Assembly: GCA_040954595.2 (NCBI GenBank)
Contig: CM082595.2
Span: 62,001 to 126,000 of the forward strand
DNA length: 64,000 nt
Reading direction: 5' to 3'
DNA from: Balanoglossus misakiensis
Taxonomy: Eukaryota > Animalia > Hemichordata
Shown here: piece by piece, positions 1 to 64,000 of the stretch
Layout of the letters: the number at the start of each line of letters is the position of its first letter
Position numbering within the stretch: the stretch's first letter is position 1
Position numbers and translations under genes: made by a program
Notes under the pieces: model-generated
The model's input: the letters and a program-made list of their open reading frames with translations, nothing else
What the model was told of the DNA's origin: nothing
Database searches by the model: none

Positions 1-165
1 GGCCAGAGAGACGCCCATCCCAGTCGGATCGACAACGTACTCCTCATCCTCGGTAGAATTCGTCTTGTTCGCGACACCTAAAATCTCGGACATGGCAGCC
101 CATGGAGCCGCGACGTCTGTAGCATTCTCCACAAGGCCGTCGGCCATGTTTGGCAATGTCATCAT
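1..165 (-). CDS. 5' end of a probable GPCR or other membrane glycoprotein, running off the left edge of the window
   Basis: The minus-strand frame from ATG 165 (or 147) is open to position 1: MMTLPNMADGLVENATDVAAPWAAMSEILGVANKTNSTEDEEYVVDPTGMGVSLA. It has three N-glycosylation sequons (NAT, NKT, NST) and an acidic stretch, with no signal peptide. A good acceptor (ttttcatttcag) lies at about 296. Not in the ORF track. The GPCR identity is inference. Confidence 0.5.
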   Translation of the reverse strand, partial: MMTLPNMADGLVENATDVAAPWAAMSEILGVANKTNSTEDEEYVVDPTGMGVSLA

Positions 166-3100
166 AATTCAATGTCGCTGACAGCTTTAGGCGTCTGATC
201 GTTGCGATGACGATTCACCGCTTTCTTCAGGACTCGACAACCCGTGTCGCTCTCGTAAAATTATTCCTCAGTGCGCCATCCTTCGTATTGTATCCTGAAA
301 TGAAAAACGCACAATAAACTCATAAAGGGGCACATATAAGTGGTACGTTGTGACCCAGTAAAAATAGCGAATTTACGAGATAAACGGTCCATTAGAGATG
401 TTCTTCAATATCTTTTTGTACACTGAAGCCTAATTTTGTTGTACTTGCCACAGAAGTTTCTGTTTGTGAAGCTTGCTTTTTCATTATTCCTTCAATCGCC
501 TAGTGCTCTGGCCGAGATGTGAGGACGCATCGAAAGCGCCTATGATAAACCATTGCATTGTTGGATGGTACATTCACGACACGATGTTATTTAACTGCCA
601 GGGTTACAGTATAATTGTTGCTTTTCGGAGTAATTGAACTATGTTTGCACGCGGTCTTTTTAAACACATTTCTCACACATCTTGGGTTTAGGGAGAGTTC
701 AAAGGTCAGTCGCATTTCATTACATATTCAAGTATCAGGTTTTGAAAGCGAGGTGTTCTCGTACATAGTACAGGCACACTCTCTCAAAATTACAAAAATG
801 AACTTTGACCCACCACCGATCACCTAGACGTTTTGAATTGCAGCAGTCTCGACTGAACTAATTTATGTTTCGCGCTAATACATTGAGATGCGTGAATATT
901 CATGCACTCGGTTTCGAATGCAGACGCAGGATTTGAGTCTCAATCCGGTTATATTCACTGTTGATCGCGTGGTACCCGGAGTGTTGATTGTTTCTATTGT
1001 CACCTCAACGAACAGAACCAATGCGGCCTGAGGTCTTTCATTAACATGTCTTTGAATTCACTAAGCTCCGTACGCGTGCCAAGGTTTCGGCGCTAAAAAC
1101 CCAACTCGTCTTGCACCATGATAATTTTACCCTCTGCCATTTCAATAGCCCTCGCACATTTTAACCCTTACAGCATAGATGTGCCAATAAACACCTAGGT
1201 CTGTCCAAACCAAAAGTGTGGCAAAACGACTACTTAGAACCATAACTACTGTCTATGTTAGAACCTAGCTTTCTTTGTCCCGTTCATCTTTACATGCCGT
1301 TTTAGCACAAAGACGATCTTTAACAAAGAGGCCACTAGACCCCCGTTTACACGCGTACACCATGTAAAATATCCACTCCTGGAGTCATAAACATACCGTT
1401 GTTTCGATTATAGAAACGACAGGAGGAACCATTGAATGTTCTGTGGCTGTTTTACAATCTCCCTTTTTACATTCATGATGAAACGACGGAAGGGAATGTC
1501 GTGCGTTGACCAGACTGAATGGGGGACACATTCTAATTATGTTATGTCAGCTGCAAAGTGGCTTCAGTGTAATTCTTAAACCACATTTCCGACACGGACA
1601 CAAAATTCATATCTATTGGAAAGTCAATTGATTTTTTAAAGATGAAATGATGGAAAAACTGGGCGATTTAGTGCTCATTTGTTCGTTTATGAATTCGAAA
1701 CACGGATGGGTTTCCAGTGCACGACTCGTCAACCATACTGATTAGACATGGGCAATATGAAAGGTCGCGTGTGTCCCTATAAGTAGACATTAGTAAAGGA
1801 GCTTGTGGATATCTGCTAGGTTGGTCGCTTTTTGTCGGACCGCTACGCGAGCTGTCTCGATGTTGTGTATAAATTCGGGTTCTGTCGAGGCGATGGGTAA
1901 GAAATATACTCCCTTACCTGATGATCCGAGCGTTTGATTTAGAAGTTGCCGGACAGGGCGCATGCCATCACACTACTGTATAAACTCCGTGCAAATGCGG
2001 CGGAGACAAAGACGACTTAAAGACAAAGACACCACCGAAGTCGTTAACGGCGTTAAATTTCGAATTCAAAAGAGACCCACATTCAATGGAAATGAGGAAA
2101 TCTCAACAAATGCAGAACAAAAAAGATTACGTCTCGTGCGTCGGTGTTGTCGGTTCACGAGCGGTGTGTAATAGGATTTGGGCAGGTCGACTTGACGGGT
2201 TGAACCTTCATGAAATTGGGTCCCCTTTTTGCGTGGAATTGTTCATAGAAAAAGACAAGGACAAAGACCGACCGATGTTCGGGGTCACAGGGTGTATGGG
2301 AACGCCGAATGACTTTTCGATCGCGGTACACACGCACAAACCACTTGTTGATCTGTAACTCGAGTAAGCGCAGCTACCATTTCGCGGCAACCCCGATTCC
2401 ATTCGCGCGCGGTAAATAACGCAGGAAAATCTTGTCAAAATGACAGCTTTCTTTCTCAAGGACTACCTTTACAATTTACAAGAAAGGGGCGGAAATTAGT
2501 GGTCGAGGTGAATTTTGAGATCTCTGAATGACTCATGCGGGTCCATTGCACAGTTGTGCTGTCGTCTAGCGAGCACACGGCCAACGGCAGTCACTTCAGC
2601 TAGTTTTGTTGAGTACCTGAGGTCAATCGTCAGCACATCGATGTTACACTGAGAATCCTAACCCAGTCCATTTTAATAATACAAATGGGGGAGAGGGCTA
2701 CCAATACAGCAAGTACAGGTGTTTTTTACGAGGTACGTGATGATGGTGAAGACGACGTCTCGGCCAGAAGTTGCAAATCACGCTCTGTAAGTCGCCAGTG
2801 TCGCATGATTGATTTCGTTCCCATCAAACTATCCAGTTGACATTTTAGAAGATTCGATTCCCCCTTCTAGCTCCACGGGTACTCCCACCTGCTTCATGGG
2901 GATGACACTAGTATGTATAGATGTAGCAGTACAAGAGTACTCAATTGTAAACATACAAACAAACATTTAAGTTAGTAAAATTAGGCAGCCTAGACGCTGG
3001 CGAATTTCCCCCTTTCCGACGAAAAGAGAAATTTACAGGCTAACATCGGCGCATGTTAGTGTCTGATCCCAACCCGTTCAGATACATGACCCCGAGTGTT

Positions 3101-3357
3101 CGAAAGTACATTGGAAACGTCATCCTATAGCAGATGTCATCATTATCAATGTAGTAGCTCCATCGTCTTACTTACATATTTCGCGTGTCGTTGTATCGTG
3201 AGAACGGTTCTTCTTTTGCCGCAGCAACATTACGACCTCACGCGGTAACTGTCGGACATGTAACCCACTTTCTTGTCTTTCCTCGATAAAACAAAGACAT
3301 GATAGCAATGTATATTAGGAGAATAGTTAGGGGACAGTTTGCGGTCAACGACGAAGT

Positions 3358-3956
3358 TGAACGCCCGCACCTTCCATCGTTGCTGTCTTTGCACACACCC
3401 CTTGGGTGGCGTGACATCAGACACAGAGATATCGACTGAATTAAACGACGCACACAAAACCGATCCGCAAATCCTCCGTATTAAAGTTTTATGCGTGAAT
3501 GGGTAATCGACGTGGGAGTACATGCAAAGATCAGTAAAGTATGGACAACCATGGGCATGTTTTGTATGCAAGAAACAACAACAGCAGTAAAAGTTTTCGA
3601 AACCTTTTTTTCTAATTAGGGAATTTCAGTGGAAACTTTTACAGTACAATTTTTAAAGATGAATGTTCCAAGGGGACACCATTGATTGACACATTAAAAA
3701 CATTTTACCCAATTATCCAACTACAACAAAGAATTTAATTGCCTCTTTGTTTAATTCCAGATGCGTTTATACACGCTGATTAATATTTATGAGTTGCAAA
3801 GACATGCGGGACTCTGTTGAGAAGGACGCAAAAACCTAAGATTTTCGATACAGAGTATGTGTGCGTCGTTTAATTCAGTCGATATCTCTGTGTCTGATGT
3901 CACGCCACCCAAGGGGTGTGTGCAAAGACAGCGACGATGGAAGGTGCGGGCGTTCA
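3358..3956. repeat. Long inverted repeat: 99-bp arms (3358-3456 and 3858-3956) around a 401-bp spacer; foldback/MITE-like
   Basis: The arms are reverse complements with one mismatch seen. They give the duplicated peptide CASFNSVDISVSDVTPPKGCVQRQ in ORFs on opposite strands. No target-site duplication (TSD) found. Confidence 0.85.
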
Positions 3957-4266
3957 GTCTATGGTTGAAGAAGTTGAAATGGTCAGGCGCTGTTACCGTA
4001 AATCTTTTTTTCCGCTGTTTTCACGTCAGCATTCAAGTTGTCTTGCGTGAACTCTCATTACACTACGTCTACGAGACCAAAACACAAATGAAATTCCAGA
4101 ATGGAAAAACGCTACAGAGACGTCCTCGGTAGGAATATGATTTCATATCGATTAGGTCAAGTGTTTTTTTAACATTCAAATCTATATGGGATAGGAGGGT
4201 AGGGAAAACTGTTGGGAGGCGACGGTTCGAAATTGGCAAAAATGTCATGTTTCCACTAAGAACACT

Positions 4267-4920
4267 TCAAGATTGTCCTTTTTCGGTAAATCTGATGACG
4301 CAGTGAAGAATATCTCTGTCCTCTCTCCTGACAGCGAAGTACAACTCCAGAGGTCGCTCCTCTCTCTCCCACGAAATTACTTCCAAGCGTTGCCCGGCTA
4401 TACCCTCGCCAAGATGGACCATCGAAAATGAGCTTACTCGGTAAAACCCCACGTCACTTTTAATTTGCGAATATGCATGGTTGCGGGCCCCGAAAGCTGC
4501 ACAGCTCATGCAGTATTTAATGAAATTTGCCTGGTTGATGTGGAAATTTGCATCCATGTCGCTTGGTGGCGCTAAGAGGCGATATGTGTATGCAATCTTT
4601 GTGGGCGTGTCTTCAAACGCATCCATGAACTTGGGACGTTCACCGGTTTCAAATGGTTTGATTTTCTCATAGACGTTTCTGGGGATTGCCGAAGGTTTTC
4701 TTATATTTCTGTTCACTTCAACTGACAGTTTAGAACACTCGTACAACAAGTCATTCGTTTCGTGTAGTCTGACTGAGTCGATCAGGCATCTCGACGTTCG
4801 GCCAACGTAGCCTGTGCGCACAGTAGACACAAGCTTCGAGTTCAGCTTCACTTTCGAATACAACGCCGGAAACAAGGTCATCTCGACGGCTTTCACGAAA
4901 GACGTTATTTGCTCGGCCAT
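4267..4920 (-). CDS. Hotdog-fold acyl-ACP/acyl-CoA thioesterase-like protein, intronless as seen (217 aa; N-terminus may be incomplete)
   Basis: SDMDANFHINQANF matches the D-x-D-x-N-x-H-x-N motif of acyl-ACP/4HBT-type thioesterases. VRTGYVGRTS resembles the hotdog-fold G-R-T-S strand. Confidence 0.65.
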   Translation of the reverse strand: MAEQITSFVKAVEMTLFPALYSKVKLNSKLVSTVRTGYVGRTSRCLIDSVRLHETNDLLYECSKLSVEVNRNIRKPSAIPRNVYEKIKPFETGERPKFMDAFEDTPTKIAYTYRLLAPPSDMDANFHINQANFIKYCMSCAAFGARNHAYSQIKSDVGFYRVSSFSMVHLGEGIAGQRLEVISWEREERPLELYFAVRREDRDILHCVIRFTEKGQS

Positions 4921-5463
4921 ACGTTCTTTGAACCCTGCATTTCGTATTGTCGACGAATTCTTTTCGTTAGTGAGGCGTTGAACTACATTTTTGATTTCTT
5001 CGAGTCAATTTTGGTGCAACATTGAGGACGCCAGTGATGGTCGGTGCTGTTGAATATTCATGCACTAAATCTTTAAGACAGCATCAAGGAGTATTGCAAG
5101 TTATAAACATGTAATGACTTTCATCGTCATTACATGTATATTTCGTCGTTATCTGACATTTATTCGCACCACAACCACGCTTACCACATGACGTGTGAAT
5201 AGCGCCCCCCCCCCCCCCTCGTCGAGTAGCGATTGTACGCAGTTGCCGTGGCCCAGTAGAAATGAGAAAGGGGAAGTACTGGGAGAGGAGGTGATGAGAT
5301 AGACAGACAGACAGACAGTAAATGAAAGATCATTCCAACAATAAAGCACTATAAAGCACTTCTTGGAACTCATTGCATTTCAGTCATTTTTTCTACCATA
5401 TTTAGACCAATCTACATGTACGTTTCACTACAAGGGTTACACACAATCACATGACCGCTGTCA

Positions 5464-6774
5464 TTAAAGTTCCATCCAAGGAAACGTGTGATTAATCAAT
5501 CTGGCCAACTCTCTGTTGTATGGTCTGTAGAAATCGTAAAGTTTGGTTTCCAGTTCATGACTCAATACTGGTTTCGGTATCGTATGTGGCGAGCTAAACT
5601 GACACGAGGGCTCTGGTAAAGCAAGGCAGTATACGCCATATTTGGAGTTGAACTGGAAATGGTTTTCTGTGAAATATGGTTCTAGTCCCAAAAAGTTTTC
5701 TACAAGTTTCATCTGTTTTACAGGTGACTTCGACAGCTGTCCTCCGTCAAGGACCAATATTTGCTCCAAGGGAAAATAGGCGATCCACTTTTCCAAATGC
5801 TCAACGTACTTCCCGATGTTGATAATTTCTGTGTCGCCATTGACTTCGCCGTTTTCTCTCAGGACTGTCTTTTCAAATGTCGTTGTTACAATTGGTCCAC
5901 GCCCAAAGTTCAAGCGGGTGTGGTCCTTTTCGCCTTTAAGTCGCCTCGCTCTCATCCGCTCAGCTATGTGATGATAATCCGACACAGCTCTCTTCACAGG
6001 GTCCCGAACGAGGACGATGATTTTCACCTCTGGCGAGATGTCCGTCTTTATGCGGCGCGGCACTTCCGCGGTTATTAGGTATCGCGGAGTTTTCTCAAAC
6101 ACCTGTTGGCTTTTGGTCGAGTACTGCATCCGCGACCTGTAGTAGTCAATGCCTCGGTCATATGTCCAGTCGAAGAAGTGGACCTCGTTTCCAAGGGAAC
6201 ATGCGACGCCGGGATGAGATCGAAGAAAAAGCCCAAGGGCAGTGGTGCCTGCTTTCTTTGCTCCAACGTTAATGACCGTTGGCAGTCGCTTTTGATAGCC
6301 GAGGTCAGCCAACACGGAGAAATACACTTCCCTTTGTGCGGCGGCAGACAAATCCATGAAGTTGTGAGTTGTCGCCAGAGGTACGGATGACTTTGAAGCA
6401 TAATCTTTCCCGACAAAAAGAATAGTTTCCATAACGCGACGGTGAGCATCATCCGGGACCTCACGCAACTTTCGTCGCAGCAGTTTTTTACCCGAACTCG
6501 ATCTCAGCATCGACTGATAAAATTTCAGTTCTTTTTTAGGAATGACGGAACCTTTATCAATACTTCCCGCCTTTCCGACAAATGATGTGATATTTCGACC
6601 GTGTATCAGATTAAACATATTGGTCATTCTTTGCGAAGCCTGTTTGGGAACAGCGAACGATTTTAACTTCAGTGAGATGAAGTCGGAAAGTGTATAGGAC
6701 ATTAGAAATACCAGCATTGTGCCTATCAGCAGGCAAAGAACACAGGCCTTTTTCGGGTGTGCAGTGAAGACCAT
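5464..6774 (-). CDS. HS3ST: Heparan sulfate glucosamine 3-O-sulfotransferase-like (HS3ST family), single coding exon, about 436 aa from ATG 6774
   Basis: 5'-PSB loop LPTVINVGAKKAGTTAL, EVHFFD, FEKTPRY, 3'-PB motif VLVRDPVKRAVSDY, and C-terminal LYDFYRPYN. N-terminal hydrophobic signal anchor (ACVLCLLIGTMLVFLMSY), as in Golgi type II enzymes. Confidence 0.9.
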   Translation of the reverse strand: MVFTAHPKKACVLCLLIGTMLVFLMSYTLSDFISLKLKSFAVPKQASQRMTNMFNLIHGRNITSFVGKAGSIDKGSVIPKKELKFYQSMLRSSSGKKLLRRKLREVPDDAHRRVMETILFVGKDYASKSSVPLATTHNFMDLSAAAQREVYFSVLADLGYQKRLPTVINVGAKKAGTTALGLFLRSHPGVACSLGNEVHFFDWTYDRGIDYYRSRMQYSTKSQQVFEKTPRYLITAEVPRRIKTDISPEVKIIVLVRDPVKRAVSDYHHIAERMRARRLKGEKDHTRLNFGRGPIVTTTFEKTVLRENGEVNGDTEIINIGKYVEHLEKWIAYFPLEQILVLDGGQLSKSPVKQMKLVENFLGLEPYFTENHFQFNSKYGVYCLALPEPSCQFSSPHTIPKPVLSHELETKLYDFYRPYNRELARLINHTFPWMEL

Positions 6775-9537
6775 CTTGTTGAAGAAGCGACTCGAAGAAT
6801 TCAAATCTCTGTGACAACCTCCGAAGGCCCAGGGAAAGTCAACACAATAATAGGGCGCGGCAATACACAACCATATGATATGATCGCTTCCGGTTTATGT
6901 CATATTCCACGTCGACAGATGCGAATGCGTTGTCCTGGATACGACGTGGTTGAACGCAAACCTGTACAAATTAAGCCTTGTCTTCGACCGGCAATCACCG
7001 GCCAGACTCTTCACTCCTTGGTGCGCGAAATGAAAGAAATCCAACAACTGAAGCCATGTACGATCGACACTGAGCGACGTGCACCAACGACTTGCAATAC
7101 GCCGGGTGAACTTACATTGAACACGGTCGACCGAAGCTGTAATTGACGCCAGACGATGGCTTCTCACAGCAGGTGTACATCAGGCAAAGTTTTATTTGGA
7201 AACGGGTGGTTTTAACATGCTCATTCCTTTACCCATCTCCAAACGACCTTTAAACTAATCGCATTCCAAGGTCAGTGCACGTTTCATTGTCGTGAAAAAC
7301 AAGCCTCTTTTACGGCAACTGCTTTCGTTTACGGAAGAGAAGCGAAATGTACACGTTTTAGTAATCTTTCCTCTGATTGGCCATCCAAGCGCTAAAATAC
7401 CATGTTTCGCATATTAAACAGCAATGTTTTTGTTAATGCTTCGCTGTGCCACCGAACGTGCTCTGAGTGAGTTGCACCACAATGAAATGGCTGTTAGAAC
7501 AGCTTCATATTCAGTCTTGGTGCTCTTGCAAACAATATCATGGCGCCATGTTTAGCCTACATTTAGGTCAAATAGTGGTTTGGGTGAATGGATCTATCTC
7601 AATATGAATAGTGTGGATAGTGTTACTGGGATTTTTGAGCAAGATCGAAGTCGTCAATCAGTTGATATTGTTGATCAGAGTCATATTGTGTGAGATACAC
7701 GTTTTGTGGGAAACTCAAAGTAGGCCTACATCACTATATTATGGTGTACTACAATTGTATGTCGAAACTCCGTACAGGCTACATGGAAATCATGACGCAT
7801 GACAGTAATGTAATATATTCAGTTTATAACAACATGTGAATTATAGAAACCAATAGCTATAAGCTTTTTTAAAAAGGGAATATGTTAGCGTACTAAAATA
7901 CATATAAGTCACTGTACTAAATTATAAAAATATCAATTGTAAGATACATGAATACCTAAATTATGATGTTGCATGTAAGATATCTACACAAATTGAGAAG
8001 GGATCATATTTCCACACATGTAGCATCGGGTCTGACTACAATTGTTCACAAAATTGCTGCAATTACATTCACAATTAACATAATGGTGTTTGACGTCACC
8101 ACTCTACTAATTGGCCATTCCCCTGTCTCAAACATTATAGCCTGTATTACTTTTGACAAATTGCGTGTATACATCTGTCCTATGTAGTTTGTACTCTTGA
8201 TTTGTTAAAACAATATATACACCAATAGTTGATTTAAACATTGTTCTGCTATGTTGGTGGCGCACTGAGTCAATTGTACCAACAAAGTACATGCATTAAA
8301 CTTCCGGATCCAGTGCCCTTCAGTATGGATGACGACTACAAAAATATCTGTGTGTTTTTTAGCTCTGAATCAGATTATCGGTTCGTTGACAGCAAGGGTC
8401 ATATTGGCATAAGTTTTAAAGCCAACTTGGTTAAAATCCCTTGGTTTTGCATGTAATTTTTACTCTTGACCACAAATTGAACTTTACTTAACCCCTTACA
8501 CTCCATGGATTGCATATATAGTAAGGGAGTCTTCAGTATTTACAGGGGGGGGGGGGGATGGGCCGGGGGAATCATGGGGTGCGTAACTTTTAACGGCTGA
8601 AAATTCCTGAATACAAAATCACCGATCAGTGTTCTCCCCAGGAATTTCTAATAGCATAACTGCTTATATCCATAACAATATAAAAATAGCGTCAAGGACA
8701 CTTGGTGCTCTCTCAGTGTGTAGTGGATGATGAGCAGCATGTTTGGAGAACAGTGGTTTGGTATATGGGTGAAAGGAACAATTTGCAAATACCAAGGTGA
8801 AATGCTTAACTGTTTTGCTCATGTAATATTGAATGAAGCTTGATAAGGTGGGTGCTTGGCAGGAGGAAAAACCACTTGTCAAGGGCTCTAATAACTGTTT
8901 TAAATTTAGTCTTAAAAATGGCCCGCACACACAAATTGCCTCACACAAATATATTCTGTCATTTCCCTCTCAGATTGGGTATCTTATGTTATACTGATGG
9001 AATTCATTGTGTATTGTTATATCAAATTGCACCTGTGCAAGCTATGAGAAATGTATTTGAAAAATAACAGTGCAAGTAGAAGTACTAGTTTTAAAGTGAA
9101 AGAAATACATTTTGAAAAGAAATATCAGACAGCATTCAAGATCAGCTGAAGTGTTTTGATAAAAGTTCTCCATTTTCAAGTATATAATGTCATGTGCTGA
9201 CTATAGTAGTGTAGGTGGTAGCAAAAAAAATACATGAATTGTTCAAACAGAAAGTTCAATCATTTAGTTTCCCCAGTTTATGGGAGCATAGCAGTTGTGA
9301 ACATAGTATATGAAATAAATTAAAATAGTCATTGCTCTCTGGTCCATCATTTTCAGTAGAAGTGACCTGATTCACAGCAATAGTTTACCACCCGTCATTC
9401 AAAACTCCTATACAACATAATGACATTTCTAGAACCTTTTTTTGCTGGTTGGGCCCACAGACTAACACTAGTGGTTCTAAAAAGAAGCTTCTATAACAAC
9501 CTGTTCACTTGATGCGTTCAAGTCAAGGCAGACATAA

Positions 9538-9722
9538 CCGCCGCCACCACCAAAACCACCAACACCACCACCCACGCCGCCGCCACCAAAACCACCAACA
9601 CCACCACCCACGCCGCCGCCACCAAAACCACCAACACCACCACCCACGCCGCCGCCACCACACTAAAACCTCCACCACCACAACCACCACCGCCGCCATC
9701 ATCAACATCAGCATCATCATCA
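9538..9722. repeat. 36-bp tandem repeat (~3 copies) followed by CAC/CAT-type low-complexity sequence
   Basis: Unit ccgccgccaccaaaaccaccaacaccaccacccacg is repeated. It explains the low-complexity ORFs at 9509-9739. Confidence 0.85.
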
Positions 9723-10294
9723 TGGAACAAAAGTAACATCTTCTGGCATGTTAAATACTTTCACCCCAAGTTGCCCGAGTAGAGGTCCAACTTTAGATTA
9801 AAGACAAATCATTGTGGTGAAATAGTTAATGGTTAAGACCACTTGCTATATGTTGATAGCACACACAATACATCAGTGTACAATGTACTGTATATCATGG
9901 TGCAAAATGTCCTAAAGTGGTGGGATGGGGTCAGGTTTACGATGTCAGACAAGGGGAAGGGTCACATTTTTGAAGGGAGACTATGGGGAAGGGACACATT
10001 TTACCTTTCTGTATTACTGCAAATATGTTCCATGAATAAAAATCAAACAATTTACCAAAATGTTTCTGGGAAATGCTAGTGTCACCACAATATTAGATTT
10101 ATTCTAACAAACCATTTATGAGCTTTGATCTCTTAAATTGTTCCCCAAGCTTAAGCAGATTTAAACCTCCAAATGACTGAAATAGCAAGTTTATTAGTTC
10201 ATATATGGCCAAAAAATGGCCAAAAACACTTATGTGTATGCTGGCAGCCTTATTCTATTTATCTGGGTACATTAATAACCAGTAATAAAATTAA

Positions 10295-10945
10295 GTCATG
10301 CTCTCTCCTAGTTCTGTACTATGACTTACAATAAAATGTCATGCCTTCCCCTAGTTCATAAATGCCAATAACATGCTTTGCCCTTCCCTAGATGTTTTAT
10401 AACTGACAAAAGATGTCAAGCCCTCCCCTAGTACTTTGACTAACAAATATATGTCATAACCTCCCTAGATCTGTATATTGACTGGCAATATGTCATGCCC
10501 TCCCTTAGTTGTATTTTTTATGACTGACAATAAAATGTCAAGACCTCCCCTAGTTCTGTACTTTGACTAACAAATATACCATGCCCTCCCCTAGATGTGA
10601 ATTATGACTGACAATATAATGTCATGCCCTCCCCTTGATCTATTTTATGACTGACAATAAAATGTCAAGACCTCCCCTAGTTCTGTATTTTGACTAACCA
10701 ATATATGACATTCCCTCCCCTCCCCTAAATCTGTACAATGACTGGCAATATGTCAAGCCCTCCCTTTGTTCTGTACTTTGACAATTATCTGTCATACCCT
10801 CCCCTAGTTCCATTTTATGACTCACAAAATAAAATGTCATACCCTTCTCCAGTTTTGACTACGATATACAATAAAATGTCATGCCCTCACCTAGTTTTGT
10901 ATTTTGACTGACAATAAAATGTTTATGCCCCCAAGTTCTGTACTA
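10295..10945. repeat. Degenerate ~40-bp minisatellite (core atgtcatgccctcccctagttctgta)
   Basis: More than a dozen diverged copies of the catgccctcccctag core. The same array recurs at 51563-51660 and about 52760-53220. Confidence 0.85.
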
Positions 10946-13470
10946 TACATGTATTAAATAAAATGTAAAGCTCATCCCTCGCCATGTACTTGGTAATATA
11001 TTATTAGTAAAATGTCTGCCAACTCCTTGCTTTATACTATTATGTTGTGCTACATGATAATAAACTGGCCTAGTTCTGTAGGTTACTGTAGGCACCCTTT
11101 CAAGCCTGGCTTTCTGGGAATGTATCCGAATTTCTCTTTTATATAGGATATCCGGCCAGAAAGGGTTAACAAAATGTCATGCCCACCCCAACCTCTGTAA
11201 CATGACTGATAAAATGTTGTGCCAAACTAGTATTGTAATTTTCTGCCCTGATGACCCATTTCTGTCAAGCGATTACAAACAATTCAGGCCCAACCTCAAT
11301 AAAATGCCATGCCGTGTACTATGTGACAATAACCTGTCATGTCTAAAATGGTCACCCCTTGAAACTGATGCGGCATTAACACTAGGACGTGTACTGATCT
11401 GAGTGAATCAGATCCCGTGAGGAGTACGGTGCCCAGAGTACAACTGTCCAAGTAGAAAATGCCGAGTTTAAATTGCTTAATCTGAGATCTCCCCCCCCCC
11501 CCCCCCCCCCCCCGCCAAGGTCTTAGCTTGCTCTCCGAAAAATAGGGGAATGTTACGAACACGTGCGAGCGGACGATGGTGTTGCTACCGTCGATGAGGC
11601 GAATTTACACACGGCGCTAATAATTGTGTTACACCAAAACTGCCCTCCTGTCACGACTATCACACCAAAACTGCCCTTCACAATAAATAATTAAAAACAC
11701 CGACTAAGTCGGCGAAGTCTTTACACATGTTACACGACGTGTCTTCCTAACGAGGAGCCATTTTTATCTAAATTTGCATATCAAGAAGTCACGCCTTCCA
11801 GCCTCGTCCGCGGATTACTTCCTATTGGTACCATACTTCCAATGGAAGAAGCAGAGGAGTCTGGATAACCTAGACCAAGTGATACAAACTCCACCCCTAT
11901 CTATCCGAATTTCTCCTATATAGGATATCCGACCAGAAAGGGTTAACAATATGTCATGGTTCCCACCCCAACCTCTGTAACATGACTTAATAAAATGCTG
12001 TGCCCAACTAGTATTGTAATTGTCTGCCCTGACCCAGTTCTGTCCAACGATTACAAACAATTCAGGCCCAACCTCAATAAAATGCCGAGCCGTGTACTAT
12101 GGGACAATAACCTGTCATGTCTTAAATGGTCACCCCTTGAAACTGATGCGGCATTAACACTAGGACGTGTACTGATCTGAGTGAATCAGATCCCGTGAGG
12201 AGTACGGTGCCCAGAGTACAAATGTCCCAGTAGAAAATGCCGAGTTTTGCTACATCTGAGATTTCCCCCCATGCCCGCCAATGTCTTGCTCTCCGAAAAA
12301 TAGGAGAATGTTACGAACACGTGCGAGTGGACGATGGTGTTGCTACCGTCGATGAGGCGAATTTACACACGGCGCTAATAATTGTGTTACACCAAAACTG
12401 CCCTTCTCAATAAATAATTAAAAACACAGACTAAGTCGGCGAAGTCTTTACACGATGTGTCTTCCTAACGAGGAGCCATTTTTATCTAAATTTGCATATC
12501 AAGAAGTCACGCCTTCCAGCCTCGTTCGCGGATTACTTCCTATTGGTACCATACTTCCAACGGACGAGGCAGAAGAGTCTGGATACTTGTATCACTTGGT
12601 CTAGTAACCTAGACCAAGTGATACAAGCTGCGCCCCAATCATGGAAAATTGACAGTTTCTCTTGCTATAGGATTTCTCGGTGTGAGAAACAGGAAAATTG
12701 GATTTCTTCAGTGTTGTGCAGGGCAGTGACCTAGTATTTCCGTGACAATAGATATAGAACTGCATGGAAAATTCACAACATAACTGCTTCTGGCATGTTA
12801 AATACTTTCACCCCAAGTTGCCTGAGTAGAGGTCCAACTTTGCCATATAAAACATAGATACATTAGATTAAAGACAAATCATGGTGGTGAAATAGTTAAA
12901 TAATAACACATGATAGCAAGGGCAATATCACGATTTGAAGCCTGCACGATAATATTGATGATGCCCGAGCCACAGGCGAGGGTATCATCAATAATATGGT
13001 CAGAGAGCACCAGCCCGAGGGCAGGCTTCAAATCGTGATGTTGCCCGAGCATCGTGTGTTATTAATTTTATTACGCCGAACATTTGAACGTATATGTACA
13101 TACACTGCAACATAGAAGAACGTAGGGTTGCGTTCATGTCGTACGTTGCTGAAAATGTAAAATATCTCGATCTTCCAAGAACTATACCTACTTCGAACTC
13201 AGAAAATTTTGAGGATACTGCGCTGTTGGTTGCGATTTTGATGTATTTACTACCCGTTTGCAGTAAAATATCGTCCAGTTGAACAGGTGTTAAGCCTGTG
13301 CGTTGCTTTGAAGCCATAGAGGAGTTGACTGATCGTATTAAAGGAAGCCATTGAACGACAGTTTTTTATGCACAAAAGTCCTGCGCAGAACACCAAAACA
13401 ACCCAGCGGGCAATATCAACAGGGCTTTTTCAACTCTTGCTATGTTATATCATTTTTTCTTTACGTCACG
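10515..13470 (+). repeat. Composite repeat block, copy A (collinear with ~52788-55771)
   Basis: Same order of minisatellite, unique spacer, two larger units and hairpin element as copy B. ORFs 12492-12734 and 54843-55085 are nearly identical. Confidence 0.9.
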
Positions 13471-13526
13471 TGAGCGCGTCTCAGCCAATCACAAATGCGA
13501 CATAATACGTGAGGTGAAATAATTAA
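12896..13526. mobile_element. TTAA-flanked ~630-bp non-autonomous element with a large nested terminal hairpin (Crypton-like, by inference)
   Basis: TTAA at 12896-12899 and 13523-13526. The flanks are contiguous in the paralogous empty site at 9740-9966. Internal inverted repeat gggcaatatcacgatttgaagcctgc (12920-12945) / gcaggcttcaaatcgtgatgttgccc (13021-13046) encloses a second hairpin. Confidence 0.7.
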
Positions 13527-13735
13527 TATTTAAAGACTCCTTGCTATATATTGATTGCACACACAATACATCAGTGTAGGCCTACTGTATATCATGGCGC
13601 AAAATGTCCTTAAGTGGTGGGATGGGGTGGGGTCAGGTTTTACACTGTCGGACAAGGGGAGGGTCACAATTTAGAGTCCAAGTGTACGCTGAATTACCCC
13701 GGCCAACCCCCTGTAAATACTGAAGTCCCTAGGTT

Positions 13736-15950
13736 CTACTCTTTCGAGAAATAATCTGCGTGGGTCAGGTAAACTTTGGCGTCTTCGTAGCCTCTCACAT
13801 AGAACTCCTTCAATTTTTCCCAAGGCGGTGGGTGGTAGGTCTCCTGGGCGTACAAGTAGTTCCACTTGGTCAGGTCGACCGGTTGTGCGGTGACTTTGGC
13901 TTCGCCCTTCAGTTTCGGAGGGCAGATTGTGACGTCATCGCTGTGCAGTGAGGAGATGGTGATGGTCTTGCCATAGCCTCGAAAACGCGATGAGTTGACG
14001 TGGATATTCTCTGGGTAGACGTAGGTACTTCTGCCGGGGATGTGAAGCTTCAACCCTGGGTCCATAAGTTTCTAGAAAACGGAAAAAAATCGAGTATACA
14101 CTTGATTTATTTTCACAGCCTCAGACTCGCGCAAGTGATTAATAACAGTCAGTCAGAAGACGACTATGTCAAAAGTGAAACATTATGACCTCATAAGACG
14201 AGAGAAAGAGGAACAATACAAAGATATCTAGCTGAAGGACACTGCCGGGGTCACCGTACGCACAGTGGAGGTGTGGTTGTATATAATGCATTCTACCCCG
14301 GGCTGTACTTCCTATGTTTGCCAATACATAAAGTGCCACCCTTAAATTTGAATGGGGGTTTTCGGTAGTTCGGTCCAAAATATCGTATGCGCTGAAGATC
14401 CAAATAGGAACCATTATTGTTCTAATGTTTGACAGTATCTATTGTAGAGATTTATCCTGAAATAGAGGATCTCAGGTCATACGTGTTTTATTCAGATACA
14501 CCCCTGGGATTCTACTTCAGATTTTACTGTATTTTTAGTTCGATTCACAGGGTGCCAGTAGAAATCCAAATTACTTATTACCTTTCCTCGGTAAAGTGGA
14601 TGCTTGACGCCTCCCCATATCGGAATGTGCATGCTACCACTTAATACCTAAAACAACAACAACAACAAAATAAAATATAGTGGGACTATTTCAATGTTGC
14701 AGATGGGCTATTCAAGTGATTATTTTGCACGTAAGAAATTCGCCACGTCGTTAAAATTTACGACTTGCGACGGTGAGACTACTCGGTACGTGTTTGTAGA
14801 GGCAAATAGAAAGATCGATTGTGGTACAGCGTTAACTTTGGTGGCAGTAGTTACAGACTGAGAAGACGGGTCGATGCAAAGGTGAACACGTCGTATGTGT
14901 CCCATCACTGGATTTGCCGATAATTTGTCGACAGACACGCGTCACAGATACGGTATATTTTACATTTCTAAGCTTTCGAGTTTATAATGTTATCTTAAAT
15001 AGCACAAACACGGTCATTTCTGTCTGGTAAAAATGCAAAAGTATTTGAGAACTGAGACGGCGTGAAGCTCAACTCTCCAGCAGTATGAACTGTAAATATA
15101 GCAAGCTGTACCTGTACTTCAAACAAACAAACAATCCTACCTCAATCAACTCCTCTCGCGAACCAAATTCAGTAATGACCTCTTCTTTAAACTCATGAAT
15201 ATCGACGAATACCTCCCAAGCCTTCTTCCCCAACATTTTCCAGCCAGCTGGGTCGTTGACATTAAACGGTGGTTGTGGGTCCTTTACTTTCTCAAATGTC
15301 ATTACAGAGATGTAGAGCTGCTTATCCCCGATTCTGGTGTGCGCGTCTTTCGGTAATTGCACGCCCAGCAGTCTTCTAATGCGGCTTGTCAGGTCGTAGG
15401 ACGGGTTGATCCCTCTATTTTTGAAAATGTCTTCCACAAGTTTGCGTGTTCCCGCCAGAACTGGCTAAATGGAAAAACAAAGATGGCATTTTAATATAAA
15501 AAGTTTTATCTTTACAAAGTGTAAGAGGTGGCATAGGCCTATTTTAGTATACTGGAGACGCATGGTAAATCGTTTCGACGCAGTGGCCTTTAATATAAAT
15601 ATTTAAGATTCAAGAGTATTTCTCCACGTTGTGTGGATATTAATCAGAAACTGATTCACGTACTTGTTTTCAAGGATCACATAATATTGTCACGTCTATA
15701 TTCTATTCTCGAAATCGCGACAACAGAAGCACTTCATCGCCTCAATACACCTCCAACCTACTTGGATTTTATCCGGCGCTGTGCACAACAAACCGGCGGC
15801 AATGGCTCCCGCCGACGCTCCGGCGAAATTCTGCGTCTTCTGCAGTACCTTCTGTCCGTGGCGATGGAGTGCCATGGCAACGCCTATCTGGTATACACCC
15901 AGTGACGCAGTGCCGCCGAAAGAGACATTGAAAGATTCCAACGCTGCCAT
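13736..15950 (-). CDS. Patatin-like phospholipase domain protein (PNPLA2/4-like), 4 coding exons, about 304 aa
   Basis: Exons 15762-15950, 15141-15464, 14582-14647 and 13736-14071 join in frame through GT-AG introns. Motifs: NVSFGGTASLGVYQIGV (oxyanion region), FAGASAGA (nucleophile elbow), LPKDAH, FGSREELIEV, KLMDPG (catalytic Asp position) and YVRGYEDA. Confidence 0.85.
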
Positions 15951-18900
15951 GGTAACCGAGACTTAATGCAAGTTGTGGGTCTCTCAATGTAGTTCCTGTT
16001 ATGGACGATCTCTGGTTGTCTTTATTGGTCAAACGCTGAACTGGGAAGGTACAAATTGTATGTTCGTTATTTTGTTTGTAAACTAACACTTAACTCAATT
16101 ACAGTACACAATACTGTTATAACACAGCGATGTCCTCAAGAAAACATATCAACCACTTCAAAAGACGGTACGTGTACAAACGTGTGTGTTTTCGAAACAT
16201 ACATTTTGTCACAGTAGGCATATAAAGTAACGCAGTCTCTGATAAATTTTGTATGTAATTTCACCGGTAATTTTTGTCCCGTCGTTTTGTTTATATTACA
16301 ACTAAACTTGACAAAAATTCGAAGGGATTAATGTGACTAGAGAAGCGATATGCATGGCTCGTTTTCACGCTCTTAAAATGTAGGGAACTTTTGAAGTGGA
16401 TGACATATACGTACCTACGTGTATGGAAGTGCTACAGAACAATTGTTGAATAAACTACTAACTTTAACGTCGGTGAAAGACCGTCTCTTGCAATTCAAAT
16501 TCTATATTCTTACAGTTCACACATTCATTACACGTGTTGACTACGCATTGCCCTCACGACAGTTCACATCCGCAGGTTTGTAATCGTATCGCAATTTCAG
16601 GAAGGGGACTGAACCACCCCGACGCGTCAGGTTACAACTGTGTACATCATCAACTAGGCGTCAAAATATTGAATAACATGATTGCTCTACACGTCCAATG
16701 CCTCGAGATTTCAATATATTTATTAGTTCCGTTCCCCCTCCCCCCCCCCGAAGCTCCAGTCACAACCGACGATGTGTTAAACCACATGTGTTCAACAATA
16801 TGTCAGTTCTGTAACAGAATTTGTTTCAGCACTCGGGTAATGTTTGTTTGGGAATCCTGAAAGTATACTGCAAATCGCGTATAAGATTTATAGCCCCATT
16901 GTTAGAACAAAGAAATTTTATGATAACAGAGCAACGCCGTTGTTGAGAGGCAACGGTAAACAGGGTTCAACAACTCTGGGGAAGAATTTGGCCCATTGCA
17001 CTAATAAGGTCACTGGTCAAGCATTTGGACACTAGCTACCTGTGGCCCGAGACTTTGGGGTCAGTGCGTATACTTAGAGACGGAGGTGAGACAAAAAAGA
17101 AAATGAAAAGAGAACCCCACTTAAATGGTTATTTTAAAGGGCTGGACCCTTGGGCGGAAGGTCCATTCTTGTAGAAACTTCGTGCCAAGCATACCAACAC
17201 TAAACTTGTTGATTCATGATTTTCTTTATAGTTTCTGTAAGTGGTGGCGCGTTTTGCGTATACATTGTACCTGATAATGGCACAAACACCGTTAAATCTC
17301 TTGGCGTAGATCTGATAATATTAACGTTTCACATCAACTGCCCTTTGCTCGCATTTATAGATGGTTACTTATTACGTTTTCCGTGGAAACATTGTTAAAT
17401 TTTCGAGAAAAATGACAGACAGAATATAAAAAGCACCAGTGCAAATTTAGCGCGCTCTCAAGGACAAGTTTGAATAGCAACGTGATATTAACCGTATAAT
17501 GACCCTTATTGCATGATGACGACATTTTGTATTTCCCGTTATTCAGAATCTAGACGAGAGACATGTCTTTCTCAAACGAACCTTTACGCGTATTGAAACA
17601 AATCGTCGTATTCCCTTAAAACTCGGGACAACGCTTTCAAATCAATTGGAGCCAGACCGATTATTGCTTACCTGTGTCGAGCCGTGTTCGTGAATGCGGA
17701 GATTGATGCGTGTCAATAGCATTGTGTATATCCTAATTTGCATATCAGTGGGGTTGTGAAAAGTCGGAGAGCGAGTTCGATGCGTATAATGCATGGGCGT
17801 TGAGGACTTGTTTTGACCGGGCTGATATGGAATGCTCTTTTGTTTTGCCTTTTGGATTCGTATCTCAATTGACAAACACCGTCTTTGTCTACGGAAATAT
17901 GTAGGTTATCTAGGACACGCTACGCCGACCTGGTAAAGCTCGGTTGTCAATTACTATAGCATACGAGCGTTATTTCACGTGCCGCATGGTTAGACTTTCG
18001 ATAGCAGAGATTATCATCATCATTGTCATTTTCGACGTCACAATGATAAATGTCACAGGTTTGCATCTAGTCGTCTGTATGCATCGACTTACTCAGGTTG
18101 GACTGACACTGTATTGCATTTCAACATTGTCTACCACTTCTTATTGCTTCATGACACATACATTTGGCACGTCTATCCATTTCCTCGTGAAACAATAGGA
18201 GTCTCAAATTCGAAGCCGATGTGCAATTTGTGATAATGTTTTGTCTGCCACTGGCCTAGCCATGCCACTAGTATGACTGAGTTTGGGCGTGGATATAGTT
18301 CGGGTCCGTGTAAAAGATCTCTTGTTTCATGTGCAAAAAGTGGAAATGGCAAAATATGTACTTCTGATGATAATTAAAGCACAATCGAACAGAATTTGTA
18401 ATACTTTGTCCTGACGTTATTTTTTAAAGGTTGGTTTTCCTTTATGATGATTTATTCTTGAAAATGTTTAATGCTGGCAAAACACGGACAATACATCAAT
18501 GACACCCGGGTCTGGGTGTCTCGACTAGTATTCACCAAATTTGGATTTTTGGGAGGGGACTGATGGGTCAAGGTGCTGTCAATATTGAGGACAACAGACG
18601 TTCGTGGTCTTTGCAGTCCAGTGACACTCGACGCCATCGTTCTCACACCTTCTCAATAAGAACGCATGTCTGCTTAGTATCATCCGGTCAAACACTGCAT
18701 GTTCAGTCTTTCGAATGAATCACACTGCTGTACATTGACTCCTACGACTGGGAGTGCCCAACATTAGGCCTAATGACGTCACAATCTGTGTCTAAACTGA
18801 AGAGACATTCATATTATGTATGTATGCCTGGTACATGCTAGGGGGAACCCGGGGGTGTCAGCCGTTATGGTATCCCTCTTTTGTCGTACTGGATATTAAT

Positions 18901-19089
18901 CTATTCTGGCACGTACACACATTTAACCCGCATATGAATGCATATGAATTGTATATGCTTATCCATGGTACGCGGACACCATCACAACTACTGCGATTAC
19001 AGTAACATGTATCTCTATGAAATTGTTGCTTTGCGTACGAGGTGGTGGGTTTCGCACCGTGTGCAGTGGTGACCATGACATCACGAAAG

Positions 19090-19492
19090 CATTCCTGAAA
19101 TTCCCACAGACCGTATCACTAACTTATAATAATATAGTTAGGACATTTTATAAAATTGTGACTGCTTAAGCCCATTATTACTCATTTTCTGGGGACCCAT
19201 TGTACTGAATCGCACTTGTTTTGTCCCCCAACTGCAAAGTCTGTCGTGGCACCATTTAGTGACCACTGTGCGTGGGTTGGGGGCGTGGCACATGAGCGGA
19301 GTGATATCCTGTTTAGGGAGTGATGAGTCATAAACAACTCGTCAGATATTTCTCCATTTTAGGCGAAACTCAACAAGTTGCGTAGATTTTCGATTTAGTG
19401 GGACTTCTACTGCGCACACACTGATAAACACGTCTCAGTTCAACAACTTGCACACACCCGGCAAGGTGATTTCCCGTGACAAAGTCGATAAG
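19090..19492 (+). promoter_or_regulatory. Probable promoter and non-coding first exon of the LPP-like gene
   Basis: TEAD-type CATTCCT at 19090, GC box GGGGCGTGGC at about 19280, AP-1 TGAGTCA at 19324-19330, and a strong donor AAG|GTAAGT at 19492 in a CpG-rich region. The next acceptor is at 21664, 28 nt before the ATG. Confidence 0.45.
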
Positions 19493-20099
19493 GTAAGTTC
19501 AGATCCCCCCCCCCCCCCTGGCCCTAATTTTAGGGATGGCCGATGATCCTTCACGCGGAGCAATCGGCGCGTCGGCGTTTATTGGGGGGGGGGGGCGCGC
19601 TAGTCTCTAGTTCAGAACGAACGCGCAAGGCCGATCTTAGCTAACTTGTGTTTGAAAGTCCTCGTTGACGAAGGCAGCTCGAAACGCTGAATCAATTATC
19701 AGTTGTTGACAGTTCGACTGTTACAGCGACTATTAAAGATAGCCCAGGGTGGAGGAAATCGTATCATGGCTTCGCCAAAATGGGAGGGGCTCTAAAATGC
19801 GTATATAAAACAGGGGGCTTCTTCAGAGGATGAGGGCTACATTAGATTTATGTCTCTCCTTAGAAAAGAGTGGCACGTTTTCACAATACTCAGAGTTTTA
19901 AAATTCTGTCCAATTGTGTGCTGGTATTGAAAACAGTTGTTGATGTTTGTTTCATTGATGGTGTTATTTCAACACCTGACTGCCGTTTTATCCATACCCC
20001 AGTATTATACACATGTAGTGCCAGTGAAACCAGAGGACACAATCATGTACATGTACATGTATATATTATATAAATAGACATGTAATATGCACATGGGTA

Positions 20100-20277
20100 C
20101 AGTCAACCCTGTCTTTAGTGGCCAGTCATGGGACTTTCCTAAACTAGCCTTTATAGACAGGTGGCCTTTACAGACAGGTTAATTAATGCACATGTAAATT
20201 ACATAGGGAATGTAACAAAGTGGCCACTGTATAAGGTGGCCACTATATAGAGGTGACCACTAACACAGGTTTGACTG
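20100..20277. mobile_element. Tc1/mariner-pogo (Tigger-like) MITE, 178 bp
   Basis: TA|CAGTCAACCCTGTCTTTAGTGGCCA ... TGACCACTAACACAGGTTTGACTG|TA: ~24-bp imperfect TIRs with a TA target duplication, plus internal aggtggcc repeats. Confidence 0.8.
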
Positions 20278-21692
20278 TACATACCTACTAGTATTAATGT
20301 ATGATATATCTACAGGGGTAGATTGTAAAAAGTGTATGGTTTGACATGGGAAGGGGAGGGGAGAGGTGAATACTAGCAGAATCCAGGTTTGTACTGTACT
20401 TCAGTGACCTTAAAATCTTCATAACCTCAACAGTTGTCTGTTGATGACCTTTACCCCCCCCCCCCCTCTCCACAATATGACAGTGGTAGATTATTGTTGC
20501 AAGGGTGATTAAAACTCATTAGTATCCACAGCCTATATGTGGTCTAGAATTGCGGGTGCAGTTGTCATCTGCAGGATCCAACATCTTGACATAATTGTTC
20601 TGTCAATCAGCTGAGATGTTTATCATCAATATGAATTAAAATTAGACACATCGTCAATCCAGAGTAGCATGGATACTGAACCCTGGTCTTGCTCCACTCA
20701 ATATATAATGATACAGTCTCTTGTCCCCCAGATGCACAGAATATTGTGGGTGGCCTTCTGGCTGTTCCTTACCCTGCAAGTTTTGACATGTCTGAAATGT
20801 GCAACTGGGTGTACGTATGCCTATAAAAATAGTAGAGGCATAATATGGCAAGGAAAGACCTGCAGCTGCCTTGTTATAAATGACGAATATCTGGTATAGT
20901 CACCAGTTGAATGAATGCTATATTAAACCCGGCTGAATCAGCTGAACCTGTTGTTAATCGGCAACAGAATGTCAGAGACATACAAGTACAGTTTGCTTGG
21001 ACATGCACGTATCTGCAATTACCTCCCATTGGTACAAATAAAATGAAACTCTATCCACTGCCCAGAAAGTGGCTAAATTTAGCTCCTCGTTCTGCTGGGC
21101 GCTATTAGCCGTAAGCTGATCCAGAGTTTAGCTGAGGTGCATTATTAGAAAACTAATCTGTCATTCTCAGTGGATTATTACAGTGACATTGAGAATGACC
21201 TGGAGATGACAGGCACTGGTATGTCTTCACTGACCTGACAACAAAATAAAAATAGCAAAACTAAATGTCGGTCTGTTTTTACGATGTTGTAGGCATGCAC
21301 ACTGTACAGGGTGTTTTATACATAAATTACCATTGTATTCTTGTGAAACAGCTAATCTCAGTCAAGGGTGGTTTTGGTAAATTTAGCATTGTACGTAAAT
21401 AGCCTTTGCCATATAGTTAATCTAGTTCCACATGACCCATGCTTAAAAGTTCAAACAGTTGTTTAGTCTGTTGTCTGGAATTTTCACATAAAATTATTGG
21501 ACAAGTAAGTTGAATGAGTCAACCTTTTAAGAGCTTTAAATTTTTTTTTACAGTTTTTGAAGTTGCAGCAATAGAGTATACAAGCACACACTGTACTTAC
21601 ACTATTTTACTTGGTAATAATATAGAAAACAACTGATAATTTGTGTCTCTATTTCATTTCTCAGGAACTCTGAAGGACAAAAAAAATAAAAG

Positions 21693-24600
21693 ATGGCCTA
21701 CCCACAACGAGGATCAACTCAACACAAACTTGAACAACAACTGGCAGCTCTAGAGGTCACCCCAGGAGGAAGCACACAACCAGGGGCTGTAACCACGGAA
21801 ACAAGCTACTCCTACTCTTACAAGACACCAACATATCAAGGCGCCCCCAAGAAATTTGCGCCAGTGACCGCGCCAAAGCCAAGATACACAGCCACAGGTC
21901 AGCAAAACGGACAGAAAGCCCCCTCGCCTCCTCCCCCGCCCGGGCCAGATTCATATTCTACTATATTGTCTTCCAGCCGGACTGATTATAATAACTCTAA
22001 TTTTCAGTTTGCACAGCCCAGCTCCACATCTAATGAAGACTATCTTCAGCATGGCCAGAGAGCTACCAAAGGTAGTGTCGTAGAAAAAAGCTAACACAAC
22101 TAATTTTTGGTTGTTGTGTATATTTTGGCTATTTTTTTTAGTTGGCTTGTGTGAATTTGTGGCTGAAAAGGCATGATGGTGACTTTAATGCACAAATATT
22201 TTCTAACTCGAGTGCATGAGTGATATTCTACATGTGAGTTGCATGTGAGCTTACACTCATATTGGAAAATGTGACCTGCCAACATTGCAACCCTGGGATT
22301 AAGGTACATGGAATTATTTGAGATAGCAGTACGAAAGAGAATTTGGTCAAGCAACAGTATTCAATTGATGTGTCTGAAAATGGCTAGGTCATGCATATTT
22401 GCATGCACTGTTAGAGAGAATGTCTTGGTTGCAAAATGAGTGCTCAACTGATTGAAATGCTAGCCTTTAACAAGACCATGAATCCTTATTGAAGACAAAG
22501 TACCATTCTGTTAGACCTGACAACTACTCAAAATCCCTAACCTTACTTCAAGCCTTACCTCATTGGTCAAACGCGGGAAGCTTGACCAATGAAAACCACT
22601 GTTACAATTTCTGTGGTGTGTCATATTCCTTCTTCTTGAAAAGTCTCTAAGCCACTTCTAAGTCCGCATGACTTTTTCACCTTCATTAGCATCTTAAACT
22701 TCAAACAAGAAAGCATGTTAAAAATAATTCTTTCTGTGAATTTTTTTTGCATGTTTTCAGGAATTATTTCTGCTACTAACACATCCCGCAATAAAGGTAA
22801 TTATCCTAACAACTCTTTCCTTTCACCTCTTATATAGTTGACATTCTTCTTTAATAATCTATATGCCTTGTTTCTCTGAATCAAACAACTTATCAAAGGT
22901 TGTGCCAATCTGGAATCTATAAAACATTTCCAGGAACAGCGTCTCGATCCTTTTATTTGGTCACATGACTACATGTAGATTGCTTATGTGTTTGGTTAGA
23001 GTAATCAGTTTCAAATTCAATTCCCCCAAGTTGGCATGAAATTCGAATCCCAATGTTTAAGCCAGGGTCAGTAAAGTTTGCATGCCAAATATATAATGTG
23101 TACCCTGACACAGTAGTTCCTTTTTAAAGTAGACGAATCTTCCTTTGCAATGTTATTCTACCAGTATGTTTCCATACAGCATGGAACAAAATAATCCTTG
23201 TAAATGCTAAACTACACTGTATAATAAATGCCAAACCGTTTACAAAGGCTGAATAAAGTGAGAGGCTGTCTGCACTTCTTTTAACCCTTTCAGAGCACCA
23301 TAGTTTGGTCCAAATCCACTGTTCTCCTTTATAAGGGGAATTGGGATGAAAGTGGATTGGTTTTACATGAATATATACATATTAACACATAACATGTAAA
23401 TATCATTCAATAATGGTGTACCGGTATTTCTTTCTCACTGACTCATGCTTACCACATGCTGTAAATTTTTTCTCAACACCAAACAATCCCTTTTCCAAGC
23501 TCTTCAAATTGATCTTACATCAATCAACTTTTTCTTTGTTTCATGTAAAATGTCATACTCTCTTACACATCAACTTTCTGTCTCCAAGACAACCAGGAAT
23601 TGGTCTTCATCTTTTTCATTCTTTCTCATCTTTTTTCTCTCTCTTCATCTTTTCTCTCTAGATCCACCTCCCCCTATTCCTCCAAGAGGAACTGCTTTCT
23701 ATGGACATCAACAAATAGGTTCATCTCATTCGTATTGCTCTCAAAATCATCAAAATTACTGTGGGGATTTTTTTGTGGAATTGTGGGAATTATGACATAA
23801 TTTTATCATCATGCAATTTTTTCTTTGGTTATGATGTAGTCTTATGAAGATATGATTATATATTTGCATACATACAATGTATTGTCTGTCAGTGAGTTGA
23901 AGTGAGCATTTTCAACAATGTTTCGGAAAATAGTACTGATGAACTCCCTTGAGTATTAATAATGGCACAGTGTTATGAGCTGCCATGGTTTCATTTTCCC
24001 CCTGAATCCTCAATCTAATGCCTTACAACATTTTCTTTCAGCATGCAGGTATCTGCGACTGCCAATTCAAGGTCCTTACGGCCAAAACATTAACAAAGTT
24101 TGCTTTGCACTCTCTAACACTATTAATGTCAATAATGACCCTGTCACTGAAATGAAACCATTGATATATATACCACTTGCATTTCTTTTAATGATATCAG
24201 TGTGTGTAAAAATTATTTTCCTCTCTGAATAGTGCCACACAGTTCTGTAATGAGAAATGTCCCATCAGTTTCAAATTTCAAATCAGTTCCAAAGTATGGT
24301 AATCGTGATATTTTGATAAGCTGACATATCGCTAATTCACACCACATTTCTCAGTACATGTATATTGATCACTCCATGCTAATGAAAACATCCATCAACC
24401 AAATTGTGTGGGGGTGAAAGAGTTTCTTTCTCAGAAATCAAATGTTCATGTAACAGTGAAATATTATGTCCTGTTGTTTTATGTAAATAATCATCACTGC
24501 AAACTATCAATAAATAAATACACATGCATTATGAAATTAATATTCGTAAAATTTGAATCAATGGTTTCAGTTTCACTGACTGGTAACCACGTTTGCAATT

Positions 24601-27600
24601 TTAGAATTTTCAGTAATATTTAATGCCAGTGTGAATGTTGGTAGTTTTACTGTAGATGCTTACTTTCTCTGTCTTGGCCACTTTTTACAGGACAGCCACC
24701 ACCGCCTCCTCCAAAGCCAAAAATTCGGCCGCAATATAACACAGGTACAGCACATAAATTGCACCAGCTATCTTTAGACCTTCTAACCCCCATATGTTTC
24801 TTCTTTTTTGCACAACTTATTGTTTTAGATCATTCCATTGAGCAAAATAGGAATGACAAGTGCTCATACTAACTTTTTCTTGCATTAAATTTGCTTGTTG
24901 TATTGTGTGTGTTAACCTAATCATCTGCAGATATGAGTCATAATAATCGGAAAATGTATGTAGTAATCTTTTTTTGTCACAAATTATCAGCATTTGTTTT
25001 TAAGCTCTCATGGTTAATTTTCTAATCTGCTTTTCACTTGGCATACAATCCTGTGTAACACACACACGTACACACACACATGGTGAACAACCATATTTTA
25101 ATTGTCAAAATGGTGTCGCGAATACTTGACTCTCACATTAATTTGATTGAGAATGTCCTGTAACATATTTGTACATTCCCGTAATACACCATTCTACATA
25201 TTTGCCCTTGATCATAAAAATCCACTGCTTTATAAATACCACCTAGATCATTGACATGTTATTTGTATCGAATTCTCACATGCAGTTAAATTCTCAGTAT
25301 GTAGAATGTACTATAAATACTCCTAAGTTATCAAACGCAGCTGCTCGATGAAGCTGACATTCCCAAGCGTAGATTATTCCATCAAAACACAGAGTCTTAG
25401 TTGAGGATTTATAGAGGATGTATGTGAACTACAAAAACGGAAATTTGAGCTTAAAATATGATTTGTGCATGGGCAATGTTAAACTGTCAGAACAGATTTG
25501 TTGGTATTTTGCACACATTTCATGGAGGCAGCCATAATACATATTTTTGATAGAGAAGGGTAACTCTAAGAATTGAGAAAGTGGAACTCCATCCTTGAGT
25601 TTTTTCTTCAATATTCCTTGAGGCACATCAAGACTTGGCTTATCATTGGAAAGCTGAAAACTCAAATACATGTATACCTGAATTATAAATTTACCTGTTA
25701 GATTTAAGTGTTAATATGCGTTACATATGAGTAATGGGTTTGCAGTTTCTTTGAGGTTTGCTTGTAAAGGCTAACAAAATAATACATGTACACATTTCCA
25801 TGAAATGGTCACATGGTGTTTGCATATAACTTTCATGTGTTCGGGATAATTTTAATTACTGGTGATAGGTGTACATTGTATAGCCATGCCATTTTCATTT
25901 GTTAGTACACCATCTGGCAGTCACATCCACAAAATTGAAGTCTTTGTTTTTTTTATGTCTGTTCACAGGTCTACCAACCTACAAGCCAACTGTATATGGG
26001 GAGACCACCGACACAACTGACGACCTCCCACCACCTCCACCACCACCACCCCCTCCAGAACCCGAAACCTATGCATCACAAGGAGGCACAGCGTTCCCAC
26101 CTCCCCCACCAGTATCAGATGATCTCCCTCCTCCCCCACCTCCTCCCGGTGTGACCAGTTACACATACACCAAAACGGAAACACACCAAGTCCCCCAGTC
26201 ATCTTCCCCTCCCCCTCCACCCCCACCACCAGCTCCTACTTCGTATGAACCACCTCCATCTTACGGCCAGCAAAAATACTCTCTGGCTAGGACAGTCCCA
26301 CCTGCTCAATCATACAGCACACCTCCCCCTCCCCCACCAGCCCCTCAAACCCACATTTATCAACCAAGGGAACCCCAACCACAGACATATCACAGGCCTC
26401 CTCCTCCACAGACAACAACATATGCCCCTCCGGCACAGCCACAACCACGGGAAGCCTACCAGCCCCCTTCTCCCCCTCCTGCTCCTGCAAGCACCTACGT
26501 CCCCATGCAGTCCAAGTACAGCCCACCAGGCTCCAATTACCCTCCCCCTGCCAACACCTATGCGCAGCCCACCAGCAGCTACGCCCAGCCATCCAGCAAA
26601 GGGGAACCCGCAACAACCATGTACAAACCCAGTGCACCTAGCAGCTACACCGTTCCCAAACCCTCGGACCAACCCATTGCCAAGCCAGATAAGACCGGAA
26701 CGGAAGCAGAAGTCGATGCCCTAACCAACTTGTTGGTTCAGAATATGGAGAATGCTGTGGAACCCGATTTCTTTGGTAAGTGGAAATTTCACAAAATTGC
26801 AAACTGATGTGGTGCCGAGGTGGACTTATCCCCTTTCTTGCAGTGGTGGCACCTAGACCTGAACAAGCGAGAGCTAGCCACGAATGGGTCTGTCTTCAAC
26901 CAGGACAAGGACAGTTGGTTCTTCTTCCAAACGCATTCAAGTCATTCAACCTACAAAATTGCCAGCTACTTTCATTTTACATTAGTTACAGTGCTGAATA
27001 CTGGAGGTTTCCTTGCACTGTCTACAGAGTAAAACAAAATTTATAGGAATATTGAGCTCTTTATTTCCTGTAATCTTTGTAGGTACTTGTGCCAAGTGTG
27101 AACAGAAAGTATCAGGAGATGACAATGGCTGCTCAGCCATGGACAAAATATTTCACATCAATTGTTTTACCTGCGAGACCTGTCAAAGCAAGCTACGAGG
27201 CAAGCCTTTCTATGCTCTGGAGGGCAAAGCCTATTGTGAAGAGTGTTATCTTGTAAGTCTCATTCAAAGATGATTTTCCTATAGGTTACTTTCAAGGTCT
27301 TGTTATGGGTTATGTAGTTGACTTGTTACACAATATGTCCTCGTAATATAGTTTCTCATCAGTCATCGTTTTGAATTGTGACAAGTTGAGCCATTTGTTA
27401 TTAATACACTCATCATTTTAGTAGACTTTATTCTGATTTGGACAGGTAACTCACAAGTTATGATTCAGACACTGTCCACACACTGATTCCCAAACCAGGC
27501 TGCTGAGCACTGTTCATGAAATTCTGGTCCGGGTCTGTTTTACTTTAAAGTTGATGCTTTAGATATGATGTGTATTTATCTGAGTGTTCTAATTGTGTTC

Positions 27601-29394
27601 GCAGGCCTCCCTGGAGAAGTGTTCTGTGTGTTCTACACCAATTATGGATAGAGTAAGTATCATTCTACTAGACACCTCTCCCCTATAATTCTTGTGATCA
27701 CTGATGCAACTATATTTGTATGGAAAATGGATGGATATACCATTATCTTCTTAGTTTCGCATAAGTTATTCAAAGAAAAAATTTGAAGTGTTTGTCATTT
27801 GTAAACTTGTAGTACTCTCATGTCAAAAGTTGAAAATCGCGATCCAGATTTTACATTTGAAACCCATGTAATTTGTCCAGCCTGTGACACAATGGTCTTC
27901 ACACATTGGATTCCACAACTGACAATGCAACCTTTCATACCAGACAGGTGTTTAGCCACTTAATCCTGGCTTTGAAATACATGTGGCACATTCATGAGGG
28001 TGTCACAATACCATGGCTAATTCCCATGTTTGAATACAGGAACCAATGATGCGTGCACATAGCGTGACCTGCGCAAATTCACCGGTCAACTGTTCATTCA
28101 GTGCAGCATGAGTTCACAGAGGTAGCTAGTGAACAATGTTAATGCTGACAGCTCTGTTTGTAGTGTGTCTGCTGATCCAAAACAAAAGACACACATACAC
28201 ACACCATGGTATTGCTGACAGCTCTGTTTGTAGTGTGTCTGCTGATCCAAAACAAAAGACACACATACACACACCATGGTATTGCTGACTGACTCTGTTT
28301 GTAGTGTGTCTGCTGATCCAAAACAAAAGACACACACCACAAACATACACACACCATGGCATTGCTGACAGCTCTGTTTATATGATGTTTGCTGTTCTGA
28401 TACAAAACACTAAATTTAATAGACAGACAAAATAGACAAAAACAAAACCACTTCTTACACAGATCTTTTTAATGTTGTAGATACTTCGTGCAACTGGTAA
28501 ACCCTACCACCCAGCTTGCTTTACCTGTGTGGTCTGCGGGAAAAGCCTGGATGGAGTTCCTTTCACTGTGGATGCAACCAATCAGATTCATTGTATTGAA
28601 GACTTCCATAAGTAAGTAACAGGTTGAGTGATTAGTCCACAATGTAGTGAAGGCAGCTGGCTAATAATACTGAAAATTCAATTATGATAAAAAGTTATCT
28701 AATTTTTATTCTAATATTGATAATTGCTGTTGGTTAAATGTGTGTTTGTATGTTGTATATGTAAGTATGGTGAAAGTTTGCATTGTGGCCACTAGGTGGC
28801 TCTATTTATTGAGGAGCTGTCAGCAGATGAAGGAGACATGCAGGTTTTCAAGAACTGATGTTTGATAATTTCATTGACACTTATGCATGTTTCCCCCCTT
28901 TTCATTTCCAAAACAGGAAGTTTGCTCCGAGGTGTTCCGTTTGCCAGCAACCAATAATGCCGGAGCACGGCCAGGAAGAAACCGTGCGTATTGTGGCCAT
29001 GGATAGAAGCTTCCATGTGCAGTGTTACAAATGCGAGGTGAATGAAAATCTTGAATCTGTCAAAATTCTGACTTGTTGCCTGGTGCCTGTCCACTTGTCA
29101 GAAGGAGAATTTGTGTTATTTTTCTTTATTTTAATCAACTGTTGTATATCATGTGCATTCGAAATATTCGTAAGTGTAACTAACACCCTGGCAGGAAGAG
29201 GGTTAAGCAATAATTGATGGTTTACTTCACTTCCACTGAAATTAATGTATTCTTTCATGTTGCAGGATTGTGGCCTTCTGTTGTCGTCCGATGCTGATGG
29301 ACGTGGCTGCTACCCACTGGACGATCACATCCTTTGCCGTGACTGCAATGCCGGACGCATCCAAACCCTGACATCTAGGATGTCTGACCAGTAG
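21693..29394 (+). CDS. LPP: Zyxin-family LIM protein, lipoma-preferred-partner (LPP/TRIP6)-like: Pro-rich N-terminus and three LIM domains
   Basis: Exons 21693-22071, (22761-22796), (23662-23718), (24691-24744), 25969-26775, 27083-27252, 27605-27652, 28481-28611, 28917-29037 and 29266-29394 are in frame (643 aa with the bracketed micro-exons, 594 without). Motifs: [26 protein letters not shown]1-type sites, [71 protein letters not shown]. Confidence 0.93.
28143..28379. repeat. Intronic ~70-bp tandem repeat (~3.2 copies)
   Basis: Units start at 28143, 28213, 28283 and 28363 (tgctgacagctctgtttgtagtgtgtctgctgatccaaaacaaaagacacac...). Confidence 0.9.
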
Positions 29395-31723
29395 AAGTAG
29401 CAATGAATATCTCAAGATATTATGTTGGATGTTGTATAAAACATTTTGGAGAGTGTAAGAGAGAACAACACGTGCAACCAAAATTAAGGAACAACTCATC
29501 TTCCAGGAGACATTTGATATTAAATAAAACGAAACTTTGAAATCACGAGATATGTATTAGTAGCACATCTCTACACATGCATAGGTTAGCAAAAAAATCA
29601 CACAAAAATTCAAATCTTGTCACTTTTCTAACTTTTAAAGACACAGAAGTATTTCTGGTGTATGTCTTACTTAGATGGCCTACACCATTTGAAATTAGGA
29701 GTGGGCAGTGGTAATTAACAAATATGATGAAAAAGGGATATTTTTTGAAAACTTTCTACTGTTTTTGGTTAGAAGCTCTATAATGCGATGTTGAGATTTT
29801 GTGAATCGTTTTAAGGAGCAACCTTTGGTAGTCATTTGTTGGGGGGGGGGGGGGGAATTCAGTTACGAATTTTATAATGTCGAGTTGACCCCTTCATGTG
29901 TGTAGTGGCCTCAACCGTGGGTTCTACTTGTAAGTGGGGGTAATCTGTTTGTGATGAGTATTTGGAAGTAATTTTGTGCACAGTTCTGTGGAGTATGAAT
30001 GTATGGTAATAAGGACTGGTATATAAAATTGAGACGGGTTCAACATGCAAGGGAATTAGGCTCAAGGTCAAACTGCAAGATGTACATTGTATAATGTCAT
30101 AATGAAGTTTGGTGTTTTTATAATATGTGTGCTAAAAGGGTACAGATTGTATTGTCAGGCATAAGTTATTTTGTATGGCCAGTAAACATGGTAATGAGCA
30201 GATTCGTTATAAATGTAGTAGTCTTCCTTTCCTGTGGAGGTGCCAAATTGCTGAATATTGAAGAAAAAAATACAGTTGGGTATTTTGAGACAAAACTATG
30301 CAGTTTCAGTGCCTTTGTTAAGTAGTTAACATTTGGAAAAAAACATTCTGTATTTTTACTCTTTTTGGTTCTTCCATCACTGTTGAGTAATTAAAAAATC
30401 CACCATGTCTAAGGGTCAACAGAAATTTGAATAATTTTGCTTTGAGTAAAATTTTAAAAAAGAAATAGTGTGTTGTCACCCAAATAACCAATAATCTTTA
30501 TGACAGTGATAAGAAAACACAATTTGAAGCAAATTCATAAATATAAATAATTTTGCAAGCTATGATGCAATAATTACATGTATTTTATCAGTTTCTCTAT
30601 GGATACGTGAAGCAGCTGCCTTTTGACACAACTTGCGACTATTCGCAGCTTATTGTTGAGAATGAACTTGTGCAAATTCTTGTTGCTTTGTTCATTTTGA
30701 TAATCAGGCTGGTTCGGTTAAGGAGTCGAACTGCACAATCTAAGGACACGGCAGTAAATAAGCAGTGAGTTTGCTGATCACATATGGGTTGAAGCTTGTT
30801 GAATTGCACACAAAGTACCAGCATTGGTTAAGTATATATGAACCATGACATATTTTTTGAAAACTTCAAAGATTTCTACTTGTAGTTTAAATGCAGGGCT
30901 ATATGTAAATTCAGGATAGCAGTAATGTAAACCAAGCATATGTGACAGTTTCATGCTAATATGACGTCATTTGCTAATTTTAATAAAAAGACTTAATCTA
31001 AACACTTGGAAGGTGTGTGTTGATGTTGTGTCTGTCAACCCAAATTGATCATGCTTATATCGATTGTTTGTGCTGATGAGTATATATACACAAACATTTT
31101 ATATCAACCTCAGATTGTGGCCCAGGTTTAATATGCAAATTTAACATTGTGATAACAACACCTTCAAAGGTGCCAACAAAGACTGATGGTTCATTACTAC
31201 AATCTTGGGTAGTAACTGGGACTATTTTATTGCCAAAAAATATCACTCGGCCAACCATGATGATGATACCAACAAAGCCCAAAATGACACTCATGTACAA
31301 AAAGGTCCACCCCATTATCTTATCAGAACAATCACTGTGTCACATACTTCTACATGTTTGTGACATTCTACCACTCGTCATCATGCACGTGCATATGCAC
31401 TCATCTCCTGATTCTCTCTGTCCTGCAACCCCTATGATTCATCTCTATAATACCACTGTATATATAAAAACGTAACTCATTTTATAATATGCCTTAAATG
31501 TTCATTGTGTGTCTGGTATAATCGTGGGATGGTCGAAAGTGTCAAGTATGGAATCGTTAAAATGTAAACAGGTACGGGTCAATGTGTTTTGTACGATTTT
31601 CCACGGTCTACGTCCCACATAAAGCATCAAATGATCATATATAGTTTATACCATTCATGGCGGCCATGCCATCCATCACCATAACAACCATGTAGTACGC
31701 CATCTACGTTGAATATCTAAAAG

Positions 31724-31760
31724 TGACGTCATCCAAATTCACGTGATATAAAAATGGCCG
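31724..31760 (+). promoter_or_regulatory. Compact proximal motif cluster at the TPRG1L start (CRE, E-box, YY1-like)
   Basis: TGACGTCA at 31724-31731, CACGTG at 31740-31745, and AAAATGGCCG overlapping the ATG. Confidence 0.35.
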
Positions 31761-34700
31761 AGGACAACCCAGCCGAATTAGAGATAAACGCAGATAGGCA
31801 GTCTACGAAATATAGCCCTCAAGACGCTGAAGAAAATCTTGACGACAGAGCCATTCCCGAGGTCCATTTTCAGAGTTCGAGACTGAGCGTTCGCACAGAT
31901 TCTGCAGAAGTCAAAATGAGTACAGACAGTCCAGTGATCGGTTCAACGACGCAGCAACAACCGTCGGAAACGCCAGCGTCAGTACCAAACCTTGGCAGAC
32001 CTAAAAGTGCACCCATGTCCAAATATCAACAAAAACAATTCTTCGCTTACAGGGTAAGGGTATTCAAGGTCGCCTATTATGCGCAGAAAGACGAGTCTCT
32101 ATTTGGCAAAAGCCGTTCTTTTTTTCACTATAGTCTGCGAAATTTTGTATTGATTTTAATATTTCATAGAGTAGCCAGCGTCATTTATGTGTGGCGACGC
32201 GATGTCGTACGGAATAATTTTTAACGGTCATCAACGAGAAATTTCGGTCAATGAGATGTATTGTGAAGTGTACATGTAGTATTGAGGTCATGAGAGTTCA
32301 TGGGGTGTGCTGGTTGAGTGCACAAATCGTAAAAAATACCAAGTCACATGAGTTTTGATTCGAATAACTGTTTGTCTTTTAACTAAACTTGTGTCATGTC
32401 ATTGCTGTACTAGTATGTCTCAAAAAGATATGAGCTTGTCCATATTGAAGGTCAAATTAAGACACTCTTCGGGGACAATGACATGGTGATTGTCCTCTTT
32501 TACGTTTGTGAATCAACCCCATGAACTCTCTGTTTCATCCTTTTCAGGATGTCAGGTTTATGGAAACATGGAAAGAACTCCAGCCTTGGGCTTGAATTTT
32601 GAAACATGACAACACTCCCTGGTTATGACATTCACAATGTCCTGTGTTGCTTTGATGTGACATTTACAGAGGTCACATATAAGCCTAGGTGCCACAACAA
32701 TCCTTACATTTATCTGATATCTAGACAACTTTTCCTGGTATGTCTAGAGAGGTGTGTTTACTTCTAAAGAAATTGTCAACAGTGGGTCTGGCATTACGTG
32801 CCTGATGGGTGGCAGTGTACGCTCAGTTGAGTTCAATGCCACCAATCCATGGTTCCTGTAAACAACTTTATTTCAATTGTTGATCAATCTTAATTATTAT
32901 ACATAGGTCGCTTTCTAAAATTGCTTCTTATTTAACTGACCCACCCCTTCCCACAATCATAGTGACAATTCCAACCTCTATGTAACAAGCTTTGTTTCAG
33001 ATGCATTTGTGTATGATTGGTTTGTGGAACCAAACCTCTAAAAAGTGTCAGTAATGCTTTAGATTTATTGGTATCAATACTTGAACTGATAGAAATAATC
33101 TCTCTCTCTCTGCATAGTTCCCTGTCTTGTTATAGCCATACCTTGGTTGCTAGTGTTATAACACAGTCACATGTTTCTTACAAGTTGTTGACTGTTTGTT
33201 ATAACCCTGGGTCATTTGGAAATGACTTCAAATTGCTCTGTGAGACTCCCTAACTCCCTTTTAATTGTCCCTGCCTTGCCCAAACATCTTCAGTTCGTTG
33301 AATGGGAACTGACATGTATTGAAATTGAAACCTCATCTAATAAATACTTGATTAATACTATACTCCATTGTATAGACAAGTTTCCATATTAGACAGGGTT
33401 CAGTTGAGACAGGTTTTACTAATGGCTGAATACACTTTGATGTGCTCATATCACCCAGGTTTGTGAGCAAGCCACTTACTATGGTTTTTGTCTGTCTTTT
33501 TTCTTTGTAGCCAGGGGCGATAGAAGCTGCTGTCGATTCTTGCAAATCAATCATCAAAACTGATGTGGATGGAGATATCAGAGGTGTATGGCTGCTTGTT
33601 GAGTAAGTCATTTCTTCTATAGAAGGAACTGGGGTGAAGGGTTAATTTATTCAGGTGCTGTGATCATCAAATTATTGAATTATTCATCATTGATCAGCTT
33701 CTGTTTTATTGTTAACTTGCTCATTTTGAAAATGGCATTACGTTACAACAAAATTCTCAAATCCCCTGAGAGCCTCCTTATCTTGCCATTGACTCGTGCT
33801 AGGCATGTTGAGTCATATGAAATTTCGGTTGTTTCACCTTTGAATGGAAAATAGGCATTCTCAGATAAATGCCATAACCTGATTGCTGATGCACTGAAGA
33901 GCTCGTTGGACCCTGTGGAAATGGAAATGTCATTGTTGTCCAGGGTAGTACATTAGCTAATGTTGGCAGGGTCCCTGAGTTGTTCGACCTGGATTGCTTA
34001 TAAGCATGCACATCAGGTCTGTTCGACGACTGCAGTCATGTTCCTGTACATCCATGTGTCATTGACATGTGTTTCTAAATCGTAGTCATATTTCTGAAGA
34101 AAGACAAGACTGAGAAAAAATATGTGGTTAATGAAATAATGATTAAGGCTGTTTTGATAGTGACAAAGAAACACTGAAATGTAAATTAAATACACCCACA
34201 CCACAATGGCAGTTTAGGCCATAGTCTGTATACAGAGCTCTGAAAAGTACTTAACAGTGTCATAGAGTGTCAATGACAAGGACAAATACTCGTGTTTGAA
34301 TTGGATAGTATCAACAAATTGAAGAATGCAGTTTTGTGTATAAGGATAACATAATGTTCAAAGTCCTGCATGTCAAGAGGACTGAGACTGTAGTTTTCAG
34401 ATCATTCTTGAAATTGAATTAATATTTACAAATCCTGGTGAACTTTTACAGATTTTTAGTAATTTATATAAGTGTGTGGTGAGATGGCTGCTGGCTGTCA
34501 TTTTGTGCATTTTTGTCTCTGAGCTTTTCACTTTTTATTTGACAATGATACATGCCACTTTAGATCATGTGGTCACACTTCCATTTCACCTGACTTTGTC
34601 ATACCAATCACATCTGAATCTTCTCACAGGATCGACCACTGGGACAATGAAAAGGAACGCTTGGTGTTACTCAATGACAACTCTTTGCTGTGTCTCAAAT

Positions 34701-35722
34701 ATGATTTTGTTGCCTGCAAACTGATCGAATTCAAACGAATTATGCTGAAAGTCATCGACAAGGTCACATATGGATTGTTTGAATATCCTGAGAAGACAAT
34801 CGCAACGTGAGTATCCACCATCCAGACTCTTAACACAATCTGTCAATAATTCCTCTGCAGATGCTCTACAGATTTTGTCTGCGTGTACATACCAGGCATT
34901 GCCGCAGACCTGTGCCTTCTCGCTTGAAATCTCTCTCACCGTGTTTTCTCTTGTCGTTTTTCTGCACAGTCCACGAGACGGGTCTGGCATCCGTGCACAC
35001 TGGAACAAAGGAGTAGAGCCCTCAGTGGCAGCCAAGTGGAACCCTTGGAGCAAACAGATCCCATGGATAACATTTACCAATCACCCACTGCAATACAAAG
35101 AAGATCGAGACACTGATTGCTACAAGGTGAGCTTTCCTTAACATCGTTAACTTTCCAGTTTACCTAGCTGTGGCTAAATTGGCATACGTGACCTCACATA
35201 TAATCATTTAAATATTTAGTGCCTATGATCAGACCAGACCTTAGTACCTAGTTTGAACACCGCTCAATACTTGAGGTATGTCAAAAAGTGGTCACCCTAT
35301 CATGTCATTCCCTTCACCCCTTGTATTCATTTCAAGTTGACGTGAACCACATTGATTTTCTCATTGTCCGGTGGCACCACTTTCATAAAATGGGTAAGAG
35401 GGACACTAATCGATGTCACGATTTCAATGTTGACTAAATATTCTAGAGATAAACAATTCTTGTTGAGATTAATTATTGACTGGTATCTTTAAACACTGAC
35501 CCAAAATGCCTCACCTTTGAAATTTCACAGATTGAGACCTTCAGGCCAGCATTTGTACAAGCCATCGAGAACGCCCAAGAACAAAAGAGCTCTGAGGGTG
35601 CCACAGCACTCACAGTTCAAGAATCACCTCTGTTTGTTGACAACTACGTGGGCTTTGCATCACTGGTGCACAACCAGAGCCACCTAGGATTTTCAAGAGA
35701 ACGGGGCGGAATCAGTTTCTAA
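31754..35722 (+). CDS. TPRG1L: Tumor protein p63-regulated gene 1-like protein (TPRG1L/Mover family, hSac2 domain), 5 exons, 305 aa
   Basis: Exons 31754-32053, 33511-33602, 34630-34806, 34970-35126 and 35531-35722 are in frame. Family motifs: FFAYRPGAIE, WLLVEIDHWDNEKERLVLL, KWNPWSKQIPWITFTNHP and HNQSHLGFSRERGGISF*. Confidence 0.9.
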
Positions 35723-38700
35723 TCGGCACGGCTATCTAGTCCGCAGTACTACATAGCTTTATTTACAATTAGTCATAAACTCTTCCTTAAGTTTTCTTAC
35801 TCGTAGTGAAGGAGGAGGGGTGTGCATCGGTCTTGTCTCCCTCCCCTTTCTTCCAGAGGAGAAGTGTACATATAATCAACCTGTATCTTACCATGGTGAC
35901 TTTCTTGTATGTCTATGAATTTGACTTTTACCTGAGTAGATAACCATAGAAACCTAATCCTGATCAATTAGGCATTTGTAGACGTAGAGTTTTGTGCACA
36001 TGATAATCAAATGTGATGAATGCATAGTATACTGAAGTTTATTGTAGTCATTTTTCTGGTTTACTGGACTTGCTTATTGTCCAAAAGTAATGATCAACAT
36101 TGGTTTTCGATTGGTGAATCAACAGGTGCTCTGGGTTACAATTATGAGCTTATGATCAGATGACATTTGCATATGTCTGATCCATTACCGGCCAATGAGG
36201 AATTGTCAGCATGTTTTACACAACATCAGATAGTCATGTGTTGTGATGTTCGTGGCATATTTTAACAGCATAAGTGTGAATATATTTATTAGTTTTCAGT
36301 TAATGTAAATGTTGGATATGTGACATGACCAGTCCATCAGCTGTCATGACATTGGCAATATCACGGTTTCTGAAGTGCTTGTCGTAAACTCAGGCTTGCT
36401 AAAATGTTTGCTGAATTACTAACATAATCATCTGAAGATGTTGAAAACTTAATACTGATTTGAACTTTTCAGAGATCACCAAATTATTTCAGGCCAAACC
36501 ATACCATGGAATGTATTAAAGCATACTCATGCATTTTGACTTCTGACCTAATATACTTGTTTAAATGCAGTCATTTCTGTACATTTGAAAATTTATTTGC
36601 TTATTTGAAAAGTGAGCACAAAATTATTTATTTACACAGGATATTGTATGACATAGTCATAGTGCAAGTGGGTTCACCTTTTAGTAGACAAATTTGGCAC
36701 ATTAGTCATGTTTTGGGACACATGACAGTCACATGACTCGGTGACCCATATCTAGAGCACCCAATGTACAGCACTGTTAAATTACTGTTGTATTTCCATT
36801 GCAAAATTGGGATTATATCGCCATAGTATTTAAAGTCTTTTCGGAACCTTGTATAGGTATATTGAGTTTATCAAGCAGTACTTTTATTTATGTTTTTATA
36901 AGCTGTTTTAAAATCTAAATGGAAGTGTAATATTTTTTTCCAATGTTTTACCATTCCATTTTAACTGATGTACAAACCATAGATTTTGTCTTTTGCGATA
37001 TGAATGACAAAAACTTCACATCAGACAACTGGTATGTAAAGGTCAGCAAGCCACAATTATTATTTCACTTTTTTTTGGATTAAGAAATCTTCAAAGATTC
37101 AACATCTTATCAATCTGAACTGGTTGGCGTATTACTAGTACGGTGTGTTTGTTTTCACAGAGAGTTCAAAGTGTGACAAGAAATGTATAGGAGATCAGAA
37201 AAGCATTCAGATATTGCTTTCTCTGTAATTAATACCTCTTTTATGGCTTCTGTAGAAAATAAGATTTTATACATAATGTAAAATCATTGTTTTTTAATTA
37301 GACGGTAATAATCTGCATCATGGCATTCGTTTTTGTACAGTGAGCCACAGCAGCAAAATCTTGAAGATTAGAATAGTTCATAATGTCTCATATTGCATAT
37401 TACTATTAGTGAATGCACTTTTAAAACTAAAGGTTAGTGATTATGTTGTAGAGGACTAGGTAGCTCTTGATTTCTTTGTTTTTAGTTCAACTGGGTTGTC
37501 TAACGTCTAGGGCTGCTTTGTGTTTTTATCTACAAGTTGGTTTGTAACAGTTCTGGTGTGTGTGTTTTTTGTTTTGTTTTTTGCTTTTTGTGCCTGAATG
37601 ATGATAGTTAAATGCAGTGTTGAAGAAGTTGGAATAAAGTTTACAGAGTGGTAGATGATATTGAACCTGTACTGTGCTGTTGTGTGTGACATTTTCACAG
37701 CATGTTTGTGTAGTTTTAATTTATGGTCTCCAACTTAACAAATGTTTTGGAGAAGACACTCAAACGTGTTGCTTTGTCTTTGTTAATTTCACAAGCAGTA
37801 TATCCCTAGATTTTCACTTGGTTGCCATGCAAAGAAAAGTGCACCACCACATGGTCATTCGAAGACTTGGGACACATTCTTTCCTACTTCAATAGTAAAA
37901 TTAGAGATGATTTTGTTTAGTGATTGTGATTAGCGTTTCCTTGGTGATGAGAACCTGGGGAAAGATGGGCATGAGAGACTAAGCCCCATAGCCTATTCGC
38001 GGGTTATGAACCAAACAAAACAGTGCTGAAGAATGCCCACCAGTCGGAGTTGCATAGGGCCCCCAGCGGTCAGAGTTACCATTGTTTTGTTTTGGCGAAC
38101 TTTGCCGTATGTGGCGCTATCCTGACACGGTTTTATGATTTCATGTACAACCCATTGTGTAACCTTGGCGTAGTGTTTCCGCCGCTAATGATTTGATGAA
38201 ACTGGTTAATAATTAATAAACACGCAAAATGATCATGGTCTTTAGCTGATGCATGTTCTGAAAAGTGTAAAAAACACCCTAAGCGACGAAGGGTGCATGC
38301 AGGCAAGACTCCTTCAACACAAGAACACAGGCATACCACAGGTTAATCTACATTGTCCTTTATATATAGACCTTCCAAGAAATGAAAATGCGAACTCCTG
38401 GTGTTACCCTGAAAGTCGTACAATTTCAATGTCGTCACTATCCACACGATCTCATTTCCAGATCCAGGGAAATAGAATTAACTGTCAATTTGAAAAGCTT
38501 GGCCATGGATAATGATCAGGCAATCATCATTAGATGAATCGATACACGAGAGTTGTTTGCTTGAAAATTTAACAAGGCCTGTTAAGTTAGTACACGCCCC
38601 GAAAAACGATAGTATCCAAACCTCTGAAGTCAGTTTTTATGTGAGAAGTCTTTTTTGAAAGCAGAGAAGAAAATAGGGTGCTCACCTTCTTGTTTTCATT

Positions 38701-41244
38701 AAAAAATCACTACTTTAGTATTTTCATGGAGTTAACGAGATTGGCGGCCGTTTTGAATTTCAAATTTGAGACAGTTTCCATCTCTCATATAAAGAGGCAA
38801 TTTTACGTGTTCTCGTGGATTTATAACTTGACGACTTATGAAATCCAAGAACACTTTAGAAATTGAGAAACTGAACTTTCAAATGGTTCCAAATCACAAT
38901 TTCGGGAACTGAAAAAAACACCTTGTGCTGAGAAAGTTGTGACTGTATTGTTGTGTTTTGTGATTGCTGAGGGCTGGGGATAACGAAAGCGACAGACAGA
39001 AGAGTATCTTGAACTTTTCCGTTTTGCACAGCGCCACCAGAGACTAGAGTTACAGTGCAATGCACTTTCTGCCGTGCAGCCATCATTACTCTAGACACGT
39101 TTTACAAATTACACTCAATTGAATAGTCTTACTATAATGACTTGCCCGCAAATGATTTGAAGAAACCGGTGAATAATAAACAAGCAAACAGTCAATTTCC
39201 TCATGCTCATGCGTGTTCTCATAAGAGTAAAATTACCTCTCCATTCGACGAAGGGTGCCTTGCGGTGGCGTGGCTCACTTTACCCTAACCCCTGTTGACA
39301 AGATGAAAAGAGCTCGTGGAGGAAGCTTTTGAGTCGTTCAATTTCAATCCCTGCACCATCTCATTTGCACGCACAGAGGAGAATAATCACTCTGCAAACT
39401 TGGCCGCGGCTCTAATGATGGTCATTTCCAAACTCGTCAACTTCTCCGCCAAATAATCAATCCACTGTATTAAGAGTTGAAAGAGACGATATATTACCTG
39501 CACATCGTGACTTCTCTCAGTCTAAAAGTTCAATCTTTGTAGTTGGCATATAGAAATCACATTTTGTTATTTATTTTCTGCTGCAAAATTCAGTTTTAGC
39601 TCCCAAAGTTCCATTTTCTAAACATGGCAGAAATCCGCCATCTTGTAATCCTGTCGACCACATCAGATTTGTATCACTTACCTAGGGAGCAAAAACATAT
39701 TTAAGGTAGCAAGAATTCTAACGCGAACCAGGGGGAGCTCACCAACAATGCCAACACAAATATTCATACCACGCCCTTCAACTGTTCGGATGATACCTAT
39801 ACAAATGTGGGATTAATTTGACAAAGGCTGATGATGACAGTTTCAATGCCGAGGACGATGACATTAGCTTCACAAGGTGACGCCGATAAAAATAACTGAT
39901 GTGTCAGGGAAACATTCTGCAAATGGATATTTAATTGTAATCAGATAAAACCCCTCGTCATCGGACACTTCTTGAACATAAAATCCTAATCCCTTATTCA
40001 AAAAATCGAAATTTATATTGTCAGTGTGTAAACTCTCATACCCCAGTTACATGTATCATATTAGTACAAGTCCCACTAGCCTGACATTTCAGATCATTAA
40101 AGTGCCTCATCATTAGAAATGTTCAAATGCTCGGATGCCGTGAAGGTTTGTCCACACTTGAAATTGTGATGTCCTGTGCGAACAAAGTACAGCGACTTCC
40201 AACGCTGTTGTATTTGTATCAGGGAACAGCTATTAACCTTATTTACATAAAATCATAAACTTCGTTCTGCACATTTTTTTAAACTGGCAACCGGACAAAT
40301 GACGTGCTTTGGGATTTTGGCTTGTCCACAGTGAGCTGATGAAACTGGTTATGAATTATGCGCGAGAGGTTTTTTTGTCACGTCCGCGATTGAAACTAAA
40401 AATTCGCGCAGATTATAACTGATTGGTGCATTTCAGAAAGTACGGGATTGAGGGCATGGCGCTGATGAAATTGAAATCATGACTAAAAGCAAAAAGAAGA
40501 GCTTTAATCCGGGCATTGGTGGTGGGTTTAACGAAGGCGCGATTACTGTTTCATTGCTTTTATATGCACAATTACCCTTTCCAAATCGATGGATTGAACT
40601 ATCTCTAATGCGCTCTCTTCAGCACGCTACCAAATTAGCAATTATTCTCAGCCAGTAGTCAAAAAAATGTGACTGGGACAAACAGGATCAATTTTTTTAT
40701 GGAAAACACGTTTAGAAAACACGTTTACCTGGCGCATTTGGGTAGCAGTATAGTGTTTGACTATGTGCGCTTATACTTCCTCGAGGATACGTGAACTGCT
40801 TGCGCCTGTTTGCCACTCGGCCAATCAGAAAGCGTGTACTATCTCCCCATGAACCGTGTCATTCAGAAAGAGTTGTTCCCGCACGTACAATTCAAAGCGC
40901 GATATGAGTAAATAGTACAAAAGTGTGTTGTTACCTCATGTAGAATTGACCGGTGTGCTCTGCTGCCCAGGCAGACATATTTACACTTGGACTGTACTAT
41001 ATCATCGACAATGACTAGTTACATAACAAGTGCTCATCGTCGCAATTTGTCAGTGTGAGCCAGTGACTTAAAAAATCACTGAAATATCACAGCCTCCATT
41101 ATCAGGCATTCTGCGTCTCCCTTGGTAGATTGTTTGCCCTTATTAAAGCGCCTAAAAAAATTGCCTAAAGACCAGTTACATAGCCGAGCAGACCATTTCA
41201 CGCAATAAAGCGAATCTTGATCACATCTTTGTTATTTTGCCACA

Positions 41245-41352
41245 CAATTGCAATCAATTGAAGATTCTTACGTGACACGGCGCACGTACCTCATCAAGCA
41301 ATTGCAATCAATTGAAGAGACTTACGTGACATGGCGCACGTACCTCATCAAG
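41245..41352. repeat. 54-bp tandem duplication (2 copies)
   Basis: caattgcaatcaattgaagattcttacgtgacacggcgcacgtacctcatcaag at 41245 and 41299, with three substitutions. Confidence 0.85.
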
Positions 41353-44300
41353 AAAAGCTAGCTGTGGACTAAGATGATCTCCTGGAGCGGGTTGACATTT
41401 TCATTTGACAAATATATTCATGCTCGAAAATTTTCACCAAACAGCGCCGAAATTATCTGTAGCCAGGTGTCCGCTTACAGACACCTGCACTCGCTGAAGC
41501 TGTTCACCCAGCGTGATTTGCTTCACTAACCCACGGCCCTAAATGTATTCAATTTTGTCACTCTATCCATCCAAACTAACGATTTCACCGAATATAGTTT
41601 CCATAGCGCAAAACATGAAAGCCCCGTGAGCTATTACTTATTTGCATTATTTTCATGATTTTTTTCATTTAGAGAGCTTTAATGAATCATTTCAGCAACT
41701 TCTGTTTGGGGCTGTACGTTTAAATGTGAGCTTATTTGGAAATTATACCAAAAACTTACTCATATATTTCGACTAATGATGCATTGTCATTGCAATTGAG
41801 CATTTCATTATTTTTATTAGGGTCCCAAGACATGACAAAATTCGGATTAATTTTTCCGAGTCATAATCAATATTGTATGTGATAAAATATACATATATAT
41901 CGGAGTACATTCCCTTAATGTCACAGTGTAGCCTCATGTATACAAATATATTTCACAAAAGCAAGAACGTACTACCAACAAACAAACAAACAAAACTGAC
42001 AATCATAATGAAGTAAACCCATTAGGATATTTCCTTCCCCATTCTGTATTGTTGTTGTACGAAAGTTTATTTTTTTGGAAATTATACCAAGCATGTGAAG
42101 CTATTTACGAAAAAGGAATGATATTTTCTCAAAACAAACAATATCTGTTTGCAAATATCGCATAGTGAATATTGATTTTGATCGTTTCATTTCAAGTTGT
42201 AGAGGAAAATCAAGACAGTCGTAGTATTGTAGGCTTATCTGGCTTAATTCAATGGACATTTTCGCCAGTTTTTCCCATGAGACGGTGTTATAGGCAGCAT
42301 TGTCATTGCTAGGGGCGCCTGTTAAGCTCGACTTGATAAGAACCGTTCAAAACAGCCGTAATCCGCCTAATGGAGGTTTCGTTTTTTAATGCCGCATTTA
42401 GCGGGACAATAAACTGGCATTATCGCCAATTAGAGGCTGTCCGCCCACCGACAATATCACTTTATTGCGTACCCTATGTTTGGTGGGAAAATTTGAGAAA
42501 ACGCTGTTGGCTTCCTTCAAGACAGCGACGCATCTGTGTTATGCTTGGAGGATAGTGGAATCATTCGGCCAAATTACAAACTATACGATCCATCTGCCCG
42601 TGCCCGCTTATCCGTCTGTTTGTCTGTCTGTCCAAATCTACACAGTCATCATCTTCTCCGAGTCGATATTGGCCACGTACTCACGCGCTATCTCAATGAC
42701 CAGGGCTACCGGCCCTTGTTAAATTCAAGTGACGTGATATTATGATCAGAAACCATATGACTCACATTGTATATATACTGCATAATATTTGATTTACAAT
42801 ATCGAAGATAGATAGTTTAGAAGTAGTCCATTACAGATAATTGCAGAACTGTGTGTGCTGTATTAAAAGGACGCTACGAAAGACTCAAATCAAACTGCTG
42901 GGTTTGCCTGAATGATGGAGAGCAGAAGGGTTATCGAGGCATACACAGTTGTTTTTAGTCTGATATTAAACGACTGAGATAGCATCTGCCTGATAAAATG
43001 AACAACTTTATCACAACAGGAAGACCCCAAGCCCCAGAGAATGCTGAAGTATCCCACAGATACCATGTAGGCCCATGAATACATGACAAATGGAAAACAA
43101 ATGTTCTCAGACCGGTTTACCACCACGGTCGTTTTCCCGTGTTCGTTATCCTAAAATAGAACCTACAGGATTTATGTACGGCTTATACAGCCTGTAATTT
43201 TCTAAGTTCTATCTGTCTAACGAACAGATACAAAAATGTCGCAAAATATAAAAGAAAAGAAGATTTGGTGAATAAACATGGAAAATATAACACAATGAAT
43301 ATGACTTGGCACTTAAGCATGAAAGTAAAGATGTGTTTGGGGTATCAAAAATAGCACTAATTTGGGTGTGTTTGTCGATTAATAATTGTAGCCGACATTG
43401 CCAAATCCTTCAAACCCCCCCCCCCCCCCCCCCGAAATCAAATGGTTCTTCCTTAAGTACCAATGGCTATACTCTCACATATCTAAACGGTCCAACTTCA
43501 GATACTGCTACGGCACGGTATATGGCACATATCAGGTTTGTGCTTTCAAGTATTTGTTGTGCCTGTGAGCACTGTGAGACACAAAACAGTGAAAGTACAC
43601 CTATAATAACTGACTAATTGAGTCAAAAATTTGATTAGGTTCATTTGGTTTGATAGTGTATACAGTGATTCAGCGTGCAATTCAAATGATAGCGCCTGCA
43701 TCTCAAGTTATGTGCCTTCAGATCATGTAACAATAACTCACTTCTGTGCGCACATGCTGGGATAAAGATGCTTCAAAGAGCCCTGAAGCAGTTACGTGTT
43801 TTTGGTTGTGCAAGCCACACGTGTACCTTTCATTTAGTAATGAGAACTTAAATGTCATACAGTTACTTAACTATCGTGGCCTCCAGACTTATCGCGTGTG
43901 TTTTAGATTAAAACAAATTTCACACATCTGTCGATGTGATTTCTAATGTGGCCAAACTAATTCGCTTCTTTGACGGGTATTTTTAGTAAGAAGACGTGCC
44001 GATTCCCCAGGTTGTACATTTCTATTCTATTACTATGAAGTATATTGTACAATACTGCCAAAAGAGAGTATGCTGTGTCATATTTGTGTAGACGCAATGC
44101 ATGCACACAGACAATACAAGTCTAAAATGTGAAACTCTGACGTCCATTTTGTTTTTAACCTTGTGCTTGAGAGTTGAGACGAGAGTGTCAGAGTGGCATT
44201 CAACCACTGAAGAAACCAATTTAAAAATTCACTCATGACCAGAAATTGGGTTAAATGTCATTTCGATTGTGTATTGCTAACTAGGTCACGGCCCTGTCAG

Positions 44301-47300
44301 CCTTTAATAGGGAGATTTCCCTCACAAGTGAATAAAGCGATACTACATGTGCTTTCATATTGCTCATTGTGGCCAGTCATTTTTTCCTGATATGATTTGG
44401 GTTTCCTGCTACCCTACCGGTAGATAATAACGAAGTTGTTGGAATTCTCTGCTGCTTAGGGGCAAAATAGGCTTGTAATCTTGGATTTCACGCTTGTTTT
44501 CGAGATTTGTAAATGCCTATTGCCACTGTACTGACGTGCATTCGATTTGTTCCCCTCAAGGGCCCAGTGATATGCCAGCATGACACCGCAAAGGAGATCG
44601 AACTAAAAATGTCCAGTCCGAGAGAGTTTTCAAAAATAGCAGCGGAAAATAAGATCGTTGTAACCTCGTGCAAGAATGAACGTTTTGCTCTTGACGGATA
44701 CACGCTGTTATTTTAGTTTGAGTTCGAAGCATACGATTTGTCTCTGTCTATATATTCATTCTGTCAATATGGAACTTTGGTAAGATGCTGTTGGTCGAAT
44801 TTTGTCCGAATTCGAAAGAATTGTTCCCCCACGATGTTTTTGCGATAAAGGAGGGTGTTCTCGAAATAAGTGTTTTATTTTGCTCTGAGTTGTTGCTTAG
44901 TTACAAGAACCAGCCCTGGATCATGCGCAAAGCTTTCTTCGTTAAACAATTATCACAAAACTTGACTTTTTGTTGATAAACTTCGAAAATCTCATAGATA
45001 GCTAAATGCAAGAAGGAATTCTGAAGGTTCAAGTGAACAAAAATATTATCATGGGGATACAATGAGAGCTTGCGATGTCCACTGGGATGACTTATAGACA
45101 GTTCAAAAGCATTTCATCCTCTCACTCCGAGCTATATAGACAAGCTAAAATGCCTTGAAACATTCGTAAGAAAGGGAGATTTTAACCTTGACGTTGTATA
45201 ACCGCGTCATAAACAACATCTGAAAGGGGTAGAATACACTAAAGGAGCGATAATGTGAATCAAATTGCAGTGTAGTAAACACGGTATCAACATTTCTATG
45301 TTCCATTATTCGACTATTACATGTAAAACCTCGAATCATTTTATCACAAGCAATCAGCGCGCGACACACTCAATACATTTGTTTCGAGTTAAGTCGAGAA
45401 AATAGCCCGCAGTTACATGATGTTTGTACAAACAGTACGGGAAGAAAATTCCAAATCATTGATGTTTGTCCCTGTATTTTCTTTTAAATATCGAGATAAT
45501 CTGAGACCAAAATACCATGGCGTAGTTCCCTGAGAGATAATCTCGACTCATGGGAACTCGCTATCATCTGCCGCTGGACATATTATTGGAACCAAATCAA
45601 TTTACGTTTCTGGATTACTGTTAGAATGCACAGTGAAAATGTTATAAAATGAATTCTATTGAAATGAGTATGTAAATCTGCTTCATCTATTTTGTAGATA
45701 CGTTCACTTATTTTGTTAGGGAATAGTGTATTTGTAAAAGATTTACTTACAACCGTGGCAGAAATTAATGTATTGCTGGCTTAAATGCCTTCTCAAGTTT
45801 AGCATATCGAATGTGGAAACTTAGCGTGCGAGAGAGACAGAGACAGGGTGAGACAGAGATGCAGACAAAGAGCCAGTCGAAAACAACTTTTAATAGGACC
45901 TTCGGAATATTGAAGATCTACACCCATGTTCACTTAACTGAAATAGAAAGTTCTCAAGGTCAATTTATTAATCTTTTTGATGAATTCCATAAGCCTATCA
46001 AAGTTATTCCGATGCCATTCGTTCAGTCAACAAGGTTTTCTGTCTGAGATTGCCTCTTCCTTTTAAGCAAAAAAAACCTTGTAAACATCTTGCCTTGTTT
46101 CAAATATAACTTAACACTTTAATCCGGGTTTTTTAGCTAGCATTTTACATGGAAGAGTTTGACCAACAGGGCAATGCAAACGGAAAAATGCATAATTTTC
46201 CTGAGGTAACTTTACTCCAGTCACTTCAAGTGAGATCAAAAGTGACATACGTATCTGGTTGACTGCTTCTTCTTGGAGTATAATGATAAATTTTATCAAA
46301 ATCTTCTCAATCAAAAGCTAAAAACTATTCTATACTCAATATCTTATCGCAAAAATGTAGTATCAAAATTCTGCACTCTATGTACGAGGTATTTTGTTGC
46401 AAAGAATCAAAATTTGATCGATACTTACATAGTCTGTTCGCTTCCGATATTTTATTATGTAAGATATAGAGTGTGTGAGAAATTTTAACATCCATTAAAT
46501 GTTCTTTAGGTTTTGCTCTTTCACATTTTGCGCAGCTATCCCCATGATAAAAATGAAGCAACATTTCCAGCAACGAACTTAAAGTTTAAGTAATATGCTA
46601 CCAAAATAGAGCGGGTCATTCATAAATTTTTAAAAGGACGCAAAAGCAGACAGTAAGACGGATGGAATTACCATTGGGACGAAAGAATGGCAGAGTTCGA
46701 GATATTTCTTCGACATTTACGGTCACTATAGTTAAATGCACAAGCAATGAAACGCTATGCAGTTATTGACAGGGCGATCACGGTGAGGTGTGAAAAGCCT
46801 GGCCAACATTTTTGAGCGATAAATGTAGAGCTTAACATGGAAGTATTGCATTACGGGGGTTTAGTTTACTATTCAAGGCGACGGGCGGTGGTTGTTCGCT
46901 CCGTGATTATGGCGTCGTTGTAAAATGATGAGCGACAGCTTTCCTGCCAACGCACCGGGCCGCGATATGAACCAAATGGACCTCGGAAAGTGCCTTGAAC
47001 ATCAAAGTCTTAAACATTTTCTCATATTTTTATCAGTGCAACTTGAGATTACTTAACATTGAGAATAAAAATTAGGAGTCATTTGAATAACAGTTCTCCA
47101 CTTAACCAGTTCTCATATTTTCTCAAGGTAACTTTAGATTATTCACTATGAGAATAAAAAAGTGAGGTCATCATGTAATTATTTAACTAGTAAATGAGAG
47201 AGCCACATTTCTCGCAATTGAAGCACACCGTCATAGAACGATGACAAACCTTTTTTTGAAAGACGTATGGTAAGAGAAGTGTTGCAATTCAAATACGAAA

Positions 47301-50021
47301 CTTCTATCATGGAATATATGTTTCGCACCGTCGTGCACTGTTCTTCGCGAGTATTTATCTATTTTTAATTTACCTCCTGAGACAAATATTTTTCATTACC
47401 TAATGTAAGAAATGATGATTCAATAAACTTCACAGACAATAAATTTAACGCAGTTTTAATCGTAATTTGAAACGCTTGGTGGAATTCTCTGTTCACAGCA
47501 GAAATTCTAATTTCCACTGGGAAAACTGGCCAACACTCTCGTCATCTTCCAAAGTTATAACCGAGAACAGTTCGCCCAAGCTTTGCTATGTGAATTAAAT
47601 GACAGCAAGTCTTGTCTTTTGGAAATAACCAACCACCTCAAAGTTTCTTTCGTGGAAACATTTATCAGGTATATTAGTCACACAGAAAAAAACTGTGCAT
47701 AAAGCTCCCAACGGAGATAATTGTAGATTGATGGTGAGTGAATGTTGCTCCATGTTTCCTCGTATATTTCTCGACAAAAAAGTCGCCATAGAATACCGTA
47801 CCCGGTATATCGTGTGATGGATAATAACGGTCTCCTTGTCGCATCCATTCGCGAGCTCCACCCCTCGTTTTACGTAAAGGAAGAAACCACGCGATGAGAT
47901 GGGATAACGTGATAAGATAGTCTCTGGAGGGTTGTAATATGACGGGATTATCTTGGCAGATAATGATAAGATTGAGGTGATTTGAGCTACAATTGTCATG
48001 AAATAATTAGGTACGAGTTTTGAACTGGGATTATGATGCGCAGTTACAATATGCGCATCTCCAACAAGACAGTATTTTGATATCGAAGCAAAAGTATCAC
48101 TATCTTCGCTGATGCTAAAGATTTTCAAAATAAGTTTCATCTTGCAATTTGTATTTTCATCTCTATATTAACTCTCCACGTTTTTGGCAGCAGGTATGAT
48201 GGTGACCGAGTTTCTAATATTGATGAGATCTTAACCACAACGGGTGCTCCTTCTGGCTTATCAGACAGCGCCGAATTTTCCAGATTTGATTTTGTCTTGC
48301 AAGCCTCATATTCACACACGGAGTTTACTAATAAAAGGGCCACTACCAGCAACTTCTGGCTATTTGTCCAGCTGTAAACTGCATCAGCTGTAACCACAAA
48401 AATGTACAACAAAATGCACAACAAACGTCAATGGAAATTGATAATATATACAAAAAGGAAACATTTTAGTCGTCACGTGTAACCTAAAGGATGACCAGAA
48501 AAGCTAACGAGTGTACGGTAAGACATCGGTTGTAAAAAAGGAGCACAAGAAAATGTACCGTACGACACTTACTCTGCCCACGATCATTCCACCTGAAGAT
48601 AGATACATTAAGCAAATTTAAATTGGCCAGGAGAGAAATTCAACAGTGGAAAGGCGCACTAGTGGTCGCCCATATTTGTGAATACAGAGATAAACGGATG
48701 AGACCAACAGCAGCAATTGGCAAACAGCGATTATCTTTTAAAGCTTTTAGTAATCTCATTTGTGAGACACCAAAGAAGCTCCTCTTACCGTCGCTGCACC
48801 CCCCCCCTCCCACAACAGGGCAAGTAATATGGGTAAATACCCTCACACAAAGCATTCCACTCATACGATTCAGGACAATCTTTCATGATTGATCGACTCG
48901 GCTTGGGCGGAATTCGCGCAGTTCAGGCAGTTGTGAGTATGCGCAGTATTTTTTGTTCATGCTTTGTTGCCATAGCTACTCTTGAATATATGCGTTGAAA
49001 GGCACCAGGGTTTTAAACAGCACTCAGAGCGACTCCATCCCATAACGAATCATCTCCATCATCCGGAACGGAGTGCAATTCTGTGAGATCACCGACTGCG
49101 CGCGTAGGCCAGAACATCAGCACCCTGAGAACTAGACCCAAGAGGTATGCGCTATTCATGTTAACTTCTTAACTTTTACAATTTTACTTGCCGTGTGTTT
49201 TTAGATAACTATAAATGTTCTTAGATATGTAAAAATGAAGTCTGTAGATTCTATCAAAGCTTATGCTGGCTCTTCTGTGAGTTTTCACGGGCAGATGTGT
49301 AGTAATGTGTAAAGACTGTATGATGTGTACTATCATGTGATAAGGTTATTTGGGCGGTAAGTGGGAACGTGCGTCGATTGGTATGAGCGAGTTTTCACTT
49401 CTGTTGAGCATTTCAGAACCACAGACCTGCTATCGCCCCCCCCCCCCTGTGGGTCTCCAGAAGCAACTGATTGTTCATTGAGCAAGTACAAGACTGCCAC
49501 TTTTCATCAGTCTCTGTGTCGCAAGAGCACGTCAGTGAAATTTACGGTCGGTTAGGGAAGAAGGGGTTCGTTTCAAGTTGCGAGGAAACAAAACAACACA
49601 ATTCTTCGTATCAACCATGGTTTCTTGTTCAGCTCCCCAAGGCACTAAATGTGTACAGTTAATCTTCTCAACATTGCACGCTGTCCACAGTGAAAGCATT
49701 TGTCTACAATAACAATGATCAGTACACGACTTGCCGTCAAGCAGAAAAGTTGGTGTATTTGGAAACTATGAAGAGAACAAGAAAATGTAGTTGGTGTACA
49801 AAACACAAATACTAACATAATATTAAAAGTTACCGATAGTGGCCCATAGTCTTGGTTGCAACACTAACTTTTTTCATATTTGTAACCGGGGACTGAAGCT
49901 GTGGAGAGGAGAAAAAATGTACCCCTTTAAGCTACTGAGCCTACGATAATATTATAACTGCTTATGAGTAATTCAAGACCGAATTTTAAGAAGAATAATA
50001 GGGTCTTCCTTTCTATTTTAG

Positions 50022-51068
50022 ATGGCATCCTATCACAACAACACGACCAATACATCTGTTCCCATGCCAACGGAGGAGGCCGATGGAGACGGCTGGGAAT
50101 TGAAGCTGACGGACCCGACTTTTTTCCACGAACAATTTTGGGTGGCGATCGTGTATGGCGTCGTGGCTGTGTGGGGCACCCTAGGCAACTCTGTAGTCAT
50201 GGCGACCATACTGCGCAATAAGTTTCTGCGCACCAACACCAACTATTTCATACTTAGTCTGGCATTTGCTGACTTAATGGCGTGTGTGATTCTTTTCCCC
50301 GTCAAGGTATTCCCTATCCCCCACGTGTCGCCGGGATTTGGCGGGGAGCTTCTGTGTCGTTTGATAATATCCGAGTTCCCGATGTGGACCAGTGTTGTAT
50401 CATCGGGTTTTCATCTGGGAGCAATAACCACAGAGAGATACGTTGCCATAGTTCACCCATATAAGTACATTTATTTCACTAAGACTAAGGCGGTGCTTTG
50501 CATCATTAGTTTATGGGCCATGACACTCATTTGCGAACCGTACCTAATTTACATATATACCTATCATGATGGCCACTGCACGACCATTAACACAGAAACA
50601 GCCCGACGGTACACACAGGTCAGTGCCATATTTCTCTTTCTGCTGTCGTATGTGCTTCAAATAATCATCATGCTCATCGGCTACACGGCGATTTTTAACA
50701 CCCTGAAGACAGAGGAGCGTAATATCAACTCTCTGTCCGGCGCCAACTTGGACATGGAACGCGAAAAGCTGACCGCCCGCAAAAACGTTGTCAAAATGCT
50801 AATGATCGTTGTTACCACCTACTTTGTCTGTCTGACGCCCAATCAGATTGTGTGGTTTGGCTTCAACGTGGGCCTGACCGTCGACTTCAACAGTGCCTAT
50901 TACAACATCACAGTGATGCTCACATTCGCCAACTCTTGCATGAACCCCGTTATCTACGCAATACGAAACCGTCGGTTTCGAACGGGAATGAGACTGTTAT
51001 TTTGCAAAGGGTCTGCGCAAGTCAGTGATTTGTCCACGGTCGCTCACACAGAGACTCATGACAACTAG
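50022..51068 (+). CDS. Class A (rhodopsin-like) GPCR, peptide-receptor-like (galanin/allatostatin/somatostatin-type), 348 aa, single coding exon
   Basis: Seven hydrophobic segments with GN (TM1), LAFAD (TM2), ERYVAIVHP (TM3), W (TM4), VVKML...FVCLTP (TM6) and NSCMNPVIY (TM7). An acceptor tttag sits directly before the ATG, and a candidate 5' UTR exon donor is at about 49144. Confidence 0.93.
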   Translation: MASYHNNTTNTSVPMPTEEADGDGWELKLTDPTFFHEQFWVAIVYGVVAVWGTLGNSVVMATILRNKFLRTNTNYFILSLAFADLMACVILFPVKVFPIPHVSPGFGGELLCRLIISEFPMWTSVVSSGFHLGAITTERYVAIVHPYKYIYFTKTKAVLCIISLWAMTLICEPYLIYIYTYHDGHCTTINTETARRYTQVSAIFLFLLSYVLQIIIMLIGYTAIFNTLKTEERNINSLSGANLDMEREKLTARKNVVKMLMIVVTTYFVCLTPNQIVWFGFNVGLTVDFNSAYYNITVMLTFANSCMNPVIYAIRNRRFRTGMRLLFCKGSAQVSDLSTVAHTETHDN

Positions 51069-51562
51069 TTAGTGTCCTTGTCGACCAAACATATTCGATC
51101 TATACATGTAGATGATTACCGCCCTCACCCTCCAAAAACAATGGAATCCTACGAAAATTCGTCAATAATCACCTCTATAGTTTTTAAAAACTAATGGTTT
51201 ACATTACTTTGATGGCCCTTCAATGCGCGATTGAAGTCGTAAATATTTATTAAAGTGGATTTTGAAGAAGACAATAGCAGTAACGCACAATAAACACCCA
51301 GAAAAACACATTATCCATGGTATAGTACAGCACAGATCATCTCAACCAGACACAATTACAGTATATAGTCTGAAATGTAATTTCTCTATGTATCTTACAC
51401 ATTTATTATCGTATCATGTGTTTATGTATACTTTGAAGTAACTATGTTTCTTTGAAGAGTTACATTCATAAATGTGGTATATTGTTTTATTGTATGTAGT
51501 AATTACAATCGTTTCACATCATTGTGTTTTGTAGCATTTTATGTGTACAAAGGAAACCCCAA

Positions 51563-54500
51563 GATGTGTATTATGACTGACAATATAATGTCATGCCCTC
51601 CCCTTGTTCTATTTTATGACTGACAATAAAATGTCATACCCTTCTCTAGTTTTGACTACGATAATGTTGTGCCAAACTAGTATTGTAATTTTCTGCCCTG
51701 ATGACCCATTTCTGTCCCGCGATTACAAACAATTCACGCCCAACCTCAATAAAATGCCATGCCGTGTACTATGTGACAATAACCTGTCATGTCTAAAATG
51801 GTCACCCCTTGGTACTGATGCGGCATTAATACTAGGACGTGTACTGATCTGAGTGAATCAGATCCCGTGAGGAGTACGGTGCCCAGAGTACAACTGTCCA
51901 AGTAGAAAACGCCGAGTTTAAATTGCTTAATCTGAGATCTCCCCCCCCCCCCCCACACACACAATTCAGGCCCACCCTAAATAAAATGCCATGCCGTGTA
52001 CTATGTGACAATAACCTGTCATGTCTAAAATGGTCACCCCTTGGTACTGATGCGGCATTAATACTAGGACGTGTACTGATCTGAGTGAATCAGATCCCGT
52101 GAGGAGTACGGTGCCCAGAGTACAACTGTCCAAGTAGAAAACGCCGAGTTTAAATTGCTTAATCTGAGATCTCCCCCCCCCCCCCCCACACACACAATTC
52201 AGGCCCACCCTAAATAAAATGCCATGCCGTGTACTATGTGACAATAACCTGTCATGTCTAAAATGGTCACCCCTTGGTACTGATGCGGCATTAACACTAG
52301 GACGTGTACTGATCTGAGTGAATCAGATCCCGTGAGGAGTACGGTGCCCAGAGTACAACTGTCCTTGGAAGTAGAAAACGCCGAGTTTAAATTGCTTAAT
52401 CTGAGATCTCCCCCCACACAATTCAGGCCCACCCTCAATAAAATGCCATGCCGTGTACTATGTGACAATAACCTGTCATGTCTAAAATGGTCACCCCTTG
52501 GTACTGATGCGGCATTAACACTAGGACGTGTACTGATCTGAGTGAATCAGATCCCGTGAGGAGTACGGTGCCCAGAGTACAAACGTCCCAGTAGAAAACG
52601 CCGAGTTTTGCTACATCTGAAATCCCCCCACGCCCGCCAAGGTCTTAGCTTGCTCTCCGAAAAATAGGGGAATGTTACGAATACGTGCGAGCGGACGATT
52701 GTGTTGCTAATGTCGATGAGGCGAATTTACACACAGCACTAATAATAGTGTCTGCCACGATATAATGTCACGCCCTCCCCTTGTTATATTTTATGATTGA
52801 CAATAAAATTTTAAGACCTCCCCTAGTTCTGTACTTTGACTAACAAATATACCATGCCCTCCCCTAGATGTGTATTATGACTGACAATATAATGTCATGC
52901 CCTCCCCTTGATCTATTTTATGACTGACAATAAAATGTCAAGACCTCCCCTAGTTCTGTATTTTGACCAACAAATATATGACATTCCCTCCCCTCCCCTA
53001 AATCTGTACAATGACTGGCAATATGTCAAGCCCTCCCTTTGTTCTGTACTTTGACAATTATCTGTCATACCCTCCCCTAGTTCTATTTTATGACTCACAA
53101 AATAAAATGTCATACCCTTCTCCAGTTTTGACTACGATATACAATAAAATGTCATGCCCTCACCTAGTTTTGTATTTTGACTGACAATAAAATGTTTATG
53201 CCCCCAAGTTCTGTACTATACATGTATTAAATAAAATGTAAAGCTCATCCCTCGCCATGTACTTGGTAATATATTATTAGTAAAATGTCTGCCAACTCCT
53301 TGCTTTATACTATTATGTTGTGCTACGTGATAATAAAATGGCCTAGTTCTGTAGGTTACTGTAGGCACCCTTTCAAGCCTGGCTTTCTGGGAATGTATCC
53401 GAATTTCTCTTTTATATAGGATATCCGGCCAGAAAGGGTTAACAAAATGTCATGCCCACCCCAACCTCTGTAACATGACTGACAAAATGTTGTGCCAAAC
53501 TAGTATTGTAATTTTCTGCCCTGATGACCCATTTCTGTCAAGCGATTACAAACAATTCAGGCCCAACCTCAATAAAATGCCATGCCGTGTACTATTAGCT
53601 CTGGACTTATGCGCTGTTTGGGTCTACGGAGAGCAGCGTAGACCCAAACAGCGCATAAGTCCAGAGCTAGTGTACTATGTGACAATAACCTGTCATGTCT
53701 AAAATGGTCACCCCTTGAAACTGATGCGGCATTAACACCAGGACGTGTACTGATCTGAGTGAATCAGATCCCGTGAGGAGTACGGTGCCCAGAGTACAAC
53801 TGTCCAAGTAGAAAACGCCGAGTTTTGCTACATCTGAGATCCCCCCCCCCCAAGGTCTTAGCTTGCTCTCCGAAAAATAGGAGAATGTTATGAACACGTG
53901 CGAGCGGACGATTGAGTTGCTACCGTCGATGAGGCGAATTTACACACGGCGCTAATAATTGTGTTACACCAAAACTGCCCTCCTGTCACGACTATCACAC
54001 CAAAACTGCCCTTCACCAATAAATAATTAAAAACACCGACTAAGTCGGCGAAGTCTTTACACGACGTGTCTTCCTAACGAGGAGCCATTTTTATCTAAAT
54101 TTGCATATCAAGAAGTCACGCCTTCTAGCCTCGTTCGCGGATTACTTCCTATTGGTACCATACTTCCAATGGAAGAAGCAGAGGAGTCTGGATAACCTAG
54201 ACCAAGTGATACAAACTCCACCCCTATCTATCCGAATTTCTCCTATATAGGATGTCCAGCCAGAAAGGGTTAACAAGATGTCATGCCCACCCCAACCTCT
54301 GTAACATGACTGATAAAATGTTGTGCCAAACTAGTATTGTAATTTTCTGCCCTGACCCAGTTCTGTCCCACGATTACAAACAATTCAGGCCCAACCTCAA
54401 TAAAATGCCGTGTGCTATGTGACAATAGCCTGTCATGTCTAAAATGGTCACCCCTTGGTACTGATGCGGCATTAACACTAGGACGTGTACTGATCTGAGT

Positions 54501-55771
54501 GAATCAGATCCCGTGAGGAGTACGGTGCCCAGAGTACAAACGTCCCAGTAGAAAACGCCGAGTTTTGCTACATCTGAAATCCCCCCACGCCCGCCAAGGT
54601 CTTAGCTTGCTCTCCGAAAAATAGGGGAATGTTACGAACACGTGCGAACGGACGATGGTGTTGCTACCGTCGATGAGGCGAATTTACACACGGCGCTAGT
54701 AATTGTGTCTGCCTCGACTATTACACCAAAACTGCCCTTCTGTCACGACTATCACACCAAAACTGCCCTTCAAAACACAGACTAAGTCGGCGAAGTCTTT
54801 ACACGACGTGTCTTCCTTACGAGGAGCCATTTTTATCTGAGTTTGCATACCAAGAAGCCACGCCTTCCAGCCTCGTTCGCGGATTACTTCCTATTGGTAC
54901 CATACTTCCAACGGACGAGGCAGAAGAGTCTGGATACTTGTATCACTTGGTCTAGTAACCTAGACCAAGTGATACAAGCTGCGCCCCAATCATGGAAAAT
55001 TGACAGTTTCTCTTGCTATAGGATTTCTCGGTGTGAGAAACAGGAAAATTGGATTTCTTCAGTGTTGTGCAGGGCAGTGACCTAGTATTTCCGTGACAAT
55101 AGATATAGAACTGCATGGAAAATTCACAACATAACTGCTTCTGGCATGTTAAATACTTTCACCCCAAGTTGCCTGAGTAGAGGTCCAACTTTGCCATATA
55201 AAACATAGATACATTAGATTAAAGACAAATCATGGTGGTGAAATAGTTAAATAATAACACATGATAGCAAGGGCAATATCACGATTTGAAGCCTGCACGA
55301 TAATATTGATGATGCCCGAGCCACAGGCGAGGGTATCATCAATAATATGGTCAGAGAGCACCAGCCCGAGGGCAGGCTTCAAATCGTGATGTTGCCCGAG
55401 CATCGTGTGTTATTAATTTTATTACGCCGAACATTTGAACGTATATGTACATACACTGCAACATAGAAGAACGTAGGGTTGCGTTCATGTGGTACATTGC
55501 TGAGAATGTAAAATGTCTCGATCTTCCAAGAACTATACCTACTTCGAACTTAGATAATTTTGTAAAATATCGTTCAGTTGAACAGGTGTTAAGCCTATGT
55601 GTCGCTTTGAAGCCATAGATGAGGGAGTTGACTGATTGTGGAGGAAGCCATTGAATGACAGTTTGGTACACGCAGAAGTCGTGCGCAGAACACCAAAACA
55701 ACCCAGCAGGCAATATCAACAGGGCTTTATCAACTCTTGCCATGTTATATCACTTTTTTCTTTATGTCACA
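51563..55771 (+). repeat. Composite repeat block, copy B, including a four-copy ~230-bp tandem array (about 51730-52620)
   Basis: Tandem units start near 51730, 51961, 52194 and 52419, separated by variable poly-C. About 52788-55771 is collinear with 10515-13470. Confidence 0.9.
53596..53669. mobile_element. 74-bp palindromic mini-transposon with 33-bp perfect TIRs and a 9-bp TSD
   Basis: GTGTACTAT|TAGCTCTGGACTTATGCGCTGTTTGGGTCTACG-GAGAGCAG-CGTAGACCCAAACAGCGCATAAGTCCAGAGCTA|GTGTACTAT. It is absent from the other copies of the host repeat. Confidence 0.93.
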
Positions 55772-56184
55772 TGATTTTTTTTTGAAAAAAATGAAGAAAT
55801 TTTGAATTAAAAAAATCATGGGTTATAGCTCATGAAAATCATCAAAATATGACAATTTTCCGACTTTGCGAATTTTCAAAATTTCTTCATTTTTTAAAAA
55901 CAAATCATGGGTTATAGCTAAAAGACTAAATAAATATCTTCCTCATTACGCTTGCTGGTTCCTGAGTTTCTTGTTCAGGTTCACCTAGTTTGTTATATGA
56001 AGCTCGGGACCTTATTCTTTATCTTTGTCCCCTTCCAGGGTGACAATTCATCATACAAATAGTACAGATAGCCCATAGTCAGATTTCCTTCTTTTTTTTC
56101 TGATTTTATTACATTGAAAAAATAAAGCTTCCACATCAGAACAACATCGAAATGTAGCAAACATTATGTGATTTTCTTCTTTTC

Positions 56185-59100
56185 TTATGTTGCTTGTTCT
56201 CTTTCTTCATTGGGTGAGTCATTCCTTTCCTGTTCCCTCTCTGCATTTCCCCTGGTCATCACTTCAAAGACAAACTCAGCAAATTCAATCACAGTGATGA
56301 TTGAGAGACCAATCCACAATCCCAGCGCGCCTCCTACGTCTGCCCACAGCTGATTCGGCTGCAAAAAAGTAAAACGAGCACTTAACATAAGTTTACTCAC
56401 ACTTGAAGTTCAAATGATTGAGATAGGCCTATGTCTGTTTCTGGCCACTAGGGGCGCTGTCATTATGGATCCATATCAGAAAATGGCCGCCATGGGTCAA
56501 TGCATAAGTGTACAAAGTTTCATGCTTTTAACCCAAAGTGCATGATTTTTTGGTTAACTAGCCCCACTAATAGGCCTATTAGGGTAGTGTGAGAGATGAG
56601 AATAATTGCACAGTCGTCAAAGTGCTTCCCAATTGTAAATTCTGTGGCGTAGTTTCAGATATGTACCGGATAGTCCTCCACTTCAGACATAAGTTCCAGA
56701 TTTAGCGTCTCATAGTATATTTCCACACGTGCCAGATTTTTGCTGATGAATGAAAACAAGAACAGACAAAATATCAGTTACCAATGAGACATGCTTATCA
56801 TTCAATAAACATGGTGTACAATACCAAACTGTATAAGAAACATTATTTGCATATCATTCTGATAGCAATTTTCTGTCTACATTGGAGAATATATTAGTAT
56901 TTTTCTAATGTCAAACACATGCCTTGGTTGGCAATGATCACAGCAAATTTTATCAGTTATGATTATATAAATGTTTAAATAATTATTACCGAACAGAATT
57001 TTTCCAAGGTTAATTCATACTGTTGGACAATATAGTTCTTGTAATAGACATTATTCAATAGAATTTGTCCCTTACCTTATTTTTTCATCTGAATTCATCA
57101 GTGATCTCATCTTTGGATTGACCGCCAACAGGCTGCTCATCAAACGTGGCTAGCAACAAGCAAGTTGAAAAGAATGTGGAATACTAACATTTGAATTTCG
57201 TTTCTAATAGATTCAATGATAAATTCAAATACATTTGTTAATCTTTTTTACATGGTAATAGTGTTTGTTGTCTATTTCTGTATTTCTTGTAACAGTGCAA
57301 GGTTCGCTGTAGGTACCAATCAAGCCCTGTTACAGACATGTCCTAAAGCTACATATGATTTGCAGTTTATGACATACAAATTAGTGCAAGTGGGTGTAAA
57401 CATTTTAATAATTGTGTTGCGACTTACTGAATATGACGTCGATGGCCATGATGTTAGTGACATCATCTTCATGTACTGCATGACGCTGTTGATACGAATT
57501 AATAACACAGACAACAATGTGAGTAAATTACCGAAGACCTCTGGTCACATGGTCCTCACATGTCACTTGCGAGTCAGCTGATTGTGTAAAGGTATTGAAT
57601 CTATACCATATCAGTGTCTTTCAAGAGAAATCAAAAGGGTAATGCCATTATTACTTACCTGCATGGTTGTCGACAGTTGCAGTTAAGCTTACCACGCTGA
57701 TAAAAGAAATACATTAACTGTACGCAGGCATCTAAATAAGACAAAGAACAAAATTAAATATCATGGTTATACAATGTCCCCAATGATAATGACCCATTGA
57801 ATTAAAATCGCATGTATCTTCACTTTGCAGATGCAATAAAATTACATAAAAATGCTTTGGTCTTTGTAAATCACCTACCCTGTGTTTTATCAAGGATGTC
57901 ACAGCGTGGCTTGTTGTTGTAGAAAGAATTAACACATCCACACAAATTGAACATCTCTCTATTTAAACAGTCTTTCTGACAAGCCTGCAAATTTAATGAG
58001 TAACCCCGTGAAAAGTAATTAACATTAAAGATAAACAATTGTTTATGTGTAGGATAGTGCTTGAGTTTTGGATACATGCATGTGATTATCTTTTCCATTT
58101 TGTACATAGCAATTGTTATTGAAGAGCTTCCTCCAATCATGAGTCTCGATACATTAGGTATTTTCTTTAACCGGATGAGTTGACATTTTCGTAAATTGAT
58201 TAAAGAATGATTTATTATTGGAAAATGTTAATGACATGTCACACTTGGATGAAGCTCTCTGGACATTCACTTTGATACCATTTGACTTATCAGAAATTAA
58301 TAAATGTGTTCTGACTCACCATTATTGAATAAAAATACTCCTCCGAGTCCACACGAGTTTGATATGTACAATTACCATGAGGATAAGGCAAACGACTTTC
58401 ACCACGCTGTATATAAAACACATCTCTGATGTTAACATACGTTAAATGAGTTTAACAAGCTGGATAAGAATTCCTGTCTCATAATTTAGCAAACAGGTGT
58501 ATCCGAAAGATGGGTCGCAAGTAGAAAGTGTTATGAAGGCCGATGAAGTTAATTGTAGCAGTTTGTAAGACTGTTAATTTGAGACAGTGCTGATGAGGCC
58601 AATTCATGTCAATCGACAACAAATTTTGTGTTGTATATGGTTTGTGCATCATCATCATTCCATGTTCAAATTATCTGGTTACTTTTCACCATGGCACAGA
58701 ACAACATAACACAATATAGGCCTAACTGAATTCTGACATGGAAAAAAACTCGTGTTTAAAATTTGTCACATATGATGACAAATACTGAAACTTGTACATA
58801 TCTAAATCTTACCCCTTTTATAATAACAGAAGTCGCTGTTCCTGTTTTGGCGTCAATCCCCTCGTCTCCCGGAAAAGGAGTGGTGTACGGATCGTGGATC
58901 ACCAATCGAGCGCCTGTTTTTTGTCCATATATGCTGAGATACTCATTCTCTTCAGCAAATAGTGTCAATTTTAAACCTGGAAATTGTCAAAATTCTTACG
59001 TCCTAGATCATGACTAGTTGTCACAGTATATAAAAGAGTGTGGTTGTATCCGCATATTTTACGGATTTCCAACGCTCGCCCCTAACTCTGCATGAAATCT

Positions 59101-61344
59101 TTCAGTATCAGCAGAGAATTATCACTGTCAAATGCTTACCAAAGTCAGAGCCAGTGTTTGTTGCTTTGCGTATGGTAGAACCATTCCTTCCGTGGTTGAA
59201 CGTGTAACAGTTGCCGTGTACATCATCCTGGAACTGATAGAAATCCCTGAAATAACACATTACAGGAGTTACGAACTTCTACATACTTTAGAAAATTCTA
59301 ACCTTTAATTCATTCAAAACACTACGTGTACAATTGATTCAAATCTGACCCCTAAATACAAATTGATTGGTATTACAATTTTATGGGAGGAATTCATATC
59401 ACCTGTATACTTGTGACAATATCTTTTAGTTTGGTTCACTTTATGTGAATGTTACATCAATCTTACCCATGTTACAAAAGGGTTATTAAATTATTTGTAC
59501 ATACTCGATATTACACTCTCGTTGATCATATGTGCACTGTAAGATCAGATCTTCTGCTTGGTGTCCCATTCGCCTGACCTCTTCCGGGGTCAACCTGAGC
59601 ACGTTCTTTAAATCGCTGAAGTCCGGCGTGTTGCTAGACACTAGAAAATGGCCCCACAGTGGCGGATATTCATTTGGGATGAAGTCCGTTGGTCTGTTAA
59701 CGAAGATGTTTTCTCGAAACTCTTCATAAATGTTTGGGTCATCAGTAATGCTCAGATATTTAGCGTTCCATCCTGTGCCTGCTGTTGCGTCATGCACAAC
59801 TGAAAACACAGCCATAATTGCAGTAGATATTATTCTCTTTGGTGACTCTACAATCATTTCTCTCTCTATTGGTATATATGTGAAATTTTCCACTGGTTTC
59901 TTCCTACATAAATGAGTTCTATGAGTATGCCGATATACATATGGGAAATAGTATCTTTAGAAATCTAGATGTTACTAAATCTGCACAATTTATGATCTCA
60001 GAAACTATACTACAAGAAATTCACACTTTTCTTGGCATTGTCTAAATTTTGCAGAGAAGTTACAGATTACGATTCCAGACAACTCTTACCGTATTCACAA
60101 TCATTTTCATCGTCACCAAAATGGCAGTCATCAAAGCGATCGCATACACGGTTGGCAGGAATACACTTTGCCACGATGCGGTTACCATCTTCAAACCTTG
60201 AATTGCAGGTGTATTCATTCTCATTGCAAACTGTGAAAATAATTATAGCATTGTTAGTAGCCTTGGTTATGAAGACGGAAATACGGGTTACAAATTTTCT
60301 GTTTGGGCAGATTGGATATTGGCTGGGTTTTATAGTTAACAATGATTAATATTTAGTTGAAATCAATTTTCTGGTTTAAAAATGATGCATAACATACGTG
60401 TACAGTTGTATTCATCAGTACCATCACCACAGTCATTGATGCCGTCGCAAGCGAGAGATGAGTCAACGCACCAACCACTGGAACACTGCAACTGATGGTC
60501 CTCACAGGTCACTGAAAGACAGCAACAGGTAATCCAAATTAGGCGTTTGGATCTCTCTTACTGCTTGAGGGCAAGACAAATGTGATTGAAGATCTTTTGT
60601 TTTGCATTGTATATAAGGAAGTCTGTATATCTTAATAAATAGAAATATTGGCTCTTTCTCTGATATTAATATCTTACGAAAACTGAATATTCATCGTTTA
60701 AAACAGATAATGTGCACTAGGTGCAGACAGTTGGAAACAAACATTCATGTGATCACTTATCAAAGGGTTTAATTATGTGATAATTACCGGCACCATTGCA
60801 AAATAGTTCATCGCTACCATCCGCACAGTCTGGCACCATTGGTTCATCACAGTACAGATGTTGACGTATACACTGACCATTACGACAGCGGAAGAATCCT
60901 TCAGGACATACGTCTGAAAGTAAACATGACACTTCAACTATCACAGTTTGAGGATGGCACTTGTCTTTTAAGAAATTGATGACACAATAGGCCTTTTGAT
61001 GAGACTGTTGCAGCACAAATGCTTACATACTGATCTTACCCCCCCCCCCCCCCAACCAAAGCTGTAGTAGGCTATAATCAGTTCAGCACTCCCTACTAAA
61101 ACTGCAAAGCTTAAAATTGTTAACATCGTTTTCTCAAAAGTTAGCTAATTATGACCTACTATTTTCACAGTCTACCTCGTCTGCAAGGCCGGGACAATTT
61201 GCTTCAATGTCACAACGTTTCTCGACTGGTTTACAAAACAATCCGCATGGAAATGTGGTGTCCGGACATGAGTCTGCATTGAAAGAAAATATGTAGTCAT
61301 GAACTACGGCATGAAGGGATGTGAACACAATCAAAACAAAAATG

Positions 61345-61391
<47 letters not shown>

Positions 61392-63613
61392 TTATTTATA
61401 TAGCGTCAGTATCCACAAAAAATGTGATCAATGATGCTAAAAGCAAAAATACACTACAATAAATGGCTAAAAAGCAGATTTAAAAACTAAAGTTTTAACA
61501 TTTGATTTAAAAACAGATAAGTCTGGTGCCTGGCGAATGAACCAAAAAGGTTAAATTAAGACTGGAATATCTGTTGGATTTCATTACATTGTATGATGCA
61601 ACAAATTTTCATCTCTAATTTGGGGCTGACAAAAAATTTGATAAGAATAAAATTACAGGTATATCAGATCCGAACGCATCACGATTTCTGTAAGAGGAAA
61701 CACAGTAAACAAAAATGGCAACACTCACAGTTGGAGCAATTAGATTCGTCTGTTCCGTCTGTGCAGTCCATGATACCATCACAGACATGGTAACCATCGA
61801 AACAGAAGGTGCGGCCCAATTTACTGCAGAGGAATTCACCAGGCAAACAATCATCTTTGGGAAAAAAGGAAGAAAATAATTTACACATCAAAATACAAAA
61901 ATGGACTACACATCTTCCAAACACTTGACTATTAACGCCCACGACAAAAACAAATTTGTATAGTATATGGAATGAAAGATGAACTTCCCTTTGCACGATC
62001 ATGAAATGTGTTTTTCCTACAAGTCAGAGAGAATCACTATTTGTTTCCTTTATGTTAACTGTTGTGCCTGTACTGGTTAGTGGGATAACGGCAACTGTGT
62101 GTGGAAAAAAAGTTACCTTGTGTGCAGTTGTATTCGTCACTTTTGTCAAGGCAGTTAAAATGTAAGTCACATCTTTTAGAGCTGTCGATACACTGACCGC
62201 TGTCACACTGGTATTTTCCAGGAGAACACTCAACTGCAATACAAATAGTATAATGATGATGATAAAAGACAAAACAGGACTCGTGATAATTTCTCAGATA
62301 AATTCTCTGTAATTGATACTTTGTTCAAACAAAACAACATCTATAGCTACTCGCTAAACTGTGGCTCCGCTCCCGTCCTCATTCCCACCAAAGTTACTCA
62401 TGATTCACCAAGCATTGGCATTGGAGGTTGATCAGACACTTCAACAATACAATAAGACAGTATGTATACTACGAATACATCTTATTCGGTGAGCCAAGCA
62501 CTGCCTTAATGGGAACTTACCGTTAGTACAATTTTCTTCGTCTGTTAAGTCTGACAGCAAACCGTAAGCACAGTCATAAGAACCATCACACAGCTTTGAG
62601 AACTCGACACAGATATGTGATATCGAACATTTCAACATACCGGGAGGACACTGGTCTGTTGTTGAAAAATGTAATACATGTACACATGCGTAAGTATATT
62701 CAATTTGTCATGAGATAGCCAGTATTTAGCTATCTCAGTATTATGCGGGTAGACCTGAAAGTTGTAGTGAACAAAAATCATTCACAAAGTATTTCTAAAC
62801 ATACTTACAGCTCTCACAGTCTTCTTCATCTGTCCCATTTTCACAATTTGGATAACCATTACATCTAATCATCATCGCCGTATCATTGTGGTCAAGATTA
62901 TTGCAATACCAGTTTAATTCCTGTACTTGATCTGTGAAGTGTCAGACATAAATATGATTAACCAAATCCAAGTATGTATCTATCTATCTATCTACATAAT
63001 AAACTAGCATCTGCCTTTTCCCCCAGCACATCTGTGCACTGTGTCTGCATGTCTCCATATTGTATCTGCCTGCCTACATGTCTATCATTCTGTGTCAGTC
63101 TGCCTGCTTACCTGACTGACTGACTGCCAGTCTGTCTCATTTACTGTATTGAATCTCTTTGTCATTTGTATATTATATTGTCTGTTGATACTTATTTCAA
63201 AGACTGACCTCCATGACAGCTCATCTCATCTTTGCCATCCTTGCAATCCATTCTACCATCACATAGCTTGTCTTCAGGAACACACTGACCACTGTCACAC
63301 TTGAACTTCCCATACGGACATTTGAAATAATCTTGGAAATGGAAAAAAAATTATCTTTATATGGAATCTTCTCCCTATGGCAACGAGAAAGCAAAAATCT
63401 TCTCCCTATGGCAACGAGAAAGCATTTCAAATTTACATAAACATTTGAGGTTGTGCTACTTACAGGTATTACAGAACGACTCATCAATACCAAGCTGACA
63501 GTCTGTAATTCCATCACACATATTTGACGTGACCAGACAATCATCCTGTTCACTTCCTCCTCCGCAGAGTGTGTGATCATACCCACTTGGACAGGTCATA
63601 TAACTGGTTGGCG
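56185..63613 (-). CDS. DEG/ENaC (amiloride-sensitive sodium channel family) subunit with at least 10 LDL-receptor class A repeats; 5' end outside the window
   Basis: LDLa exons: 63464-63613, 63209-63331, 62809-62931, 62521-62655, 62117-62233, 61729-61854, 61160-61273, 60788-60913, 60398-60511, 60090-60230. Channel exons: 59505-59799, 59140-59246, 58813-58976, 58320-58406, 57879-57984, 57659-57731, 57428-57485, 57076-57149, 56667-56742, 56185-56358. All junctions are GT-AG and in frame (about 827 aa in the window). Channel motifs: [45 protein letters not shown], Cys-rich thumb (CQKDC..CGC..C..C..CNCRQPC), [10 protein letters not shown], and TM2 [21 protein letters not shown]. Confidence 0.9.
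60090..63613 (-). other. Array of 10 LDLa-module exons (one degenerate) within the channel gene
   Basis: Examples: [105 protein letters not shown]. These show the six-Cys pattern with the C-terminal D-x-S/T-D-E calcium-binding motif. Confidence 0.92.
61345..61391. repeat. (AAT)n microsatellite in an intron
   Basis: About 15 uninterrupted aat units. Confidence 0.9.
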
Positions 63614-64000
63614 CTGATTAAAAGCAAAACAAATAATGATTAGCAGATATGCAACAACATTCTATATGGTGAAGAATATCTAGCAAGTACAGAATAAAAT
63701 GTAGTGTATTATTAATTGTTGCCTTGTGGGTGTATATTGTCAGGATATATAACTCCTGTTATATATATAAATCAGGAATATGACAATATTCTTAGTTTAA
63801 AGGAGCCGGCCCCACCTTAAAAACATTTTGTTATGTTCACAGAATGTTTTCAATGTTTAAGATGATTAGGTAGATTCGATACAAAATTAAGTAATCACCA
63901 TGAGCTTTTTTGTGGGTTATATTTTTCACAATCTTTCCATGATGCATGCCAAAATGATACAAACTTATCTGATGTCTGAAAGCAAACAATGCCTTTATTT

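Follow-up and report, generated by a model that had tools for sequence, protein, structure and literature searches.

Gene structure on the minus strand

The analyzed stretch of 64,000 nt from Balanoglossus misakiensis (the window) harbors on its minus strand 20 GT-AG exons, which could be joined in one frame and comprise ten LDLa exons (63613-60090) followed by ten exons of a DEG/ENaC core (59799-56185). All 19 introns had AG/GT ends, and the joined exons gave 827 codons with a single stop, the terminal TAA at 56185. Thus, the preliminary description, in which ten LDLa exons run in frame into a DEG/ENaC core, was borne out including its coordinates. Since the splice sites were picked among candidates, the open frame alone is weak evidence, and the orthologues served as the real control.

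The LDLa exons encode 423 aa and are all of phase 1-1, so that skipping any one would leave the frame intact. All ten matched Pfam Ldl_recept_a, seven of them above the curated cut-off of 24.1. L1 (63464..63613), the first exon visible in the window, corresponds to orthologue repeat 4 and remained below the cut-off (14.8 bits), as did L3 and L7. L2 (63209..63331; repeat 5) reached 45.9 bits. L3 (62809..62931; repeat 6; 22.3 bits) is degenerate, with four Cys and Asn at two acidic positions, and is so in the orthologues as well. L4 (62521..62655; repeat 7) contains a conserved loop insertion and is followed by L5 (62117..62233; repeat 8), the little conserved L6 (61729..61854; repeat 9) and L7 (61160..61273; repeat 10; 15.0 bits). 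The most conserved repeat is L8 (60788..60913; repeat 11), whose donor site is uncertain by 6 nt. L9 (60398..60511; repeat 12) precedes the conserved last repeat L10 (60090..60230; repeat 13), which adjoins the finger.

Core exon E1 (59505..59799) encodes clade-specific finger helices with the motif PPxW..F...S.TPD[FY]SDL and the GHQ motif, E2 (59140..59246) encodes GNCYTFN and E3 (58813..58976; ASC 29.3 bits) the palm and beta-ball. Core exon E4 (58320..58406) follows. The Cys-rich thumb resides on E5 (57879..57984), further thumb sequence on E6 (57659..57731) and the knuckle region on E8 (57076..57149), while E7 (57428..57485) and E9 (56667..56742) belong to the core. The last exon (56185..56358; ASC 28.9 bits) contains TM2 with the G-L-S filter, a short cytosolic tail and the stop. 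An AATAAA at 56105..56110 of the same strand, 74 nt past the stop, is by its sequence a candidate polyadenylation signal.

Four of the eight core exons scanned matched ASC (PF00858), two of them above cut-off, and an orthologue gave 268.7 bits. Every core motif named beforehand (GHQ, GNCYTFN, the Cys-rich thumb and G-L-S in TM2) was found. TM2 coincides with a hydropathy peak, aligns with TM2 of ASIC1 and FaNaC and includes the GxS selectivity filter; the alignment of its exon showed intact pore motifs. ENaC and ASIC tied in sequence scores. The ENaC/ASIC fold was recognized in homologues, not in the window protein itself (P0001, Foldseek E 7e-21; P0041, Z 33.5). The ESM Atlas returned ASC clusters only, at 0.84, which is no more than a lead.

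Acorn-worm orthologue models, all of which are gene predictions themselves, were 51-65% identical to the window protein, two Ptychodera proteins reaching 63-65% over approximately 820 aa. They consist of the HG motif, TM1, FPAVT, 13 LDLa repeats and the core. HG, TM1 and FPAVT are present in P0001, P0002, P0003/P0005 and P0006 and missing from P0004. Two database models of the group are mispredicted, P0004 at its N-terminus and P0016 by truncation. In the window, HG, TM1, FPAVT and repeats 1-3 were looked for and not found; their exons probably lie beyond position 64000. A candidate exon at 63975-63898 had no match in the orthologue N-termini and was left out.

The 60090/59799 junction aligned without a gap to four of four orthologues, and neither AATAAA nor ATTAAA was detected in the 290-nt intron between LDLa and core exons. 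On these grounds two separate genes were rejected; together with the Ptychodera identity, the same data uphold the original view of one gene. The locus likely represents the 3' three-quarters of this gene, whose predicted product is a cation-channel subunit of the DEG/ENaC type.

The LDLa array

Six Cys are present in nine of the ten repeats, and all four acidic Ca2+ ligands are kept in seven. The array is acidic (84 D/E vs 27 K/R), contains seven N-glycosylation sequons and has short linkers between the repeats. In the portion of PMC8239462 available, Ca2+ is required for LDLa folding, and ligand binding by the lysine clamp needs a conserved W/F. This residue, located two positions before Cys4, occurs in 0/10 window repeats, 1/62 orthologue repeats and 34/250 repeats of the clade, compared to 274/749 in LDLa-rich controls and six of eight VLDLR repeats. 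Because the required residue is absent from all ten repeats, binding of the lipoprotein/RAP type is unlikely. Thus, the general role of LDLa modules in binding proteins and lipoproteins, invoked in the preliminary description, probably does not extend to lipoproteins here. LDLa repeats in tandem, with acidic sites for Ca2+, are shared with LDLR, VLDLR and LRP, yet four of four orthologues scanned contained ASC and Ldl_recept_a only, and neither EGF modules nor a YWTD propeller; the type I topology of these receptors is not matched either. The reading as a lipoprotein receptor was rejected.

R-x-K/R-R sites were not found in the 423 visible array residues; among five orthologues they occur only in the two Ptychodera proteins, within the disulfide-bonded repeat 8.

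The repeats are not interchangeable copies: in three orthologues 9/10, 8/10 and 8/10 window repeats matched the repeat of the same number best. Excluding Cys, repeats 11 (72%) and 2 (66%) are conserved between Ptychodera and Saccoglossus to roughly the same degree as the palm (73%) and more than the thumb (51%), while repeats 4, 6, 9 and 10 reach only 28-37%; repeat 6 is missing from orthologue P0002. The full-length orthologue structure model was of low quality in the array (mean pLDDT 53.5, pTM 0.40), whose shape was therefore unreadable. An array of more than 420 aa in the finger region had been proposed; 423 aa are visible, and the orthologue models place the array between TM1/FPAVT and GHQ. 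As the orthologues carry 13 repeats, a homotrimer would expose 39, in line with the 30 or more anticipated.

A family with modules inserted into the finger

LDLa precedes the core in 57 of 142 core-bearing proteins retrieved, and in 38 of these 142 rows the N-terminal HG/TM1 part occurs together with later LDLa repeats. The 57 proteins stem from hemichordates, starfish, a brittle star, a crinoid, decapods, gastropods and an acoel. Uncharacterized database predictions, whose existence had been considered possible, are thus present in several phyla and constitute a large family rather than a single fusion, apparently one without a description in the literature. XP_070562378.1, XP_070561544.1 and XP_077867820.1, likewise predictions only, exhibit the architecture of the window gene repeat for repeat. 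The models are named 'uncharacterized', 'degenerin-like', 'LRP-like' or 'GRL101-like'; a GPCR of the GRL101 type was rejected, as domain scans revealed neither LRR nor 7TM. Four of nine Logan members of a shrimp cluster were scanned and matched neither LDLa nor core, so they give no evidence on the junction.

In ambulacrarians, constant first and last repeats enclose a variable cassette, made up of LDLa, kringle, PAN, CUB, TSP1, SRCR or F5/8; Xlink also occurs in paralogues. The first repeat bears a clade-wide signature. On the same base, the arm comprises as few as 1-2 repeats, as in the two-repeat XP_077861955.1, and as many as 13 or more. LDLa-less relatives retain this core together with an abbreviated finger motif, and they, sea-urchin ones included, have R-x-K/R-R sites in the corresponding insert. 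A single LDLa origin was rejected for ambulacrarians plus gastropods (p-AU 2e-75) and for ambulacrarians plus decapods plus acoel (p 0.0003), not for the latter group with the LDLa-less P0126 added (p 0.59), in tests that used a quick model and groups named after viewing the first tree.

The insertion site is fixed across hemichordates and echinoderms. LDLa begins 30-38 aa past PAVT in 25 of 26 measurable rows and ends 70-95 aa ahead of GHQ in 37 of 45 rows. A two-repeat paralogue was modeled (pLDDT 88, pTM 0.81) with its repeats situated between helices 98-112 and 220-290. The protease-gated GRIP domain of ENaC is located between alpha1 and alpha2 according to the available text of PMC6197857, and from the modeled helix order we infer that the insert occupies the same place. 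Vertebrate ENaC also shares the fold (paralogue model against ENaC gamma 6wth_C: Z 33.5, rmsd 2.7, 346 aligned). In contrast to GRIP, a small beta-domain that has furin sites, the insert consists of disulfide modules over at least 423 aa, the visible part being free of furin motifs. FaNaC/WaNaC, the best PDB sequence match for the window TM2 exon, are tied with ENaC in fold (paralogue model, Z 32.2). Their finger senses the ligand and in FaNaC recognizes its peptide, as far as described in the accessible part of bioRxiv 2023.02.01.526556; unlike the window protein, they have a small-peptide pocket and no appended modules.

That characterized DEG/ENaC channels have no LDLa modules was confirmed insofar as none was found. 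A fusion of modules to such a channel nevertheless has a precedent in the orphans EGAS-1 to -4 of C. elegans, described in the consulted portion of PMC10424705 as 'EGF plus ASC domain', with extracellular Cys-rich modules and no currents in oocytes. Their modules are EGF, whereas Pfam scans of window exons and orthologues gave LDLa and no EGF family. As had been supposed, the literature searched yielded no functionally characterized LDLa-DEG/ENaC channel, nor any paper describing the architecture.

Possible roles of the arm

A specific extracellular protein, bound to the LDLa arm as a partner, may regulate the channel, a reading in which our confidence falls just short of even. The finger would carry an arm of likely 13 repeats at the GRIP position, between its first and later helices, and binding of the partner would shift channel opening. 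Ca2+ would stiffen most repeats, acting structurally and not as a signal. The conserved first and last repeats may anchor the arm on the finger, and the middle cassette may set partner specificity. Once bound, probably by a mode other than the lysine clamp of the lipoprotein/RAP type, the partner would move finger and thumb and hence the TM2 gate, comparable to the proposed removal of the GRIP wedge in ENaC. Conservation of individual repeats by position and different binding modules at the same site in paralogues speak for such a partner. The missing W/F speaks against a partner and would equally fit a purely structural arm; the weakly conserved repeats 4, 6, 9 and 10, the frame-neutral exon skipping, the poor model of the array and the EGAS precedent without currents also speak against a partner. 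A related case is Neto1/2 with kainate receptors: in the available text of PMC12618232, the LDLa domain of Neto2, accompanied by CUB, contacts the ligand-gated channel GluK2 and modulates its gating. CUB and LDLa also occur in paralogues of the window gene, but Neto is a separate type I auxiliary protein with one LDLa and acts on another channel family.

The same auxiliary subunits would suit a scaffold, by which the array serves localization, clustering or trafficking of the channel or brings in a partner subunit, gating being left to a peptide, pH or constitutive activity. LDLa-less relatives that keep the core and a shorter finger motif, and the skippable LDLa exons, agree with this. We nevertheless regard it as quite unlikely, since a pure address tag needs neither an insert at the gating position nor a first-repeat signature throughout the clade. 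A mechanical role, in which the array forms a stiff, acidic rod with bound Ca2+ that is attached to matrix or cuticle and gates the channel when force acts on it, is somewhat less doubtful, albeit still improbable. Tether models exist for nematode degenerins. The length, acidity and sequons of the arm, the missing aromatic residue for soluble ligands and the matrix-type modules TSP1, Xlink and F5/8 in paralogues favor a tether, as does published clade B, in which MEC-4/MEC-10 are grouped with uncharacterized ambulacrarian channels (PMC10507113, in the parts available). On the other hand, arm length varies widely on the same base, and our trees, in which no sequence was known to be a degenerin, offered no placement of the clade beside degenerins.

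There is little to recommend a lid released by proteases, where the channel is kept closed by the array or by its base repeats, as by the inhibitory tract of ENaC, until linkers are cut, with modules possibly docking the protease. The position equals that of GRIP, and the insert of LDLa-less relatives contains R-x-K/R-R; the visible array, however, is devoid of this site, the two Ptychodera proteins have theirs inside a disulfide-bonded repeat, and the linkers are short. Still less probable is a Ca2+ or pH sensor whose arm collapses on loss of Ca2+ and thereby gates the channel. Seawater and body fluids contain millimolar Ca2+, which would saturate LDLa-type sites. The preserved acidic ligands and the Ca2+-dependent folding (PMC8239462, portion as above) would fit a sensor, yet the variable non-Ca2+ modules of the paralogues would be left unexplained. 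An annotation artefact, with LDLa exons of a separate or nested gene or mostly spliced out, is similarly remote: exon skipping is frame-neutral and models such as P0004 and P0016 are faulty, but the core by itself would be without TM1 and FPAVT, the junction is continuous and its intron free of polyadenylation signals, and the spacing is constant from hemichordates to echinoderms. A search of RNA runs listed no holder in RNA, which weighs on neither side.

Beyond regulation by a bound partner, we consider it possible, with distinctly lower confidence, that the clade is a receptor-channel family: a two-repeat LDLa base fixed on the finger would bear a cassette (LDLa, kringle, PAN, CUB, TSP1, SRCR, F5/8, HYR or ShK) exchangeable by phase-1 exon shuffling, and a protein or matrix ligand specific to each member would open it directly. 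Ionotropic signaling by large extracellular ligands would then predate the echinoderm-hemichordate split and possibly the bilaterian divergence.

Database models of the architecture already exist; new, apparently, is its recognition as a family with a variable module arm on the DEG/ENaC finger. The family is easy to miss because databases label some members LRP or GRL101 and because, in the published DEG/ENaC data set that includes clade members (PMC10507113), the insert is mostly absent from the alignment rows seen and the text available is silent on it; six accessions were sought in the files searched and not found. In the cited literature, DEG/ENaC channels respond to protons, ions, small peptides, bile acids, proteolysis and force. 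With modules of the receptor type placed where gating is controlled and differing between paralogues, the family would provide a natural test of channel gating by protein ligands or by a built-in tether, and it may reveal how finger and pore are coupled, its two-repeat members being small enough for expression and structure solution.

Exon structure of the channel gene

The region 55000-64000 of the window was read and the gene assembled from AG/GT exon boundaries. In this way 20 minus-strand exons (63613-56185) were joined to a frame of 827 codons, whose sole stop is the terminal one (56187-56185). Each of exons 1-10 (63613-60090, together 423 aa) codes for a single LDLa module in phase 1-1; all ten matched Pfam Ldl_recept_a, seven of them above the cut-off. 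The remaining ten exons (59799-56185) encode the finger, palm, thumb and TM2 of a DEG/ENaC channel, and the TM2 exon, which harbors the G-L-S filter, could be aligned to FaNaC and ASIC1. These data bear out the preliminary description, according to which ten LDLa exons splice in frame into a DEG/ENaC core. A polyA signal belonging to the LDLa exons, named there as a sign of two separate genes, was looked for in the intron at the LDLa/core boundary, which contained neither AATAAA nor ATTAAA. An AATAAA is located 74 nt past the channel stop codon. The N-terminal part of the channel was not found within the 64-kb window. The intron between the first two LDLa exons exhibits an exact 31-bp duplication (63365-63424).

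Directly downstream of the gene lies one copy (55351-55749) of a minus-strand interspersed repeat, whose other copy (13000-13365) has a near-identical translation. Tandem arrays of a 232-bp unit (3.8 copies, 95%) and then a 43-bp unit (10.4 copies) occupy 51725-53203, and related copies seem to run on to about 54700. The nearest identified downstream gene, a single-exon rhodopsin-family GPCR of 348 aa (50022-51068; 7tm_1, E 1e-41), is encoded on the opposite, plus strand. Proline-rich exons and a LIM-domain exon on the plus strand (21690-29217) resemble a zyxin/LPP-type gene. Two minus-strand ORFs comprise a long one (5464-6894; Sulfotransfer_1, E 3e-22), which we take to resemble a heparan-sulfate sulfotransferase, and one of 245 aa (4267-5004) with a weak thioesterase-like match (4HBT_2, E 0.038).

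Orthologues and relatives

With the finger exon as query, four proteins among 35 candidates were retrieved, from Ptychodera flava and Saccoglossus kowalevskii only, and all four contain both PF00057 and PF00858. The spliced window model is 65, 63, 51 and 57% identical to these orthologues, all of which are gene predictions, and the LDLa/core and core junctions aligned without gaps save for one indel of 1-2 residues near the knuckle. Three of the four possess the HG motif, TM1 and FPAVT ahead of the array; in the fourth, P0004, the N-terminus is mispredicted. The full-length orthologues comprise 13 LDLa repeats, of which repeats 4-13 are present in the window. In a tree of 125 rows (17 of 142 were dropped as partial or redundant) the window model clustered with the Ptychodera/Saccoglossus proteins with a support of 100, which makes an enteropneust hemichordate the probable source of the window. 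The identities and the gap-free LDLa/core junction support that LDLa exons and channel form one gene. The LDLa-DEG/ENaC feature is real, and we consider it very improbable that the architecture is an artefact.

The family set comprised the best 150 representatives listed by an exhaustive search plus earlier matches. The core was present in at least 142 rows, with LDLa ahead of it in 57 of 142, a count that includes the window model itself and one locus represented by two models; in 38 of the 142 the N-terminal part also preceded the repeats. Both domains were carried by 39 of 50 matches listed in one search. Besides hemichordates and echinoderms (Ptychodera, Saccoglossus, Glandiceps, Anneissia, Acanthaster, Patiria, Asterias, Amphiura), LDLa-bearing channels occur in Penaeus, Panulirus, Macrobrachium and Palaemon (decapods; 6-15 repeats), in Plakobranchus and Biomphalaria (gastropods; two repeats) and in the acoel Symsagittifera (one repeat). 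The gastropod channels did not group with the ambulacrarian ones; those of decapods and the acoel may share an origin with them. Thus, the fusion is less singular than had been implied, many database models sharing the architecture; the suspected uncharacterised predictions do exist. Five models (P0016, P0047, P0147, P0215, P0219) bear the database names GRL101-like or LRP-like despite an ASC domain, and P0016 ends just past GHQ.

Amphioxus relatives contain F5/8, kringle and Xlink in place of LDLa. Finger inserts of 770-1340 aa with F5/8, kringle and in some cases Xlink occur in the DEG/ENaC models P0014, P0060, P0072 and P0077, the named ones being from amphioxus. None of these three domains nor LDLa was present in the sea-urchin matches. 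In the relative P0012, furin-like sites lie within an acidic insert. Both P0012 and related sea-urchin-type rows are devoid of LDLa and have, at the corresponding point of the finger, acidic inserts of low complexity in which R-x-K/R-R sites occur. As judged from sequence, these inserts suggest an ENaC-like proteolytic control in invertebrates.

Position of the insert and properties of the repeats

Within the ambulacrarian group, the first repeat bears a sequence signature of its own and, in 25 of the 26 rows that could be measured, begins 30-38 aa past PAVT. The distance from the end of the last repeat to GHQ is 70-95 aa in 37 rows out of 45; it is longer in the remaining eight, with other modules in those scanned. 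Between these base repeats, paralogues contain LDLa, kringle, PAN, CUB, SRCR, F5/8 and other modules. Phase 1-1 modules spread through exon shuffling.

The predicted model of a two-repeat Saccoglossus paralogue (pLDDT 88, pTM 0.81) matched the folds of ENaC gamma (Z 33.5), FaNaC (32.2) and ASIC (about 30), and its repeats follow the first short helices of the finger and precede the later helices. The ENaC GRIP domain is 'located between alpha1 and alpha2' (PMC6197857), so that, by helix order rather than residue-level superposition, the LDLa insert would occupy the equivalent site. The model of a 13-repeat orthologue was unreliable over the array; its core nonetheless matched ENaC/ASIC. Among the best 60 of 71 PDB sequence matches, no protein was named with both domains.

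The repeats are position-specific, as nine, eight and eight of the ten repeats found their best match in the same-numbered repeat when compared with three orthologues. Between genera, conservation is 72% for repeat 11 (60788-60913), similar to the palm, and near 30% for repeats 4 and 9. LDLR-family binding to RAP requires an aromatic residue two before the fourth Cys (PMC8239462). W or F at this site was found in none of the ten window repeats, in 1 of 62 orthologue repeats, in 34 of 250 of the wider clade and in 274 of 749 of 28 LDLa-rich non-channel controls, related sequences not being independent. Because this residue is missing from all ten repeats, lipoprotein-type binding, a property ascribed to LDLa repeats in the preliminary description, is unlikely for this array.

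Possible function and wider occurrence

We tentatively favor a mechanism in which the LDLa arm would bind a specific extracellular protein, the conserved base repeats would pass binding on to the finger, and the finger shift would move the gate. This reading draws on the position of the insert, on its fixed base and variable cassette, and on two analogies: the FaNaC finger is the part recognising the ligand (bioRxiv 2023.02.01.526556), and the LDLa of Neto2 touches GluK2 and is required for its modulation (PMC12618232). That the array acts as a mechanical tether is doubtful, and that it is a scaffold with no gating role is somewhat more so. A protease-released lid is improbable; the visible array contains no R-x-K/R-R site. 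The four acidic Ca2+ ligands are kept in seven of ten repeats, and a Ca2+/pH sensor would nevertheless be a most improbable role for the array.

For C. elegans EGAS, the nearest precedent for an LDLa-bearing DEG/ENaC, no currents were obtained in oocytes (PMC10424705). Titles and abstract openings across the ENaC, degenerin, hemichordate and ambulacrarian literature did not describe the architecture, coverage being mostly without subscription papers, so that its absence from print is unproven; within the same limits no characterised example was found, in agreement with the earlier statement. The accessible main texts of PMC9234716, PMC9949801, PMC9822975, bioRxiv 261990 and PMC10507113 do not contain the word 'lipoprotein', and LDL in the accessible part of PMC9545775 concerns GPCRs only. 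Uncharacterised ambulacrarian clades were reported in PMC10507113, the available supplements of which include members of the LDLa-channel group, one with LDLa repeats visible. The finding is also broader than first described: instead of a single fusion, the sequences point to a whole modular DEG/ENaC subfamily of putative function, which is apparently undescribed.
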